Source: Methanothrix sp. (GTDB lineage Archaea; Halobacteriota; Methanosarcinia; Methanotrichales; Methanotrichaceae). From it: a stretch of DNA of 64,000 nucleotides. Shown here one piece after another: positions 1 to 64,000 of the stretch. Within the stretch, counting starts at the first letter, position 1. Each line of letters opens with the position of its first letter. The position numbers were made by a program, and so were the translations under genes. The stretch lies in NCBI GenBank assembly GCA_963682135.1, contig OY821645.1, positions 1,344,001 through 1,408,000 of the forward strand, in the 5' to 3' direction. Under the pieces are notes generated by a model. That model worked only from the letters and a program-made list of their open reading frames with translations, did no database searches and was not told where the DNA came from.

Positions 1-1711
1 TGTAGAGCCGGGCGCGGGCATAGCCAGAGTAGCCGTAAAAACTGTTGAGCAGAATCTTCATGGCGTTTTGCTTGGCATCCAAAAAGCGGCGCTCTTCTTC
101 CCCGGCCTTCTTCATCAGATTCTTGGTTGCAGTCCTCTCATCGAGCAGCTCTCGCAAGACTGCCGGCATTATGCCCGGCGAGACCTGAGGCGAGACGAAC
201 CTTCCGCCCGAGGGTGCTGTTATGATGCCTTCATCCCCGACCGTCTCTGCCAGGCAGCCCTCAGCCGCAGAAGCCTGTGTCAACACGGTCGTGTAGCAGA
301 GGTTATGGGCCATCATAATAGTAGGATAAAGGGATTTGTAGTCCAGGATGACCACATCCTCCACCAGCCCCTTCTCCGGCACCAGAACTGCTCCACCTTT
401 CAGGCCCTCATTCTCCACATAGCGCTCATCCGAGACATCCGCATCTGGCTTGGGCGGCACCACCCTTCCCCTTTCCCGGAAGCGGCGCATGAGCAGGCTC
501 TCCACCATGCCGGACTGGCCGCCGTTTACGATGTCCTGCAACAATGATCCGCTGGCCCGGGAGAGGGCGATGTACTTGTCCATGAGCCGCAGGTCGAGGA
601 GCATGTGCAGAGCCAGCACGGCATCTCTTCGGGAGTAGCTGATGAAGCGACGCAGACCATCACCCACCTCCGCCCAGAGGGCCTCGATCTCTTTGGGGTC
701 CACATCATACTTCTCCATCTTGAGAAGCTCGGCTGCCGCGTTTCTCAGGGTGTACTGCTTGAGGCTGTAAGAAGAGCGTATGATGGGCAGCAAGTCCACC
801 ACCACCCGACCGGTAATGGAGACATCCGTTCTGCTTACGATCTTTCTTATGTACCAGGAACTGCCATCCCGGCCCATACGCGCTTCCACGCGATTTTGCC
901 TGCACCTCTCCTGCAGGTAGGGAAAATCGAACTCATTGGAGTTGTAGCCGGCCAGGATATCCGGATTGTAGTCACGAACAATTGATGCGAACGTTGCTAA
1001 AAGATCGCACTCGTCCTGGCAAGATCTTGTGTCGGAACGAGGGCATTCGATATTCTTTCCCACCAAGACCAGGGTCTTATTGCCCTGATATTCCGGTTCG
1101 AAAGCCATGCTGATCAAGATCACGGGCGACTTTTCCGCCTTGGGCATCTCCCCCTGATCCGGCAGACACTCGATATCAAAGCTCATGAAGCGCAGCGGTG
1201 CATTGGTATCATGCGAAACGGGATGCAAAGCCTCAAAAGGTATCGGTGGCAGGGCTGAGGCGGGCGCAGCGGCTCGCGGGCTCACAGTCCACTCCGGGAG
1301 GGGCGCATCCACCCACCCCATACCGCCCAAAGAACAGTCTATGAGAAACCTGTTTTTAAAGAGAATGTCTGTCTCATAGACTGCTTTGATGCCGGCTACC
1401 TCTTTTGCCCTTTCCCTGAGAATTCTCACCTCTTTGGGGTCATGGGTGGTGATCTTGAGCATCTTCTGGGGAGTGGTCTGAAAGCCGATGGGCATAAAGC
1501 GCTCTACCACTTCTACATCCAGTCCCATGGACCTAAGATCCTCCCGGGCGCTTCCCGATAGGTTTTCATCTACGCTCGCATAAAAGTAGGGGCGAAAGCC
1601 TGCCACCCGGCAGGTGACGCTTCTCCCCTCTGGGGTAGTGCCGAAGAGCTGCACTAGAGGATTTCGATCAGAATCGTAGGTGTAATTGGCATCCAGGATC
1701 TGGAAGATCAT
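1..1711 (-). CDS. polB: Family B DNA polymerase, archaeal PolB; continues beyond the window's left edge
   Basis: Not in the ORF track because it has no stop in the window. Manual reverse translation gives start MIFQILDANYTYD at 1711, the exonuclease motif SFDIECL, motif A DYKSLYPTIMMAHN (~305-345) and motif B KILLNSFYGYSGY (~20-60). Confidence 0.96.
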   Translation of the reverse strand, partial: MIFQILDANYTYDSDRNPLVQLFGTTPEGRSVTCRVAGFRPYFYASVDENLSGSAREDLRSMGLDVEVVERFMPIGFQTTPQKMLKITTHDPKEVRILRERAKEVAGIKAVYETDILFKNRFLIDCSLGGMGWVDAPLPEWTVSPRAAAPASALPPIPFEALHPVSHDTNAPLRFMSFDIECLPDQGEMPKAEKSPVILISMAFEPEYQGNKTLVLVGKNIECPRSDTRSCQDECDLLATFASIVRDYNPDILAGYNSNEFDFPYLQERCRQNRVEARMGRDGSSWYIRKIVSRTDVSITGRVVVDLLPIIRSSYSLKQYTLRNAAAELLKMEKYDVDPKEIEALWAEVGDGLRRFISYSRRDAVLALHMLLDLRLMDKYIALSRASGSLLQDIVNGGQSGMVESLLMRRFRERGRVVPPKPDADVSDERYVENEGLKGGAVLVPEKGLVEDVVILDYKSLYPTIMMAHNLCYTTVLTQASAAEGCLAETVGDEGIITAPSGGRFVSPQVSPGIMPAVLRELLDERTATKNLMKKAGEEERRFLDAKQNAMKILLNSFYGYSGYARARLY

Positions 1712-1818
1712 TGTTTATAAGTGGAAATTTCTGCTTAAATAGCTAATTGTGCCAAGAGCATTACAGCTAAATATGTACATGAGATACAATATTGTTGGAT
1801 AGTTGCCTGGAGAAAACG

Positions 1819-2154
1819 ATGACAAGAAGAACCGGTTTTTATAATAAAAATAATTTTAATATTATAGTTGTAATTAGTATTATTCTCGCGTCTCAGTCCA
1901 TAATAGCGTCGTCATCTGCTCTATCTGATGATTCGGCACTCATGAAGTTGATCACTCAGAATGAAGATCCGCGAATGGGCGTGAAGGATCTTGTATTCTT
2001 CTTGGTCACACATGATTTTGATGCAGTTCCTAAAAAGGACCGCGTAGAAGTTCAAATAGATGGTACCCCCTACGTATTGGTGCCCAATGGTCAATCACCC
2101 GGACTGGCCAATGTAACCGCAGCGTCTCTAGAAGTAACCGGTCAAAAAAAATGA
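1819..2154 (+). CDS. Small exported hypothetical protein
   Basis: Hydrophobic N-terminal signal (IIVVISIILAS) followed by a compact domain. It ends 22 nt before the next CDS. Start is uncertain (1792 or 1819). Confidence 0.65.
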   Translation: MTRRTGFYNKNNFNIIVVISIILASQSIIASSSALSDDSALMKLITQNEDPRMGVKDLVFFLVTHDFDAVPKKDRVEVQIDGTPYVLVPNGQSPGLANVTAASLEVTGQKK

Positions 2155-2176
2155 ATAGGATAAGGGAGATAAAATT

Positions 2177-5035
2177 ATGAAAGCTTTGATAAAATTCGTT
2201 ATCGGATTTCTTCTGATAGCTTTTCTGGTTACAGGTTCTTTGGCGGCAGAAGAGAAGACATCGAAGCAAGTTCTAATTCTTGCCTCCTATAATCTTGGGA
2301 TGAAATGGGATGACAGCATTATCTCCGAGATAAAGCATCAATTTGCGATTTATAAGCCTTCAGCAGTTATCAATGTCGAATTCATGGATACAAAGAGGAT
2401 TGATCCAAATGCAACCCGTCTGGCTGACTTGAAAGCATTGTATCTAAAAAAGTATAATGGCAGGCACTTTGATGTAATCATTTCCATCGATACCGACGCA
2501 TTCCAATTCTTGCTCAATAACCGCGATGAGATTTTTCCGGGAACGCCGGTAGTCTTCTGCGGCGTTATCAGCTTCGAAGATGAGATGCTGCGAGGAAAAC
2601 GCAATTTCACGGGCGTAATGGAAGTATTCGATATCAAGGATACAATTTCTTTGATGCTCAAATTGCATCCCCATACGAAGCTTATTGCTATTGTAAATGA
2701 TAATACATCGACCGGTCAGGCTAATCGAAAGATCATGGATGCTGCGATTCCAGAATTAGAGGGCAAGGTATCTTTTGAGTACCTTGACAACCTCACAGCA
2801 GAGGAGCTTGCGAGGCGTGTCCACTCCCTGCCTGATGACAGCCTCATCTTGGAGATGACCTTTAATCGTGACCGGAATGGAAAAGTATTGACTTATGAGG
2901 ATACGACAAGCCTCATCCAAGGAGCAAGCTCTGTTCCAATTTATGCTTTATGGGATTTCTTCATAGGATATGGTATTGTCGGAGGAAAGTTGCTCACGGG
3001 ATCGTCTCAAGGAAGCGAGGCAGCAAAGCTTGCGCTGCGCATCTTAGAGGGAGAAAAGGCGGAAAATATTGCAGTAGTTAGAGAGAACTTCAACCGCTAC
3101 AAGTTTGATAATTTTGAGTTGATTCGTTTCGGCATTCCCGTCTCCAGCTTACCCGCAGACAGTGTGATAATTAACCGGCCATTCCAATCACGCGTTGATC
3201 TCAGTGGCACAAACCTGAGCGGCCTTAATATATCCGGAGCCAACTTAAGCCGCTCACAGCTGCAAAATACCAATCTGGAAATGACGAACCTCAGCGAATC
3301 AGTGCTGGAAGGATCTGAATTGGGCGATGCCCGACTTGTGAGAACCATCTTCAGAGGAGCAACCATGGATGAGACCGACATTGATGGATCCGATCTGTCT
3401 TTTGCCGACCTGGATGGTGCAATTCTTGTCGGATCTGACATCGCCGGCTCGAATCTGACCGGTGCCGACCTGCGAGGAGCAGACCTGAGCCAGGCCCGTT
3501 TGACCAATGCGATTCTTGCAGGAGCAAATCTGGATAATGCCAACTTGACCGCAGCCAATCTTCCGGATGCAGATCTAACCAAAGCTTCCTTTTTCAGAGC
3601 TTATTTGAGGCGGGCTAACTTATGCAGTTCGCGACTAATGGATGCTAACCTTTCCGAAGCAGATCTCGTGGGGGCTGCCCTGATAGCTTCTGAAATGACA
3701 GGCGCCAATATTTTCAAGGCCAACCTGGAAGAGGCGAGAATGTCCGGCGCAAGATTGATTGATGCAAACCTGGGTGCGGTCGATCTTATGGCCGCCAACC
3801 TCAGCACCTCCAATCTGACAGGTGCAAACCTGGCCGATGCCTACATGAGAAGGGTTATGCTGAGGGATGCAATACTGAAGGGCGCCAATCTATCGATAGC
3901 TGACATGGTTGGGGCTAACATGATTGATGCTGATCTTTCGGATGCAGAATTTTATGGGGCTGATATCTCAGAGAGTCGCTGTCATGGAGCAAAGTTCGTC
4001 GGCTCTCGATTAATCAATTCTCAAATTCGGTTTGCTAACCTGACTTATACGAACTTCAGCATGGCGAACCTCTCTGGATCGGATCTTGCGTCATCCAGTT
4101 TGGAAGGCTCCGATCTCTCTAGAGCTAACCTTTCAAGGGCAAATCTCGAAATTGCCTATATGCACAATGCTAACCTTGCCGGAGCTGATCTTTCCGATGC
4201 CAGCCTGCCAGGAGCGCATCTGGAAGATTCCGACCTATCCAGCACGAATCTTGAAAACGCAGATCTGACCAATGCATTGCTGGGCGGATGCAACCTTACT
4301 GGTGCCAATCTGAATGGAGCCAGGCTTCTTGGTGCGGATCTTAGCCTGGCAATCATGAATGATGCACAGATGACCAGGACAAATATGATCGGTGCCAAAA
4401 TGAGCTGGGCGGATCTGAGCTGCAGCAGTCTTACCGATTGCCAGTTCACCAGAGCGGAGCTTTTTGGAGCCAACCTGAGCAACTGCGACCTGACCGGTTC
4501 GGACTTCACCCGGGCATATTTAGTGAGAGCTAATCTATCAGGTTGCACTCTGAAAGATGTCAACTTGGATTACGCCGACCTTACCGGAGCGAATCTGAGA
4601 AATGCCCGAATAAATGGGGCCAGACTCGCAAATGTATTTCTAAACGAAGCGGACCTATCGAACGCGGACCTCACGGGTTCTTATCTTTATGGCATGACTC
4701 TGAAGGATACTGTTTGGAGCAAGGCGAACTTGAGGTCGTCCAGCATAATTTTGCTGAACTTTTTGGATGCTGATTTCAGCGGCAGCGACCTGCGAAAGAC
4801 CCGTTTTGCCCAGACCTATATGAATAACACCAACTTCTCCGATGCGGATCTGAGTGGCGTTGTCTTTGACACCTGCGCCTTCGAAAACTCTGATTTTACA
4901 GGCGCCAACCTGCAAGAAATCAAATACGATTCCACTGCGCTTAATTTTTTCGCGGCGTCCAAACTCGAAGGGGCCAAGATAAGCGCAGATCTGAAAAATG
5001 ATCTAGAAAAATTGCGGTCAGGAAAAATAGCCTGA
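2177..5035 (+). CDS. Secreted fusion of an ABC-substrate-binding-like (kinase-type extracellular sensor) domain and about 600 aa of pentapeptide repeats
   Basis: Signal peptide. Sensor-domain motifs VLILASY, EFMDTKR, PVVFCGV, GIVGGKLL...QGSEAAKLALRIL and LPADSVIINRP, then a continuous A(D/N)LxxA(D/N)L repeat region to a helical C-terminal cap. Confidence 0.88.
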   Translation: MKALIKFVIGFLLIAFLVTGSLAAEEKTSKQVLILASYNLGMKWDDSIISEIKHQFAIYKPSAVINVEFMDTKRIDPNATRLADLKALYLKKYNGRHFDVIISIDTDAFQFLLNNRDEIFPGTPVVFCGVISFEDEMLRGKRNFTGVMEVFDIKDTISLMLKLHPHTKLIAIVNDNTSTGQANRKIMDAAIPELEGKVSFEYLDNLTAEELARRVHSLPDDSLILEMTFNRDRNGKVLTYEDTTSLIQGASSVPIYALWDFFIGYGIVGGKLLTGSSQGSEAAKLALRILEGEKAENIAVVRENFNRYKFDNFELIRFGIPVSSLPADSVIINRPFQSRVDLSGTNLSGLNISGANLSRSQLQNTNLEMTNLSESVLEGSELGDARLVRTIFRGATMDETDIDGSDLSFADLDGAILVGSDIAGSNLTGADLRGADLSQARLTNAILAGANLDNANLTAANLPDADLTKASFFRAYLRRANLCSSRLMDANLSEADLVGAALIASEMTGANIFKANLEEARMSGARLIDANLGAVDLMAANLSTSNLTGANLADAYMRRVMLRDAILKGANLSIADMVGANMIDADLSDAEFYGADISESRCHGAKFVGSRLINSQIRFANLTYTNFSMANLSGSDLASSSLEGSDLSRANLSRANLEIAYMHNANLAGADLSDASLPGAHLEDSDLSSTNLENADLTNALLGGCNLTGANLNGARLLGADLSLAIMNDAQMTRTNMIGAKMSWADLSCSSLTDCQFTRAELFGANLSNCDLTGSDFTRAYLVRANLSGCTLKDVNLDYADLTGANLRNARINGARLANVFLNEADLSNADLTGSYLYGMTLKDTVWSKANLRSSSIILLNFLDADFSGSDLRKTRFAQTYMNNTNFSDADLSGVVFDTCAFENSDFTGANLQEIKYDSTALNFFAASKLEGAKISADLKNDLEKLRSGKIA

Positions 5036-5040
5036 CCCGC

Positions 5041-5050
5041 CTTTTTTTAT
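5041..5050 (+). terminator. Probable archaeal oligo-T terminator
   Basis: CTTTTTTTAT a few nt after the stop codon at 5035. Confidence 0.45.
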
Positions 5051-5225
5051 TGGAACTAATCATGGGATATAGTTCAAGCGGACTGGCATCATGCCGCCTT
5101 GAATAGCTGTGTCGTAAATGGGAATAATTGATTACAAGATTCGATTTAATTGCACTAAGAACATTAATCATTTATAAGTAGGATCATATATGCAATTATC
5201 CGAAATGGAAATGGAGCTGGTTTGA

Positions 5226-6284
5226 TTGAAATGCGTCTCAATGGCAATTCTTTGTGCACTTCTCCTGGTTGGCTTTACTGGAGCTAGCGGTGGTACAGCA
5301 AATAATAGCACCTCAGAGAAGAACAAGCTGAATGTGACTCTGCTCGATTTCGGCCCGATTGGAGACCACGGCTGGACGTACGAGGCCCACACAGGCGCAT
5401 CGGAGATGGCCCAAGAGCTATATTTTGTCAACCTATCCGAGAGAGAAAATGCCGCAGGTCCCGGTGCATCCCAAATTTTAAGGGATTACGCGAAGAATGG
5501 AGCGGAGCTGATATTCTGTCACAGCTACAACTTCATGGATGCCATCAAAGAAGTAGCTCCAGAATACCCGGATGTCGTTTTTATGTGGGGAGGCGGTACG
5601 CATAAGCTGGCGCCCAATGCGGGAGTCTATTACGAAAGGATTTATGAGGCCCAGTATCTTGCCGGAATCGTGGCGGGCAATATGACCAAGACGGGAAAGA
5701 TTGCATTTGTGGCTGCATTGCCCACATCCCAGGTGATAATCGGCATCAATGCCTTTGCTAAAGGTGTGGCATCCTCCAATCATCGCGCCAAAGTGTACGT
5801 AGAGTGGATCGGAGACTGGTATGATCCCGGAAAAGAGCGGGCTGTAGCCTTATCACTTATCAATAAAGGCTGCGATATCATAACCCACTGGTCCGATTCC
5901 GATGCGACGGGTCAAACGGCGGATGAGATGGGCACCTACTTCATATCCTTCGGCTCAGATGTCGGCAGGTTCTCTCCTCAGGTATATCTTACGGGCGCAG
6001 TCTGGAACTGGCAGCCCATTATGACCGATATTGCAGAATCTGTGCATAACGGGACGTGGGATTCTCACCCAGGACAGGAGTGGTGGTACGGACTGGCAGA
6101 AGGTGGAGTAGAGCTGGCACCTTTTGGCGACAAGGTCCCTGACAGTGTTCGATCTTTAGTAGCCGAAAGGCAAAAGGATATTGTGCAAAAAAATTTGACA
6201 ATATTCCCCGGCCAGAGTGATGAAGAGCTAAAAGAGATGTATTACCTCGAACCTAATGTTGTGGGCAAGCTGCCAAAATCATAG
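5226..6284 (+). CDS. BMP/PnrA-family substrate-binding protein (nucleoside/purine-binding type)
   Basis: Motifs GPIGDHGWTYEAH, YLAGIVAG, INAFAKG, WIGDWYDPGKE and WNWQP; signal peptide; TTG start. Confidence 0.9.
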   Translation: MKCVSMAILCALLLVGFTGASGGTANNSTSEKNKLNVTLLDFGPIGDHGWTYEAHTGASEMAQELYFVNLSERENAAGPGASQILRDYAKNGAELIFCHSYNFMDAIKEVAPEYPDVVFMWGGGTHKLAPNAGVYYERIYEAQYLAGIVAGNMTKTGKIAFVAALPTSQVIIGINAFAKGVASSNHRAKVYVEWIGDWYDPGKERAVALSLINKGCDIITHWSDSDATGQTADEMGTYFISFGSDVGRFSPQVYLTGAVWNWQPIMTDIAESVHNGTWDSHPGQEWWYGLAEGGVELAPFGDKVPDSVRSLVAERQKDIVQKNLTIFPGQSDEELKEMYYLEPNVVGKLPKS

Positions 6285-6388
6285 GTATTCTCTTTTTTTC
6301 AGGAGAAAGGGTTGACTTATATCATTGTCTACCCGGAAGAGTCCATCCCAGATAAAAAATTAATAGTAGTAATGTAGATATTATAGTT

Positions 6389-8155
6389 ATGAATATTTCT
6401 TTGATGCGATTGGTTCTATGGTTGTGTTTGCTTCTCACACTTTTAACTATTATTTCATCTGCAATCGTAGAAGATCCCATCAAATTAAAAGATCATCTCC
6501 GGCTTATCGGCGCGAACCTGAGCGGCATGAACTTGTCCGGGGCCCATCTGAATCATTCCGAGTTGCAAGGATCTGATCTTCGCAAAACGAACCTCAGTAG
6601 ATCCTATTTGAACCAATCCAGTCTCTTTGATGCCCAGCTTGTAGAGGCGAACCTCAGCGGAGCAATTTTGGTAGATGCTGACCTTCATGGCTCCGATCTC
6701 TCCCAGGCCGACCTCAGGGGTGCCAATATGCCCATCTGCAATTTATTTGCCTCAAATCTGACGGAAGCAAACCTTTCCGGCACCTTCTTGGCGGGTTGCT
6801 ACTTAACAAGCTCTAATTTAAATCGTGCAAACCTATCTGGCTGCTTTATGGATCAGTCTTTTGCGGATCGTTCAATTATGATTCGTACTAAACTGAATAA
6901 AGCCAGCTTAGGGGGCGTGAAAATGAGCGAAACGAACCTGAGCGAAGCCAGCTTCATAAGGGCGTTCATGGATCGTTCCACATTGCGCCGTTCTCTATTG
7001 ATTGGTGCCAATCTGACCGGCGCAAGCCTGATTGGGGCGAACTTGATTAATGCCACCATATCCAACGCAGATCTCAGCGGTGCGGATCTATCTGAGTCGC
7101 GCTGCTCAGGAGCGAATTTTGTTAGATCTCGGCTGGTTAAATCAAGAATGGGTTTTACCAACCTGACCGGCTCAAACCTGAGCCATGCGGACCTGACCGG
7201 ATCGTATCTTATGGCTTCCTGTCTGGATGGCAGTGATCTCTTCCAGGCAAATCTAACAGGCGCGAACCTGGAAAATGCTTTAATGCATAACGTCAGACTT
7301 GTTGAAGCCAGACTAACCGACGCAATTTTTGCCAGAGCGCATTTAGAGGATGCTGATCTATCTAATTCATATCTTGAACATGCAGATCTTACCGGTGCCT
7401 TGCTCAGCGGGTCTAATCTGACGGATGCCCATCTGTCGGGGGCCAGGCTTCTTAGCGCAGACCTCAGCCTTGCAGTCCTGAAAAGCGCAGATCTTAGCGG
7501 AGCAAACCTGGTAGGTGCCAGATTAAATTGGGCGAATCTGGCAGGAAGCACACTCAAGCGTTGCCAATTCTCCAGAGCAGAGCTATTTGGAGCCGACCTG
7601 AGCCACTGTGACCTCAGCGACTCGGACTTCACCCGGGCATATTTGCCAAGGGCCAAATTGCAGGGGTCCAACCTCAGAAACACAAAGATAGACAATGTCG
7701 ATCTCAGCGATGCGAATATGTCCGATGCTGATCTTGCGGGCGTCCAGATCGTTAAGGCGGATCTGGATGATGCTAACCTATCCGGGGCGAACCTGGCCGG
7801 ATGTAGCATGCAGTCCATGAACTTAAGGGGGACCGTCATGCAAAAAGCTGTATTGAGATCAGCAAGCTTCAATTGGATGATACTTAATGAGGTTGATCTT
7901 CGGGGTGCAGACCTCAGAAATGCTAAATTTGATGCGGTTTTTCTGGAAAATGTGAACCTCTCCGGGGCTGACCTAAGAAATGCAGAATTTAATAAGTCCG
8001 CGCTGGTAAATGTAGATCTGAGCGGAGCGAATCTCGTGGGAATGAAGTATGATCTGGTGGAACTTCCCTTTATTGCCAGCTCAAAACTAGATAACGCCCA
8101 AATGAGTGCTGAAATGAAAAAGGACATTGAAAAATTGAGGGCAGGAAAAGACTGA
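6389..8155 (+). CDS. Secreted pentapeptide-repeat protein; paralog of the C-terminal part of 2177..5035
   Basis: Signal peptide plus about 530 aa of A(D/N)L pentapeptides. Shared blocks CQF[TS]RAELFGA and SDFTRAYL, and a similar C-terminal cap ending EKLR[SA]GK. Confidence 0.9.
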   Translation: MNISLMRLVLWLCLLLTLLTIISSAIVEDPIKLKDHLRLIGANLSGMNLSGAHLNHSELQGSDLRKTNLSRSYLNQSSLFDAQLVEANLSGAILVDADLHGSDLSQADLRGANMPICNLFASNLTEANLSGTFLAGCYLTSSNLNRANLSGCFMDQSFADRSIMIRTKLNKASLGGVKMSETNLSEASFIRAFMDRSTLRRSLLIGANLTGASLIGANLINATISNADLSGADLSESRCSGANFVRSRLVKSRMGFTNLTGSNLSHADLTGSYLMASCLDGSDLFQANLTGANLENALMHNVRLVEARLTDAIFARAHLEDADLSNSYLEHADLTGALLSGSNLTDAHLSGARLLSADLSLAVLKSADLSGANLVGARLNWANLAGSTLKRCQFSRAELFGADLSHCDLSDSDFTRAYLPRAKLQGSNLRNTKIDNVDLSDANMSDADLAGVQIVKADLDDANLSGANLAGCSMQSMNLRGTVMQKAVLRSASFNWMILNEVDLRGADLRNAKFDAVFLENVNLSGADLRNAEFNKSALVNVDLSGANLVGMKYDLVELPFIASSKLDNAQMSAEMKKDIEKLRAGKD

Positions 8156-8869
8156 TCAGGATTCATCCCGCATCGGTCCCAGCTCTTCCACCACTCTGTC
8201 CAGGAACTGCTCCATCAGGCCTTGAATCTGAGAAAACTGCTCCGCATGAGCCGACAACTCTACCGGCCTATTCACATACGGCCCCTCTGTCAGCTCATCA
8301 GCGCAGTTTTCGAGCAGGTGATCGATGCTGTCGCGGGAGGATTCCAGATGAAACTGCAGTCCAATTGACTTTCCCTTGACAAAAGCCTGGTTTATGCAAG
8401 CCCGGCTCTCTGCCGTTCGCACCGCGCCGGGAGGAATCTCGAAGGTGTCGCCATGCCAGTGCAGGGCCACAAATCTCAGCGGCAGAACTGAGAAGAGAGG
8501 AGAGGCAATGCCCTCTTTTGTAAGGTCGACCGGGAACCAGCCAATTTCCCTGTACCCGTTTCTCCGCACAATGCCACCCAGCACATCAGCCATAAGCTGA
8601 GCGCCCAGGCAGATGCCGAGAACTATCTTGTCGCACGCAATGGCATGACGGATGAATTCCTTCTCCCTCGCTAGCCATGGGTATTTGTCGTTTTCGTAGA
8701 TATTCATGGGCCCACCCATGATTATCAGCCAGTCGAATTGATCCATTTCCGGCAGCGCCTCATCCAAGAACAGCTGCGTGCGGGTTAGATCATGGCCGCG
8801 GGACTTGGCCCAGCTCTCGATGTTGGCCAGGTCTTCAAAGGGCACATGTTGAAGGTAGTGAATTTTCAT
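8156..8869 (-). CDS. Class I glutamine amidotransferase-like protein (GATase1)
   Basis: MKIHYLQHVPFE start, IMGGPM, catalytic GICLGAQL, WHGDTF and GLQFHLE. Confidence 0.9.
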   Translation of the reverse strand: MKIHYLQHVPFEDLANIESWAKSRGHDLTRTQLFLDEALPEMDQFDWLIIMGGPMNIYENDKYPWLAREKEFIRHAIACDKIVLGICLGAQLMADVLGGIVRRNGYREIGWFPVDLTKEGIASPLFSVLPLRFVALHWHGDTFEIPPGAVRTAESRACINQAFVKGKSIGLQFHLESSRDSIDHLLENCADELTEGPYVNRPVELSAHAEQFSQIQGLMEQFLDRVVEELGPMRDES

Positions 8870-8898
8870 GGAGAACACCCTGGAGATTGCTTGCAGTT

Positions 8899-11127
8899 TT
8901 ACTCCAGGAATGTAAATTCCATTGCCCACTTGTTCAACCTGCCCACATCCCTTTGCTCCAAATCAGTCACCCGCAATATCCAGTTGCCGTTCAAGAGCTG
9001 GCCCTTGAATCCCGCCAGATCGGCAACATCCTTTGCCTCAAAAGTCCTTACAATATCTGGTTTACCGCTACCTGCGGCATTGTGAAGTACGGCCCTCTTT
9101 CCGCCAGGTGAGAATAACTCCACCCTCAGATCGCTGACATAATTATGGCTGATATCAACGCTCACCTTGATGCTCTGCACCACACCTACCCTCTCCACCA
9201 TTATGGCATGGCCAATTCCAGTCGGGTCTGCATCGGGTATATCCAGATTGGGTGAGGCATCATAGCTCGCCGAGCCAGTCGTAGCCTCAAGATCCAGCTC
9301 TATTGACCATCTATTCAGCTTACCGATGTCTATCTTGGCCAGATCGGCTACCCAAAGTGTCCAGTCTCCCAGGGAAGGCTGGCCCAGGAATGCTTTCAGC
9401 TCCTGCTTGCTTATGCAGTCGTAAGTTGCTATCAGGTTATCCTTGCTGCCGCCCTCGCGATTATGCAGCACTGCCCTCTGGCCGGATGGAGCGATGAGCT
9501 CCGCTTTCAGGTCTCCAATGTAGGTATGTGTAATATCCAAAGAGACTCGCATGGCACTGATCTTGCCATTCATAGAAAGTGCGATGACGCTGGATACGCC
9601 CTGCGGATCATTATCATTGATCAAGGCAGCCGCTACTACCTCTCCCCGGGCAACTTTTGCTGATTTAACCGGCCCCGTTCTGAAGCTGATTACCGGGCCC
9701 GGTTCACCGATATTCGAGATGGTCAGTCCCGACTCGGAGAGGTCCCACATGCAGGAGGAGGGCAGCGTGTCATGAGATAAGGCAAGGCCATCGATTCTAC
9801 CAAAGAGGTCCGATGCATCACCCTCATTCCTATTCTTCTCCAGGTCCAAATGCCCATCCGCCTGAAGCAATCCGCATTGGTAATGATGCTCCGGCGTTCC
9901 GCCTTGCCATTCATTTGAGCCGAAGATATCGCAGTGGTAAACGGCCAGGCCGCTGGAAGGAAGATATTCGTCCAGCCCCAGAGTGCTGCGGTTCTCCACA
10001 ATGAAATATTCATTTTCATTGTCCGTTTTGTAGATCAATACGCTGCCATAGTCGCCATGATTGGCCTGATACTCCTCTGCCTCATTCAAGCTCACTACAT
10101 TGTCGCACCAACCAGCCAAATTGCGCAGGTATGTGCATATTGGTGCAGGCGTCTTTCCGTTATCAAGATGATTTCCATAGCTCATCAGGCAATAACTGCC
10201 CATACCGGCGCTGCTTTGGAAGTCGCCATCGCGTTTGCCATAATCGTAAAGATCCGGCAGGCGGCAGAGCATATGGGCGTTCTCGTGACAGAAGGTGCCG
10301 ATGGATAGCTGCGTCTTGTCGTCTCCCAGGCCGGTGAGCATGTAGAAGTAAGCTCTCATATTGCCCAACATCATGTTGATGATGCCATTGTGCGGCCAGA
10401 TGTAGTCGCCCTGGTATAGCGATTTGCCGGCATAAAGAATGTTAATGGCATCAATATAACCCTCACTCTTGCTATCGAATTGCAGTAAGTTAATGCCGGT
10501 ACGCGCTGCCGCTTGCAGCGTCTCCTCGACTAACGGATGCTCTACGTAATACTGCTTCTCGTGACTGAGGGTTATGGGGCCGATTACCACATTGGAATAG
10601 TCGAGCTTTCCGGAAGACATCATAAGGAAATAATCTCGTACTGAACAAAAATTCCCGTAGCTGTTATACCCCTGCGTATTCAACATATCGGAAACGTCTG
10701 CCGGAGTTATGGAGGTCTTGATATCCGAGAATGAAACGAGAATGGTCAATCCCAATACTTTTCCCTGATGGACCCTTCGTCCCTCCAGCAATCCCATATT
10801 TCTGCCCAGAACGCGATAGGCTCCATCTCGGCGGGCATAATTGCGGGCAAATCTCTCCTCGAATTTAGAGGCTATAACCTCCTGCGACTCCCTGAGATGC
10901 CTTTTCACTCCGGACGGTGGGTCCTGGTGCAAAGGAACACCGGTTGAGATCAGCATCCCACCTAGCAGGCGAGCATAGGTGTACAGACCCATCTCCGGGT
11001 CATAGATCACCGAGTAACCATTGTCGTCTTCCTGATAGCTGTAAAACTCATCACCAAAGACAGTTAGCCGGATCTGCGGTCCGTTCCTTTGGGGAAAGAA
11101 CAGCGACTCCCCAAGTATAGCGCTCAT
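8899..11127 (-). CDS. M6 (immune inhibitor A-type) zinc metalloprotease with two C-terminal proprotein-convertase P domains
   Basis: HExxH zinc motif TFCHENAHMLCRLPDLYD, YCLMSYG and EYFIVENR. Two P-domain repeats: HTYIGDLKAELIAPSG...GDWTLWVAD and HNYVSDLRVELFSPGG...GNWILRVTD. No signal peptide seen. Confidence 0.9.
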   Translation of the reverse strand: MSAILGESLFFPQRNGPQIRLTVFGDEFYSYQEDDNGYSVIYDPEMGLYTYARLLGGMLISTGVPLHQDPPSGVKRHLRESQEVIASKFEERFARNYARRDGAYRVLGRNMGLLEGRRVHQGKVLGLTILVSFSDIKTSITPADVSDMLNTQGYNSYGNFCSVRDYFLMMSSGKLDYSNVVIGPITLSHEKQYYVEHPLVEETLQAAARTGINLLQFDSKSEGYIDAINILYAGKSLYQGDYIWPHNGIINMMLGNMRAYFYMLTGLGDDKTQLSIGTFCHENAHMLCRLPDLYDYGKRDGDFQSSAGMGSYCLMSYGNHLDNGKTPAPICTYLRNLAGWCDNVVSLNEAEEYQANHGDYGSVLIYKTDNENEYFIVENRSTLGLDEYLPSSGLAVYHCDIFGSNEWQGGTPEHHYQCGLLQADGHLDLEKNRNEGDASDLFGRIDGLALSHDTLPSSCMWDLSESGLTISNIGEPGPVISFRTGPVKSAKVARGEVVAAALINDNDPQGVSSVIALSMNGKISAMRVSLDITHTYIGDLKAELIAPSGQRAVLHNREGGSKDNLIATYDCISKQELKAFLGQPSLGDWTLWVADLAKIDIGKLNRWSIELDLEATTGSASYDASPNLDIPDADPTGIGHAIMVERVGVVQSIKVSVDISHNYVSDLRVELFSPGGKRAVLHNAAGSGKPDIVRTFEAKDVADLAGFKGQLLNGNWILRVTDLEQRDVGRLNKWAMEFTFLE

Positions 11128-11232
11128 GGCAACTTACCTCTTTATTGGCTGATTGTTTAGAATGGATCGGTATGTTGCATCACTAAATATTTAGACTTGC
11201 GTAGGAAATATTAAGACTATGGCGGCCCTCGC

Positions 11233-11529
11233 TCACCATCCCTTTCTCTCAGCGCTCTGATCTGCTTTGGCCAGACGAACGCTGCCTGCCTCTTGCAGAT
11301 GCTTTTCCAGATCGGGGGGCGGGCTATGGCTGAAGGGGATCTTGCTGGAGAAAAAGGCTCCTTCCTTGAGGAGGGCATAACAGAATAATCCCAGCTCTCT
11401 GTCATAAATAACAGAGTAGCCTTCCTCTGTCTCGTATTGAGCATAAAATTCGTCACCATTGACTACCAATTTAACATCTGGTCCCTTCTCTTGAGAGAAG
11501 GTCAGCTTCTCACCGAATATTGCGCTCAT
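11233..11529 (-). CDS. Standalone homolog of the N-terminal (pro)domain of the adjacent M6 protease
   Basis: Gapless manual alignment to residues 1-80 of the protease gives 40/80 identities (GDEFY, GYSVIYD, HL.E). Confidence 0.8.
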   Translation of the reverse strand: MSAIFGEKLTFSQEKGPDVKLVVNGDEFYAQYETEEGYSVIYDRELGLFCYALLKEGAFFSSKIPFSHSPPPDLEKHLQEAGSVRLAKADQSAERKGW

Positions 11530-12026
11530 AATAATCTATCCTAATTTTCGATCTGAACATTCCAAGACAGAGCGGACCCAGGATAAATGGAGCAGTGGGC
11601 CTGGCCAGCCATCAAGCCCCCGTTGCCCCGAGTTAATTTGCCTCTCCTCCTTATGACTGGCATTCTTGGAGCAACAAGGGATGAGGCAGGCTATAAGCCT
11701 TTCTTAGGGGGAGTTGAGTCAGATGTTTCCAGGATCTCATGATGAGTAAGTAGGAGGGAGGCAAAAGTCAGTGATGTAGGAGGGAAAAGAGGGTCGACTT
11801 TTGCCATGCACTATATACGGCAATTGCCGAGATAAAAGGCTTTCGGTCCAGGCATAAAACTGCGAAGAGCCGAATTGAGCCGATGTTTGAAGATAGGTGC
11901 AAGGATTCACCACAAGAAATATAAGCCAAAATCCAGTATCGCCACTTGAATCTTTGATGTACCAGATTACACATAAACGATCAATAACAATCACCCGATT
12001 TCGGCACATGAAAATCAAGGAGAAAA

Positions 12027-13784
12027 ATGGCATTGAGACGTTTGATGTCCGGCAACGAGGCCCTGGCCAGAGGCGCCTTTGAGGCCGGTGTAACTGTCGG
12101 CGCGGGCTATCCGGGAACTCCATCAACAGAAATCCTGGAAAACCTGGCCCTGTACAAGCCTGATGTGTATTGCGAGTGGTCGCCCAACGAGAAGGTAGCT
12201 TTTGAGGTGGCGGCAGGGGCAGCTCTGGCCGGAGCCCGCAGCATTGTAACCATGAAGCATGTGGGGCTGAATGTGGCAGCGGACCCGCTCATGACCCTGA
12301 GCTACATCAGCGTGGAGGGAGGATTTGTGGCCTGCGTGGCCGATGATCCGGGCATGCACTCCTCGCAAAATGAGCAGGACACCCGCAATTATGCCCGTTT
12401 TGCCAAGATTCCCTTATTCGAGCCTTCAGACAGTCAGGAAGCCAGGGATTTCCTCATGCTGGCCATACAGGTCTCTGAAGAGTTCAAGACCCCGGTAATC
12501 CTGCGCACCACTACCCGCGTCAGCCACTCCAGAAGCCTGGTGAAGCTTGGCGAACGCACTCTCTCCGAGAAGAAGATCGGCCTGGTAAAGGATCCACCCC
12601 GCTTTGTGCCCATACCGGTATGGGGCAGGCCCATGCGCCAGAGGGTAGAGGACCGGATGATTCGCCTGCAAGCTATTTCGGAAAGCTCGCCCGCCAATCG
12701 CCAAGAATGGCGGGACAGAAGTCTGGGGATCATCACCTCTTCCATCGCCTACCAGTATGCTCGGGAGGTATGGCCCAAGGCAAGCGTACTCAAGCTGGGC
12801 ATGTCCTATCCCTTCCCGGACGCATTGATTCGAGAGTTTGCAGCAGGCGTCTGCAATTTGCTCATCATAGAAGAGCTGGACGACTTCATCGAGCAGCATG
12901 TCCGGGCTTTGGGCCTCGCCTGCCGGGGAAGAGATGTTGTTCCCGGCATCATGGAGCTTTCTGTGGACCGGCTGCTGGCGACAAAAGCGCTCCTGGAAGG
13001 AAGGCCGGTGCAAGAGCCAAAGCCTTCTGCCTTTTCCGACAGACTGCCACCTCGCCCGCCCGTGCTCTGTCCCGGCTGCCCACATCGAGGCATTTTTTAT
13101 TCACTGGGCAAAATGGACGTTGTGGTTACCGGTGACATCGGCTGCTACAGCCTGGGAGCCTTCCCACCCCTGGACAGAATGGACAGCATCCTGTGCATGG
13201 GCGGCGGCATCTCCATGGCGCACGGCCTGGAGAAAGCGGGAGAGCCACGAAAAGTGGTGGGCATCGTGGGCGACTCCACCTTCTTTCACTCCGGCATAAC
13301 GGGCCTGCTGGACATAGCCTACAACCGAGGCAGCAGCACCATAATCGTACTGGATAACCGTACCACCGCCATGACCGGTCATCAAGATCATCCCGGCACA
13401 GGCAGAACACTCATGGGAGAGGCGACAAAAGCTGTTTCCATCGAGGATATCGGCAGAGCCTGCGGAATAGAGCGCGTTTGTGTTATCAATCCCTACGACC
13501 TGGACCAGGCAAGCCGGGTCATATCTGATGAAATCGCATCCGTAGAGCCGTCTCTGATCGTCTCGCGTGCCCCCTGCCCTCTGCGAGAGAAGAAAAGGGT
13601 AGGCGTGATCCGGAAGATTCTGGCGGAGGAGTGTAAGGGCTGCGAGTTATGCCTGAATCTGGGCTGCCCGGCCATCGAAGGCACAGAAGACGGCCCCAGG
13701 ATAAACGAGACACTCTGTGCAGGCTGCAGCCTGTGCGAGCAGGTCTGCCCAGCCGGGGCTATTGTCAGCGGGGGAAGAGCATGA
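12027..13784 (+). CDS. iorA: Indolepyruvate:ferredoxin oxidoreductase subunit alpha
   Basis: GNEALARG, GYPGTPSTE, KHVGLNVAADP, LCPGCPH, the TPP motif GDSTFFHSG, and a C-terminal two-cluster ferredoxin. Confidence 0.95.
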   Translation: MALRRLMSGNEALARGAFEAGVTVGAGYPGTPSTEILENLALYKPDVYCEWSPNEKVAFEVAAGAALAGARSIVTMKHVGLNVAADPLMTLSYISVEGGFVACVADDPGMHSSQNEQDTRNYARFAKIPLFEPSDSQEARDFLMLAIQVSEEFKTPVILRTTTRVSHSRSLVKLGERTLSEKKIGLVKDPPRFVPIPVWGRPMRQRVEDRMIRLQAISESSPANRQEWRDRSLGIITSSIAYQYAREVWPKASVLKLGMSYPFPDALIREFAAGVCNLLIIEELDDFIEQHVRALGLACRGRDVVPGIMELSVDRLLATKALLEGRPVQEPKPSAFSDRLPPRPPVLCPGCPHRGIFYSLGKMDVVVTGDIGCYSLGAFPPLDRMDSILCMGGGISMAHGLEKAGEPRKVVGIVGDSTFFHSGITGLLDIAYNRGSSTIIVLDNRTTAMTGHQDHPGTGRTLMGEATKAVSIEDIGRACGIERVCVINPYDLDQASRVISDEIASVEPSLIVSRAPCPLREKKRVGVIRKILAEECKGCELCLNLGCPAIEGTEDGPRINETLCAGCSLCEQVCPAGAIVSGGRA

Positions 13785-14398
13785 GCAAGATTGAGAATGC
13801 GGCTGAGCAGACTGCCATGGCATTGGAGACGAAGAGCATCGTATTGGTTGGCGTGGGCGGCCAGGGAATTTTGCTGGCCAGCGAGATTTTAGCTCAGACA
13901 GCTATGCTGGAGGGCTACGATGTCAAGACCAACGAGGTGCACGGCATGGCGCAGCGGGGTGGCTCGGTGATGGCCCAGATACGCTACGGCAAAGAGGTCC
14001 ATAGCCCCCTGGTGGCCAGGAATGAGGCTCACATTCTGGGAGCTCTGGAGAAGGTAGAAGCGCTTCGTTATGCTGACTACCTCCGGCCGGATGGCCTGGC
14101 AGCCGTCAGCACCCAGGCCATCATGCCGGTTACCGTCTCCTCGGGCGCGGCCTGCTATCCGGAAGACGCAGAAGAGCTGCTAAAGCAAGCCTTTCCCAGG
14201 CTGGTTTACATCGATGCCGCAAAGATCGCCAGAGAGCTGGGCGACATCCGTGCGGCCAACATAGTCCTCCTGGGCGCCATCTCACAGGGCCTGGATCTGG
14301 CTTTGGAGTCCTGGGAAAGAGCCCTTGCGCTGTGTGTTAAGGAGAAGTTTTTGGAGATCAACCGGAAAGCGTTTGCAGCGGGAAGGTGCCATTCATGA
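13781..14398 (+). CDS. iorB: Indolepyruvate:ferredoxin oxidoreductase subunit beta
   Basis: GVGGQGILLAS and EVHGMAQRGGSV; ATGA overlap with the iorA stop. Confidence 0.93.
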   Translation: MSKIENAAEQTAMALETKSIVLVGVGGQGILLASEILAQTAMLEGYDVKTNEVHGMAQRGGSVMAQIRYGKEVHSPLVARNEAHILGALEKVEALRYADYLRPDGLAAVSTQAIMPVTVSSGAACYPEDAEELLKQAFPRLVYIDAAKIARELGDIRAANIVLLGAISQGLDLALESWERALALCVKEKFLEINRKAFAAGRCHS

Positions 14399-15681
14399 AG
14401 ACAGATGAGAATTTTCACAACAAATCAATAGAAACCAGGTCCTCAAAGGGCATAAAGGAGATGCAGTCCGCAAGGCTACGGGCCATAGTTAAACATGTTT
14501 ACGAGTCCAATGCCTCTTACCGACTGCTATTTGCCCAGGCAGGAGTTAAACCGGAGGACATCCGAACGGCTGACGATGTAGTCAAGCTGCCGATGACCAA
14601 TAAGGATATACTGCGAGAGAGCTATCCTCTGGGGCTGTCCTGCGTGCCCCGGCGGAACATCGTGGAGATGCACATGTCCTCCGGGTCCACGGGAACCCCG
14701 GTAGTCATGCCCTACACGGAGAATGATCTTTTGCAGTGGGCGGAGTGCATGGCCCGATGCTACCGCATGGCGGGAGCGAGGCCAGGAGACGCCACCCAGA
14801 TCACGCCGCTGTTCGGCCTTTTCAACGGCGGATTTGGCATGTACCACGGCGCGCGCGCTGCGGGGCTCTTTGTGATTCCGGCCGGTCCCGGCAATACTGC
14901 CCGGCAGATACGTCTGGCCAAGGATCTGAAGACGCGGGTCTTCACCGGTGTGGTCAGTTACGGTGTGCGGCTTATGGAGATCCTGGAGGAGCAGGAAGAG
15001 ACTCTGCCCGATCTGCAGATAGGCATCTTCGGAGCGGAGGCATTCTCCGAGTCCATGAAAAAGAAGATCTCCGAGGGCCTGAATATCGATGTCTTTGATA
15101 TCTACGGCATGACCGAATCGGGCGGTGTGGGAACGCTGGGCATGGACTGCCCGGCGCATGACGGCCTGCACGTCTGGGAGGATCAGTACATCATCGAGAT
15201 CGTTGATCCCAAGACGGGCGAGCCGGTCTCAGACGGAGAGGAAGGCGAGCTGGTCTTCACCTCGCTGACCAGGGAAGCATTGCCCATGATTCGCTTTCGC
15301 ACCGCAGATCTTACCCACATCATCTCCCGAGATACCTGTGAGTGCGGCAGAACTCACCTCAAGATCGCCCCCATCACCGGCAGGCGGGATGATATGCTCA
15401 TTGTCAAGGGCGTGAATTTCTTCCCCAAGCAGATCGAGCAGACGCTGCTGGGCATACCGGGCATCGGCAACAACTACCAGATCATTGTGGAAGAGGTGGA
15501 CGGGGTCAACAATGTTCGGGTCAATGTGGAAGCAGGGCCGGGTGTGACGGGCTACATGGTGGAAAAGGCGCTCAAAGAGACGCTGGGCTTCTCACCCAAG
15601 GGCGACGTCTATCCGCTGGGGGGGCTACCCAGACAGGAAGGAAAGGCCAAGAGGGTGTTTCACGAGAAGATCGGGAAGTAG
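14395..15681 (+). CDS. paaK: Phenylacetate (aryl acid)-CoA ligase
   Basis: Adenylate-forming motifs SSGSTG, YGMTE, RFRTADL and GRRDDMLIVKGVN; translationally coupled to iorB. Confidence 0.9.
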   Translation: MKTDENFHNKSIETRSSKGIKEMQSARLRAIVKHVYESNASYRLLFAQAGVKPEDIRTADDVVKLPMTNKDILRESYPLGLSCVPRRNIVEMHMSSGSTGTPVVMPYTENDLLQWAECMARCYRMAGARPGDATQITPLFGLFNGGFGMYHGARAAGLFVIPAGPGNTARQIRLAKDLKTRVFTGVVSYGVRLMEILEEQEETLPDLQIGIFGAEAFSESMKKKISEGLNIDVFDIYGMTESGGVGTLGMDCPAHDGLHVWEDQYIIEIVDPKTGEPVSDGEEGELVFTSLTREALPMIRFRTADLTHIISRDTCECGRTHLKIAPITGRRDDMLIVKGVNFFPKQIEQTLLGIPGIGNNYQIIVEEVDGVNNVRVNVEAGPGVTGYMVEKALKETLGFSPKGDVYPLGGLPRQEGKAKRVFHEKIGK

Positions 15682-15717
15682 AGGAGGAAGATCTCTGCCC
15701 CTATTTTTTAGGCTGAC

Positions 15718-15756
15718 GCTTGTGTGGGACAAGGGTGGGTGTCGTCCCACATGAGC
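15718..15756 (+). other. 13-bp stem-loop downstream of paaK (terminator or stabiliser)
   Basis: GCTTGTGTGGGAC / GTCCCACATGAGC gives 11 Watson-Crick and 2 G-U pairs on the + strand, with a 13-nt loop. A T-tract at ~15704 precedes it. Confidence 0.5.
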
Positions 15757-15811
15757 TACATTTAATAATAATAAGCTGAGATATTGGATATGGCACTGAG
15801 AGGTTAATCAA

Positions 15812-15970
15812 ATGGATGACATCACAAAACCTCGTGAATTCATAAGAGACCAATTGCCTTACGGTGGAGCGGTGAATATTCGCGGCGAAATAGTCTGGCG
15901 AATCACCAAGGAAGAGCATGATGCTATGAAGGCCAGAGTACTGAGACTTTTCGAGGAATATGATATCTAG
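15812..15970 (+). CDS. Putative 52-aa small protein
   Basis: Manual translation MDDITKPREFIRDQLPYGGAVNIRGEIVWRITKEEHDAMKARVLRLFEEYDI*. SD-like GAGGT at 15800-15804 and AT-rich TTTAATAATA at 15761-15770. Confidence 0.6.
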   Translation: MDDITKPREFIRDQLPYGGAVNIRGEIVWRITKEEHDAMKARVLRLFEEYDI

Positions 15971-16036
15971 CTGCAAGCATAAAATCCCACTTTAAATAGT
16001 ATATTAGATATTTCTTCCCACATTGTAACAGGGAGC

Positions 16037-16369
16037 ATGGCCCAAAACGAATCACGATTTCAGGTGCTGAACCGAATCGCTGTGGAAGAACTTAAAGCAT
16101 GGTTCTTTGGGGATGTGCAGGCGATTCATCAGGCCTATGAGCGAGTTTCTCCATCTCTTGCCGCAAAGGCTGCTTACAGAGACCCTGATGCGATCAAAGG
16201 CGGAACCTGGGAGGCCTTGGAACGCGAGCTGCAAAGTGCTGGCTATTTCAAGAGCGGTCTGGCCAAAATCAAGGTGGCAAGGGCCATATCTGCAAACATG
16301 GTGCCCTCTCGCAATCGTTCCCGAAGCTTTCAAGTCTTCCAGAGTGGACTATTGGAGACTCTAAAATAG
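16037..16369 (+). pseudogene. C-terminal fragment of a DUF4276-like (TOPRIM-related) protein
   Basis: RIAVEELKAWFFGD, DPDAIKGGTWEAL and NRSRSFQVF match the C-terminal half of this family. The N-terminal half and the usual partner ATPase gene are absent. Confidence 0.65.
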
Positions 16370-16407
16370 CATGGCGAATTGCTGCCTGCAATTTTGTTAT
16401 CCAATCC

Positions 16408-17025
16408 CTACACCGTCCCGCATCCGCTATCCGGGAAACTCTTCTCGAAGACCTCTCTCTCCGGCGCTACCTCGGCAAAGATCTGCGCCTGGAAGTGCTG
16501 TACCTGTGTATCCTCATCAAGCCAGGCATCGGGAGGCAACCCTGCCTTGACGCAGGTCTGGGAGAGAAACTCTTGCGAGTCGAATCCCCACTCCGGGGCC
16601 ACCTGGGGCAGGAGCAGGCCGGAGAACGGCCCTTTGGAGACAATCAGCCCGTCCCTGCCGATCACCACCAGCTCAAGCAGCTTCTTCTTGGGCTGCGTGT
16701 AGAATTCAGGCTCGGTAAGTATGGTCACCTCCACTTCGATCCTTCCCAGCTCTCCGGGGCGCACACAGGGAAAGCGCGGGTCGCGACAGCCTGCATTGAT
16801 GGCCGAGTCCACGATGGCTTTGCCCAGCGGCATAATGGGCTGAGGATAGCCGATGCAGCCGCGCAGGTCGCCGTCCTCGTGCAAGGTTACAAAGACTCCC
16901 CGCTTCTCCTCGAATACAGGAGGAAGGCCCTGGGGCTGTATGATCATCTTCTTCTTCTCCGTGTATCCAGTCAGAGCCTGTCTGGCCAGATGAACGGCCA
17001 GACGGCCTTCTTCCAGTGTCAGCAT
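16408..17025 (-). CDS. AMMECR1-domain protein (TIGR00296-like)
   Basis: GVFVTL, LRGCIG, DPRFP, IGRDGLIV, GLLLPQV and KAGL. Start could be 17025 or 17031. Confidence 0.93.
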   Translation of the reverse strand: MLTLEEGRLAVHLARQALTGYTEKKKMIIQPQGLPPVFEEKRGVFVTLHEDGDLRGCIGYPQPIMPLGKAIVDSAINAGCRDPRFPCVRPGELGRIEVEVTILTEPEFYTQPKKKLLELVVIGRDGLIVSKGPFSGLLLPQVAPEWGFDSQEFLSQTCVKAGLPPDAWLDEDTQVQHFQAQIFAEVAPEREVFEKSFPDSGCGTV

Positions 17026-17149
17026 AAACATTATTGTAGGTCTGGAAACTATTAAAAAGTTGTGCGGCACTCACAGGATTGTATCACAGTTCCTCTGGGT
17101 CAGCTCCTCCGGGCGAGGCGGCGGAAATATACACGGTTTGGGTGAGAAG

Positions 17150-17857
17150 ATGAGTAAAGGAGTAATGATTGCATCTACGATTGGTCTGGCCTTCCTTCTG
17201 ATGGCCACAGTAGCAGTGTGCGCAAGTTCAAACCAAGAGACTTCGTATGTAATAAAACTGCCACAGCCGCGCACTGATGGGGGCATCAGTGTGGAGAAGG
17301 CCCTTTTGGAGCGGCGGTCCATCCGAAGCTTCACCGGCGAGCCTCTGACTCTGGATGAGGTCTCTTCGCTCTGCTGGGCGGCGCAAGGAGTGACTGATGA
17401 CAAAGGCCACCGCACATCGCCTTCGGCTATGGCCACATATCCACTGGAGGTCTACCTCCTGGCAGGAAATGTCACAGGCCTGCCTTCCGGCGTCTATCAC
17501 TACTCTCCTCAGGGTCACAACCTGACGCTAATATCCAAGGGCAACAAGATCCCTGATCTATTCAACTCAAGCATGGGTGGCAAGGAGGATTGGCGGAAGA
17601 GCGCTCCAGCTGTTTTCATAGTCACCGGCGTCTTTGAGCGCATCAACAAAGTCCTGGGTCAGGACCTGAGCAGATTCGTTTACGTCGAGGCCGGAACTGC
17701 TTCTGAAAACCTGCTTCTTGAGGTCGTCTCTCTGGATCTAGGTGCCACATATACCGCAGGCTTTGATGAAAACAAGACCAGGGAATGCCTGGGTCTTGCA
17801 TCTGGTGAGACGCCAATCGGTGTTCTGCCCGTGGGACATAAGACAGAGGCAGCTTAA
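17150..17857 (+). CDS. SagB/ThcOx-type nitroreductase-family protein with N-terminal signal or anchor
   Basis: IKLPQP, ALLERRSIRSF, WAAQG, RTSPSAMATYPLEVY and EAGTASENLLL; hydrophobic N-terminus. Confidence 0.88.
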   Translation: MSKGVMIASTIGLAFLLMATVAVCASSNQETSYVIKLPQPRTDGGISVEKALLERRSIRSFTGEPLTLDEVSSLCWAAQGVTDDKGHRTSPSAMATYPLEVYLLAGNVTGLPSGVYHYSPQGHNLTLISKGNKIPDLFNSSMGGKEDWRKSAPAVFIVTGVFERINKVLGQDLSRFVYVEAGTASENLLLEVVSLDLGATYTAGFDENKTRECLGLASGETPIGVLPVGHKTEAA

Positions 17858-17923
17858 GCCAAATCTTCAGGAAGACTCGTCGATGTCATCAGTCCAGACT
17901 ACCAGATCGACAAATTTCTGCAT

Positions 17924-18586
17924 CTACTTCCAGTCAAGTTTATTCCAATACTCGTACTCGTGCTCCCAGCTCTCTTTGTTCATCTTCACGAGCTTCTTGA
18001 AGTACTCGCGAGTCTCCTCTTGCATCTCCCTCTGCTCGATATAGTCGCGTTTGATCCGGATATCCTCTGCTAGAGATTTGCCCAGCAGGAAGGCCTTCTT
18101 CTCCGCAGCCTCTTGAGCCGCAGGCCCCTGGATCATGGCCGCGCCGACGCTTCCTGTGACGAAGGCTCCGAAGTTGAGCATGATGCCGTCCAGGTAGGTT
18201 GTGACCTGATCGTAGTTGCTGCCGCCGCTGGCCACGCTGCAGCAGTACTTGCCATTAAGAAGCTGGCAGTGAACGGCGTCAGCCATGCGGTCGATGAGCG
18301 TCTTCATCTGAGCCGTCACCGAGCGGAAGTAATTTGGCGCTCCCCAGACCAGGCCGTCCGCAGCCAGGATTTTGTCGTAAAGCCCCTGGAAATCATCCTT
18401 GTGCACGCATTTGCCTTCCTTGAAGCATACCTGGCAAGCGTTGCAGTACTTTATATCCAGCTTGCAGACGTCCACCACTTCCACCTCGGCACCTGAGGCT
18501 TTCGCCCCGTCCAGAGCGGATTGGACAAGGCGCAGAGTCGTGCTCTTGGAGCCGCGCGGGCTGGCACAAATTCCTAAGACCTTCAT
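17924..18586 (-). CDS. Iron-sulfur flavoprotein (Isf-like flavodoxin / FMN reductase family)
   Basis: ASPRG..STT, the compact Cys motif CNACQVC..EGKC, and GAPNYF..VTAQMKTLIDR. Confidence 0.9.
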   Translation of the reverse strand: MKVLGICASPRGSKSTTLRLVQSALDGAKASGAEVEVVDVCKLDIKYCNACQVCFKEGKCVHKDDFQGLYDKILAADGLVWGAPNYFRSVTAQMKTLIDRMADAVHCQLLNGKYCCSVASGGSNYDQVTTYLDGIMLNFGAFVTGSVGAAMIQGPAAQEAAEKKAFLLGKSLAEDIRIKRDYIEQREMQEETREYFKKLVKMNKESWEHEYEYWNKLDWK

Positions 18587-18658
18587 CTCTTTTCCTCCAT
18601 TAACTTATCATGATAGTCATTGATCTTATGTATTGCGTTCTGGGATCTTTTTTTTAAT

Positions 18659-19495
18659 TCAGGTTACCACTGCGTTCTTGAAAACCCGCCAGGCCACCAG
18701 GAACATAACTGCGGCAAACCCCGTCAGCGCCAGAAAGGAGAGGAGCATGTCGGAGCTGCTGTAAACATAATGGATGCCGATGGCATAAAAGTCGCTTCCT
18801 ACGGCAAAGTAGCGTACACCGTTCACCAGGTGGGTGAGGGGATTGAACTGAGCAAGCATTCTCATTGTCCCCGGGAAGGCATCAATGGGGTAGAGGGCGT
18901 TGCTGGCGAAGAACAGCGGCAAGGTGAGAAGGGTGATCACGGCCTGCAGACCCTCGGGAGTGTCCATGCTCATGGATATGGCCGAGGAGAGGAAGAGAAA
19001 TCCTATAGAAAAGACGCCCACAAAGAGCAGCACTCCCAAGACGGCACCTGCCGTCTGCAGCAAGGTGTAGCCGGGAAAGAAGCGCACTCCGATGAGAAGG
19101 CCAAAACCCATGATGACCATCACCTGGATGAAGGACTTGGTGACGCCGGAAAGACCAATGCCCAGGATTATGTGATTGCGGGGCATGGGGCTGGCCAAAA
19201 GTTCTCTCATCAGCCCCCAATTCTTGTCGAATAGAAGGGTGATTCCCCCAAAGAGGCTGGTAAATAGAGTGGTCAGAGCAATGACTCCCGCACCCATGAA
19301 GGTCAGGTAGGAGACGGCTGTAGCTCCCTGGGGCAAGGTCATGCCCGCGCTAAGCCGTGAGAAGTTGCTGGACATGGCCGCCCCATAAAGCGCCATCCAT
19401 AGAGCCGGCTGGATAAGGGAGGCTACAAGGGCAATCCTGAAGCGAACAAAGCGAAGCATATCGCGCCAGTAGATGGTCAAAAATTCCCAGGACAT
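18659..19495 (-). CDS. ABC-2 type exporter permease (DrrB-like)
   Basis: About six hydrophobic helices, with ELLASP, LPLFFASNALYP and NPLTH..GVR; coupled to the ATPase gene. Confidence 0.9.
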   Translation of the reverse strand: MSWEFLTIYWRDMLRFVRFRIALVASLIQPALWMALYGAAMSSNFSRLSAGMTLPQGATAVSYLTFMGAGVIALTTLFTSLFGGITLLFDKNWGLMRELLASPMPRNHIILGIGLSGVTKSFIQVMVIMGFGLLIGVRFFPGYTLLQTAGAVLGVLLFVGVFSIGFLFLSSAISMSMDTPEGLQAVITLLTLPLFFASNALYPIDAFPGTMRMLAQFNPLTHLVNGVRYFAVGSDFYAIGIHYVYSSSDMLLSFLALTGFAAVMFLVAWRVFKNAVVT

Positions 19496-19496
19496 A

Positions 19497-20480
19497 TCAT
19501 CTGCCTCCTTTGGGCATGATCCGGTGAAGCTTTTCCGCTCCCGCCTCTCTGATACCTCTTCCGGTGTGGTGCACGAATACATCATCCAATGTAGGCTTTT
19601 TTAGGTTGACGCTGATGATCTGGATACCTATTTCCCGCAGCCGGTTCATGATGATGGGAAGACAGTGCGTGCCGTCCGTGTTGATGGTGACCACAAGGCC
19701 CGCGGGCGCGACCTTGACATTCCTAACGGCCTTAATGCCCCGCAGCATGCTCTGCGCGGCGGCGTTATCGCTGGTGTCCAGATAGATCATATCATTTCCC
19801 AGACCGTCTTTGAGGGCAGTCGGATTGCCGGAAGCTATGATCTTGCCGTGGTCCAGGATATCGATCCAGTTACTGACCTGGTCCGCTTCATCCATGTAGT
19901 GAGTAGTAAGAAAGATGGTGGTTCCTGAATCGTTGACCCTTTTGATGTAGTCCCACAACCTGCGCCTGGTCTGCGTATCCAGGCCGATGGTCGGCTCATC
20001 CAGGAAGAGTACCTTTGGTCTGGTCATAAGACCCCTGCCAATTTCCAGCCGCCGCTTCATGCCGCCGGAGAGAAAACGGGTGCGTACATCTCTTTTCTCC
20101 TCCAGCTCCACCAGTTTTATGATCTCATCAATTCTCTCTTTTCGCTCTGCTTTGGGCATGGAATAGATGCGGCCGTGCAGCTCCAGGGTCTCCCAGACGG
20201 TGAGGTCGCGGTCCAGCGTCTCATCCTGAAATACAATGCCTATGGAGCGGCGCACCTGCTGAGGCTCTTTGGCCAGGTCGTATCCGGCAATGATGACGCT
20301 GCCCTTTTGCACAGGCAGAAGGGTGGTTAGAATATTGATGACTGTGCTCTTCCCCGCCCCGTTGGGCCCCAGGAAGGAGAAGATCTCTCCCTCCCGCACG
20401 AAGAAGCAGACGCCGTCAACGGCTCTGAAGTCGCCGTATTTGTATTCGAGATCCTTGACCTCAATAATTCTATCGCTCAT
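19497..20480 (-). CDS. ABC exporter ATP-binding protein (DrrA-like)
   Basis: Walker A GPNGAGKS, signature LSGGMKRR, Walker B LFLDEPT and H-loop TTHYM. Confidence 0.95.
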   Translation of the reverse strand: MSDRIIEVKDLEYKYGDFRAVDGVCFFVREGEIFSFLGPNGAGKSTVINILTTLLPVQKGSVIIAGYDLAKEPQQVRRSIGIVFQDETLDRDLTVWETLELHGRIYSMPKAERKERIDEIIKLVELEEKRDVRTRFLSGGMKRRLEIGRGLMTRPKVLFLDEPTIGLDTQTRRRLWDYIKRVNDSGTTIFLTTHYMDEADQVSNWIDILDHGKIIASGNPTALKDGLGNDMIYLDTSDNAAAQSMLRGIKAVRNVKVAPAGLVVTINTDGTHCLPIIMNRLREIGIQIISVNLKKPTLDDVFVHHTGRGIREAGAEKLHRIMPKGGR

Positions 20481-20595
20481 TTGCAGCTTCGACTTCCTAC
20501 CTCTGAGAATTTATAGACAGCAGATATGGCCGCAATGGGGACAAAAGTCTTAACATATTTGCCCACCAATTAAGTTAGAAAATATTGTCCAAGGT

Positions 20596-21102
20596 GTGAT
20601 TAAGTTGACAAAGACAGAGGATTTCTTGATGGAGGCTTTTGCCGGAGAATCGCAGGCGAACAGGAAGTACACCGCTTTTGCCGCCCAGGCCGATAAAGAG
20701 GGCCTGGCTCAAGCTGCCAAGCTCTTTCGGGCTGCCGCCGAGGCGGAAGCGGTGCATGCCGCCAACCACCTGCGCGCCCTCAAGGCCATCAAGAGCAGCA
20801 AGGAGAACCTGCGCGAGGCCATCGCAGGAGAGACGCACGAGTTCAAGGAGATGTATCCGGAGATGATCGCCACCGCGAAAGCTGAGGGCGCCAGGGATGC
20901 GGAGCGCAGCTTCAATTTCGCCAACGCCGTGGAGGAGTACCACGCCCGGCTCTATCATGATATGCTGCAGAATCTGGAGGCAAAGAAGGAGAGCTATCCT
21001 TACTTCGTCTGCCCGGTATGCGGCATGACTGTGGAGCGTGAGGCGCCGGAGAAGTGCCCGGTATGCGGCGTGAAGGGATCAATGTTTAAAAAGGTCGAGT
21101 AG
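20596..21102 (+). CDS. rbr: Rubrerythrin
   Basis: AFAGESQA, EAVHA, GETHE and EEYH di-iron ligands, then a C-terminal CPVC...CPVC rubredoxin site. Confidence 0.93.
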   Translation: MIKLTKTEDFLMEAFAGESQANRKYTAFAAQADKEGLAQAAKLFRAAAEAEAVHAANHLRALKAIKSSKENLREAIAGETHEFKEMYPEMIATAKAEGARDAERSFNFANAVEEYHARLYHDMLQNLEAKKESYPYFVCPVCGMTVEREAPEKCPVCGVKGSMFKKVE

Positions 21103-21167
21103 ACTTTAACATCTTTTTATTCTGATTTGAATATCTTTACCATTGCATTATTTTGTGCAGCAACCAG

Positions 21168-24100
21168 CTATCCCGCTTCGCCCTCTTCCGGATTGTGCCG
21201 GGACATGGCCAGCCATCTGGCCAGCATCTCAGCCAGCTCTCCCGGCTGGACGGGCTTGGCTATGAAGTCGCTCATGCCGGCCAGGAGGCATCTCTCCCTG
21301 TCGGCCTGCATGGCGGAAGCAGTCATGGCGATGATGGGGATGCTCGGACTGCTCGCCGCGGCCTCCTTTTCTCGGATGGCGCGGGTGGCCTCAAAACCGT
21401 CCATCACAGGCATCTGGCAGTCCATCAAAACCAGATCGTAGGAAGCATTCTGCAAAGCCTTTACTGCCTCCCGGCCGTTGGCCACCACATCCGTCCGGCA
21501 GCCCAGCCTTCTCAGCATGGCCAGGGCAACTCTCTGGTTCACGAGATTGTCTTCTGCCAGCAGGATGCGAACCTTACCGGGCAGTGTCGGAGCCGGGCCA
21601 AAAGCCGTGGCCGCTGCCTGGCTCCGGGAGGCAGTCAACTGGACACTGCTTGCAGTCTTCTCGAACCTGGCTGTGAACCAGAATGTCGATCCGACTCCCT
21701 CAACGCTCTCTGCTCCGATCTTGCCGTCCATCATATTGGCCAGTTGCTTGGAGATGGCAAGACCCAGGCCGGTTCCGCCGTATTTACGTGTGGTGGAGCC
21801 GTCTGCTTGCGTAAATGGCATGAAAAGAGCCTTCAGGCAGTCGGCCGGGATACCGATGCCCGTATCGAATACCGAAAAGCGAAGCGTGATATTTTTGTCT
21901 TCTTCTTTCTCGACGCTGACCTGAATTTGGACCTCACCCCGGTTTGTAAACTTCACCGCATTGCCTCCCAGGTTGGCCAGAATCTGACGCAACCTGCCGG
22001 CATCACCACGCAGCTGCATGGGCACGGTCGGCTGGACCTGGCAGGTTATGGACAACCCCTTCTCCCGAGCACTCCTGGAGAGGAGATCGGTTGTATACTT
22101 CAGCACATCAGCCAGGTTGAAGTCCTTCACCTCCATCACCAGCTTACGAGCCTCAATTTTGGAGAAATCCAGGATATCGTTGATCAGTGCCAGCAGCGCT
22201 TCGCCGCTTATGTTGATGGTTTGGGCGTACTCCTGCTGCTCACTACTCAAATTTGTGTCCAACAGCAATTCAGTCATGCCTATGACGCCGTTCAAGGGCG
22301 TGCGGATCTCATGGCTCATGTTGGCCAAAAATTCACTCTTGGCAGCATTGGCCTTTCTGGCAAGTGTAGTCAATTCGTTCGCCTTGGCAATTGCTACCTT
22401 CAGCTGCTGGTTGGTCTTTTGCAGCTCCTCCTCTGCCCACTTGCGCTCAGTTATATCCCGGATGATGCCCACAATAAACTTGCCACCGGAATTGTCGGTA
22501 TACAATGTCTTCTTGGTAATTATGGTGCGATCCTTTCCCCGTGAATCAGTAATAACCTCCTCATTTACGTTCTCTTTTCCCGTTTCAAAGACCCTCTCGT
22601 CCTTCTCCAGGAATACAGAAACCTGCTCAGATGGAAAGAAATCATAGTCCATCTTTCCCAGGAGGACCTCACTGCTGTGGCCCGATAATGCACAGAAAGC
22701 ATTGTTCACCAAAACAAATTGATGCTGCCGATTCTTGACGAATATGGGATCGCCAATGGAATTGATTATCTTTTCCAGGTAGTCCTTGGATTCTTGCAGC
22801 TCTTCTTTTGCTCTCTTACTCTCTGTAATATCGCGAATGGATTCTATGGCACCCAGGCGCTTTCCTTTGGCATCGAAGATGGGCGCCCCCGTCGCCCATA
22901 CATGTGCTCCTTTGCCGCCGAACAATGAAGGCGCAAATATTTCTGCATAGAGTGTGTTGCCTTTCCGTTGCACATATTGATAGTTGGATGCAATTTCCTC
23001 ATCATCCTTATCCAGTAGATCCAGCAACTGTCGCCGCCGTTCACCATAGAACGGGATGGCATAAGCATGATCGCCCTGACCTATCATATTCTTCTTGTTG
23101 ACCCCGGTCATCTCCTCCATGGCCCGGTTCCAGGCGATTACCTTTCCCTGCAAATCAATGACAAATGTTGCATCGGGAAGAAACTCAATAATTGCCGACA
23201 GCCTGCTCTTTGCTTCCTGCTCTGCATCCTCAGCCAGCTTCTGGTCGGTCATATCGGAAAAGCAGATGACTGCGCCATAAGGTGTCATCTCGCGTTCTTT
23301 GAATAGTGGAATGGTATTGATGTTGATCCAGGAGATCTGATCGGTGACGGCATTTCTGACGCCCATGACCACATTTCGGCAGGGCTCTCCCGTCGTAAGG
23401 GTATGAATGGATGGATGCTCGGCCCCTGGGAATTCTGACCCGTCTTTGTGGACCGTACTCCAATTAAAACTGCTCGAATCAAGACCCAAGACATCTTCAG
23501 CTCTTCTGCCAAATACCCGTTCTGCAGCCTTGTTCCAGGTCAGAATTTTTCCCGTACTTTCCTGGAGGATTATCCCGTCGCTGGCCGACGAAACCACCGT
23601 GCGATACCGCTCCTCGCTGCGGCGCAGCTCCTTTGCCTTCTGCTTTTGCTCTGTGATGTCTGACAAGACCCCGGTTATTCCCAATGTCCGACCCTGTTCG
23701 TCATTCTCAATTCGACTGAAGGATCTAACATGCCTGTATTGATTGCATTTGTCGCGTGCGCGGAATTCGTAAGGCTCAAGCACGCCTTGCATTGTTTTGC
23801 AGAGACTGGCTCTCAGACCGGACAAGTCCTCGGGATGAATGAATTTTGCAAAGTCCTCACCAATAACTTCTTCCGGCCTGTATCCCAGCAGTTGCTCTAC
23901 TACCGGACTTACGTAAATAATCAGCCCTGCGCTGTCCAGTGTAAATATAGCATCGTTTAGGTTTTCCACAAGGGTTCGATATTTTTCTTGCGATCGTTTT
24001 AGTGCCTCTTCCATGAGCTTGTGTTCTGTGATATCGATCAAAAATCCCTGGTAGGATGAAACCCTATTGTTCGGGCGATACTCTGCATCGACCATTGCAT

Positions 24101-24410
24101 CAGCCTGGATGGAAACCCAGACCCTATTCCCGTCTCTGCGAAACAGCTCAGCCTCGAAGTTCCTAACGCCGCCCGTTTCTTTCAGGAGGCGATGAAACTC
24201 TCGCTCCTGGAAAGGATCGGCAAAAACCTGCCTATCGATGTCTGTGACGGAATTTATCAGATCCACCGGTGAATCATATCCCAGGATGCGAGCAAGAGCG
24301 GGATTCACAATCGCATATCGTCCTTCCGCTGATGTCTGATAGACTCCTATTGCTGCATTATCAAAGAGGTATTGGGAAATTTCTCGGGCCCTCTTCCCAT
24401 CGTTTTCCAT
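21168..24410 (-). CDS. Cytoplasmic multi-PAS hybrid histidine kinase with receiver domain
   Basis: About five PAS/PAC repeats, H-box [16 protein letters not shown] box NAVKFT, G boxes DTGIGI and [10 protein letters not shown], and receiver LLAEDN...LMDCQMP...KP. Confidence 0.95.
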   Translation of the reverse strand: MENDGKRAREISQYLFDNAAIGVYQTSAEGRYAIVNPALARILGYDSPVDLINSVTDIDRQVFADPFQEREFHRLLKETGGVRNFEAELFRRDGNRVWVSIQADAMVDAEYRPNNRVSSYQGFLIDITEHKLMEEALKRSQEKYRTLVENLNDAIFTLDSAGLIIYVSPVVEQLLGYRPEEVIGEDFAKFIHPEDLSGLRASLCKTMQGVLEPYEFRARDKCNQYRHVRSFSRIENDEQGRTLGITGVLSDITEQKQKAKELRRSEERYRTVVSSASDGIILQESTGKILTWNKAAERVFGRRAEDVLGLDSSSFNWSTVHKDGSEFPGAEHPSIHTLTTGEPCRNVVMGVRNAVTDQISWININTIPLFKEREMTPYGAVICFSDMTDQKLAEDAEQEAKSRLSAIIEFLPDATFVIDLQGKVIAWNRAMEEMTGVNKKNMIGQGDHAYAIPFYGERRRQLLDLLDKDDEEIASNYQYVQRKGNTLYAEIFAPSLFGGKGAHVWATGAPIFDAKGKRLGAIESIRDITESKRAKEELQESKDYLEKIINSIGDPIFVKNRQHQFVLVNNAFCALSGHSSEVLLGKMDYDFFPSEQVSVFLEKDERVFETGKENVNEEVITDSRGKDRTIITKKTLYTDNSGGKFIVGIIRDITERKWAEEELQKTNQQLKVAIAKANELTTLARKANAAKSEFLANMSHEIRTPLNGVIGMTELLLDTNLSSEQQEYAQTINISGEALLALINDILDFSKIEARKLVMEVKDFNLADVLKYTTDLLSRSAREKGLSITCQVQPTVPMQLRGDAGRLRQILANLGGNAVKFTNRGEVQIQVSVEKEEDKNITLRFSVFDTGIGIPADCLKALFMPFTQADGSTTRKYGGTGLGLAISKQLANMMDGKIGAESVEGVGSTFWFTARFEKTASSVQLTASRSQAAATAFGPAPTLPGKVRILLAEDNLVNQRVALAMLRRLGCRTDVVANGREAVKALQNASYDLVLMDCQMPVMDGFEATRAIREKEAAASSPSIPIIAMTASAMQADRERCLLAGMSDFIAKPVQPGELAEMLARWLAMSRHNPEEGEAG

Positions 24411-24559
24411 CTAGATCTTTCCTGCAATCTTCCAAAAAGATCATAGTTATTCTATATACTTTAACTTGTAGGATCGCGATGGATGAATTTAGCTGGTGAT
24501 ATCGCTAACTCTAGAGAAAGAGCAAAAAATATTTACACCCATCCCCCCACCAGTCTGCC

Positions 24560-25537
24560 ATGAAATATCTTATACTTTTGGCGCTGGTTCTGATGATCTG
24601 CAGCTCTGGATCATTCGGCCAGACTAACAACACCACTTTCGATGAGTTAATGGCCTCAGCGTTGAGATCTCTGGTAGTCGATTCTTCTGCCAATCTCGAA
24701 TCCTACCGCTTTACCCTGGAGATGGAACAAAAAATCGATCTGGTTAACCTCTCCTCTGGCGATATTCAGAAGCTTTACACGCGCTCATTCGGCAGTGGCA
24801 TGGCCAACGTGACCGAAAGCGCTCTCAAGTTGTCCATGGCCTCCCTCTCCCACGCAAAAGGCGATGAAGACAACACCAGCGCCATTGCGATGGAAGAGTA
24901 TCTTATCAACGACACCCTCTACCTCAAGGTAGATGGAAACTGGACGGTCATGAAGATGCCCGGCGTGGCTGATGCCTGGTCGGCGCAGAACACAATGACT
25001 CAGCAGCTGGAAATGTTCAATAAGTCTCGCCTCTCTCTGATAGGTTCGGAGAAGGTGGATGGAGTGGACTGCTACAAGGTTCGAGCGGAGACGGATATGG
25101 GCTCGATGGCCGACCAACTCTCTGCAGAAGTGACATCTCTTGTGCCTATGCAGAGCATGAACTACAGCGAACTCTTCCGCAATATGGCCCTGGACGTTCA
25201 CTATTGGATCACCAAAGATACTCACCTTCTCAAGAAGACGGATGTAACGGAGGTCTTCGTGGTGACACCTCAGTCTCTAGGCCTAACAGCCAACGAATCT
25301 GATACCCAGGAGATGCGAATCGAATCTGTTGTCTCCATTCTCTTCGAGGGCTTCAATGAAAGCGTGAACGTCAAGCTTCCGGCTGAGGCAATGCAGGCCC
25401 AGCCCTTCCCCATGGGTCTGATGGCCTCAGAAGCTGCACCTTCCGTCCCGGAAGGCAATGAGACGACGCTAAATGAAACGCTGCATAATGATACAATAGC
25501 AGAAAGAAATACTGCTCAGGCCGCCGTGGCGGCTTGA
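24560..25537 (+). CDS. Exported protein, probably LolA/LppX-like beta fold (DUF6612-like)
   Basis: Signal peptide. EYLINDTLYLK.DGNW, GSEKVDGVDCYKV, YWITKDTHLLKK and FNESVNVKLPAEA are typical of this fold. Confidence 0.6.
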   Translation: MKYLILLALVLMICSSGSFGQTNNTTFDELMASALRSLVVDSSANLESYRFTLEMEQKIDLVNLSSGDIQKLYTRSFGSGMANVTESALKLSMASLSHAKGDEDNTSAIAMEEYLINDTLYLKVDGNWTVMKMPGVADAWSAQNTMTQQLEMFNKSRLSLIGSEKVDGVDCYKVRAETDMGSMADQLSAEVTSLVPMQSMNYSELFRNMALDVHYWITKDTHLLKKTDVTEVFVVTPQSLGLTANESDTQEMRIESVVSILFEGFNESVNVKLPAEAMQAQPFPMGLMASEAAPSVPEGNETTLNETLHNDTIAERNTAQAAVAA

Positions 25538-25564
25538 GGTCACTTTTTTCCCAACATGAGAAGG

Positions 25565-25915
25565 TCAAACCATTCTCTTTCGCCTGGCTATAAGGAGCAT
25601 GCTAATTGCCAGAAAGGCAGGCAGCACACCCATGCCGGGTGATTGCTGTGCAGTCCCGTTTTCGGTCTCGTTTTCGAAAAGATCATCATCGAGATGAGTC
25701 TTCTTCTTGGTGTTCTTAGCAGCCATGCCCAGGCTTGAGATTCCTATCATCTTGGCAGCTCCATCGGTGAAGGAACTTGTTGCCTTTGATGAGACGCTCT
25801 TGCTGTGAAAACCGCTCGATTTCCCTCCGCTTCTTCCGCTCGACTTGGCATCTATGGCCGCTACGCTCACCAGAAACAGCACGATCAGCAATACAATGAT
25901 TATCTTCGGCTTCAT
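25565..25915 (-). CDS. Small Ser/Gly/Lys-rich surface protein with PGF-CTERM-like sorting signal (PGM variant)
   Basis: Signal peptide MKPKIIIVLLIVLFLVSVAA; C-terminus SPGMG, then a TM helix and basic RRKRMV. Confidence 0.7.
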   Translation of the reverse strand: MKPKIIIVLLIVLFLVSVAAIDAKSSGRSGGKSSGFHSKSVSSKATSSFTDGAAKMIGISSLGMAAKNTKKKTHLDDDLFENETENGTAQQSPGMGVLPAFLAISMLLIARRKRMV

Positions 25916-25967
25916 CTCATTTCTCTCCACTGCATCTATCGCCTTTTCATTTAACATTTTATAATAA

Positions 25968-26546
<579 letters not shown>

Positions 26547-26675
26547 TTATTAAGGGGTGATTGGTTTGCTGGTGGCTTGTGGCCTGGGGCGGCTTTTTGT
26601 TACAATCTCCCTTCCTTTGCCTTTTGCCGCCTCGGGCCATCTCCTCCTTTCCATCCAATGGCAATTCTTTGCAGA

Positions 26676-28313
26676 TTAATTTGTCGGACGCGGCCCGCAA
26701 ATCTCCCGGATATTTTCCGCCTGCGTGATCACCTCCGCAAAGTTGGTTGCCGCTCTTCCCCAAGCAGCCGACTTTGCAGAACTATTTTCCTCCAGCAGAG
26801 CCCGGTCGAGCCACCAGACCGCTTCCCAATAATTGTTTTCCGCCTCCGCCCATAAATTAGCTCCTTTTTGCGGCGGCTCTTTTCCCATCATCTGAACCGT
26901 CTTCCACATGGCAGCTGATGCATCATCTTTGAGGTCAAATACCAGGTCTTCCGGTCGCGATCCTATGGTAAAGTTGATATAAGTCCCAGTCTGGCCGCCG
27001 GTCAATGTGCCCCAGTATGGCATATCGGGATTTCCGGTGCAGATGGAGACTTTATGATCAGCGGGAACGGCTATAGCCGAATAGAGTGTGGCAACATCAG
27101 GGCGGAAGCGGCTGATGGTGTTGGTGCTCCAGGGATCGTCAAGATGCCATTTCTTCCCGTCCCACCAATCAGTTAAGGAGAATGTCTCAACGGCCGCCGA
27201 ATAGTTGAATTCCCCCTGCCGATCGGTGATCATCTTCTCAGCCGTCAGGTATCGATAGTAGCTGGAAGGGTAATACTTGAGTGGATCCCATATCGGTTGA
27301 GAAGGCTTCATGACCGGACTCATGTAATGGTTGGTCACAACCAGATAGTCCGACTCGTTGTTGTCTCCAGCTCGCCGGATGGCGTACCTGGACCGGGTAG
27401 CCTCCAGGACAGTGGCATTGCCCCCGGCATCCAGAAGCATGTGATTAAGGCCGAACATGCGAGTGGAGTTGATGAGGAAATTTTCCGCTTCAGGGACATT
27501 GCCGCAGGTCATGGCCACATAGGGCAGCTCCAAAAAGCCAGTAATGCCGGGGCCGTTGTCGCCGGGACCCTTCTGGGGCGCTGCAGCCAGGATGTAAATC
27601 AATCCCTTATCATTGAAGGCAGAGTTGCTGGCCGTGCGCCCCGCACCGCTGGGAATGATACAGGCATTCCCCGAGTCTGGGTAGAGAGCAAGGATGATTG
27701 AATAGGAATTAGATGGCAGATGATAGTAATCGAAATTTGTCCCTGCGATCATACCTTTGCCGGTGGCGTTGCCGAAAGCGGCTATGATTGTGCAGTGATC
27801 TGGAGGCTCCGGCCCCTTGCTGCCGCCCCAGTAGAGCATCACTACTGGATCATCCTGGCCGAAAGAATAGCCCTGATCGATCATGCCGTCCGACAACCCC
27901 AGGAAAAATGAGAAAAAATCAAATTGAGGGAGCTCTCTTGCAATATATTGCCGGTATTCCAGGCAGCGGTGCAAGATCTCCTGCGATGAGTTCTTGGCGA
28001 GAGCACTGGCCCAGGCGGCGTCCCGCACGATGGCAATATACTCGCCTGCCTGAAGGGCATACTGATACCCCATCTCGTAGGGATCGCCTTGCAGCACGAC
28101 GATGGGCATCATGCCCGGTGGAGGGTGATAAGATTGGGATGATATGCCCACTAACGGACCAGAATTATTTAATTGGTCACGAGATAGACTGGCAGGATTT
28201 ATCTTTTCCGCATCTTCGGCGATTGCCAGTTGTGCCGAAGAGCAGTAAGCCAAGATACAGAGCAGTACAAGAGCTAATTGAAGGAAAGAGTCTCGGAACT
28301 TTTTTTGGAACAT
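26676..28313 (-). CDS. Secreted C45-family (acyltransferase / Ntn-hydrolase) cysteine peptidase-like protein
   Basis: Signal peptide, GDPYEMGYQY, putative N-terminal nucleophile DH|CTIIAA, GTNFD, FNDKGL, VTNHY and SYYRY. Confidence 0.72.
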   Translation of the reverse strand: MFQKKFRDSFLQLALVLLCILAYCSSAQLAIAEDAEKINPASLSRDQLNNSGPLVGISSQSYHPPPGMMPIVVLQGDPYEMGYQYALQAGEYIAIVRDAAWASALAKNSSQEILHRCLEYRQYIARELPQFDFFSFFLGLSDGMIDQGYSFGQDDPVVMLYWGGSKGPEPPDHCTIIAAFGNATGKGMIAGTNFDYYHLPSNSYSIILALYPDSGNACIIPSGAGRTASNSAFNDKGLIYILAAAPQKGPGDNGPGITGFLELPYVAMTCGNVPEAENFLINSTRMFGLNHMLLDAGGNATVLEATRSRYAIRRAGDNNESDYLVVTNHYMSPVMKPSQPIWDPLKYYPSSYYRYLTAEKMITDRQGEFNYSAAVETFSLTDWWDGKKWHLDDPWSTNTISRFRPDVATLYSAIAVPADHKVSICTGNPDMPYWGTLTGGQTGTYINFTIGSRPEDLVFDLKDDASAAMWKTVQMMGKEPPQKGANLWAEAENNYWEAVWWLDRALLEENSSAKSAAWGRAATNFAEVITQAENIREICGPRPTN

Positions 28314-28385
28314 GATGAATGATAATGTACCTATTCGATAAAATTCTTTTGAGTTAGTGCAGCTACCAACATCGCATTTCACAGA

Positions 28386-30179
28386 TTACCCGCAGTACTT
28401 GCACCCCGGCACCGTCTCCCCATTACCCAGGTAGAGTACCTGGCTCTTGCTGCCGTAGCGAAAAACGGTGACGCCCTTGCAACCTGAATCGTAAGCCAGA
28501 TGGTACACTCTTAAAACATCGTCCACCGTGGCGCCTTGGGCTAGGTTTACCGTCTTGGATACGGCATTATCCGTGTACTTCTGAAAAGCCGCCTGGACGC
28601 GGACATGCTGATCGGGCGGGATATCCAAAGCGGTCACGAACAGATCCTGCATATCCTGCGACACCCCTGCCAGGCCCTGCACCGAGCCGCTCCTGGCTAG
28701 CTCCGCCTTCATCTCCGCAGTGTAAATGCCGCGTGCCTCTGCCGCCTGCTCAAATAGGGGTGAGACCTCCAGAAGGCGCGAGCCCTCCAGCACCCGGCGC
28801 ACAAAGGCCAGCGCAAAGAGCGGCTCAATGCCGCTGGAGGTTCCTGCGATGATGCTGATGGTGCCCGTGGGCGCAATAGTGGTCACAGTGGCGTTTCTCA
28901 TGGCGCTCCAGCTCTGCAGTTTAGACTCCTCAAAGAGCGGAAAAGAACCGCGCTCCTCGCCCAGACGCTCTGATGCCTCGCGCGCCGCCTGGGAGATAAA
29001 TTTCATGATCTCTTCCGCGAGAAGCAGGGCCTGCGGGGAGTTGTAGGAGATATTCATCATAATCAGCATCTCGGCAAAGCCCATCACCCCCAGTCCGATC
29101 TTTCGCGACTGCATTGTCGCCATTTCAATCTGCCACAGAGGATAGCAATTGACGTCAATTACATCGTCCAAGAAGCGAACGGCAAGCCGGACCAGCTCCG
29201 CCAGTCGCTCCCAGTTCAATTCCCCTTTCCATACCAGCTTAGCGAGGTTGATGGACCCCAGGTTGCAGGACTCGTTAGGAAGCAGGGGCTGCTCGCCGCA
29301 GGGATTGGTGCTTTCAATTATACCGGGCAGAGGATGGGCAGCATTGATCCTGTCTATGAAGATAATACCCGGATCGCCTCCTGCCCAGGCGCATTTTGCG
29401 ATGCGGGCCATTGTCTCTGCGGCATTGAGATGGCCTGCTGCCTGACCGCTGCGCGGATTGATCAACTCGATATCGCCGCCCTTCTGCGCCGCATGCATGA
29501 ACTCATCACTCGCGGCTACAGAGATGTTGAAGTTCTCCAGAAATCCCGGCTTCTCCTTGGCCGAGATGAACTCTAAGATATCAGGATGATCAACGCGAAG
29601 GGTGGCCATGTTCGCGCCTCGGCGACGCCCGCCCTGCTTGATCACATCCGTTGCCACATCGAAGATACGCATGAAGGATACCGGGCCGGAGGCCACACCG
29701 CCGGTAGCCCGTACCACATCATTCCTGGGGCGCAGCCGTGAGAAGGAAAAACCCGTGCCACCCCCGCTCTGGTGAATGAGGGCCATGCTCTTCAGGGCAT
29801 CAAATATGCCGGGTAGTGAGTCCTCCACAGGCAGAACGAAACAAGCAGAGAGCTGCCCCCGCGGCAGACCAGCGTTCATGATTGTAGGGGAGTTGGGCAG
29901 AAATTCCAGACTGCGCATCATCTTTAAAAATTCGCAGCGGCAAATTTTTGCATCGCCACCATACCTGCTTTCCGCTCTGGAGACGTGAGACACCACGCGC
30001 TGGAACATCTCCTGCGGCGTCTCCGCGACAGCCCCGCGTTCGTCGCGACGCAGATATCTTTTATTTAGAACTGCTCTGGCATTGCTGGATAGGAAAAGGT
30101 CACCGGCAATGGTTGCGGCAATATTCTCTTGGCTAAGTTTTTCGGTCTTGCCATCGCTCTTTCTGATGCTCTTGATCAT
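28386..30179 (-). CDS. nrdJ: Class II (adenosylcobalamin-dependent) ribonucleotide reductase
   Basis: FLPNSPT, LSACFV, GGGTG, TNPCGEQPL..ESCNLGS, RKIGLG, TIAPTGT, VSKTVN and KGVTVFR; C-terminal CKYC. Confidence 0.92.
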   Translation of the reverse strand: MIKSIRKSDGKTEKLSQENIAATIAGDLFLSSNARAVLNKRYLRRDERGAVAETPQEMFQRVVSHVSRAESRYGGDAKICRCEFLKMMRSLEFLPNSPTIMNAGLPRGQLSACFVLPVEDSLPGIFDALKSMALIHQSGGGTGFSFSRLRPRNDVVRATGGVASGPVSFMRIFDVATDVIKQGGRRRGANMATLRVDHPDILEFISAKEKPGFLENFNISVAASDEFMHAAQKGGDIELINPRSGQAAGHLNAAETMARIAKCAWAGGDPGIIFIDRINAAHPLPGIIESTNPCGEQPLLPNESCNLGSINLAKLVWKGELNWERLAELVRLAVRFLDDVIDVNCYPLWQIEMATMQSRKIGLGVMGFAEMLIMMNISYNSPQALLLAEEIMKFISQAAREASERLGEERGSFPLFEESKLQSWSAMRNATVTTIAPTGTISIIAGTSSGIEPLFALAFVRRVLEGSRLLEVSPLFEQAAEARGIYTAEMKAELARSGSVQGLAGVSQDMQDLFVTALDIPPDQHVRVQAAFQKYTDNAVSKTVNLAQGATVDDVLRVYHLAYDSGCKGVTVFRYGSKSQVLYLGNGETVPGCKYCG

Positions 30180-30265
30180 TGCAGTGCCTCGCTACTGTTA
30201 TCATGCAGAATCGATATAAACATACATGTTCGTAATAGACTGATCATTCTCACGAGGTTCATAAG

Positions 30266-31042
30266 ATGAAAATCGCAATCTCAGGAAAAGGCGGCGTGGG
30301 CAAGACCACCCTGGCTGGCACCCTGGCCAGACTATTTGCCCGCGACGGCTACAATGTTCTGGCCATAGATGCCGATCCCAGCATGAACCTGGGCTCAGCT
30401 CTGGGAATTCCCACTCTGCCAAAGCCCGTCACCGATCACAAAGACCTGGTCCAGGAGCGGGCGGGCATGCCCGGCGGCATGTTCAAGATGAATCCCAAGG
30501 TCGACGACGTGGTGGCCATGTGCGGCTGCACAGGTCCCGATAATGTCAAGCTGGTGGTCATGGGCACCATCGATTCCGGGGGCTCGGGCTGCATGTGTCC
30601 CGCCAATGCGTTTGTGAAAGCGCTCATCAGACATGTCATCGTCCGAGAAAAGGATCTGGTAATCCTGGATATGGAAGCGGGAATCGAGCACCTGGGCAGG
30701 GCTACGGCTCGCGGGGTCGACGCCATGATCGCTGTGGTAGAGCCGGGCATGAGATCCATTGAGACCGTGGAGAGGATCATGCAACTGGGCAAGGAGATCG
30801 GTATCACTCGGTATTTTGCCGTCATAAATAAAGCAGACAACCCCGGTCCCGTAGCCGAGAAGCTGGCTCAAATGGGCATACCGGTCCTGGGAACCATTCC
30901 CTTTGACAAATGCCTGGTGGAAGCGGACCTTGCCGGCAAGCCGCCCATCGATGTAGACTGTCCGGCTGTGGAGTCCATAAGAAAGATAAAGAGCAAATTA
31001 GAAGAGATGTTCGGCGAAAAAGAAATAGATAAGCAGGCCTAA
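30266..31042 (+). CDS. cooC: CO dehydrogenase / acetyl-CoA synthase nickel-insertion ATPase
   Basis: GKGGVGKTT, DADP, the Ni-binding GSGCMCP and DMEAGIEHLGR. Confidence 0.92.
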   Translation: MKIAISGKGGVGKTTLAGTLARLFARDGYNVLAIDADPSMNLGSALGIPTLPKPVTDHKDLVQERAGMPGGMFKMNPKVDDVVAMCGCTGPDNVKLVVMGTIDSGGSGCMCPANAFVKALIRHVIVREKDLVILDMEAGIEHLGRATARGVDAMIAVVEPGMRSIETVERIMQLGKEIGITRYFAVINKADNPGPVAEKLAQMGIPVLGTIPFDKCLVEADLAGKPPIDVDCPAVESIRKIKSKLEEMFGEKEIDKQA

Positions 31043-32034
31043 AACGTTAAGCTGCCTGCTTTTATTCCCTCTTTTACAATCGATCCGATTACTTTTGAGC
31101 CCGGTCCCATAATGCTACAGGCCTTTGCAGCCTCATCTTCGGCTACTACCACCACGAAGCCCATGCCCATGTTAAAGGTGCGATACATCTCGCCTTCATC
31201 CACATTTCCCTGCTCTTGCAGGAAGCGGAAGATCGGCTGTGGCTCCAGTGGATCGGCGATCTCAAAGCCCAATTGCGAGATGCGCCGCAGCTTGAGAAGG
31301 CCCGAACCGGTGATATGGGCGAGACCATGCACATCGCATTCTGCCACCAGTTTAACGATCTCAGGGTAGATCCGGGTAGGTGTGAGCAGCTCCTCTCCAA
31401 TGGTATTCTTCCCGCCTGGCATCCGGTCGAAATAGGTGTACTTGGACTCAGCGATGATGCGCCGGGCCAGAGTATAGCCGTTGCTGTGCAGGCCGCTGCC
31501 GGGCACACCCACCAGCACGTCGCCCTTCTGAATCTTCTCGCCGGTCACCACCTTGTCTTTATCAACAATTCCAATGGCGGTTCCGGCCAGGTCAAAGCCC
31601 TTAATGATCTCCGGCAAGGATGCAGTCTCCCCTCCCACTATGGTCATATTGGAGATCTCCGCCCCGCGGGCGAGGCCTATCGCAATCTGCGCCGCTCTCT
31701 CTGGGTCCACCTTCTCTACCGCCAGATAGTCCACAAAGGCGATGGGCTCGGCCCCTATGGCATAAAGATCGTTGACATTCATGGCGATGCAGTCGATGCC
31801 GATCGTATCCCACTTGGAAATCGCATTGGCAATAAGAACCTTGGAGCCCACGCCATCGGTGGTCATGGCCAAAGCGAAGCCGCCCATATCCAGAAGCCCG
31901 GCATAGTGACCGATCTCTGTCATGGGGGCTCCGAAACCCTGCCGTTTAGTCGTCAGCACGGCCTTCATGGCGTCAATAGATCTATTCTCCTGATGAATAT
32001 CCACGCCCGCATCAGCGTAGGTGAGTTTCCTCAT
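31039..32034 (-). CDS. purM: Phosphoribosylformylglycinamidine cyclo-ligase (AIR synthetase)
   Basis: TYADAGVD, TDGVGSK, DCIAMNVND, GGETA, GLHSNGY and TFNMGMG. Confidence 0.96.
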   Translation of the reverse strand: MRKLTYADAGVDIHQENRSIDAMKAVLTTKRQGFGAPMTEIGHYAGLLDMGGFALAMTTDGVGSKVLIANAISKWDTIGIDCIAMNVNDLYAIGAEPIAFVDYLAVEKVDPERAAQIAIGLARGAEISNMTIVGGETASLPEIIKGFDLAGTAIGIVDKDKVVTGEKIQKGDVLVGVPGSGLHSNGYTLARRIIAESKYTYFDRMPGGKNTIGEELLTPTRIYPEIVKLVAECDVHGLAHITGSGLLKLRRISQLGFEIADPLEPQPIFRFLQEQGNVDEGEMYRTFNMGMGFVVVVAEDEAAKACSIMGPGSKVIGSIVKEGIKAGSLTF

Positions 32035-33425
32035 GTCTCCCCACCCAGTCCAAACTCGCGGTGCAGCTCTCTTACAGCCTGTTCAGCGTCCTTGGAAGCA
32101 ACCACGAAGGAGATGTTCAGCTGACCTGATGCCTGGCTTATCATGACCACATTGATCTTGGCCGCGCCCATGGCCTTGAAGACCCGGGCGGCTACACCGG
32201 GAGTGCCCGCCATTCCCGCACCTACCACCGCCACGACACAAACATCGTGATCATGCGAGATCTCCTTGACCAGATCGCGGGGGAATTCTGCCCTCAGGGC
32301 ATCTTCAGCCTTCTCCACCTGTCGCTCCTCAATGATCATGGAGATATTGGCTTCAGACGATCCCTGGCTGATCATGACGATATTTATGCCCGCCTTGGCC
32401 AGAGCGGAAAAAGCGCGCGCTGCGACGCCAAGCGTCCCAATCATGCCTGCACCGGATATGTTGAGCAAGGCAGCATTTTTGTGCAGCGTTACTGCCTTTA
32501 TCACATCTGCTTTGGGTACATCATCATGTACTATTAGTGTGCCCGGGATATCGGGATCGAAAGTGCATTTAACGCGCACGGGAATGCCCTTTCGGATGGC
32601 GGGCTCAATGGAACGGGGATGCAGGACCTTGGCCCCGAAGTTGGACAGCTCCATGGCCTCCCTGTAGGATATGGTGGGAATAGACCTGGCCTCGGGCACT
32701 ATCTTGGGGTCGGTAGTCATGATGCCATATGTCTCCTTCCAAAACCAGATTTCATCGGCATCAATGGCCGCTCCGATGAGTGAGGCGGACAGATCCGAGC
32801 CGCCTCGCCCCAAGGTCGTAATTGTGCCTTTTTCGTCCTTGGCGATGAAGCCGGTGACCACGGGAACGCCCTTGAGCGGCAAGAGCCTTTGGGGAATCAA
32901 TTTGTAGGTCTTTTCCAGGGGCCTGCAATCTCCATAGTTGCTGTCTGTGACAATTCCTGCCTCTGAGCCGGTATAGTGCATTGAAGATATGCCCATATCC
33001 CTCAGGACGCCGGCCAGAATGGGCGCCGCCAATTGCTCACCATAGCTGGATATGTAATCCAGAGAGCGCGGCGTAAGCTCACCAATGTAGCAAATGCCGA
33101 TGTAAGCCTTTTCCAGCTCAGACAGTTTATTGGATATCGTCTCTTCGACCTCTTTGGCGATTTGAGGGTCTCTTATGGCATCGGTTATGGCTTGATTGTG
33201 CCTATCCGTGAGCTTCTCCATAAAGTCGATCACTTCTGAGACCTTTCCCTCCTTTGCCGCCTTCGTGGCACAGGCCAACAAGTCGTCAGTGACGCCTTGC
33301 AGGGCAGAGGTAACCAAAACGATCTCATTGTCGCGGCTAAAATGTAAGACCAAATCTCCTACATGCCGCAGCCTGTTTCCGTCAGCAACGGAAACACCAC
33401 CAAACTTCATTACCAAGCGCGCCAT
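32031..33425 (-). CDS. lysC: Aspartate kinase with ACT domains
   Basis: VMKFGG, TTLGRGGSD, DPKIVPEA, GAKVLHP and two ACT repeats. Confidence 0.93.
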   Translation of the reverse strand: MARLVMKFGGVSVADGNRLRHVGDLVLHFSRDNEIVLVTSALQGVTDDLLACATKAAKEGKVSEVIDFMEKLTDRHNQAITDAIRDPQIAKEVEETISNKLSELEKAYIGICYIGELTPRSLDYISSYGEQLAAPILAGVLRDMGISSMHYTGSEAGIVTDSNYGDCRPLEKTYKLIPQRLLPLKGVPVVTGFIAKDEKGTITTLGRGGSDLSASLIGAAIDADEIWFWKETYGIMTTDPKIVPEARSIPTISYREAMELSNFGAKVLHPRSIEPAIRKGIPVRVKCTFDPDIPGTLIVHDDVPKADVIKAVTLHKNAALLNISGAGMIGTLGVAARAFSALAKAGINIVMISQGSSEANISMIIEERQVEKAEDALRAEFPRDLVKEISHDHDVCVVAVVGAGMAGTPGVAARVFKAMGAAKINVVMISQASGQLNISFVVASKDAEQAVRELHREFGLGGET

Positions 33426-33534
33426 CGTAAAAACCGTTCTTTGCTATCCTCACAGCGATTTAAGCTTTATCCATAATTATAATTTCAATCCAAATTCCTC
33501 CTGCAAATAGATTTGAAACCGCCCTGAGAAGGCC

Positions 33535-33549
33535 GAAGGCTTAAATAGA
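33535..33549 (+). promoter_or_regulatory. Probable BRE/TATA promoter of the fusA-tuf-rps10 operon
   Basis: GAAGGCTTAAATAG about 70 nt upstream of the fusA ATG. Confidence 0.45.
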
Positions 33550-33616
33550 TTGAGTCCCAGGATTCTGAAGTCCTAGTCTGGATTTAATCTTTATCTTAAA
33601 CTTCGCGAGGCGTATT

Positions 33617-35812
33617 ATGGGCAAGAGGAAGAAGATAGCAGAACGTGTAACGACTCTGATGGACAAGCCTGAGTTTATCCGGAACATCGGAATCGTGGCA
33701 CATATTGATCACGGTAAGACAACCCTTTCTGATAACCTTCTGGGAGGCGCTGGCATGATCTCCATGGAACTGGCAGGCAAGCAGCTCTTCATGGATTTCG
33801 ATCCCCTGGAGCAGGCGCGCGGAATTACTATCGATGCGGCCAATGTTTCCATGGTTCACGAGATAGACGGCAAGGAATATCTCATCAACATGATTGATAC
33901 TCCAGGCCACGTGGACTTTGGCGGCGACGTCACCCGTGCCATGAGGGCCGTGGATGGCGCTGTGGTTGTAGTGGATGCTGTTGAAGGCGCCATGCCCCAG
34001 ACGGAGACCGTGCTGCGGCAGGCTCTGAAAGAGGGTGTCAGGCCGGTCCTGTTCGTCAATAAAGTGGACCGCATGATCAATGAGCTGAAAGTTGAACCGA
34101 AAGATATGGCCATGCGCCTGGGCAAGGTCATTGACAATGTCAACAAGCTCATCCAAGGAATGGATGAAGTGAAATATAAGAATGGCTGGAAGCTGGATGC
34201 GGCAAAAGGAAATATCGCCTTTGGTTCTGCACTCTACAACTGGGCCATCAGCGTGCCCCAGATGAAGAAGACGGGCATCGGCTTTGAGCAGGTAGTCGAA
34301 TACTGCCGGGCCGGCAAGATGAAGGAGCTGGCCGAAAAGGTTCCCCTTTATATTGCCGTAAACGATATGGTCGTCAAATTCCTTCCCAGCCCCATCGATG
34401 CCCAAAAAGAGAGAGTCAAGGTCATCTGGCACGGCGATTGGAATAGCCCCGTGGGAAAAGCCATGGCTACCTGTGATCCCAAAGGCCCGATCGCTTTCAT
34501 GATCAACAAGATAAAGGTCGACCCGCATGCTGGCGAAGTGGCCACTGGCAGGCTATTCTCCGGAACTCTGCATCGCGGCATGGAGCTGTATGTATCCGGC
34601 GTAGTCAACACCAACCGTATCCAGCAGACCGGTATCGTCATGGGCGCAGAGAGGGTTGAAGTAGAGGAGATTCCTGCAGGAAACATCGCTGCAGTCACTG
34701 GTCTTCGGGATGCTATTGTGGGCTCCACCATCTCATCGGAACAGGACATGACGCCCTTCGAGCAGATTAAGCACGTCTCCGAGCCGGTCATGACCGTAGC
34801 CGTTGAGGCCAAAAACACCCGCGACCTACCCAAGGTAGTTGAGGTCTTAAGGCAGATCGCCAAAGAGGACCCAACCCTGCAGGTTACCATCAACGAAGAA
34901 ACCGGCGAGCACCTCCTGGCTGGCATGGGCGAACTACATCTGGATGTCACTGTAACAAGGATGCAACGCGATCGCGGTGTAGAGCTGAAGACCTCTCCAC
35001 CCATAGTAGTGTATCGTGAATCAGTCGGCGGCAAAGCCGGGCCTGTGGAAGGAAAGTCCCCCAACCACCACAACCGTTTCTATGTTGAGTTTGAGCCTCT
35101 GGAACAGGGCGTGATCGATGCCTTGAAAGATGGCAAGGTCAGCATGAAGATGGAAGAGGTCGAGCGCAGGAAGGTTCTCATCGAAAGCGGCATGGAAAAA
35201 GATGAAGCGAGGAGCATTGTCGGATATTTCGGCACCAACGTCCTGCTCAACATGACCAAAGGTATCCAGTACCTGAGGGAGACCATGGAGCTCATCTTAG
35301 AGGGCTTTGAGGAGGCGCTGAAGAACGGCCCCATCTGCAGGGAACCGGCGCAGGGCATTAAGGCCAAGATCGTGGATGTAAAGCTGCACGAGGACGCCGT
35401 GCACCGCGGCCCCGCCCAGGTCATTCCGGCGGTCAGGCAGGCAGTGCAGGCAGGAATTCTCATGGCGAATCCGGTTTTATTGGAGCCCTTCCAGAATGTC
35501 TTTATACAGGTGCCTCAGGATCAAATGGGTGGAGCCATGTCTGAGATCCAGGGACGCAGGGGCGTTATCTTGAACATGGACAGCCAGGGCGATATGATAA
35601 TCCTTAAATCCAAGATGCCTGTTGCTCAGATGTTTGGATTCTCTGGGGCAATAAGGTCGGCCACCGAAGGAAGAGCCCTCTGGTCATCTGAGTTTGCTGG
35701 CTTTGAGCCCTTGCCCGCCAACCTGCTACTGGATGTAGTCAAGCAGATCAGAACTAGAAAGGGCTTGAAACCGGAAATGCCCAAGCCATCCGATTACCTG
35801 AAGGTCGTTTGA
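33617..35812 (+). CDS. fusA: Translation elongation factor EF-2
   Basis: [28 protein letters not shown] and the diphthamide loop HEDAVHRG. Confidence 0.98.
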
Positions 35813-35890
35813 GTGCGACCTTCGAAAAGATTAAACGCAAAGGCAGAAATACTGAAAAATATGAGTAGTGCCTGTTGGAGGAGATAAATT

Positions 35891-37165
35891 ATGGCAGATA
35901 CAAAGCCACATCTCAATCTCGCATTCATTGGACACGTCGACCACGGCAAGTCGACGACCGTAGGCAGATTGATGTTCGAGACGGGAGCTGTAGACGCTCA
36001 CGTCATTGATGAGTACAAGAAAGAAGCCGCATCCAAGGGAAAGGCAACCTTCGAGTTTGCCTGGGTCATGGATAGCCTGAAGGAAGAGCGCGAGAGGGGC
36101 GTTACCATCGATATCGCCCATCACCGCTTCGATACCGCCAAGTTCTACTTCACCGTAGTGGACTGCCCCGGTCACAGAGACTTCGTAAAGAACATGATCA
36201 CCGGTGCCAGCCAGGCTGATGCCGCGGTGCTAATCGTAGCCGTCCCGGATGGTGTTATGGCTCAGACCAAAGAGCATGTCTTCCTTTCCAGGACTCTGGG
36301 TGTCAGCCAGCTTATCGTGGGCATGAACAAGATCGATGCCACCACCCCACCATTCGACGAGAAGAGATTCAACGAGGTCAAGGAAGAAGTTGGCAAGCTG
36401 CTCAAGATGGTTGGATTTAAGGTAGAGGAGATACCATTTGTGCCTATTTCCGGCCTGATGGGAGACAACCTCGCCAAACCCAGCGAGAATATGAAGTGGT
36501 ACAAGGGCCCAACCCTGCTGGAAGCCCTGAACAACCTCAAGGTGCCCCAGAAGCCGACCAACCTGCCTCTGCGCGTACCGGTACAGGATGTCTACACTAT
36601 CTCTGGTGTGGGCACAGTGCCAGTGGGCCGCGTCGAGACCGGCGTCATGAGAAAGAACGACAAGATCATCTTCGAGCCTGCCGGAGCTTCTGGCGAGGTC
36701 AAGTCCATCGAGATGCATCATGAGGAAGTTCCCGAGGCATTCCCCGGTGATAACATCGGATGGAACGTGCGCGGTGTTGCTAAGAACGACATTCGTCGCG
36801 GCGACGTCTGCGGATCGGTAGCCAAGCCCCCGACCGTGGCCAAGGAGTTCAAGGCCCAGATCGTAGTGTTGCAGCATCCCAGCGCCATATCGGCAGGATA
36901 TACTCCCGTATTCCACTGCCATACTGCGCAGATCGCATGCACTCTCACATCTATTCTGGCCAAGCTGGACCCAAGGTCAGGAGCTGTGAAGGAAGAGAAT
37001 CCTGCTTTCATCAAAGCTGGAGATGCGGCCATCATCATGGTTACACCATCCAAGCCAATGGTCATTGAACCGGTGAAAGAGATCCCTCAACTAGGAAGAT
37101 TCGCCATTCGAGATATGGGCACGACCGTCGCAGCCGGCATGTGCATCAGCGTGGTACCACGCTAA
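35891..37165 (+). CDS. tuf: Translation elongation factor EF-1 alpha
   Basis: [30 protein letters not shown] and [10 protein letters not shown]. Confidence 0.98.
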
Positions 37166-37187
37166 ATTCAATTTTTTGGTGTAAAAC

Positions 37188-37496
37188 ATGCAGAAGGCAA
37201 GAATTCGACTTTCCGGCACTAATCCCTTGATGCTGGACGATATTTGCAGCCAGGTAAAGGGAATTGCTCAGAGAACAGGTGTCCACATGGCAGGCCCCAT
37301 TCCGCTGCCTACCAAGAGGATGGTGGTTCCCTGCAGGAAGAGTCCAGACGGCGAGGGAACGGCCACCTGGGATCACTGGGAAATGAGGGTGCACAAGAGA
37401 CTCATCGATCTGGATGCAGACGAGCGGGCGCTTCGCCAGCTCATGAGGATCCAGGTTCCAAAGAACGTAAATATTGAGATTGTGCTGGAAAGCTAA
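37188..37496 (+). CDS. rps10: 30S ribosomal protein S10
   Basis: [21 protein letters not shown] and [11 protein letters not shown]. Confidence 0.98.
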
Positions 37497-37500
37497 ATCA

Positions 37501-37543
37501 TTAGTTAGGGGCTGCTTCCGAGGGCTGAAGAGCCCGCTAACCA
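37501..37543 (+). other. Stem-loop between rps10 and the tRNA
   Basis: TAGTTAG-GGGCT-GCTTC...GAAG-AGCCC-G-CTAACCA imperfect inverted repeat. Confidence 0.4.
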
Positions 37544-37569
37544 ATATGTTCTAAATTTTACACACTAAT

Positions 37570-37643
37570 GGACTCGTAGTATAGTCTGGATAGAATAGAG
37601 GCCTCCGGAGCCTCGGACCCGGGTTCGAATCCCGGCGGGTCCG
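37570..37643 (+). tRNA. tRNA-Arg (anticodon CCG), intronless, CCA not encoded
   Basis: Acceptor stem GGACTCG/CGGGTCC, anticodon arm GAGGC-CTCCGGA-GCCTC and T arm CCGGG-TTCGAAT-CCCGG. Confidence 0.96.
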
Positions 37644-37666
37644 CTGCGTTTACGTCACTGCATTTT

Positions 37667-37948
37667 TTATTTATTTGCATCAGAACGTGGCGGTACAACC
37701 ACCAGACCTTCATCATTGAGTGGATTAGCGGCCAGCTTTCCGGAAACGTTAATGAAATGGCCGACCGGCAGTTTTCCCCAGCTCCATAGCTCTGTCTCAT
37801 TGGTAGTGTTGGTCTCGTTGGTGCTATTGGTTAGATTAATTGTGCTGAGAATGGCCCTACCTGAGTCCCCGCTTAGCTGCAAAGATGTAGCAAAAGAACT
37901 GCAGCCCAATAAAATGAATATTAAGACGAATATTATTGACGTATTCAT
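37667..37948 (-). CDS. Small exported hypothetical glycoprotein
   Basis: Signal peptide, a tandem sequon run NLTNSTNETNTTNET and LWSWGKLP. Confidence 0.65.
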   Translation of the reverse strand: MNTSIIFVLIFILLGCSSFATSLQLSGDSGRAILSTINLTNSTNETNTTNETELWSWGKLPVGHFINVSGKLAANPLNDEGLVVVPPRSDANK

Positions 37949-38058
37949 ATCACACACCCAAAGTTCGCGTTCCTCTTACCAGTTAAAATTGGATGATTAT
38001 ATATTTTGCCATGGTCGGATTTAACATGATTTGGATGGCATTTATTAGGGTAGATGCA

Positions 38059-38259
38059 TCAGCTGTGTGCCGGCTGCATAATGCCGAACTTGGATACTTC
38101 CGCGACATCCAATGTTTCCCGTTCTTCGATCTTCTTCAGGATGATGGTTCCATCCCCCAACTGGTCCACAGCAATCTTATCTCCTGGCAGCAGATGCAGT
38201 CCGTATCTGATGGCAAGTGGAAGCTGAATCCTGCCGTTGGAATCAATATTAGTAATCAA
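38059..38259 (-). CDS. AbrB/MazE/SpoVT-family DNA-binding protein
   Basis: IDSNGRIQLPLAIRYGLHLLPGDKI matches the AbrB pattern; TTG start. Confidence 0.8.
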   Translation of the reverse strand: MITNIDSNGRIQLPLAIRYGLHLLPGDKIAVDQLGDGTIILKKIEERETLDVAEVSKFGIMQPAHS

Positions 38260-38334
38260 GATCGTTCACCTGATGCCCTGGTTCTTGCTCCAGGTTTATA
38301 AAAGACTTATTTTGAGATGAGGTTCATATGAGGT

Positions 38335-39030
38335 CTAGCAGTCTATGCTTTCGCAGCCAGACTGCTTCTTCTCCTCCACCGGACTCTCCCGGAACTTGAT
38401 CATCTTCTCTACATCGAACTTGCCGGTGAAGGACTCATGCACCTTAAGGTCCTTGCTGAACATTTTATGCATCCTGGCGTCCGTCTGCCAGGTTCCATTA
38501 AAGGAATTCTTGGTCTGGATTCCCACTGTGTGCACGGGGCTTGTCTTTAGTATCTCCTCAATCCTCCCAGGATCGGTTATGTAGGATGCAGGATTGGTTG
38601 AGGCGAAGTAGCTGCTGCCTTCCCTCTCCATCTCTGTGACAGAGAAGGACTCTGTGATCTCTGCACCGATGCCGCCCCAGAAAGCCTTGGAATGTATATA
38701 TTTCGTTCCAACCATAGGAGTCTTGCCGGAGTAGGTGAGTTTGTTGCCTTCCCAGAGATTTAGCGGCACAGCTGGGCCGTTATCCATGCCTGGAAGCTTG
38801 GCTGCCCTCTGTGCTTCGACGGTTCCAGAGTCCATTTCCAGATCACCGTCTCCATACATGAAATTGTAGTACTCGAGAGCAAGCTGCCTGTCCTTAACTG
38901 AAACGCCCACCTCAAAAGTGCCCGTTCCAGCTACCTTCAGCGTGTTGCAGAAATCACCATCCTGGACCGGCTCGGTGATCGCCGGTGTGGCAAAGGCCGG
39001 CACCAGAAATATGATTAACATTAGCAACAA
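38335..39030 (-). CDS. Exported beta-strand-rich hypothetical protein
   Basis: Signal peptide and alternating hydrophobic beta strands; Cys-containing C-terminus GCESIDC; start codon uncertain. Confidence 0.75.
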   Translation of the reverse strand: MLLMLIIFLVPAFATPAITEPVQDGDFCNTLKVAGTGTFEVGVSVKDRQLALEYYNFMYGDGDLEMDSGTVEAQRAAKLPGMDNGPAVPLNLWEGNKLTYSGKTPMVGTKYIHSKAFWGGIGAEITESFSVTEMEREGSSYFASTNPASYITDPGRIEEILKTSPVHTVGIQTKNSFNGTWQTDARMHKMFSKDLKVHESFTGKFDVEKMIKFRESPVEEKKQSGCESIDC

Positions 39031-39152
39031 AGCTACTGCAATACCCTTCGTTGTTCTACCCCGTTATTATGTAGATATTAGGCTCTTCTAGATAAAAAAG
39101 TTATTGTAGCCAAAAGTTTCATCTTACCCCTTGAACCATTCCTCGATTCAAG

Positions 39153-39950
39153 ATGTGCAAAGAACTCGCCGTGGTTATGGATGTGGCAGGAACCTTATTG
39201 AGGATGTATCGCGTAGCCAAGGATATCGAAAAGGGCGCTATTCTGGTGAATGTGGTTACCTGGGAGTTGATCATGGAGAAAAAAGGTCGAGTCCTGGTTG
39301 TACCACAGATGGACCCCAACCTCATGTTATCCTTTCGGCCCGATGATACCCTGGGGACCCTGATCGATGGTCGCGAGCAATTGCTGGAGATAAGCTGCGC
39401 CAGCAGTCCCATTTCTAAATTTGAAGTCGTGCGTATTCTTGCCCGCTCTCATGCCAAGATTGGTGATCTTGTGCAGGTGTATCAGGAAGTATCGACCAGG
39501 TGTCCCGGCAATTACATTACAGTTGGCATGATCGTCGATGCGCAATTACAGGAGGTTGCTTATGCACTCAGCACAGGGGGGTCCCCCTTCCCTGGATCAA
39601 AAGATGTCCTGGCAACTCTTAAAAATCAAGGCGCGGATATCTATGTGGCCTCCGGAGACAGCAAGAGAAGCCTTGCCTATCTCAAAGAATTAGGTATAGA
39701 CCTCTCGCGAGTTTATCCCGTCTCCGGCCCAATGCAAAAAAAAGAGATCGTAGTCAATTTGAAGAGCAAATACAGCCGAGTGGTAATGGTGGGCGACGGT
39801 CTAAACGATCTTTATGCTTTAAGGGCGGCAGACCTGGGTATCCTGACCGTACAGCAGGATACTCGTCCCACTTTGAAGCTGCGTCAGGCCGCGGATAAGA
39901 TAATAACGAATATAAAAGAACTGCCTAAAATACTGGAGGCCAACCATTAG
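39153..39950 (+). CDS. HAD-superfamily hydrolase (soluble P-type ATPase-like)
   Basis: MDVAGT, VASGD, K, and MVGDGLNDLYALRAAD. Confidence 0.88.
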   Translation: MCKELAVVMDVAGTLLRMYRVAKDIEKGAILVNVVTWELIMEKKGRVLVVPQMDPNLMLSFRPDDTLGTLIDGREQLLEISCASSPISKFEVVRILARSHAKIGDLVQVYQEVSTRCPGNYITVGMIVDAQLQEVAYALSTGGSPFPGSKDVLATLKNQGADIYVASGDSKRSLAYLKELGIDLSRVYPVSGPMQKKEIVVNLKSKYSRVVMVGDGLNDLYALRAADLGILTVQQDTRPTLKLRQAADKIITNIKELPKILEANH

Positions 39951-40163
39951 ATTATTATCAATACAATTAGTGTCTGGAATTATCGTTCTCCCTTATCCAT
40001 CTAATTCGGGCGACGGATGAATTGTGTAGATGATTGGCAAATATTCGGGCAATCGAATAATTCTTAGAAAAGTATATATACTTGGATAGTTCATTTATAC
40101 TTGTTAACATTTTAAATTTGCTTCGAAATAAGATCGTACTAGAATACTAGGAGTAGCGCATAA

Positions 40164-40721
40164 ATGTTCGAAGAGCTTTTAGAGATATACAAAACAAAGG
40201 CAGAAGAGATTGAGAAAAGTAGAAGAGAAGCACAAGCCATGCTCTTACTGGTTTCTGCCATCGAGAAGATATCACGGGAGTCTGATTCCAAACAGAGCGA
40301 TGTGGAACTCTTAGGCAGGCTGATCGATCAGGTTGATCGCCTATCCAAAGAGGTATCCGATCTGAAGAGCCAGCTTCGCACCCGGCAGGGACGACCGATG
40401 CCCATTCAGGAAACGAGCTCGGGAGATGGAAAGGCCCTGGATAACCATGCTCAATCTTTGATTGAGATCATAGAAGAAAGGCCGGGCAGGTATACAACCA
40501 GTGAGCTGGTGGACATGCTGGGCTTGAATAAGACCACAGTAATAAGCGTGATGAAGCGCGCCCATGAACTCGATCCGAAGCATGTCAAGATGACTCAGGG
40601 AAAAAGGCGCAAGCTCTATCTGTCTTATGTGTCTGAAGGTGAGGTACAGACGACTGAAGAATCGTCGTCCGAATCGGGTGAATCTGACAGGCTGAAGCTA
40701 GAGCTTATGGCCATGACCTAA
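40164..40721 (+). CDS. Hypothetical coiled-coil plus winged-helix DNA-binding protein
   Basis: Heptad-like N-terminal helices and an HTH-like TTSELVDMLGLNKTTVISVMKRA; SD-like GGAG upstream. Confidence 0.65.
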   Translation: MFEELLEIYKTKAEEIEKSRREAQAMLLLVSAIEKISRESDSKQSDVELLGRLIDQVDRLSKEVSDLKSQLRTRQGRPMPIQETSSGDGKALDNHAQSLIEIIEERPGRYTTSELVDMLGLNKTTVISVMKRAHELDPKHVKMTQGKRRKLYLSYVSEGEVQTTEESSSESGESDRLKLELMAMT

Positions 40722-40996
40722 AAGATGGGATAAACTCTCAGACAATCCATAAATTACCAATCAGTTAAAGGTCGGGCTGCCCACAGTTTTTCGGCGGCTT
40801 TGGCCCTTAAGTGGGTTATTTTGACCAGGTGGAAAAAGCGACTGAGCTGATATCTACATATATTTTGTTTATAAGTACAGTTGAGTGATCCGTGCCGCGC
40901 ATCCGTCGATATGAGCTTTTGAAAATACTATGACAACATTGTAGACAATTTTGACGGGAATAAAAAGAAGCAAGAGCCAGGAGGCGATCCCCTGCT

Positions 40997-42055
40997 TCAA
41001 GTCTTCTTTTGCTTTCGTCGATACAAGTATCCACCGACAGCAACGATTATGATAAGAATGGCAATTGCCGGCATGAGCAGAGATGCAGAAGCAGCCTTGA
41101 CCACGACGGGTATCTTCATGCTCTCGGAGATTATCGAATCGCCGTTAATATCGATATATTTTATCTCGCTGTTTATGCCATATTCCTTGGGGGTAGCATC
41201 GGAATCAACGTCAAGCCGAAATACTACGGTCTTCTCTTCTCCCGGAGCCAGCGTTCCAATAAATGCCTGATCGTCGGTGGAAGAGAACGGCTTGAAGATG
41301 GAAAGCCTTGCGATCGCGTCTTTGACGGGATCCTCGCCAATATTTTTATATGTCGCTTCGATTTCTGCCTTCTTGGCGCCGGCTGAGAGCACGCCTGTTG
41401 AATTCCTGATCACAAAGTCAGCCTGCCTCTTGATTTTGATGATGAGAGGGACGGTCTGATTGGCCTTCTGGTAGATATATGACACCTGGTAATTCGCCAA
41501 GGTGGGCGTACTTCCGCTGGTAACTAGCTTGGAAGCCTGCACCCTGACATTATCCTGATAATCGTAGGATAGGTTCAGACTGAGCGGATAGGTTCCTGCT
41601 GGGGCATGCTCTCCTACCTTGACCGTAAATTTCAAAGGCGACTGGGTCTTATCGCCCGACTTAAGAGATTGAATAACCTGGTCACCAGATTTTATCTCTA
41701 TCTGAGGATTATCGGAGCGCAGGTACGCAGTGATGCCCAGTGCCGTCGGCTTTTTGTACTCTTCTTGCAGCTCTGCGCTGGCCAATGCGAACTCCTTAGA
41801 ATCTTCTGGTGTCAGATCCTCCTTGAAACCCAATATCCGCCCATAGTTGGTCAGATCAACATAGATAGAAACAGTATCTCCACGCTCAAACTCATCCGTC
41901 CCGGAAATGCTGGCAGAGATATCCGGGCTGCCATACATGGTGTAGTAATTATCTCCGCCCAGCTCATAGGGTATGTAGGTATTTTGAGCCGAGACTGCCG
42001 CTATTAGAGTCAACAGGCAAAAGCCAACCAGGGCCATCTTAATTCTCATAATCAT
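40997..42055 (-). CDS. COG1361 / S-layer-domain-like Ig-fold surface protein with C-terminal TM anchor
   Basis: Signal peptide; PAGTYPL.L.LSY.Y and PFSSTDDQAFIG.L.PGE; C-terminal TM plus basic tail; ATGA-coupled to the RND gene. Confidence 0.8.
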   Translation of the reverse strand: MIMRIKMALVGFCLLTLIAAVSAQNTYIPYELGGDNYYTMYGSPDISASISGTDEFERGDTVSIYVDLTNYGRILGFKEDLTPEDSKEFALASAELQEEYKKPTALGITAYLRSDNPQIEIKSGDQVIQSLKSGDKTQSPLKFTVKVGEHAPAGTYPLSLNLSYDYQDNVRVQASKLVTSGSTPTLANYQVSYIYQKANQTVPLIIKIKRQADFVIRNSTGVLSAGAKKAEIEATYKNIGEDPVKDAIARLSIFKPFSSTDDQAFIGTLAPGEEKTVVFRLDVDSDATPKEYGINSEIKYIDINGDSIISESMKIPVVVKAASASLLMPAIAILIIIVAVGGYLYRRKQKKT

Positions 42056-44376
42056 CCTCGTCTTGCCATCAGCTTGAGGGCTTTCGTTAGCTCATATTTC
42101 GCATTCTCAACCGCAGCACGCCGAATCTCCATGCGGTACATGAGCACTACGAAGACCGTGAAGGTCGTGAGCAATGCGAATACTATCGCTAAGACTGTAA
42201 CGGTTCCGAAATTGTTGGTAATTAGGAAGGGTGAAGAGATCAAGGCCGCAAATCCAAATATGGTGGTAAGACCTGATGCCATAAGTGCGGAACCAATACG
42301 CCGTGATGTAATCTTGAGCGCTTCTCGCGGCTCCCCGATTCTCGCCAGCTCCTCATAGAAGCGCTCCATCATCAATATTGCGTACTCCGATCCAACGCCC
42401 AGAATAAGTGCTCCCAGGCATGCCGTAAGAGGCGTGTATTTCATGTCGGCCAGATACATCACTCCCCCCATCCAGCCGATTACCACCAGCATGGGCAATA
42501 CCGGAAGAAGCGCCTTTATAAGATCTCTGTAGATCGCCAGCAGCACTATGAAGATCAGCACCAATCCAAGCAGTGTCATCTCCGTCCTGCCTTGAGTCAG
42601 AGCACCGATGACGGTAGTCATAACCACGGCATCGCCCGTCTCTCGCACGGACACCCCCGGAGGGGGCGGATGCCAGGCAATATCTTTATCGATCTCTTTT
42701 ATTAGCCGGTTAGTGCCTTCTGCACCCAGGTTGGTCAGAGCCTTGCCCACATTCAGCTTGATCAGGGCAGTGTCGTGACCATCCATGTGCCGAACCAGCA
42801 TCGCGACGGGCAGCGTCTCAATCAGCCTTCTGATCTCAGTAATGTCCCCCGGGATCACTCCGCCATTGGACTGCTTGACTAAAGAGGCAATGCTCTCGTA
42901 ACCAAATATTTGATCACGCGATTCCATTAGATAATCGGAAAAATCGTCCATCCAGCGCAGGGTATCGGGATTGGTAATGTCATCCGCCTGAACAATAAGG
43001 TCCAACGTATCCGTGCCTCCAAAGATATCGCTCATATGTCTAAAGTCGATGAGGGGTGGCAAATCCTGGGGCACGTAGTTCTTGAAATCGGTATCAACCT
43101 GGACCAGGGTATCTGCATAGATGCCCGCCAGAGAGAGGAATAGTGCAGCCGCAAGCACCAGATGCCATCTTTGAATGCAGATGTCCGAGACCTTTTCGAT
43201 GAGGTCTCCGATTATCGTATCTTTTGGTGCATTGGACGATGCACCTTCTTCTTGCATTGATATTCGGGACGAATTTCTCCTCTCCACTACGTAAAGGAGA
43301 GTAACCCCCACGAAAAGGGCAGACAGATAGCAAAGGAAGAGCCCGACAAGGCATAGCAGCCCAAAATCTCTGGTCATGGGCACGGATGATGTGAGGAGAG
43401 AGACAAAGCCCATGGCGGTTATGATCAGGGCGATCATGACCGGCATGGAGACATTGCCAACAGTCTCTACCACAGCCTGCCTTGGTGAGCCGCTCTTGAG
43501 GAATTCTTCATCGATCCTGTTATGAAATTGAATAGCATAGTCTATGCCGATGCCGATCAGCACAGGGAAGGCGGACATGGATACCATGGTAAAAGGTATG
43601 TGAAGAAATCCCATAGCTCCGAAGGTCCAGGTTACGCCCAGGAAGACAATCGGTATGGGAAGCAGCGACCATCTCACATGATTGAACGAAATCAAGAGTG
43701 CTACTATCATGAGAAGGCCGGCTAGAGCCAGGATGGGACCGTTGCTCGTGGCCATCTCCTCGGTTATTGATTGCATAAGCGCCGGCTTGCCGGTAACCGT
43801 AATGACTACGTCCGCCGGAAACTCAGCCATCTTCACCTGGCCGGATGTCTCGGCATAAATCTCTTTAAGTTGTGCCTCCTTTAACGATACCGGCAGATCG
43901 ATGGTGAGCATGGTGTGCTTTTTATCGGGCATCAAGGCATTTACTGCCGGAAGATTAGACGGATAAGCGAGAATTTCGTCTACCCTCTCCTGGGTTGGAA
44001 TTGATCGTATTCCGCTCTCGCTTTTCTCTGTATCCGCTACGATATCGGCAATGCTCGTCACAGCCAGCACATCCGGAGCCATGCGTATCTTTTGCGAAAA
44101 TTTATCCATCGATCTCAGGATATCCGGTTTTGTTACATCGTCCGCTTCAATGAGCACAGCTATGGACTCGGTGGCAAACTTTTCCACATAGAGGTGGTCG
44201 AAAAGCTGGTAAAGAGGGGAATCTTTGCCGACCATGCTCTCCGTTGTCATTCCTTGCATCTCAATTTGCTGGGCATAGTGCAGTGAGGCAACAGTTAGAA
44301 GCAGTGCAGCTGCCATGATTATGATAGGATTGTCTGCAATCCATTGGCCGAGCCTTTCTGTGCCTTTCATTCGCAT
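42052..44376 (-). CDS. RND-superfamily (HAE3/MMPL-like) transporter
   Basis: Two internal halves with large external loops, and motifs IGIGIDYAIQFHNR and LGVGSEYAILMMERF. Confidence 0.92.
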   Translation of the reverse strand: MRMKGTERLGQWIADNPIIIMAAALLLTVASLHYAQQIEMQGMTTESMVGKDSPLYQLFDHLYVEKFATESIAVLIEADDVTKPDILRSMDKFSQKIRMAPDVLAVTSIADIVADTEKSESGIRSIPTQERVDEILAYPSNLPAVNALMPDKKHTMLTIDLPVSLKEAQLKEIYAETSGQVKMAEFPADVVITVTGKPALMQSITEEMATSNGPILALAGLLMIVALLISFNHVRWSLLPIPIVFLGVTWTFGAMGFLHIPFTMVSMSAFPVLIGIGIDYAIQFHNRIDEEFLKSGSPRQAVVETVGNVSMPVMIALIITAMGFVSLLTSSVPMTRDFGLLCLVGLFLCYLSALFVGVTLLYVVERRNSSRISMQEEGASSNAPKDTIIGDLIEKVSDICIQRWHLVLAAALFLSLAGIYADTLVQVDTDFKNYVPQDLPPLIDFRHMSDIFGGTDTLDLIVQADDITNPDTLRWMDDFSDYLMESRDQIFGYESIASLVKQSNGGVIPGDITEIRRLIETLPVAMLVRHMDGHDTALIKLNVGKALTNLGAEGTNRLIKEIDKDIAWHPPPPGVSVRETGDAVVMTTVIGALTQGRTEMTLLGLVLIFIVLLAIYRDLIKALLPVLPMLVVIGWMGGVMYLADMKYTPLTACLGALILGVGSEYAILMMERFYEELARIGEPREALKITSRRIGSALMASGLTTIFGFAALISSPFLITNNFGTVTVLAIVFALLTTFTVFVVLMYRMEIRRAAVENAKYELTKALKLMARRG

Positions 44377-44387
44377 TTACCTCAATT

Positions 44388-44418
44388 ATGTTCGGAAATT
44401 ACCAAACGTCCGGAACAT
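44388..44418. promoter_or_regulatory. Candidate operator between the divergent RND and regulator genes
   Basis: ATGTTCGGA-N12-TCCGGAACAT imperfect inverted repeat, containing TTCGG-AAATTA-CCAAA, beside a TATA-like ACTTAAAA. Confidence 0.45.
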
Positions 44419-44456
44419 GCGAAAAGTACTTAAAAGTTGTGGTCTTCAGAAAATGG

Positions 44457-44975
44457 ATGGAACGAGATGAGAAGGAAATCCTGAAGATATATATGGTCGA
44501 TGCCTTCGTCAAAGTTGCGAGTAGCTACGGCTGCTGTGATGCCGTGGGAGTCTTGCGCGGCACATTGTTTCTGGCGGACAGGCCCGTCTCCATGGATGAA
44601 CTTGTAGAGGAAACAGGGTACAGCAAGTCAACAGTCAGCGCCAATATGAGCACGCTGGAAAGACGGGGACTGGCAAAGAGAATAGTAATACCGGGCGACA
44701 AGAGATACCACTATATACCGGTTACCGAACCTGAATCTCTTAAGAAAGAAATGATAATCAATATGAGGAATGAGATGCAGGTCATAATCGCCGCTATGAA
44801 CAGGACGCAGGAGGAACTCAAAGCCGGCGGGTATGCGTCAGAAGCTGTATTGAAAAGGATTGACAAAGCAAGGCGTTTCTACATGCAGACTGACCGACTC
44901 TTGGACATGATATCCCGATACAACATGGAAGAATTGATCGCTCTGTTGCAGCGGGATCTTCAAGAGAAAAAATAG
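44457..44975 (+). CDS. GbsR/MarR-family transcriptional regulator
   Basis: LFLADRPVSMDELVEETGYSKSTVSANM and PGDKRYHY; divergent from the RND operon. Confidence 0.88.
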   Translation: MERDEKEILKIYMVDAFVKVASSYGCCDAVGVLRGTLFLADRPVSMDELVEETGYSKSTVSANMSTLERRGLAKRIVIPGDKRYHYIPVTEPESLKKEMIINMRNEMQVIIAAMNRTQEELKAGGYASEAVLKRIDKARRFYMQTDRLLDMISRYNMEELIALLQRDLQEKK

Positions 44976-45127
44976 CCCTAAAATGGATTAAGAAAAGCAA
45001 TCGCAAAAAGACCATTCTCAACCATCACTGCATCCAGATGTATAATAAATATTAGCACTCTGATCGTCCAATATATTGATTAAGAATAACGATGTCTTTG
45101 CGTTGGAAGCATAGGCAGTGATAACCG

Positions 45128-48100
45128 TTGGGCGAAGAGAAGCTTGCAGGCTTCGATCCTGAAACAAAGATCGAGCAGATGTTGCGGGAGATTGCGAAGG
45201 TACAGGAGAGTGGCGGCAATGATGAGCAAATGCGGGTGTCGCTCTTAAACCTAAAGGAGGGCCTCGAAGATCTATTGTCATGCTTGCCGCAGCGCTGCAC
45301 ATCTCTTCAAGAGGAATGTGCTCCCCCCATTGGGAAGAACTCAGAGAATGAGATTCAGAAGATGACAAGAACGGTGGAGGCACTTCCTTCGGACATAGTA
45401 CTTACTGATCTTGACGGAAATATTGAGTATGTAAACGCCAGTCTCCTGAAAAATTCCGGTTTTAGCGACATATCCGATGTAAAAGGATTATCCGTATTCG
45501 ATTTTACGAATGTTGAAGGAAAAGCCAAGCTGAAAGAGGAGATCATACCCGCCCTTCACTCCGTCGGCCAATGGCAAGGAGAGCTTCTCTTAAAGAAAGC
45601 TGATGGCCAATCCTATATGGCAGAGATGATTTGCGCACTGGTCAAAGACGACTCCGGAAACCCCACCTACCTCTTGGCGAACTTTTTCAACATCACCGAC
45701 AGAAAGCGCGCGGAAGAAGCATTGCTTCTGGATGATTCCCGACTGGAGGCTCTGCAAAGGCTAAACCAGATGGATGAGGCATCGACTCAAGAGATCACCG
45801 ACTTCGCCCTGGAAGCCGGGGTCAAGCTTACCGGCTCCAAGCTCGGCTACCTGGCTTTCGTTGACGATAAAGAAGAGACGCTCTATATGCACTCTTGGTC
45901 CAAGAAGGCCATGCAGATGTGCGATATTGAAGTTAAAAATGTAGTCTATCATCTGCAGGAGACAGGGCTTTGGGGCGAGGCTATTCGGCAGAGAAAAGCG
46001 GTGATAACCAATGATTATGCCTCCTGTCCCCAGAAAAGAGGCACTCCCGTAGGTCACGTCGATATTGTGCGCCACATGAATGTGCCAGTAATGGACAAGG
46101 GCAAGATAGTAGTTGTGGCAGGTCTGGGCAACAAGAAGGTGGAGTACGATGACTCCGATGTGCGCCAGCTAACACTCCTCATGAGCGGCATGTGGAAGAT
46201 CATCCAGCGAAGAGAAGCAGAGGAGGCATTGCACCGGCGCGATTTATTGCTTCAAGAAGCAGCCAAGGCCACCAACTACATGCTCACTCCCGATCCCCAG
46301 GCCATAACCAGAGCATTAGGCATTCTGGGAGAAGCTGAAGATGTGGATCGGGTCCATATTCTGGAGAACCGGGAATTGCAGAGCGAAATGAGGCTGGAGA
46401 TCATTCCTCTGCAATGGTTTAGGGAGCCAGGAAAGCCATTTTCCGGGGATTTATCCTGGGTGGAGCATTTTCCAGACTGGAGGGAAATGCTCTCACGAAG
46501 CGATCCTATTCAGGGCATAACCAGGCAAATCTCACATCCTGGTACAAAGGTGCTGGAGGATTTAGAAGTTCGCTCTTTTCTGCTCCTGCCCGTCTTCATC
46601 GAGGATCGTTTTTTTGCAGTTATATGTTTTGAAGACTGTCATAATGAGCGGCAATGGATCGATAGCGAGATATCTGTACTTCAGGCCGCGGCGGGAAGTA
46701 TCGGAGAAGCCATTTTGCGAAGAAGGATGGAAGAAGCCCTGAGAAAGACGCAAGAAGGACTGGAAAAGAGTGTGTCGGAGAGAACGGCCTGGCTCCTCCG
46801 AGCAAATGAGGCGCTGCAAGAGGAGATGGTCAAACATAGGAAGACGGAAATGGAGCTTCGTTCTGCACAGCAGGCAGCAGATGCGGCTTGCCGGGCAAAG
46901 AGCGAGTTTTTGGCCAATATGAGCCACGAGATACGCACCCCTATGAATGCAGTGATTGGCCTTGCGGGGCTATTGCTGGAAACCAGACTAACGGAAGAGC
47001 AACGTGACTATGTGGAGACCATTCACAGCAGTGGTGATGCGTTGCTTGCTATTATCAACGATATCCTGGATTTTTCAAAGATTGATGAAGGCAAGATGAA
47101 GCTGGAGCATTTGCCATTCATTTTGCGCGAGAGCATTGAGTCCTCGCTGAATATGGTGGCAACAAAGGCTGCGGAGAAAGGACTGGATCTTACCTATGCT
47201 ATTGACGAGAGGATCGCCCCCACCATCCTGGGAGACTCGGTTAGACTGCGCCAGGTCCTGGCCAACCTGCTCAGCAATGCGGTAAAATTTACGGAAAAAG
47301 GTAGCATTGCCATTCAAGTCCAGCCGGGTGAAAATGAGGATGAAATTCAATTTTCAGTTAGCGATACGGGAATAGGCATCAGCCCTGATGACATGAAAAA
47401 GCTCTTCCACTCCTTCAGCCAGGTGGATGCCTCCACCTCCAGAAAATATGGCGGAACGGGTCTGGGCCTGGCCATAAGCAAGAGGTTGGTAGAGCTGATG
47501 GGTGGCAAGATATGGGTACATAGCAAGTTGGGCGAGGGCTCAACCTTTAGCTTCAATATTTTTGCCCCACCATTTTCAGGAGTGGCTGCGATGCAGCATC
47601 TGGCCGGCAAGAAGATAATGGCTTTGCTCAGCAGCGTGAGCTGCTTGAAGGTGCTGTTGGATTATGCCCGCTCCTGGGGGATGCAGATCTATCCTGTGGT
47701 ATCGTCCGTTGAAGCGGCAGAGCTGGTAGATAGCCGTTTCGATGCAGCTATCTTGGATCTAGATGTCCCGGGGGCTGAGGAGCTGGCCGAAGAGATAGGT
47801 GAAAGGCTTCCCATCATCAACCTCGCAACGCCAGGTGGGCTGAGAGCAGGCAAGAAGACTCTGATCAAGCCCTTTTCGCAAGCCAGCATTCTCTTCGCCC
47901 TGCAAGAGGCTTTAGCTCCCCCGCGCCATAAGAAGATGAGACAATGTAGCAGCGAAGCAATGCACCCCGACCTGGCCATATTGCTGGCGGAAGACAACCT
48001 CGTCAACCAGAAGGTCGCGCGTCTTATGCTAAAGAAGCTGGGCTACAGAGCAGACCTGGCCAGCAATGGCCGAGAGGTCTTGCAGGCGATTTCAAAAAAG

Positions 48101-48358
48101 AGCTACGATGTGATCCTCATGGATGTGCAGATGCCGGAGATGGACGGTCTTGAGGCCACCCGTGCCATTTTGGATCTCAATTTGGAAAAAAGGCCCAAAA
48201 TCCTGGCCATGACCGCTTATGCCTTGGAAGGGGATAAAGAGAGATGTTTGCTGGCCGGCATGGACGGCTATATATCCAAACCGGTGCAGCTGGATGAGTT
48301 GAGAAGGGCCCTGTCAAGCCTGCAAGACACCTCATGCGATGAGGATAAGACTGATTGA
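45128..48358 (+). CDS. Hybrid histidine kinase: PAS-GAF-GAF-HisKA-HATPase-(pseudo)REC-REC
   Basis: PAS region, GAF motifs [18 protein letters not shown] and HMNVPV, H-box [24 protein letters not shown], and receiver [11 protein letters not shown]. Confidence 0.94.
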
Positions 48359-48438
48359 GATGGCTTTTTTAGTCGGCGAACCGGCCGAACAAGGCAGCAG
48401 GACCCTGGCTCCCGCGAATTCTCGCTAATTATTGCCGA

Positions 48439-51400
48439 TTACTCGTATAATGGGCATCCGCAGCTCCCACCCTCCCCTGCGATCTCATCGTCACAGATCA
48501 TCTCCATTCTGTCCAGCCCCCACTCCGGAGGCCGCCAGCCATCCTCTGCGTAAGATGTTGCTTCGCCAACAGTCACCGTAGCGCTCGCCTGCACCGCACT
48601 CCCGCCCGAGCCGTCCAGGGCATGAACCTCTGCCAGGGCGGTGTTCACGAACCTGCCGTTTTGCGCAGCCTGGGTCCGGTACTCGATGAACCGGCTCTTG
48701 CCGGCAGGTATGGCTCCCGTCACCCAGACCAGATTCTCTCCCTGCACCTGGGGCTCTGCGGAAGCATTGAGAAGTTCCAGGCCCGCAGGCAGGCGATCTG
48801 TGACCTGGGCCGCCAGGCTCACATTGGCCCGGTTCTTCAGAAGGACGCGATACCAGATAGTCCTGCCGTCGACTGCGTCGATCCTGGCCTGCTTTTCCAG
48901 GAGCAGATCCGGCTGGCAGCATCCCAGCCATCCAAACTGCATGACGCTCATATTGCCGGCTGTTACCCACTCGTCATTATGCCCACCGGAGGCATAGACC
49001 AGATTGACCAACTCATCCTGCCGGTCGGTTACATTCAGCCTCAAGCTGATGGTCACAGACTGGCCGATGCCCAGATAGAGCAGCGACCAATTGGCATATC
49101 CGGGCTGCAGCCGGTTGGGCTTGAGCGAGGATGTGAGGTAATCGGTTCCGGCGGGGAAGATATCCCAGACGTAGACCGGCCCCAGTGCCGTGTTGCCGTC
49201 GTTCTGAACGGTGATGGTGTAGTCGGCGGCAGCCGTTCCGGGAACCAGCCGCCCGGTCTTGTTCAGGGTGAGGTGAGGCCGGTCAAAGCGGGAGACTCCA
49301 CCCAGGCGGATCTTGCGCTGGATTGTATACTCGCCCACGTACTCCTCGTCCAGGTCCAGAGCGCTTCTGTTGTCCGGCTCGGAGACCGTCCGGAAGCGAC
49401 CCTGACCGCGATAGCTGAGGTTGCTGGACAGGTCGTTCAGACCTGAGGCTCTTGTCTCCTCTTTGATGTAATCGGCACCTTTGACCTCCTGGCCCAGGTA
49501 GCTCTTGCCCGAGCTCTTCGACCAGATTCCGGACTGCCATTTGCCGTAGCCGTAAGCCGGATCTGAGCTGACGGACAGATCTTTGGCCATGTAGCTCTCT
49601 GCTGTGCTGGCCTGCTCTTCGCTCTCGTAGCTGCCGTTTCCGTGCTCGTAGCTTCTCTGGCTCTTCTTGAGCCGCTGGTCGCTCGTAACCTCGCCCTGGC
49701 CGGAGGCATTGCCGATCAGGCGCACATTGCTGCCGTAGTCCTCAAGGCTCTGGTTGAACCGGAATGATCCGGCGTATTCCTGGGAGGACTCGAAGACAGG
49801 CGTTGGCTTGACCGCCTCTCCATCTTTTTTCAGAGCGCCCAGGTGGACCTGGCCCTGCAGAGAGCCTTCGACTGAGATCAGGGTCTCGTTCTTGTCCACC
49901 AGGAGCTTCTGGTCCATCTCCAGGCTCTTAGCATACCGGATCTCATTGCTGGTCGAAGCCTGGGTTGCACGGTTGCGGGTTCTGGTCAGTGAGGAGATCT
50001 CGCTGCTGTAATTTATCGACCTGCCGCCGGGAAGAAGGAAGCTTGTGGGCCGGTAGGCGGCTTTGAGCGAGCCCGCGGTGCTTATGGAGCGGTTCTGCAT
50101 CTGCAGAGCTGCAACCTCTTCGCTGTGGTAGTCACCGCTGCCGTGCTCCGTCTTGAGCAGGCTGGTTCCATCGCGGTCCCGCAGCTTGACGAAGTAGGAC
50201 GTGGAGACCGGCGTGAACTCCTCGCAGGTCAGGGTAACGCTGTTTCTCAGGCCCTGGCTCTGCGTCTCGGTGGAGAGGCGGCGGTAGGTGCTTGCAAATC
50301 CGCTTCCGCTGACGGACGACTCGCTCCAAAAGCTCAGGTTGGAGGCATTCTTGACCTGGAAGAAGACGCTGATGGTGCCCTTCTGGCCGGGGGCAAGATC
50401 GCCAATGGTCCAGATGTTATCCGTGCCCTGGTCTGGAGCAGGCGAGGCGGATAGGAAGATGAGGTCAGGCGAGGCCTGCTCGGTGATCACTACATTGGTC
50501 AAAGCGGTTTTAGCTAGGAGGCTTTCGTAAGCGATGGTGTACCCGATGGTGGCCCCAGGCCAGACCTCCAACAGGTCGGAGGTCTTGTTCAAGTGGACTG
50601 GCTGACCAGTCAGCTTTTCCACATTCACTGAGACCGTGCCCCTGGCCTCGGCTATCGTCACCTCGCTGGAGGTGCCCGTTACCACGACTGCTCCGGTGAG
50701 GCTCTGAGGTGCGTCCGGCTGGACACCGGAGGTTACGGTTATGGTGGTCGAAGGAGCATTCGCATCTCCGGATTTATCCGACTCTGCCGTCTGGGCCGCC
50801 ATCTGTGGGCTGAAGGCAGCGAATGTCCAGGTGATTGTGGTGGTGCCGTCGGCGTTCTGAGTTACGCCCAGAGGACTGTAGTTTGAGCCAATGAAACTCA
50901 GGCCGCTGGGAAGAGTGTATTCAACGATCATGCTATTGAGACCGATACTGCTGTCGTGATTGATGGTGATGTAAAAGGTCAGCTCTTGGCCAGGCAGGAC
51001 ATTCAGTTTGTCGGCAGTAATTGCGACCTGCAAGGCTTGCACAAACCTGCGGTTGCCGAAATCCAGGTCAGTCGGTCCGGGGACTCCTGAGACCAGAGTT
51101 ACGGGATGTGTGCCTGGTGAGGCCGGATAGGATTGCGTCCAGCCGAGTTGGGCAACCTCCTCGATGGTGTAGCTGCCGGGCTCAACGCCGATGAAGGAAT
51201 AGGTACCGTCGGCAGCGGTAACTTTGCTGGCCACCTCGGTTCCCTCTTTTTTTAGCCGGATGGTCCAACCGGAGAGGCCAAGCTCGCCGCTGTCTTTGAG
51301 ACCGTTGCCGTTCTTGTCCTCAAACTTCATGCCGGACAGAACGGTTGACCAGTAGTTGCCGAAATCCAGGTCAGTCGGTCCGGGGACTCCTGAGAGCAGA

Positions 51401-54400
51401 GTTACGGGATGTGTGCCTGGTGAGGCCGGATAGGATTGCGTCCAGCCAGATTGCGCAACTTCCTCAACAGTGTAGCTGCCGGGCTCAATGCCGATAAAAG
51501 AATAGGTTCCGTCGGCGGCGGTAACTTTGCTGGCCACCTCGGTTCCCACTTTCATCAGCCGGATGGTCCAGCCGGCCAAACCGGGCTCGCCGCTGTCTTT
51601 GAGACCGTTGCCGTTCTTGTCCTCAAACTTCATGCCGGACAGAACGGTTGACCAGTAGTTGCCGAAATCCAGGTCAGTCGGTCCGGGGACTCCTGAGAGC
51701 AGAGTTACGGGATGTGTGCCTGGTGAGGCCGGATAGGATTGCGTCCAGCCAGATTGCGCAACTTCCTCAACAGTGTAGCTGCCGGGCACAACTCCCATAA
51801 ACGAGTATGAGCCATCGGCGGCAGTCACTGTGCTGTCGACCTCAGCACCCTCTTTCATGAGCCTGATGGTCCAACCGGCCAAACCGGGCTCGCCGCTGTC
51901 TTTGAGACCGTTGCGGTTCTTGTCCTCGAATTTTATTCCGGACAAACTGGTTGACCAGTAGTTGCCGAAATCCAGGTTGATCGGCCCAGGGACTCCTGAT
52001 ACCAGGTTTAGGGGATGCGTTCCTGAAGCCGGATAGGACTGAGTCCAGCCAGATTGCGGGGCTTCTTCAACCGTGTAGCTGCCGGGAGCAATGCCGGTGA
52101 AAGAATAGGTACCGTCGGCGGCGGTCACCTGGCTTTCAACCATTGTTCCTTCTTTTATCAGCCGGATGGTCCAACTGGCCAAACCGGGCTCGCCATTATC
52201 TTTGGCACCGTTTCCGTTAATATCTTCGAACTTCATTCCCGAAAAACCGGTGGTGCGGAAGTTGCCGAAATCCAGGTCAATCGGTCCTGGGACTCCTGAG
52301 ACCAGGTTTAAGGGATGCGTTCCTGAAGCCGGATACGACTGAGTCCAGCCTGCCTGGGCGGCCTCCTGCACGGTATAGCTGCCGGGCGCAATGCCGATAA
52401 AGGAATAGGTACCGTCGGCGGCGGTCACCTTGCTTTCGACCGTTGTTCCCTCTTTCATCAGCCTGATGGTCCAGCCGGAGAGGCCAGGCTCGCCTGCATC
52501 TTTGGCACCGTTTCCATTAAGATCTTCGAACTTCATGCCTGAAAAACCGGTGGTGCGGAAGTTGCCGAAATCCAGGTTGGTCGGTCCGGGGACTCCTGAG
52601 ACCAGAGTTACGGGATATGTGCCAGTTGTTGCAGGATAGGACTGAGTCCAGCCTGCTTGCGCAGCCTCTTCAACCGTGTAGCTGCCGGGCGCAATGTCGG
52701 CAAAAGAATAGGCTCCGTCGGCGGCGGTCACCTGACTGTCGACAATTGTTCCTTCTTTCATTAGCCGAATGGTCCAGCCTGAGAGTCCCGGCTCGCCGCT
52801 GTCTTTTGCGCCGTTTGCATTCAGATCTTCGAACTTCATGCCGGAGAGACCGCTGGCAATCACATTGCCGAAGAGATTTTCCCGCGATGGCATGTTGGTC
52901 AGGGTTACGGAGTGGTACTCCTCTGCGGGATAGGTCCGGACCCAGCCAGCCTTAGAAACCTCGTAGACCCGGTAGGTGTCCGGCTGCAGGTTCAGAAACT
53001 CGTATGTCCCCTCTTTGCCAGGCTCCCCGCTGGTGGTAGTGGTCTGCAGGAGGTTGTCGCTCTCATCCTTGAGCTGTATATCCCAGCCGGAGAGGGGCGG
53101 CTCGTCGGTATCCATTTTGCCGTCGCCATTCCTGTCGTGGAACTTCTTGCCGGAGATGGCAAGCTGATTGTTGCCGAACATTTTTCCCTGGGCAGGCAGG
53201 TTGGTCAGGGTTACGGTGAAGTACTCCTCAGCGGGAGCGGTCTTGACCCAGCCGGGCTTCTGGACCTCATAGACCCGGTAGGTGCCCGGCTGCAGGTCCA
53301 CAAACTCGTATGTCCCCTCTTTGCCAGGCTCCCCGCTGGTGGTAGTGGTCCGCAGGAGGCTGCCGCTGCTGTCCTTAAGCTGTATCTCCCAGCCGGGGAT
53401 GGGCGGCTCATCTGGGCCCTTTTCCCCGTTGGCGTCCTTGTCATGGAACTTCATGCCGGAGATGGAGACCGGTTGATAGAGACCGGCATCCCAGGACAAG
53501 TCCATGCTGCCCGACACCACATTAACCTTCCTTGTCCGATGAGTAACAGGATCGGCATCGCTGTCAAGTCCGTTATCAGCGCCTTGATCCTGGACTGTGA
53601 TGCTGTAGCCAGCCGGAGGCAGAAATTCCAGATAGTAGGCTCCTGCGGCAGGGCTCTCAAAGAGGTACTTTCCATCGGCGTCGGTGGTCTGGCTCGCGAC
53701 AATGTTATCTGCCGCGTCCATCAAGTACACAGTAACCCCTTCCAGGCCCTTCTCGCCTGCATCCTGGATGCCGTCGACGTCTTCATCCACCCAGACGTAG
53801 TCGCCCAGTCCATACTTGATCTCCACCCGGTAGTCCTCCACCTCGCCGTCAGATGCCGGGCCGTAGGAAGCAAGACCGGGCGAGCTGCTGAATCGAAGGC
53901 GGGCAAATGTGTACCCATCATTGGCATCGGCAGGCACAGAGAAGCTCACTGTCTGAGCGCCGGCGGAGAGCGCCTGATCGATGGCAATCTGCTCTCCTGC
54001 ATCGGAAAAGTCGCCGTCGCCATCGAAATCCATCCAGGCCTGGAGAATTCCCGGTGCCGAGGCGGTCACACTGAATGAGGACTGCTGGCCAATGATAATA
54101 TGATCCGAGAAGGTCGCCCCGTCCTCGTCGGCTCCGTCGCCATCGGCATTGGCCGTGGGCTGGCCGTCCGGCTCATAGTCCACGCTGGAGCCGAGATGGG
54201 GACCGGTCATCAGGTGGCGCGGCCCGTCGCTGGACCGGATGGTCTTGAATGTGTTAGGGGCATCGCCATAGTCCTCAGTGAGCATGTTTGGCGCGCCTGG
54301 AAGGGGGTCGGAAGAGAGAGAGCCGCCGAAAGTGGGCACGCCCCAGAAGCCCCAGTTGTCGGAAGCATCCGGGATGCAGGAGTAGCTCAGGCCCTCTTTG

Positions 54401-56016
54401 CTGCTGGAAGCAGGGCAGGCGACACGATCCATCTCCACTCCGCCAGAGTTGCAGAGGATCACAGGATCGCCATTGCTATTGCTGATGCCACCCCCAGAGG
54501 AGCCACGGAGATGAACTACCAGATAGCCTCCTGATGGGATAACTGTGCCGTCAGGAATGGTGGCCAATATGTAAGGGTTGTCATCATCCTTTATCGTCCA
54601 CTGCCCCACATTGAAGTCTGCGGTGCCCACGTTCTTCAGCTCCAACCGCTCCCAGGAAACAGTGCCGTCATTGTTGTCGTTCCCTTCCGGGTTGGGATAG
54701 ATCTCGTTTATTATTATCTTGTTTTCATACAGTCCGGCATCGACGCTCTTGCTCTGGCCGGGATCAAGCGTGATTTTGTCGCTTTTGCCCTGGTAGTCCA
54801 CATCGCTGTCTATGCTATCGTCGTTGCCCTGGTCTTTGGGGCTGAAGGTCTCTCCTGCGGGCGGGATGAACTGCACATAATAATCGCCCGGAACCAGGTC
54901 GATGAAGGAGTGGCTGCCATCGCCACTGGTTTGCGTATAGAAGCAGCCGACCTTGGAATTACAGTAATCTATTCTAACATTCGGTTCGCCTGGCTCGCCC
55001 GCATCCTGCAGGCCGTTGCCGTTCAAATCGCGCCAGGCTCTGCCCGACAAGGTTGCTCCTTCTGCGATGATCTGCAGGCCCGACGTATCGTCTGCCACAT
55101 AGGCATAGCTGCCGGAGACGGCCACGCCCCAGGCATGGCCTGGGGTGCTGCAATAGCCCACAGGACTTGGGCTGGTTGGGTTGATGATATCGATGATCTG
55201 CAGGCCAAACATCCCGTCGGCCACATAGGCATAGCTGCCGGAGACGACCACGTCATGGGCTATGCCTGGAGTGTCGAAATGGCCCACAAGATTTGGGCTG
55301 AAGGGATTGCTAACATCGATGATCTGCAGGCCCGACATTTCATCCGCCACATAGGCATAGCTGCCGGAGACGGCCACGCCCCAGGCAGAGCCTGGAGTGT
55401 CGCAATAACCCACAAGATTTGGGCTGGAGGGGTTGCTGACATCGATGATCTGCAGGCCCGACGCATCATCCGCCACATAGGCGTAGCTGCCGGAGACGGC
55501 CACGCCATAAGCAGAGCCTGGAGTGTCGCAATAACCCACAAGATTTGGGCTGGAGGGGTTGCTGACATCGATGATCTGCAGGCCCGACGCATCATCCGCC
55601 ACATAGGCGTAGCTGCCGGAGACGGCCACGCCAAAAGCAGAGCCTGGGGTGTCGCAATGGCCCACAAGATTTGGGCTGGTTGGGTTGCTGATATCGATGA
55701 TCTGCAGGCCATAAAACCAGTCGGCCACATAGGCGTAGCTGCCGGAGACGGCCACACAAAGGGCAAAGCCTGGGGTGTCGTAATAGCCCACACGACTTGG
55801 GCTGGTTGGGTTAATGATATCGATAATCTGCAGGCCCGACATTTCATCCGCCACATAGGCGTAGCTGCCGGAGACGGCCACGCCATTGGCACGGTCTGGG
55901 GTGTCGTAATAGCCCACTTTCAACCAGGCCCCCTGGGCGGTGGCGAGAAGCAGCATAGCCAGCAGCGCCAATTGTAGCAGCAGTCTGCTGCATTCCATCC
56001 ACGGCTTAATCATCAT
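48439..56016 (-). CDS. Giant modular cell-surface protein: LVIVD beta-propeller, SdrD-B, lamin-tail, GEVED, 8 Cna/SdrD-B-like repeats, DUF11 domains and a beta-rich lineage-specific domain
   Basis: Signal peptide ending ATAQG; YAYVAD..GLQIID x7; D.NGNG..D.GEPG; INEIYPNP; DYGDAP...GEVEDY; KFED.NGNG...DFGN repeats. Alternative in-frame start at 56091. Confidence 0.88.
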   Translation of the reverse strand: MMIKPWMECSRLLLQLALLAMLLLATAQGAWLKVGYYDTPDRANGVAVSGSYAYVADEMSGLQIIDIINPTSPSRVGYYDTPGFALCVAVSGSYAYVADWFYGLQIIDISNPTSPNLVGHCDTPGSAFGVAVSGSYAYVADDASGLQIIDVSNPSSPNLVGYCDTPGSAYGVAVSGSYAYVADDASGLQIIDVSNPSSPNLVGYCDTPGSAWGVAVSGSYAYVADEMSGLQIIDVSNPFSPNLVGHFDTPGIAHDVVVSGSYAYVADGMFGLQIIDIINPTSPSPVGYCSTPGHAWGVAVSGSYAYVADDTSGLQIIAEGATLSGRAWRDLNGNGLQDAGEPGEPNVRIDYCNSKVGCFYTQTSGDGSHSFIDLVPGDYYVQFIPPAGETFSPKDQGNDDSIDSDVDYQGKSDKITLDPGQSKSVDAGLYENKIIINEIYPNPEGNDNNDGTVSWERLELKNVGTADFNVGQWTIKDDDNPYILATIPDGTVIPSGGYLVVHLRGSSGGGISNSNGDPVILCNSGGVEMDRVACPASSSKEGLSYSCIPDASDNWGFWGVPTFGGSLSSDPLPGAPNMLTEDYGDAPNTFKTIRSSDGPRHLMTGPHLGSSVDYEPDGQPTANADGDGADEDGATFSDHIIIGQQSSFSVTASAPGILQAWMDFDGDGDFSDAGEQIAIDQALSAGAQTVSFSVPADANDGYTFARLRFSSSPGLASYGPASDGEVEDYRVEIKYGLGDYVWVDEDVDGIQDAGEKGLEGVTVYLMDAADNIVASQTTDADGKYLFESPAAGAYYLEFLPPAGYSITVQDQGADNGLDSDADPVTHRTRKVNVVSGSMDLSWDAGLYQPVSISGMKFHDKDANGEKGPDEPPIPGWEIQLKDSSGSLLRTTTTSGEPGKEGTYEFVDLQPGTYRVYEVQKPGWVKTAPAEEYFTVTLTNLPAQGKMFGNNQLAISGKKFHDRNGDGKMDTDEPPLSGWDIQLKDESDNLLQTTTTSGEPGKEGTYEFLNLQPDTYRVYEVSKAGWVRTYPAEEYHSVTLTNMPSRENLFGNVIASGLSGMKFEDLNANGAKDSGEPGLSGWTIRLMKEGTIVDSQVTAADGAYSFADIAPGSYTVEEAAQAGWTQSYPATTGTYPVTLVSGVPGPTNLDFGNFRTTGFSGMKFEDLNGNGAKDAGEPGLSGWTIRLMKEGTTVESKVTAADGTYSFIGIAPGSYTVQEAAQAGWTQSYPASGTHPLNLVSGVPGPIDLDFGNFRTTGFSGMKFEDINGNGAKDNGEPGLASWTIRLIKEGTMVESQVTAADGTYSFTGIAPGSYTVEEAPQSGWTQSYPASGTHPLNLVSGVPGPINLDFGNYWSTSLSGIKFEDKNRNGLKDSGEPGLAGWTIRLMKEGAEVDSTVTAADGSYSFMGVVPGSYTVEEVAQSGWTQSYPASPGTHPVTLLSGVPGPTDLDFGNYWSTVLSGMKFEDKNGNGLKDSGEPGLAGWTIRLMKVGTEVASKVTAADGTYSFIGIEPGSYTVEEVAQSGWTQSYPASPGTHPVTLLSGVPGPTDLDFGNYWSTVLSGMKFEDKNGNGLKDSGELGLSGWTIRLKKEGTEVASKVTAADGTYSFIGVEPGSYTIEEVAQLGWTQSYPASPGTHPVTLVSGVPGPTDLDFGNRRFVQALQVAITADKLNVLPGQELTFYITINHDSSIGLNSMIVEYTLPSGLSFIGSNYSPLGVTQNADGTTTITWTFAAFSPQMAAQTAESDKSGDANAPSTTITVTSGVQPDAPQSLTGAVVVTGTSSEVTIAEARGTVSVNVEKLTGQPVHLNKTSDLLEVWPGATIGYTIAYESLLAKTALTNVVITEQASPDLIFLSASPAPDQGTDNIWTIGDLAPGQKGTISVFFQVKNASNLSFWSESSVSGSGFASTYRRLSTETQSQGLRNSVTLTCEEFTPVSTSYFVKLRDRDGTSLLKTEHGSGDYHSEEVAALQMQNRSISTAGSLKAAYRPTSFLLPGGRSINYSSEISSLTRTRNRATQASTSNEIRYAKSLEMDQKLLVDKNETLISVEGSLQGQVHLGALKKDGEAVKPTPVFESSQEYAGSFRFNQSLEDYGSNVRLIGNASGQGEVTSDQRLKKSQRSYEHGNGSYESEEQASTAESYMAKDLSVSSDPAYGYGKWQSGIWSKSSGKSYLGQEVKGADYIKEETRASGLNDLSSNLSYRGQGRFRTVSEPDNRSALDLDEEYVGEYTIQRKIRLGGVSRFDRPHLTLNKTGRLVPGTAAADYTITVQNDGNTALGPVYVWDIFPAGTDYLTSSLKPNRLQPGYANWSLLYLGIGQSVTISLRLNVTDRQDELVNLVYASGGHNDEWVTAGNMSVMQFGWLGCCQPDLLLEKQARIDAVDGRTIWYRVLLKNRANVSLAAQVTDRLPAGLELLNASAEPQVQGENLVWVTGAIPAGKSRFIEYRTQAAQNGRFVNTALAEVHALDGSGGSAVQASATVTVGEATSYAEDGWRPPEWGLDRMEMICDDEIAGEGGSCGCPLYE
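51053..53470 (-). repeat. Eight tandem intragenic repeats of 300-306 bp (about 100-aa Cna/SdrD-B-like domains)
   Basis: Anchor TTGCCGAA recurs at 51053, 51356, 51659, 51962, 52262, 52562, 52865 and 53171, with long near-identical stretches among the first three units. Confidence 0.92.
55066..55925 (-). repeat. Seven tandem 126-bp LVIVD repeats
   Basis: The ATCTGCAGGCC anchor recurs every 126 bp (for example GATCTGCAGG at 55321, 55447 and 55573). Confidence 0.92.
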
Positions 56017-56280
56017 GAGACCATGTCGACAATGCCTGCGGCTGCACACGGCCTGCGCGCGCCCTCTCGGGCGGACCGAAATCCCTGCCATTGCTCCCTT
56101 TCCCTCCCCTGACCGAAGAAAGCTGATTTGCGACAGCCTCCCCTGCACTGGGAGGTGCCCGCATAACTGATACAAAACTATGCCAATTTATGCTGAAGAA
56201 TAATTCAGGTATAAAATCTTTACCATTGTTGGCAATCATTGCAGAAAATGGCAAAAAAATGTTATTAAGATATCTGAATC

Positions 56281-57051
56281 TCACTGAGCTTTCGCAAACT
56301 CGATGGTCTTCTCAGGCACTGCCCCTGCATTTGTCTGCACTTTTTCCAGGTTGCTTTGAAACTCGCTGTTGCTTGGCTCCAGCGCCAGAGCCTTCTCAAA
56401 GCTGCTACGTGCATCCTCTGCAAGACCTAACTGTAATTGGACCAATCCTTTGGTATTCCAGGCATTGGCATTCTTGGAATTGAGCTCAATCGCCCTGTCC
56501 AGGAGGGGAAGAGACTCATTGAAACTACCCTGCGATACCAGCAACCACCCTTGCCGATACCAGGCCAGATCAAGTGACGGGTTCAAAGCAGCAGCCTGAC
56601 CATAGGCCTGCAATGCCTCATCGTATCTTTGCATCTCCTCCAGGATCATCCCTTTATTGAAATAATAGTTGGCATTCCTGGGGTTGAGACTCAAGGCCGT
56701 CTCAATGGATTCGAGGGCCTCCTCATGCTGCCTCATGCCACCGGATAGAATCAGCCCCCGATCATTGTAAGCCTGGGCATTGGAGCGGTCCAGCTTGATC
56801 AGCTCATCAAAGCTATCCACAGCTTCGCTGTATCTCTTCATAACCCTGAGCAGATTGGCTTTGAAGCTCCAGGCCCAGGTATCGGTGGAGTTCAGATCGA
56901 GGTATTCATCGATGTCCTGCAATGCCAGAGAGTACGAACCATTGTTGTAGTCGCTTTGCGTCTGCATGAGCCAATAATTGGCATCCTGGCCGACTGCGGC
57001 GGAAATAGTTACCAGGAAAAAGGCCAGGAGAAAGAAGACTATGGACTTCAT
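56281..57051 (-). CDS. Exported tetratricopeptide-repeat protein
   Basis: Signal peptide plus about six TPR motifs (AWSFKA, AYNDRG, YYFNKG, AWYRQG, AWNTKG). Confidence 0.9.
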   Translation of the reverse strand: MKSIVFFLLAFFLVTISAAVGQDANYWLMQTQSDYNNGSYSLALQDIDEYLDLNSTDTWAWSFKANLLRVMKRYSEAVDSFDELIKLDRSNAQAYNDRGLILSGGMRQHEEALESIETALSLNPRNANYYFNKGMILEEMQRYDEALQAYGQAAALNPSLDLAWYRQGWLLVSQGSFNESLPLLDRAIELNSKNANAWNTKGLVQLQLGLAEDARSSFEKALALEPSNSEFQSNLEKVQTNAGAVPEKTIEFAKAQ

Positions 57052-57161
57052 GCTCCCTAATGTATTCGAGGAAGTGGATATAGCTTGCGGTCGGTTGCTT
57101 ATGGCTACCGCTATACCAAGTTTCAGTTCAAATCTGAATTAAAATAAGTGCGAAGATCGAC

Positions 57162-57959
57162 CTAAAGGACGACCTTCTCCGCTTCCTCTGCGGTGTATCC
57201 CTTATGAACCACGGTGCATAGCTTCTTGACCAGAAGCGTGGGATTTTTCGCCTGGAAGATGTTTCTGCCGAAGGCAACGCCTGCCCCGCCGACCGCTATT
57301 GCGTCATAGACCATCTGCAAGAGGTCCTTTTCCGTGTCCATCTTGGGTCCACCGGCGATGACTACCGGCACGCTGCAACCCTGCACAACCTCCTTGAAGG
57401 TATCGGGTGACCCGGTATAGTTGGTCTTGACAATATCCGCCCCCAGCTCGGAACCGATTCGGGCGGCAAGCTTTACATACTCCACATTGTGCTCGGACTT
57501 GACCTTTGGCCCGCGAGGATACATCATGGCAATGAGCGGCATGCCCCACAGATCGCAGGTTCTGGCTACTCGGCCCAGATCGTGCAGCATCTCCGCTTCG
57601 TCCTCTGCGCCCACGTTGACATGAATGCTTACCGCATCAGCCCCTATCCTTATGGCATCCTCCACCTCAGTCACAAGAACCTTGTGATTGGGATCAGGAC
57701 CCAGAGAACTGGATGCCGAGAGATGGATGATCAATCCGATATCACGTCCATAGCCTCTGTGGCCGTGAAGAGGCAGGCCCATGTGCCCCAAAACAGCATT
57801 TGCTCCGCCTTCGGCCACTTTGTCCACCGTGGCAGGCATGTTCGTCAGGCCGGCGATGGGGCCTACGGAGATGCCGTGATCCATGGGTACAATGACTGTT
57901 CTGCGAGTCTTGCGATCCAGAATGCGCTCCAGTCTTATCGCCTTTCCGATCTTGCTCAT
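57162..57959 (-). CDS. aroA': 2-amino-3,7-dideoxy-D-threo-hept-6-ulosonate synthase (DhnA-type class I aldolase)
   Basis: [27 protein letters not shown], Schiff-base ELGADIVKT and AFGRNIFQ. The archaeal FBP aldolase paralog is not fully excluded. Confidence 0.82.
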
Positions 57960-58041
57960 GATTGGTAGTTCATGCGAACACTCAAATTAAAGATGATGGT
58001 CGAAGAAGGGCAAGTGCCCTACTGGCCCGATTCTCGCTTTA

Positions 58042-58842
58042 TCAGGATACCTCCGCCGCGGTCTTCGGCACTTTCTGAAAATCCTCTTGCACCTCTTTGC
58101 CATCCAGATAGAGCAACGTGGCCAGGCCGTAGACGTAGGGCAGGGAGAGCACACTAATTATGGCACCGATGAAAGGAATGTTGGGAAGCACTGCGCTTAT
58201 GCCAAGAGAGACCAAGAATACGACCAGAGAATCGGATAGATTTGCCTCGACAAAACGGTAGCTTGCTTTCAGGGCCTCTGTGCCGGACTTGCCGTCGATC
58301 ATCACCGTTTGGATGACGAAGTAGAAGGCAAAGCTCAAGATTACGCCAGGGATGAAAAAGAGCAGATATCCCAGGGCTACAATTATGCCGGCCAGGAGAG
58401 AAGTGATGACCAACGGCTCCATTTTAGCCATAGTGGCCTTCCAGGCATTGGATAGGTTTGCCTTATTGCCTGTAGACGCCACTTTAATCATTTCTATTGT
58501 CATCCCTTCCGCCAGGAAGAAGAGTACTATCATAAGTATTATGAACAGGAAAATGCCTTCCAGGGCCGAGAACACACTGGATCCTTCATCTCCAAAGACT
58601 GCGATCAGCCCTATGTAGCCCGCGAAGATCAAAAAAACCACAATGAGCACTGCTATGGGAATAAGTGACGGCAAAATCATGAGGGGATTATCCCGGTAGA
58701 TCTTATAGGCACGCGAGAAGATCTCGCCCAGCGCCCTTTTTCCCGGACTTTTTTCCTTTTTCGTTTCATTTTCTACAATCGGGGCGAGCGCATCGGACTT
58801 TGCATCGGATTGAGGATCAAGTTGGTCTGAATCGGAATTCAT
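58042..58842 (-). CDS. Multi-pass membrane protein of unknown function
   Basis: About six hydrophobic segments; LFFIPGV and ALKASY.FV motifs. Confidence 0.78.
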   Translation of the reverse strand: MNSDSDQLDPQSDAKSDALAPIVENETKKEKSPGKRALGEIFSRAYKIYRDNPLMILPSLIPIAVLIVVFLIFAGYIGLIAVFGDEGSSVFSALEGIFLFIILMIVLFFLAEGMTIEMIKVASTGNKANLSNAWKATMAKMEPLVITSLLAGIIVALGYLLFFIPGVILSFAFYFVIQTVMIDGKSGTEALKASYRFVEANLSDSLVVFLVSLGISAVLPNIPFIGAIISVLSLPYVYGLATLLYLDGKEVQEDFQKVPKTAAEVS

Positions 58843-58975
58843 GGTAAGTCATTTCTCTGTTTATGATTCGAATCTATATAAAATTTTGCGAAATCGACTG
58901 CATTGCTATTTAGACTTGCGTCCGTCAAGCGAGCTTTTTATACCTTTGGACGACATTCCTAAAGGGGGGAATTAC

Positions 58976-59674
58976 ATGAAGTGGTTAGTAATAATATTAG
59001 GCATTATGATCACTGCCTCTCTCTCATCCATAGCAGGGGGCATGAATCCATCATTGACCGTTGTGGGCGAAGGGACCGTAAGTGTGCCTGCAGATATTGC
59101 GACCATCTCCGTCTCCGTGCAGAGCGGCAACGAAAATATGACGCAAGCTTCGGCATCCGTCCAGGAGATGATGGCTCAGGTAATCGATGCTCTGAAAGCA
59201 GCGGGCGTCAAAGATGAAGAGATTATTCCAGGACAGTCAAATGGAGTAACCAGCTATCAGTCCACCAGCAAGGTCTGCAAGAGAGTAAACAACAGCACAA
59301 TATGCGAGAATGACTCGACCTCTCTCTCTTCCTTGGAGCGATCGACCATCATACGCCTTAAGAGCACCGATGAAACCAGAATAAACCATGTGCTGGATGC
59401 AGCCCGCTCTGCCGGAGCCAAGGCTTATGTGGCTGGATACGGCCTGAGCGATTCCAGCAAGGCTGCGACGCAGGCTCGCCAGAAAGCAGTAGCCAATGCC
59501 AAAGAGAATGCAGCCGCAATGGCAGCCGCAGAAGGATTGCGTTTGGGAAAGGTGCTGGACATTTCCGATTATGGATATCCACTTGCGCTTAACGATTTCT
59601 CAGGCGGCTCGGCACAACTGGGCATGGTAGATGTTACCTCCTACGTGGTAGTCACCTATGAGTTTGAAATTTGA
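58976..59674 (+). CDS. SIMPL (DUF541) domain exported protein
   Basis: Signal peptide, LTVVGEGTVSVPADIATISVSV, AVANAKENAAAMAAAEG and terminal VVVTYE. Confidence 0.88.
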   Translation: MKWLVIILGIMITASLSSIAGGMNPSLTVVGEGTVSVPADIATISVSVQSGNENMTQASASVQEMMAQVIDALKAAGVKDEEIIPGQSNGVTSYQSTSKVCKRVNNSTICENDSTSLSSLERSTIIRLKSTDETRINHVLDAARSAGAKAYVAGYGLSDSSKAATQARQKAVANAKENAAAMAAAEGLRLGKVLDISDYGYPLALNDFSGGSAQLGMVDVTSYVVVTYEFEI

Positions 59675-59713
59675 GGAGGTCACAGCCAGCGTGACCATGA
59701 CCTACGAGATATC

Positions 59714-60223
59714 TTAGCTGTACATCGGTTCGGGCGGGCCTGCGATCCTGTTCGTCGGCCCTTCCCCAAAGATCTCCTGGAACTTCCAGACCACATAAAG
59801 CTCGCACTTGAAGTTGCTGCGAATGGCCTGCATCAACTCGTTCTTGGTGAGACCGTCATAATAGATCTCTCGCGTAAAACGAATGCTCTGCAGATCGCCT
59901 CCTCCCGGCTCGATCTCGAAACTGGAATCCTGGAAGAGCAGGTCATAGCGCATCTGCCAGAGCAATCGCTCTTTCTCCTTAGGAGGCATAGCGGCCAGAG
60001 CTTTTTGATGCGCGTCGGCCAGCCTTATGCGGCTGAAGACGACGACCACGTCCTCATGGCCTTTGGGCTGAATGACGGATAAATGCCGGCCGGACTTGGC
60101 AGGAAACTCTGCTGCTATCTGAAAGTAAAGATGCTCCTGCGGGATCTCTTCCTTGAACAGCCCTTCCTGAACCAGCCAGTTCTTGATCTTTTCCTGGGTT
60201 TCAATGATCTCTTGAGATGTCAT
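59714..60223 (-). CDS. DUF2299-like protein
   Basis: IKNWLVQEG and IYYDGLTKNELM; lies 12 nt downstream of ftr. Confidence 0.7.
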   Translation of the reverse strand: MTSQEIIETQEKIKNWLVQEGLFKEEIPQEHLYFQIAAEFPAKSGRHLSVIQPKGHEDVVVVFSRIRLADAHQKALAAMPPKEKERLLWQMRYDLLFQDSSFEIEPGGGDLQSIRFTREIYYDGLTKNELMQAIRSNFKCELYVVWKFQEIFGEGPTNRIAGPPEPMYS

Positions 60224-60235
60224 CGCTTATCTCAT

Positions 60236-61126
60236 CTACTCCAGCACGGCGCGCAGCGGGAACTGATGAGTGCCAAGCTTTCCTTCGTAGTTGGCGGCAC
60301 TGATCTTCAGGACGCCGGGCACACGACAGGCGGCATTGATTCCTGCCTTCATGGCTGCGGAAATAGCTTCCCTGCTCACGCCGTTTATTACTATCTCAAA
60401 GACGGCTGAGACATCTTCGGCCAGAGTGCAGACCCCGTCCTCACGCAGCGACGTGCAGAAGGCTGTGTTGGTGGAGGCTTTCAGGAATTTATATTTTGAG
60501 CCCACCTTTGAGCCGCTGGCCACGACGCCACCCGGGAAGGGAGTTATGGTACCATTGATTTTGCCAATGGCGTTTACTGCCGATTCGGCTGCCATCAAGC
60601 CTGCCGCCTGATTCTGGGCGAAGATGAGGAAATTGCCGCCGGCTATCCCATCGATGGCCCCAAAATTCTGCTCGACGATGAAGTCCCCGGACATGAGTGG
60701 GATCTTCCAAACGTTTCTCCCGCATACCTCGGCTTGCTTTTGGTAGCCGTCGCCAAAGAAGCTGAGCTTTTTGCCGGTATCAAATTGCTTTTCTGCATCC
60801 TGCATGCCGGAAAAAGCCGCCGCGGTGGGTGCCGTCAGAATGCACTGGCCAATGCGAAAGAGTAGCGAGTTTTCCAGGTTCTTGTAGCCCATATTGCAGA
60901 TAAGGATATTGACTCCCGGCCTTCCGTCCGGCGTCTCATCTCCCCCTACAATGCCTTCGATGCCTGCCTCTGCCGAGCATCCTATCACCGACGTGCCGAA
61001 TCCCGTGGCTTCACGCGCCGCCTCCAGAGCCCAGCGCTCCGTCACTGCTGTGACTACCACCCTTGCCATCTTTATGGGAAAGCCTTCGGCAAAGGTATCT
61101 TCGATCTGAACACCATTGATCTCCAT
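60236..61126 (-). CDS. ftr: Formylmethanofuran:tetrahydromethanopterin formyltransferase
   Basis: MEINGVQIEDTFAEGF, TGFGTSVIGC, ETPDGRPG, RIGQCILT, GIAGGN, SGSKVGS and NYEGKLG. Confidence 0.96.
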   Translation of the reverse strand: MEINGVQIEDTFAEGFPIKMARVVVTAVTERWALEAAREATGFGTSVIGCSAEAGIEGIVGGDETPDGRPGVNILICNMGYKNLENSLLFRIGQCILTAPTAAAFSGMQDAEKQFDTGKKLSFFGDGYQKQAEVCGRNVWKIPLMSGDFIVEQNFGAIDGIAGGNFLIFAQNQAAGLMAAESAVNAIGKINGTITPFPGGVVASGSKVGSKYKFLKASTNTAFCTSLREDGVCTLAEDVSAVFEIVINGVSREAISAAMKAGINAACRVPGVLKISAANYEGKLGTHQFPLRAVLE

Positions 61127-61154
61127 AACATCCCTCCTCATCTATGTTTCTTTT

Positions 61155-61778
61155 CTATCTCGGATTGAAGACAGCCAGATCAAATCCGCTGCCCGATCTA
61201 TCCGATTGTGCATACGCTGCAGCCGCACAGACCGGTCTCTCCAGAGGCAAATCAAACGCCACTCTGGCAATATCTCCGGCAGATTCTTCGGCCAGAGCTA
61301 CTACCTCAAAGTCGGTCTTCTCATAAGTCGCAACCAGAAAAGCCTGATCCGTCGTCAGATCAAACTGCTTAACCCGCAGCTCATCCTTCTTGGCTATGCC
61401 CAGCCAGCATCGATCTTTGCGCACCGCCCCAGCTATTCGCGGGGTATCAAGCTCATCCCTCTCATAGCCGTAAGCCGCCAAACTGAGGACGATGGCGTCC
61501 ATAGGCTGCTGACCATCCTGAATTCTCTCGAATATCATGTCGGTATGAGTGCCATTGCTAACAACCGCAAAGCCGTCGGCGACGCTGCCTGATGCCCGGA
61601 TGCAGTTGTAGGCGATGTAAGGATTTCGGGTCAGGTCAGCACTGTCCAGGGGCGAAACCATGATGCCCTGACCGCGCACCTCTGCCCTGCGATTGGGAAA
61701 AGAGCGGGAGGAGACTCTGTAGGCGACAAAGCTCCTTCCTCTGCTGCGGCCTACTAGAACAATTCGGCCTACATACAT
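61155..61778 (-). CDS. purO: Archaeal IMP cyclohydrolase
   Basis: MYVGR, YRVSSRSFPNR, NPYIAYNC, NGTHTD, YERDELDTPRIAG and ATYE. Confidence 0.94.
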   Translation of the reverse strand: MYVGRIVLVGRSRGRSFVAYRVSSRSFPNRRAEVRGQGIMVSPLDSADLTRNPYIAYNCIRASGSVADGFAVVSNGTHTDMIFERIQDGQQPMDAIVLSLAAYGYERDELDTPRIAGAVRKDRCWLGIAKKDELRVKQFDLTTDQAFLVATYEKTDFEVVALAEESAGDIARVAFDLPLERPVCAAAAYAQSDRSGSGFDLAVFNPR

Positions 61779-61780
61779 AT

Positions 61781-62656
61781 TCAGTCAACCAGCTTGTACT
61801 TGGCGATATTAGCATCCGCCAGTGCCTGAATCTGTCCCAGACTATCTGCACATTCTGCTTTCTTGAAGAGGTGCTTGTAGCGGCCCTGCAATTTGAGGTA
61901 CTCTGCTACCGGCTTGGGCCGGCGCACCTTTTTGACGCCCGTCAGCTCTCCTTTTTCGTATTCCGTGAGCGGCCACAGGCCACTTTCCACAGCCAGGCGC
62001 GCGAGCTGTATCATGGTGCCTGCCTCAAAGGTCCAGCCGGTGATGCAGGGCGCATTGACCTGGATATAGGACGGCCCGTTCACCTGCAGAGCCTTCTTGA
62101 CCTTTCGTCTCAGGTCCACAGGATAGGCGACCGATGCGGTAGCTACGTAGGGAACCTTGTGGGCCAGAGCGATGGCCGGCATATCCTTCTTAGGACGCGC
62201 ATTTCCCTGGCTCTGGCTGCCGGAAGGCGTGGTGGTGGTATGTGCACAAAACGGCGTAGATCCGCTTCTCTGCACTCCCGTGTTCATGTAGGCCTCATTG
62301 TCATAACAGACATAGAGGATCTTATGGCCGCGCTCGAACATGCCGGAATTAGAGCCCATACCGATATCAAAAGTGCTCCCATCTCCACCGATGACGATCA
62401 GATTGGTGTCCTTACCACGTCGCTTCAGCATAACCTCCACACCGGAGGCCACTGCGGAAGCATTCTCGAACAGGGAGTGAAGCCAGGGAACACACCAGGC
62501 GCTCTCCGGGAAAGGAGTGGTTGTAACCTCCAGGCAGCCCGTGGGCGAGACCACGATGGTATTGGGTCCCGCGGCATCTAATACCAGCCTGATGGTGGTA
62601 GGCATGGCGCATCCTGCACAGGCCCTATGCCCTGGTGCCAGCAAAGATTTTTCCAT
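61781..62656 (-). CDS. porB: Pyruvate:ferredoxin oxidoreductase subunit beta
   Basis: GHRACAGC, TGCLEV, the TPP motif GGDGSTFDIG and DNEAYMNTGVQRS. Confidence 0.94.
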   Translation of the reverse strand: MEKSLLAPGHRACAGCAMPTTIRLVLDAAGPNTIVVSPTGCLEVTTTPFPESAWCVPWLHSLFENASAVASGVEVMLKRRGKDTNLIVIGGDGSTFDIGMGSNSGMFERGHKILYVCYDNEAYMNTGVQRSGSTPFCAHTTTTPSGSQSQGNARPKKDMPAIALAHKVPYVATASVAYPVDLRRKVKKALQVNGPSYIQVNAPCITGWTFEAGTMIQLARLAVESGLWPLTEYEKGELTGVKKVRRPKPVAEYLKLQGRYKHLFKKAECADSLGQIQALADANIAKYKLVD

Positions 62657-62669
62657 TTTTTCTCAGCTC

Positions 62670-63863
62670 CTAAAGGATCTCCGTCCTCAGATTCAGGAAT
62701 TCAAACTCGGACTGAATTCCCTTGCGGGCAACTTCTGCCTTGGCTACAATATTTCTGATGTCCTTGATGGTAATATCGCGACCACCTAAACCAGCCGTAA
62801 AGCCGATGATGGGCGTTCTAATACTGCTATTGTAGAATGCTGCCTTCAAGTCAGTCACCAGGCCCGCTTCGCCCCCGATGGCGACGTCTTTCTCAATAAC
62901 GGCAATTACGCCTGCATCTTTCAGGGCCTTTCGCAAAGCTTGCACTGGGAAGGGCCGGTAGCTTCGCACTTTAAGCAATCCGACCTTCTTTCCTTCCGAG
63001 CGCATGGCGTCTATGGCATCCTTGATGGTGCCGATGACCGAGCCCAATGTGACTATTACGATCTCCGCGTCATCCAGGAAGTAGCCGTCCAGAAGCCCGC
63101 CGTAGTACCTTCCAAAGGTCTCCTCAAACTCACGAGCAACCTTTTCAATCTTGATAAGCGCCTTTTGCTGGGCATCAAACTGCTGGTAGCGAAACTCTGT
63201 GAAGGCGGAGGGATCTGCGAAGGCTCCGAAGGTCTTGGGATGGGCCGGGTCCAGGACATCAGCCGGCTGGTAGTCAGGCAGAAACTCCCTGGCCTTTTCC
63301 TTGTCCAAAAGCTCTACCGGCTCGTAGACATGGGTCAAAACGAATCCATCCATGCAGACCATGATGGGAGTTCTGATCTGTGCATCCTCAGCGATCTTGT
63401 AGGCCTGCAGCGTGGCATCCACTGCTTCCTGCACATCCTCCACATAGATTTGCAGCCATCCGACATCGCGAGCGCCAATGGAATCCTGTTGATCGTTCCA
63501 GATATTGAGAGGCGCGCCAATAGCCCGGTTGGCCACGTTCATAACAACAGGTAGCCTCATGCCGGAGACGTTGTATAAAACCTCATACATCAGGGCCAGG
63601 CCTTGGCTTGTGGTTGAGGAATAGCATCTAGCACCGCACGCACTGGAACCGACTAAAACGGACAGGGCTGAGAACTCAGAATCCACGGTCAAGAATTCGC
63701 TGTCAAGCTCGCCATCCGCCACCATCTGAGAGAGGTTCTCCACAATGTGAGTCTGAGGTGTAATCGGATAGGCCGAAATCACATCCGGTCGGCAGCACAT
63801 GACGGCGTGGGCCACCGCATATGAGCCCTCTACCACTTTCATATTAGCAGTCTTCTCGCTCAT
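62670..63863 (-). CDS. porA: Pyruvate:ferredoxin oxidoreductase subunit alpha
   Basis: AYPITPQTHIVE, TTSQGLALM, NRAIGAPLNIWNDQQD and RPFP. Confidence 0.94.
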   Translation of the reverse strand: MSEKTANMKVVEGSYAVAHAVMCCRPDVISAYPITPQTHIVENLSQMVADGELDSEFLTVDSEFSALSVLVGSSACGARCYSSTTSQGLALMYEVLYNVSGMRLPVVMNVANRAIGAPLNIWNDQQDSIGARDVGWLQIYVEDVQEAVDATLQAYKIAEDAQIRTPIMVCMDGFVLTHVYEPVELLDKEKAREFLPDYQPADVLDPAHPKTFGAFADPSAFTEFRYQQFDAQQKALIKIEKVAREFEETFGRYYGGLLDGYFLDDAEIVIVTLGSVIGTIKDAIDAMRSEGKKVGLLKVRSYRPFPVQALRKALKDAGVIAVIEKDVAIGGEAGLVTDLKAAFYNSSIRTPIIGFTAGLGGRDITIKDIRNIVAKAEVARKGIQSEFEFLNLRTEIL

Positions 63864-64000
63864 CACTTCTCCTCCAAGACCATTTGTACCGCCATGCGCG
63901 GGCACTCATTAGCGCAAACGCTGCAACCTTTGCAGTAGTCCAGGTCGGGGATAAATAGTCCTTCTTCCTGGTGGATGCAGCCCTCGGGGCAGTAAATCTC
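63863..64000 (-). CDS. porD: Pyruvate:ferredoxin oxidoreductase subunit delta (ferredoxin-like), 3' end only
   Basis: Manual translation EIYCPEGCI...DLDYCKGCSVCANECP...EEK*. The stop overlaps the porA ATG. Confidence 0.9.
   Translation of the reverse strand, partial: EIYCPEGCIHQEEGLFIPDLDYCKGCSVCANECPRMAVQMVLEEK

What the first reader, a model, noticed from the sequence alone, without database searches (positions are those of the whole stretch)
1819..8155. Candidate extracellular system: orphan ligand-binding proteins paired with very long secreted pentapeptide rods
Seen: four co-oriented genes that all have signal peptides: a small unknown protein, a sensor-domain/pentapeptide fusion, a BMP-family binding protein and a second pentapeptide protein. 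There is no permease, ABC ATPase or kinase in or beside the cluster. Known: pentapeptide repeats fold into square beta-helices at 20 aa per coil, and the best-studied ones (Qnr, MfpA) are short cytoplasmic DNA mimics; BMP proteins normally serve ABC importers or signalling partners. Inference: 530-600 aa of repeats gives roughly 26-30 coils, a stiff rod exported from the cell. It could hold ligand-binding domains across the S-layer or sheath, act as a scaffold, or serve as an extracellular decoy.
Basis: partly seen in the sequence, partly recalled or inferred. Interest (0 to 1): 0.75.

Follow-up and report, generated by a model that had tools for sequence, protein, structure and literature searches.

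The report
Secreted binding proteins on rigid rods
A methane-producing archaeon (Methanothrix) carries a conserved four-gene cluster for exported proteins in which small-molecule-binding domains are mounted on, or encoded next to, stiff rods about 12 to 14 nm long, an arrangement not described before whose purpose is still unknown.

Summary
Window 1819-8155 (+) holds four co-oriented genes, and each protein has a single N-terminal hydrophobic segment followed by a small-x-small site. g1 (111 aa) belongs to no known family or fold. g2 (952 aa) joins a PF04392 solute-binding head, without a linker, to an unbroken pentapeptide beta-helix of 116 repeats (29 coils) with a two-helix cap. g3 (352 aa) is a Bmp protein closest to the purine-base binders AtzT and 3S99. 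g4 (588 aa) is a bare 26-coil rod, 47% identical to the g2 rod.

The 64 kb window holds no BMP-type ABC permease. None was found in the 55 related loci either, by a crude screen. The linkage is real: 32 of 36 Methanothrix-titled loci have a rod gene within 4 kb of the Bmp gene.

Two relatives fuse head, rod and Bmp into one protein, and others replace the head with a PstS-like domain. Rod length changes only in whole coils (24 of 25 measured).

Best reading: exported, rigid carriers for exchangeable ligand-binding heads. The role of the rod and the ligands are inferred, not shown. I rate it a new variant of a known kind, of moderately high interest.

The parts
1819..2154 (+). g1: small exported protein (111 aa) of no known family. 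A signal-like N-terminus is followed by a mature alpha+beta domain of about 70 aa.
   Evidence: ORF. No Pfam or NCBIfam family. Alignment A2 of 18 relatives has invariant D50, L58, H65, A69, P71, P89 and L96. AlphaFold2 pLDDT 74.9. Foldseek against the PDB gave 0 matches at E<=0.001. The profile search found 187 relatives at E<=0.001 among 1.84 billion representatives, nearly all 40-250 aa.
2177..5035 (+). g2: signal peptide, PF04392 solute-binding head, 29-coil pentapeptide rod and two-helix cap (952 aa). It starts 22 nt after g1.
2177..2248 (+). g2 signal peptide (aa 1-24), with a predicted cleavage site SLA|AEE.
   Evidence: Hydrophobic segment. It is conserved in 21 of 21 g2-type orthologues. 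The model has pLDDT <50 at aa 19-27. Cleavage is inferred; no predictor was available.
2249..3184 (+). g2 head (aa 25-336): a PF04392 (ABC_sub_bind) periplasmic-binding-protein fold.
   Evidence: Pfam 35.0 bits against a cut-off of 25.9. Profile A4 matches 3LKV (E 1.7e-11), 3LFT and 6HNI (both E 4.5e-9). Foldseek TM-score on the target is 0.75 to 3LFT (L-Trp complex) and 0.72-0.73 to 3LKV and 6HNI. The head is 35-47% identical to sensor domains of GGDEF, kinase and MCP proteins.
3185..4924 (+). [quoted passage not shown] This is about 14 nm at a recalled rise of 4.8 A per coil.
   Evidence: Direct stacking of the sequence. AlphaFold2 shows strict five-residue periodicity with pLDDT mostly 94-98. 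Foldseek matches HetL 3DU1, Np275/276, Qnr and MfpA. There is no DNA-level tandem repeat.
4925..5035 (+). g2 C-terminal tail (aa 917-952) and stop codon. The tail has two helices (919-927, 937-947) and is conserved across the family and in g4.
   Evidence: It resembles the two-helix cap of Rfr32.
5042..5048 (+). Run of seven T, 7 nt after the g2 stop. It looks like an archaeal terminator.
   Evidence: Read. The function is inferred.
5171..5178 (+). TTTATAAG, a TATA-like box 48 nt before the g3 start. The same octamer lies at 1714-1721 upstream of g1.
   Evidence: Read. The g2-g3 spacer has stop codons in all three frames. The function is inferred.
5226..6284 (+). g3: exported Bmp/PnrA-family binding protein (352 aa) of the purine-base-binding subgroup.
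   Evidence: Pfam E 1.3e-49. Profile A1 matches 6PI5 AtzT (E 4.1e-75) and 3S99 (E 1.6e-69). Pocket residues were mapped by hand from the AtzT paper.
6293..6299 (+). Run of seven T, 9 nt after the g3 stop. It looks like a terminator. An AT-rich box at 6352-6365 precedes g4.
   Evidence: Read. The function is inferred.
6389..8155 (+). g4: signal peptide (aa 1-25), a short N-terminal cap, a bare 26-coil rod and the conserved tail (588 aa). It is a paralogue of the g2 rod.
   Evidence: Pfam. It is 47% identical to g2 aa 410-950 over 546 columns, E 2e-144. Stacking of the sequence.
6503..8047 (+). g4 rod (aa 39-553): 103 pentapeptides, about 25.75 coils.
   Evidence: 102 of 104 register positions are hydrophobic.
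8048..8155 (+). g4 tail (aa 554-588) and stop codon. The stop abuts the stop of the convergent glutamine amidotransferase gene (8156-8929, - strand).

Best explanation
This is a conserved Methanotrichaceae gene cluster for Sec-exported, soluble proteins. Solute-binding domains are carried on, or encoded beside, rigid pentapeptide beta-helix rods.

g2 places a PF04392 binding head directly, with no flexible linker, on a 29-coil rod of about 14 nm that ends in a two-helix cap. g3 is a free purine-base-type Bmp binding protein. g4 is a second, headless rod of the same lineage. g1 is a small rod-associated protein of unknown fold.

The rod acts as a stiff carrier or spacer that fixes the position and the azimuth of exchangeable ligand-binding heads outside the cytoplasmic membrane, most plausibly in the space enclosed by the Methanothrix sheath. 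The heads capture small molecules: an amino-acid-like ligand for g2 and a purine-like base for g3. No transporter is encoded next to them.

Shown: the domain anatomy, the conserved linkage, the fusions, the head swapping and the whole-coil length steps. Inferred: export and cleavage, the ligand classes, the location, and what happens to a bound ligand (hand-over to a transporter encoded elsewhere, retention, or anchoring).
For: (1) Anatomy.

(2) Export signals are conserved in orthologues: 21 of 21, 22 of 25 and 39 of 41.

(3) Linkage. Of 55 loci retrieved with the g3 profile, 36 carry Methanothrix, Methanosaeta or Methanotrichaceae in the title. Of those 36, 32 have a rod gene within 4 kb or fused. 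The upstream neighbour is a rod gene in 19 of 30 loci with >=1.5 kb of upstream sequence. The downstream neighbour is a rod gene in 16 of 28 with >=1.5 kb downstream. Rods flank the Bmp gene on both sides in 12. A g1-like gene is present in 21 of 36. The order polB(-) | g1 g2 g3 g4 | GATase, M6 protease(-) recurs.

(4) Fusions. P0071 (1258 aa) and P0080/L032 (1267-1268 aa) join PF04392 head, rod, tail, a linker of about 45 aa and a Bmp domain in one protein behind one signal peptide.

(5) Head swapping. In L013, L019 and L021 the g2 position holds a PBP_like_2 (PF12849) domain on the same rod.

(6) Tree. In a tree of 53 Bmp domains, rod association falls in one clade (support 100/99) with rods near 35 of 37 members, against 0 of 16 in the sister clade. 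0 of 500 label shuffles were as clustered.

(7) Rod length between head and tail equals 1 mod 20 in 24 of 25 measured proteins, of 32 examined. The lengths are 301, 321, 461, 501, 521, 541, 561 and 581 aa, that is 15 to 29 whole coils.

(8) No cognate transporter. The window has none. A crude ATPase/multi-TM screen of all 55 loci flagged ORFs that Pfam then typed as CbiMQO, Opp-type or FecCD-type systems, not BMP-type.

(9) Purine-type ligand for g3. The nearest solved relatives bind guanine (AtzT) and adenine (3S99). The stacking and hydrogen-bonding positions are kept: AtzT Y45 = g3 W50, S97 = S100, E165 = Q169 (E in many orthologues), W194 = W198, N220 = D224 as in 3S99 (mapped by hand). 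In the rod-less sister clade the Bmp gene sits beside an NCS2 xanthine-type permease (L030), TRZ/ATZ-family deaminase-like hydrolases (L037, L050) and PurP (L041).

(10) The archaea that share this Bmp clade are Methanotrichaceae, ANME-1 and their relatives. Sheaths are reported or predicted in both main lineages (PMC11576556, abstract and passages read).
Against: - Export rests on hydrophobicity and conserved small-x-small sites only. No signal-peptide predictor and no proteome were available.
- No expression data were found.
- No retention or anchoring device was identified. The tail is a helical cap, and there is no transmembrane segment, lipobox or sorting signal.
- Parts of the cluster are dispensable in some genomes. 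g2 is broken into five ORFs in L012. g4 is fragmentary in L003 and L004, and absent downstream in L010, L011, L016, L024 and L040.
- Rod length varies from 15 to 29 coils between relatives. This argues against a single fixed distance.
- Whole-coil indels could reflect fold stability alone, because the inner residues form face-specific ladders, and not a need to keep the orientation of the head.
- The closest relatives of the head are sensor domains, not proven transport proteins. Its ligand is unknown: PDB relatives appear only at E 1e-9 to 1e-11.
- All 55 loci are metagenome-assembled or uncultured records. No cultured strain was retrieved.
- A BMP-type permease elsewhere in the genome cannot be excluded.
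Confidence: 0.45

Rival explanations
1. These are envelope struts or adhesins. The binding-protein folds serve as attachment modules for envelope polymers, such as glycans or sheath or S-layer components. The rods cross-brace or space the layers of the sheathed envelope. The head-rod-Bmp fusions would be two-ended connectors.
For: The fusions form a dumbbell with a different binding fold at each end of a rigid rod. Whole-coil length steps keep the relative azimuth of the two ends. One structural neighbour of the head, CD0873, is described as a binding protein with adhesive properties in its PDB title. The lineages that share the Bmp clade are sheathed ones. The rods carry many N-x-S/T sequons: 19 in the g2 rod.
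Against: The g3 pocket keeps the residues that clamp a free purine base. Rod length differs twofold among relatives. g4 has no head at all. Parts of the cluster are lost in some genomes. No lattice or oligomer interface was found.
Confidence: 0.17
2. These are ordinary ABC-importer binding proteins whose permease and ATPase are encoded elsewhere. The rod is only an unusual substitute for the lipid anchor or the Ser/Thr-rich linker that keeps archaeal binding proteins at the cell.
For: Both head folds belong to families named after ABC transport. Scattered transporter genes are common in archaea (general knowledge). g3 is a free protein here and could dock on a permease.
Against: The crude screen found no BMP-type permease or ATPase in the 64 kb window or within up to 10 kb in any of the 55 loci. 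The distal end of the rod has no membrane anchor, so it cannot act as a tether by itself. The g2 head joins the rod without a flexible linker, which makes docking on a permease awkward. The nearest relatives of the head are sensor domains, not transporter components.
Confidence: 0.2
3. This is an extracytoplasmic sensor. Ligand-loaded heads signal to the cell through a membrane partner, as the Bmp-family protein Med or binding-protein-dependent chemoreceptors do.
For: The g2 head is 35-47% identical to the sensor domains of diguanylate cyclases, histidine kinases and a Methanospirillum MCP. The profile of the g3 family also matches 2HQB, deposited as 'transcriptional activator of comK gene', at E 1.4e-26. 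A hybrid histidine kinase is the direct neighbour of the cluster in 4 of 55 loci (L010, L015, L028, L029).
Against: Those four kinases have no predicted transmembrane segment. 51 of 55 loci have no adjacent kinase. In the window the nearest kinase is 13 kb away. The transmembrane and output parts of the sensor relatives are replaced by the rod, so there is no path across the membrane.
Confidence: 0.08
4. The rods are an extracellular decoy: exported DNA mimics that divert viruses, nucleases or parasitic bacteria.
For: The fold is the same as in the DNA mimics Qnr and MfpA. The proteins are acidic: g2 has 118 D+E against 86 K+R.
Against: They score below the Qnr and MfpA family cut-offs. The reading does not explain the fused binding heads or the link to Bmp. 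Nothing ties the cluster to defence genes.
Confidence: 0.03

Closest known systems
Lumenal or exported pentapeptide repeat proteins (Rfr32 of Cyanothece; PRP review PMC8145042, passages read)
   Same: An N-terminal signal peptide, an exported quadrilateral beta-helix, and a two-helix cap at the C-terminal end.
   Different: Rfr32 has about 5 coils and no other domain. Here there are 26-29 unbroken coils, a fused binding head, and an archaeal host. The function of Rfr32 is also unknown.
Qnr / MfpA / AlbG cytoplasmic DNA-mimic pentapeptide proteins
   Same: The same repeat and fold (Foldseek; NCBIfam partial scores).
   Different: Those proteins are about 180-220 aa and cytoplasmic, they lack a signal peptide, and they act on gyrase. 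g2 and g4 score 131-143 bits against the Qnr cut-off of 240 and 121-134 bits against the MfpA cut-off of 360. They also carry export signals.
AtzT (6PI5) and the Brucella Bmp protein 3S99, purine-base-binding Bmp/PnrA-family proteins (PMC6834077, passages read)
   Same: g3 matches over its full length (E 4e-75 and 2e-69). It keeps the aromatic sandwich and the Ser and Glu/Gln contacts, and it has Asp at the AtzT Asn220 position, as 3S99 does.
   Different: No ABC permease or ATPase lies nearby, and there is no lipobox. g3 is linked or fused to pentapeptide rods. The position of AtzT Asn218 is variable (Trp in the window).
PF04392 sensor domains of bacterial diguanylate cyclases, histidine kinases and MCPs
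   Same: The g2 head is 35-47% identical over about 90% of its length.
   Different: Those proteins continue with a transmembrane helix and a cytoplasmic output domain. g2 continues with an extracytoplasmic rod.
PedD / PedG of the Pseudomonas ped cluster (PMC12997753, passages read)
   Same: An uncharacterised pentapeptide protein predicted to be extracytoplasmic is encoded beside an orphan periplasmic solute-binding protein.
   Different: PedD is short and is not fused to a binding domain. The context is periplasmic PQQ alcohol dehydrogenases in bacteria.
Archaeal 'bindosome' of Sulfolobus and binding domains fused to ABC permeases such as GlnPQ and OpuA (recalled, no call)
   Same: Binding proteins are kept at the cell surface by a device other than a lipid anchor.
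   Different: The bindosome uses pilin-like class III signal peptides and an assembly ATPase. The fused domains sit on the permease itself. Neither feature is present here.

Membership tests
Pentapeptide repeat proteins (PF00805) | At least eight tandem pentapeptides of the A(D/N)LXX type. | tested here: met
   Pfam E 1.5e-117 (g2) and 9.5e-111 (g4). There are 116 and 103 consecutive repeats.
Pentapeptide repeat proteins (PF00805) | Right-handed quadrilateral beta-helix fold. | tested here: met
   The AlphaFold2 model has pLDDT 91.2 and strict five-residue periodicity. Foldseek matches HetL, Np275/276, Qnr and MfpA with probability 1.00. This is a prediction, not a solved structure.
Qnr / MfpA DNA-mimic subfamily | Reaches the curated family score; a cytoplasmic protein of about 200 aa. 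| tested here: not met
   Qnr: 142.9 and 131.2 bits against a cut-off of 240. MfpA: 133.8 and 120.6 bits against 360. The proteins are 952 and 588 aa and have N-terminal export signals.
HetL / Alr5209 equivalogs (NCBIfam) | One full-length match to a protein of 218 or 113 positions. | tested here: not met
   The totals exceed the cut-offs (HetL 279 and 327 bits against 260) only by summing 4-11 separate stretches along the long rods. The architecture and length differ, so the scores are inflated by the repeats.
Bmp / PnrA-like binding proteins (PF02608) | Full-length match to the family profile and to solved members. | tested here: met
   169.3 bits against a cut-off of 24.1, profile positions 2-290 of 301. 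6PI5 at E 4.1e-75.
Bmp / PnrA-like ABC importer systems | A cognate permease and ATPase encoded with the binding protein. | tested here: not met
   None in the 64 kb window. None of BMP type in the 55 loci, which hold up to 10 kb on each side. The screen of the loci was crude: motif and hydrophobicity flags first, then Pfam on the flagged ORFs. The rest of the genome could not be searched.
Bmp / PnrA-like lipoproteins | A lipobox cysteine at the end of the signal peptide. | tested here: not met
   The signal region ends ...LLVGFTGASGG, with no Cys at the cleavage position.
PF04392 ABC_sub_bind | Profile match above the cut-off and a type I periplasmic-binding-protein fold. | tested here: met
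   35.0 bits against 25.9. Profile matches to 3LKV and 3LFT. Foldseek TM-score on the target of 0.72-0.75.
PF04392-type transmembrane sensors (GGDEF, kinase, MCP) | A transmembrane helix and a cytoplasmic output domain after the sensor domain. | tested here: not met
   There is no second hydrophobic segment. The rod follows the head directly.
Sulfolobus-type bindosome binding proteins | A class III (pilin-like) signal peptide and an assembly ATPase and membrane protein nearby. | tested here: inconclusive
   The N-termini look like class I signals with a cleavage site after the hydrophobic core. No pilin-assembly genes appeared among the window ORFs. The class III motif was judged by eye from memory only.

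The most novel reading that the evidence does not exclude
Sheathed archaea have a previously unrecognised class of extracellular 'binding proteins on sticks'. Interchangeable solute-binding heads (PF04392, PstS-like, Bmp) are held at one or both ends of a rigid pentapeptide beta-helix. The length of the helix evolves only in whole coils, so the heads keep a fixed orientation. Such dumbbells would work without a dedicated ABC importer. They might act as a capture-and-relay or retention system for scarce metabolites in the space under the sheath, or as oriented connectors between envelope layers. g1 would be a dedicated accessory factor.
Probability: 0.25. Interest if true: 0.8.

Novelty: new variant of a known kind. 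Interest (0 to 1): 0.6.

Why it matters
Methanothrix is among the most important acetate-consuming methane producers, yet little is known about what lies between its membrane and its sheath. Pentapeptide repeat proteins are very numerous, but a biochemical role is known for only a handful (PMC8145042).

This cluster offers a case that can be tested. The rod is physically joined to domains whose job, binding a small molecule, can be assayed. Natural variants give a ready-made set of constructs: swapped heads, fused or split Bmp domains, and rods of 15 to 29 coils.

If the rods prove to be oriented spacers for binding domains, that would give the repeat family a structural role outside the cell. 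It would also give protein engineers a natural rigid spacer whose length comes in whole-coil steps.

Tried and rejected
- Complex prediction of g1 (aa 33-111) with the g2 rod (aa 330-952) returned 'no answer' (score 0.00, mark 0.32). It counts neither for nor against binding. It used the only job, so g3 with g4, g3 with the g2 tail, and rod homodimers stayed untested.
- g1: the ESM Atlas gave only unnamed archaeal clusters (score 0.93). The nearest named ones, BamE/BLIP-like at 0.77-0.80, are in the range of chance. Foldseek found no fold match.
- One relative, P0412 (434 aa), joins the g1 domain to a region with an HELGH motif that matches no Pfam family. A propeptide- or inhibitor-like role is therefore only a lead.
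- A search with the last 119 aa of g4, meant to list every head domain found on this rod lineage, was swamped by generic pentapeptide proteins: 1530 hits among 2508 candidates. It did not isolate the family.
- Conservation along the rod in 49 sequences is fairly even, with coil means of 0.43-0.76. It showed no clear docking patch.
- The g2 head and g3 show no detectable sequence similarity (E 1.2), so g3 plus g4 is not simply a split copy of g2.
- The g2-g3 spacer is real intergenic DNA with stops in all frames. It is not a recent break of a fused gene.
- No DNA-level tandem repeats lie in 1800-8200, apart from a 25-nt item at 4988-5012.
- Kinase linkage is weak: 4 of 55 loci, and those kinases have no transmembrane segment.
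- Literature: 'pentapeptide repeat' plus 'Methanothrix' gave 0 papers. 'Pentapeptide' plus 'Methanosaeta' gave 6 papers, of which 4 were listed; I read passages of one and judged the other listed ones by title and abstract, and none appeared relevant. Three papers held at least 3 of 'pentapeptide repeat', 'solute-binding protein', 'periplasmic binding protein' and 'beta-helix'; I read one in passages and judged two by title and abstract, and none appeared to describe such a fusion. The library lacks most subscription journals.
- Not checked: the metagenome contigs and viral contigs collections (closed), supplements of any paper, SignalP or DeepTMHMM, and the rest of the genome.
Full report
**What is there**

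Window 1819-8155 carries four genes on the + strand:
- g1, 1819-2154, 111 aa.
- g2, 2177-5035, 952 aa.
- g3, 5226-6284, 352 aa, with a TTG start.
- g4, 6389-8155, 588 aa.

The gaps between them are 22, 190 and 104 nt. The window is a methanogen chromosome. It encodes family B DNA polymerase, archaeal EF-2 and EF-1alpha, and formylmethanofuran:H4MPT formyltransferase. The closest relatives of g3 are from Methanothrix genomes, at 88-90% identity.

Pfam finds nothing for g1. It finds PF04392 plus pentapeptide repeats for g2, Bmp for g3, and pentapeptide repeats for g4. GC content falls to 0.42-0.50 across the cluster, against 0.55-0.59 in the flanks.

**Export**

No signal-peptide predictor was available. 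Each protein has one N-terminal hydrophobic segment, and only a single window at g3 aa 159 otherwise passes the threshold. The segment is conserved in orthologues: 21 of 21 g2-type, 22 of 25 g4-type and 39 of 41 Bmp-type proteins. The three g4-type misses are a mis-called start and two fragments. The segment is followed by small-x-small sites. There is no lipobox cysteine, no second transmembrane segment and no C-terminal sorting signal. I infer cleaved Sec signals and soluble exported proteins. This is inference.

**The rods**

Stacked in rows of twenty, g2 residues 337-916 read as 116 consecutive pentapeptides, which is 29.0 coils with no interruption. g4 residues 39-553 read as 103 pentapeptides, with 102 of 104 register positions hydrophobic.

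AlphaFold2 with a 27-row alignment gives pLDDT 91.2. It predicts an alpha/beta binding fold at aa 31-332, then strict five-residue periodicity to about aa 917, then two helices at 919-927 and 937-947. No linker separates head and rod. Foldseek matches the rod to HetL, Np275/276, Qnr and MfpA. It matches the head to 3LFT (an L-Trp complex), CD0873 and 3LKV. At a recalled rise of 4.8 A per coil, the rods are about 14 nm and 12.5 nm long.

The g2 rod (aa 410-950) and g4 (aa 42-587) are collinear and 47% identical, including the non-repeat tail. They are true paralogues. The two-helix tail recalls the cap of the exported cyanobacterial protein Rfr32 (PMC8145042, passages). The DNA shows no tandem repeats, so the repeats are old.

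**The heads**

The g2 head is 35-47% identical to the extracytoplasmic sensor domains of many bacterial diguanylate cyclases, histidine kinases and MCPs, and to an MCP of Methanospirillum lacunae. That search gave 1518 hits at E<=0.001 among 8000 scored candidates, of which 120 were listed. A single-sequence search of the PDB found nothing. A profile reached 3LKV, 3LFT and 6HNI at E 1e-9 to 1e-11. The ligand of the head is open.

The g3 family profile matches AtzT (6PI5, E 4.1e-75) and the Brucella protein 3S99 (E 1.6e-69). The AtzT paper (PMC6834077, passages) reports guanine at 110 nM and adenine at 2.5 uM, gives the contact residues, and notes adenine modelled in 3S99. I mapped these residues by hand on the alignment, where the paper's number equals the chain index plus 5:

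| AtzT residue | g3 residue | Note |
|---|---|---|
| Tyr45 | W50 | invariant in alignment A1 |
| Ser97 | S100 | |
| Glu165 | Q169 | Glu in many orthologues |
| Trp194 | W198 | invariant |
| Asn220 | D224 | Asp also in 3S99 |
| Asn218 | W222 | variable column |

A purine-base-like ligand is therefore likely. This is inferred.

**Linkage in other genomes**

A profile of g3 and 14 relatives retrieved 55 loci from species-representative genomes. I classified their ORFs by phmmer with the window proteins.
- Methanothrix-, Methanosaeta- or Methanotrichaceae-titled loci (36): 32 have a rod gene within 4 kb of the Bmp gene or fused to it. Two of the four misses are cut at the contig end.
- Other archaeal loci (12): 2 have rods (L013, L021).
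- Bacterial loci (7): none has rods.

The full order polB(-) | g1 g2 g3 g4 | GATase(-) recurs, for example in L005, L006, L007, L014, L020, L026 and L039.

A second type of cluster has a chagasin-domain protein, a Peripla_BP_6 binding protein and a Bmp gene on one strand. These face two headless rods and a long form of g1 on the other strand (L025, L027-L029, L046).

In a maximum-likelihood tree of 53 Bmp domains, rod association falls in one clade with support 100/99. Rods are near 35 of its 37 members and 0 of 16 in the sister clade.

**Fusions and swaps**

Thirteen of the 120 proteins listed combine this head with pentapeptide repeats. Two of them, P0071 and P0080 (the same as L032), continue after the conserved tail with a low-complexity linker of about 45 aa and a g3-like Bmp domain. 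This makes one exported polypeptide with a different binding fold at each end of the rod. In L013, L019 and L021 the g2 position holds a PstS-like PBP_like_2 domain on the same rod. The rod is thus a common chassis for exchangeable heads, and g3 belongs functionally with it.

**Length steps**

I measured the distance from the end of the head motif to the tail tyrosine in 25 of 32 proteins of this architecture. In the other 7 the anchor patterns were not found. The distance equals 1 mod 20 in 24 of the 25. The values are 301 (3 proteins), 321, 461, 501 (6), 521 (3), 541, 561 and 581 (8). The exception is 482, in L021.

Indels of single pentapeptides would be expected to give other remainders. 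Either the azimuth of head relative to tail is under selection, or only whole-coil changes keep the face-specific inner ladders intact. The spread from 15 to 29 coils argues against one fixed length.

**No transporter**

The window has only an ABC-2 exporter, 10 kb away. A crude ATPase/multi-TM screen of all 55 loci flagged ORFs that Pfam typed as follows:
- CbiMQO, Opp-type and FecCD-type ABC systems.
- An NCS2 nucleobase permease.
- DUF92, MscS-like, AI-2E and YdjM membrane proteins.

None is a BMP-type permease.

In the rod-less sister clade (ANME-1, Argoarchaeum and some bacteria) the Bmp domain is fused to Peripla_BP_6 domains (751-965 aa), to a second Bmp domain (701 aa) or to a chagasin domain (448 aa). 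It is often preceded by a free PF04392 protein. Its neighbours include an NCS2 xanthine-type permease (L030), TRZ/ATZ-family hydrolases scoring below the family cut-offs (L037, L050) and PurP (L041). These neighbours fit a purine-related ligand.

**g1**

g1 has a conserved mature domain of about 70 aa. Its predicted fold is two helices and a four-stranded sheet, with no match in the PDB. The family is small: 187 representatives at E<=0.001 among 1.84 billion. It accompanies rods in both cluster types. The one complex prediction, g1 with the g2 rod, gave no verdict.

**Transcription signals (inference)**

Runs of seven T follow the stops of g2 (5042-5048) and g3 (6293-6299). TTTATAAG boxes lie at 1714-1721 and 5171-5178, and an AT-rich box lies at 6352-6365. 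The spacer between g2 and g3 is closed in all frames. I therefore expect three transcription units: g1-g2, g3 and g4.

**Interpretation**

The best-supported reading is exported, rigid carriers for exchangeable ligand-binding heads in the extracytoplasmic space of a sheathed archaeon (confidence 0.45). The archaea that share this Bmp clade, Methanotrichaceae and ANME-1, are both reported to have or to encode sheaths and to have exchanged sheath genes (PMC11576556, abstract and passages).

The rivals are an ordinary importer with distant permease genes (0.20), envelope struts or adhesins (0.17), a sensor (0.08) and a decoy (0.03).

Evidence against any essential role: g2 is broken in L012, and g4 is fragmentary or absent in several genomes. 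I found no expression data and no paper describing such a fusion. The nearest described co-occurrence of a pentapeptide protein with an orphan binding protein is PedD/PedG.

**Verdict**

This is a new variant of known kinds, namely a pentapeptide repeat protein fused to periplasmic-binding-protein folds. Interest 0.6.

Noticed in passing
window 11233-11529 (-) and 8899-11127 (-): A 98-aa ORF resembles the N-terminus of the neighbouring M6 metalloprotease, which has two P-domains. Several related loci keep the short ORF where the full protease is missing (for example L005-L007, L012, L014, L022, L039). It may therefore be a real small gene and not debris.
   Followed up: partly
L030, L034, L036, L049, L052, L053, L037, L050 (loci): In ANME-1, Argoarchaeum and related records the same Bmp clade forms multi-binding-protein fusions: Peripla_BP_6+Bmp(+Peripla_BP_6) of 724-965 aa, Bmp+Bmp of 701 aa, and Bmp+chagasin I42 of 448 aa. 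In three of them (L030, L034, L050) a free PF04392 protein lies directly upstream, and in L037, L050 and L051 a DUF92 membrane protein lies close upstream. No ABC genes are adjacent.
   Followed up: partly
L025, L027, L028, L029, L046, L023: A second, paralogous type of cluster occurs in Methanothrix. A chagasin-domain protein, a Peripla_BP_6 protein and a Bmp protein are encoded on one strand, facing two headless rods and a 224-229 aa long form of g1.
   Followed up: partly
P0450, P0455, P0496; long g1 forms, for example L025:8003-8692: The C-terminal extension of the long g1 form also occurs in phage-like proteins that carry Mu F, XkdF-protease or ADP-ribosyltransferase domains. One relative, P0412, joins the g1 domain to an HELGH-motif region that matches no Pfam family.
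   Followed up: partly
L010:3101-6544, L015:3163-6924, L028:5007-8978, L029:9489-11630: Soluble hybrid histidine kinases (PAS, HisKA, HATPase and receiver domains, no predicted transmembrane segment) lie directly beside the cluster in 4 of 55 loci.
   Followed up: yes
L003:6958-10000 and L026:6947-9845: Three genes, two of them MscS-like channel genes, are inserted between g2 and g3 in two genomes. The cluster can therefore be interrupted.
   Followed up: partly
L012:7036-9915; L003:11075-11776; L004:11088-12105: g2 is split into five ORFs in one genome, and g4 is fragmentary in two others. This suggests decay or assembly errors in some lineages.
   Followed up: no
proteins listed, for example P0244, P0260, P0266: Many long pentapeptide proteins in the database are fused to PF07995 (glucose/sorbosone dehydrogenase), fn3, kinase or TPR domains. 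Long rods joined to other, probably extracytoplasmic, domains may be a wider theme.
   Followed up: no
window 48439-56175 (-): A 2578-aa protein with ten SdrD_B repeats plus LVIVD, GEVED, lamin-tail and DUF11 domains, presumably a giant surface protein.
   Followed up: no
window 3185-4924 (g2 rod): Of the 19 N-x-S/T sequons in the rod, 18 have the form N-L-S/T at the same repeat position, and 15 lie on two of the four faces. I did not test this against chance or against cytoplasmic pentapeptide proteins.
   Followed up: no
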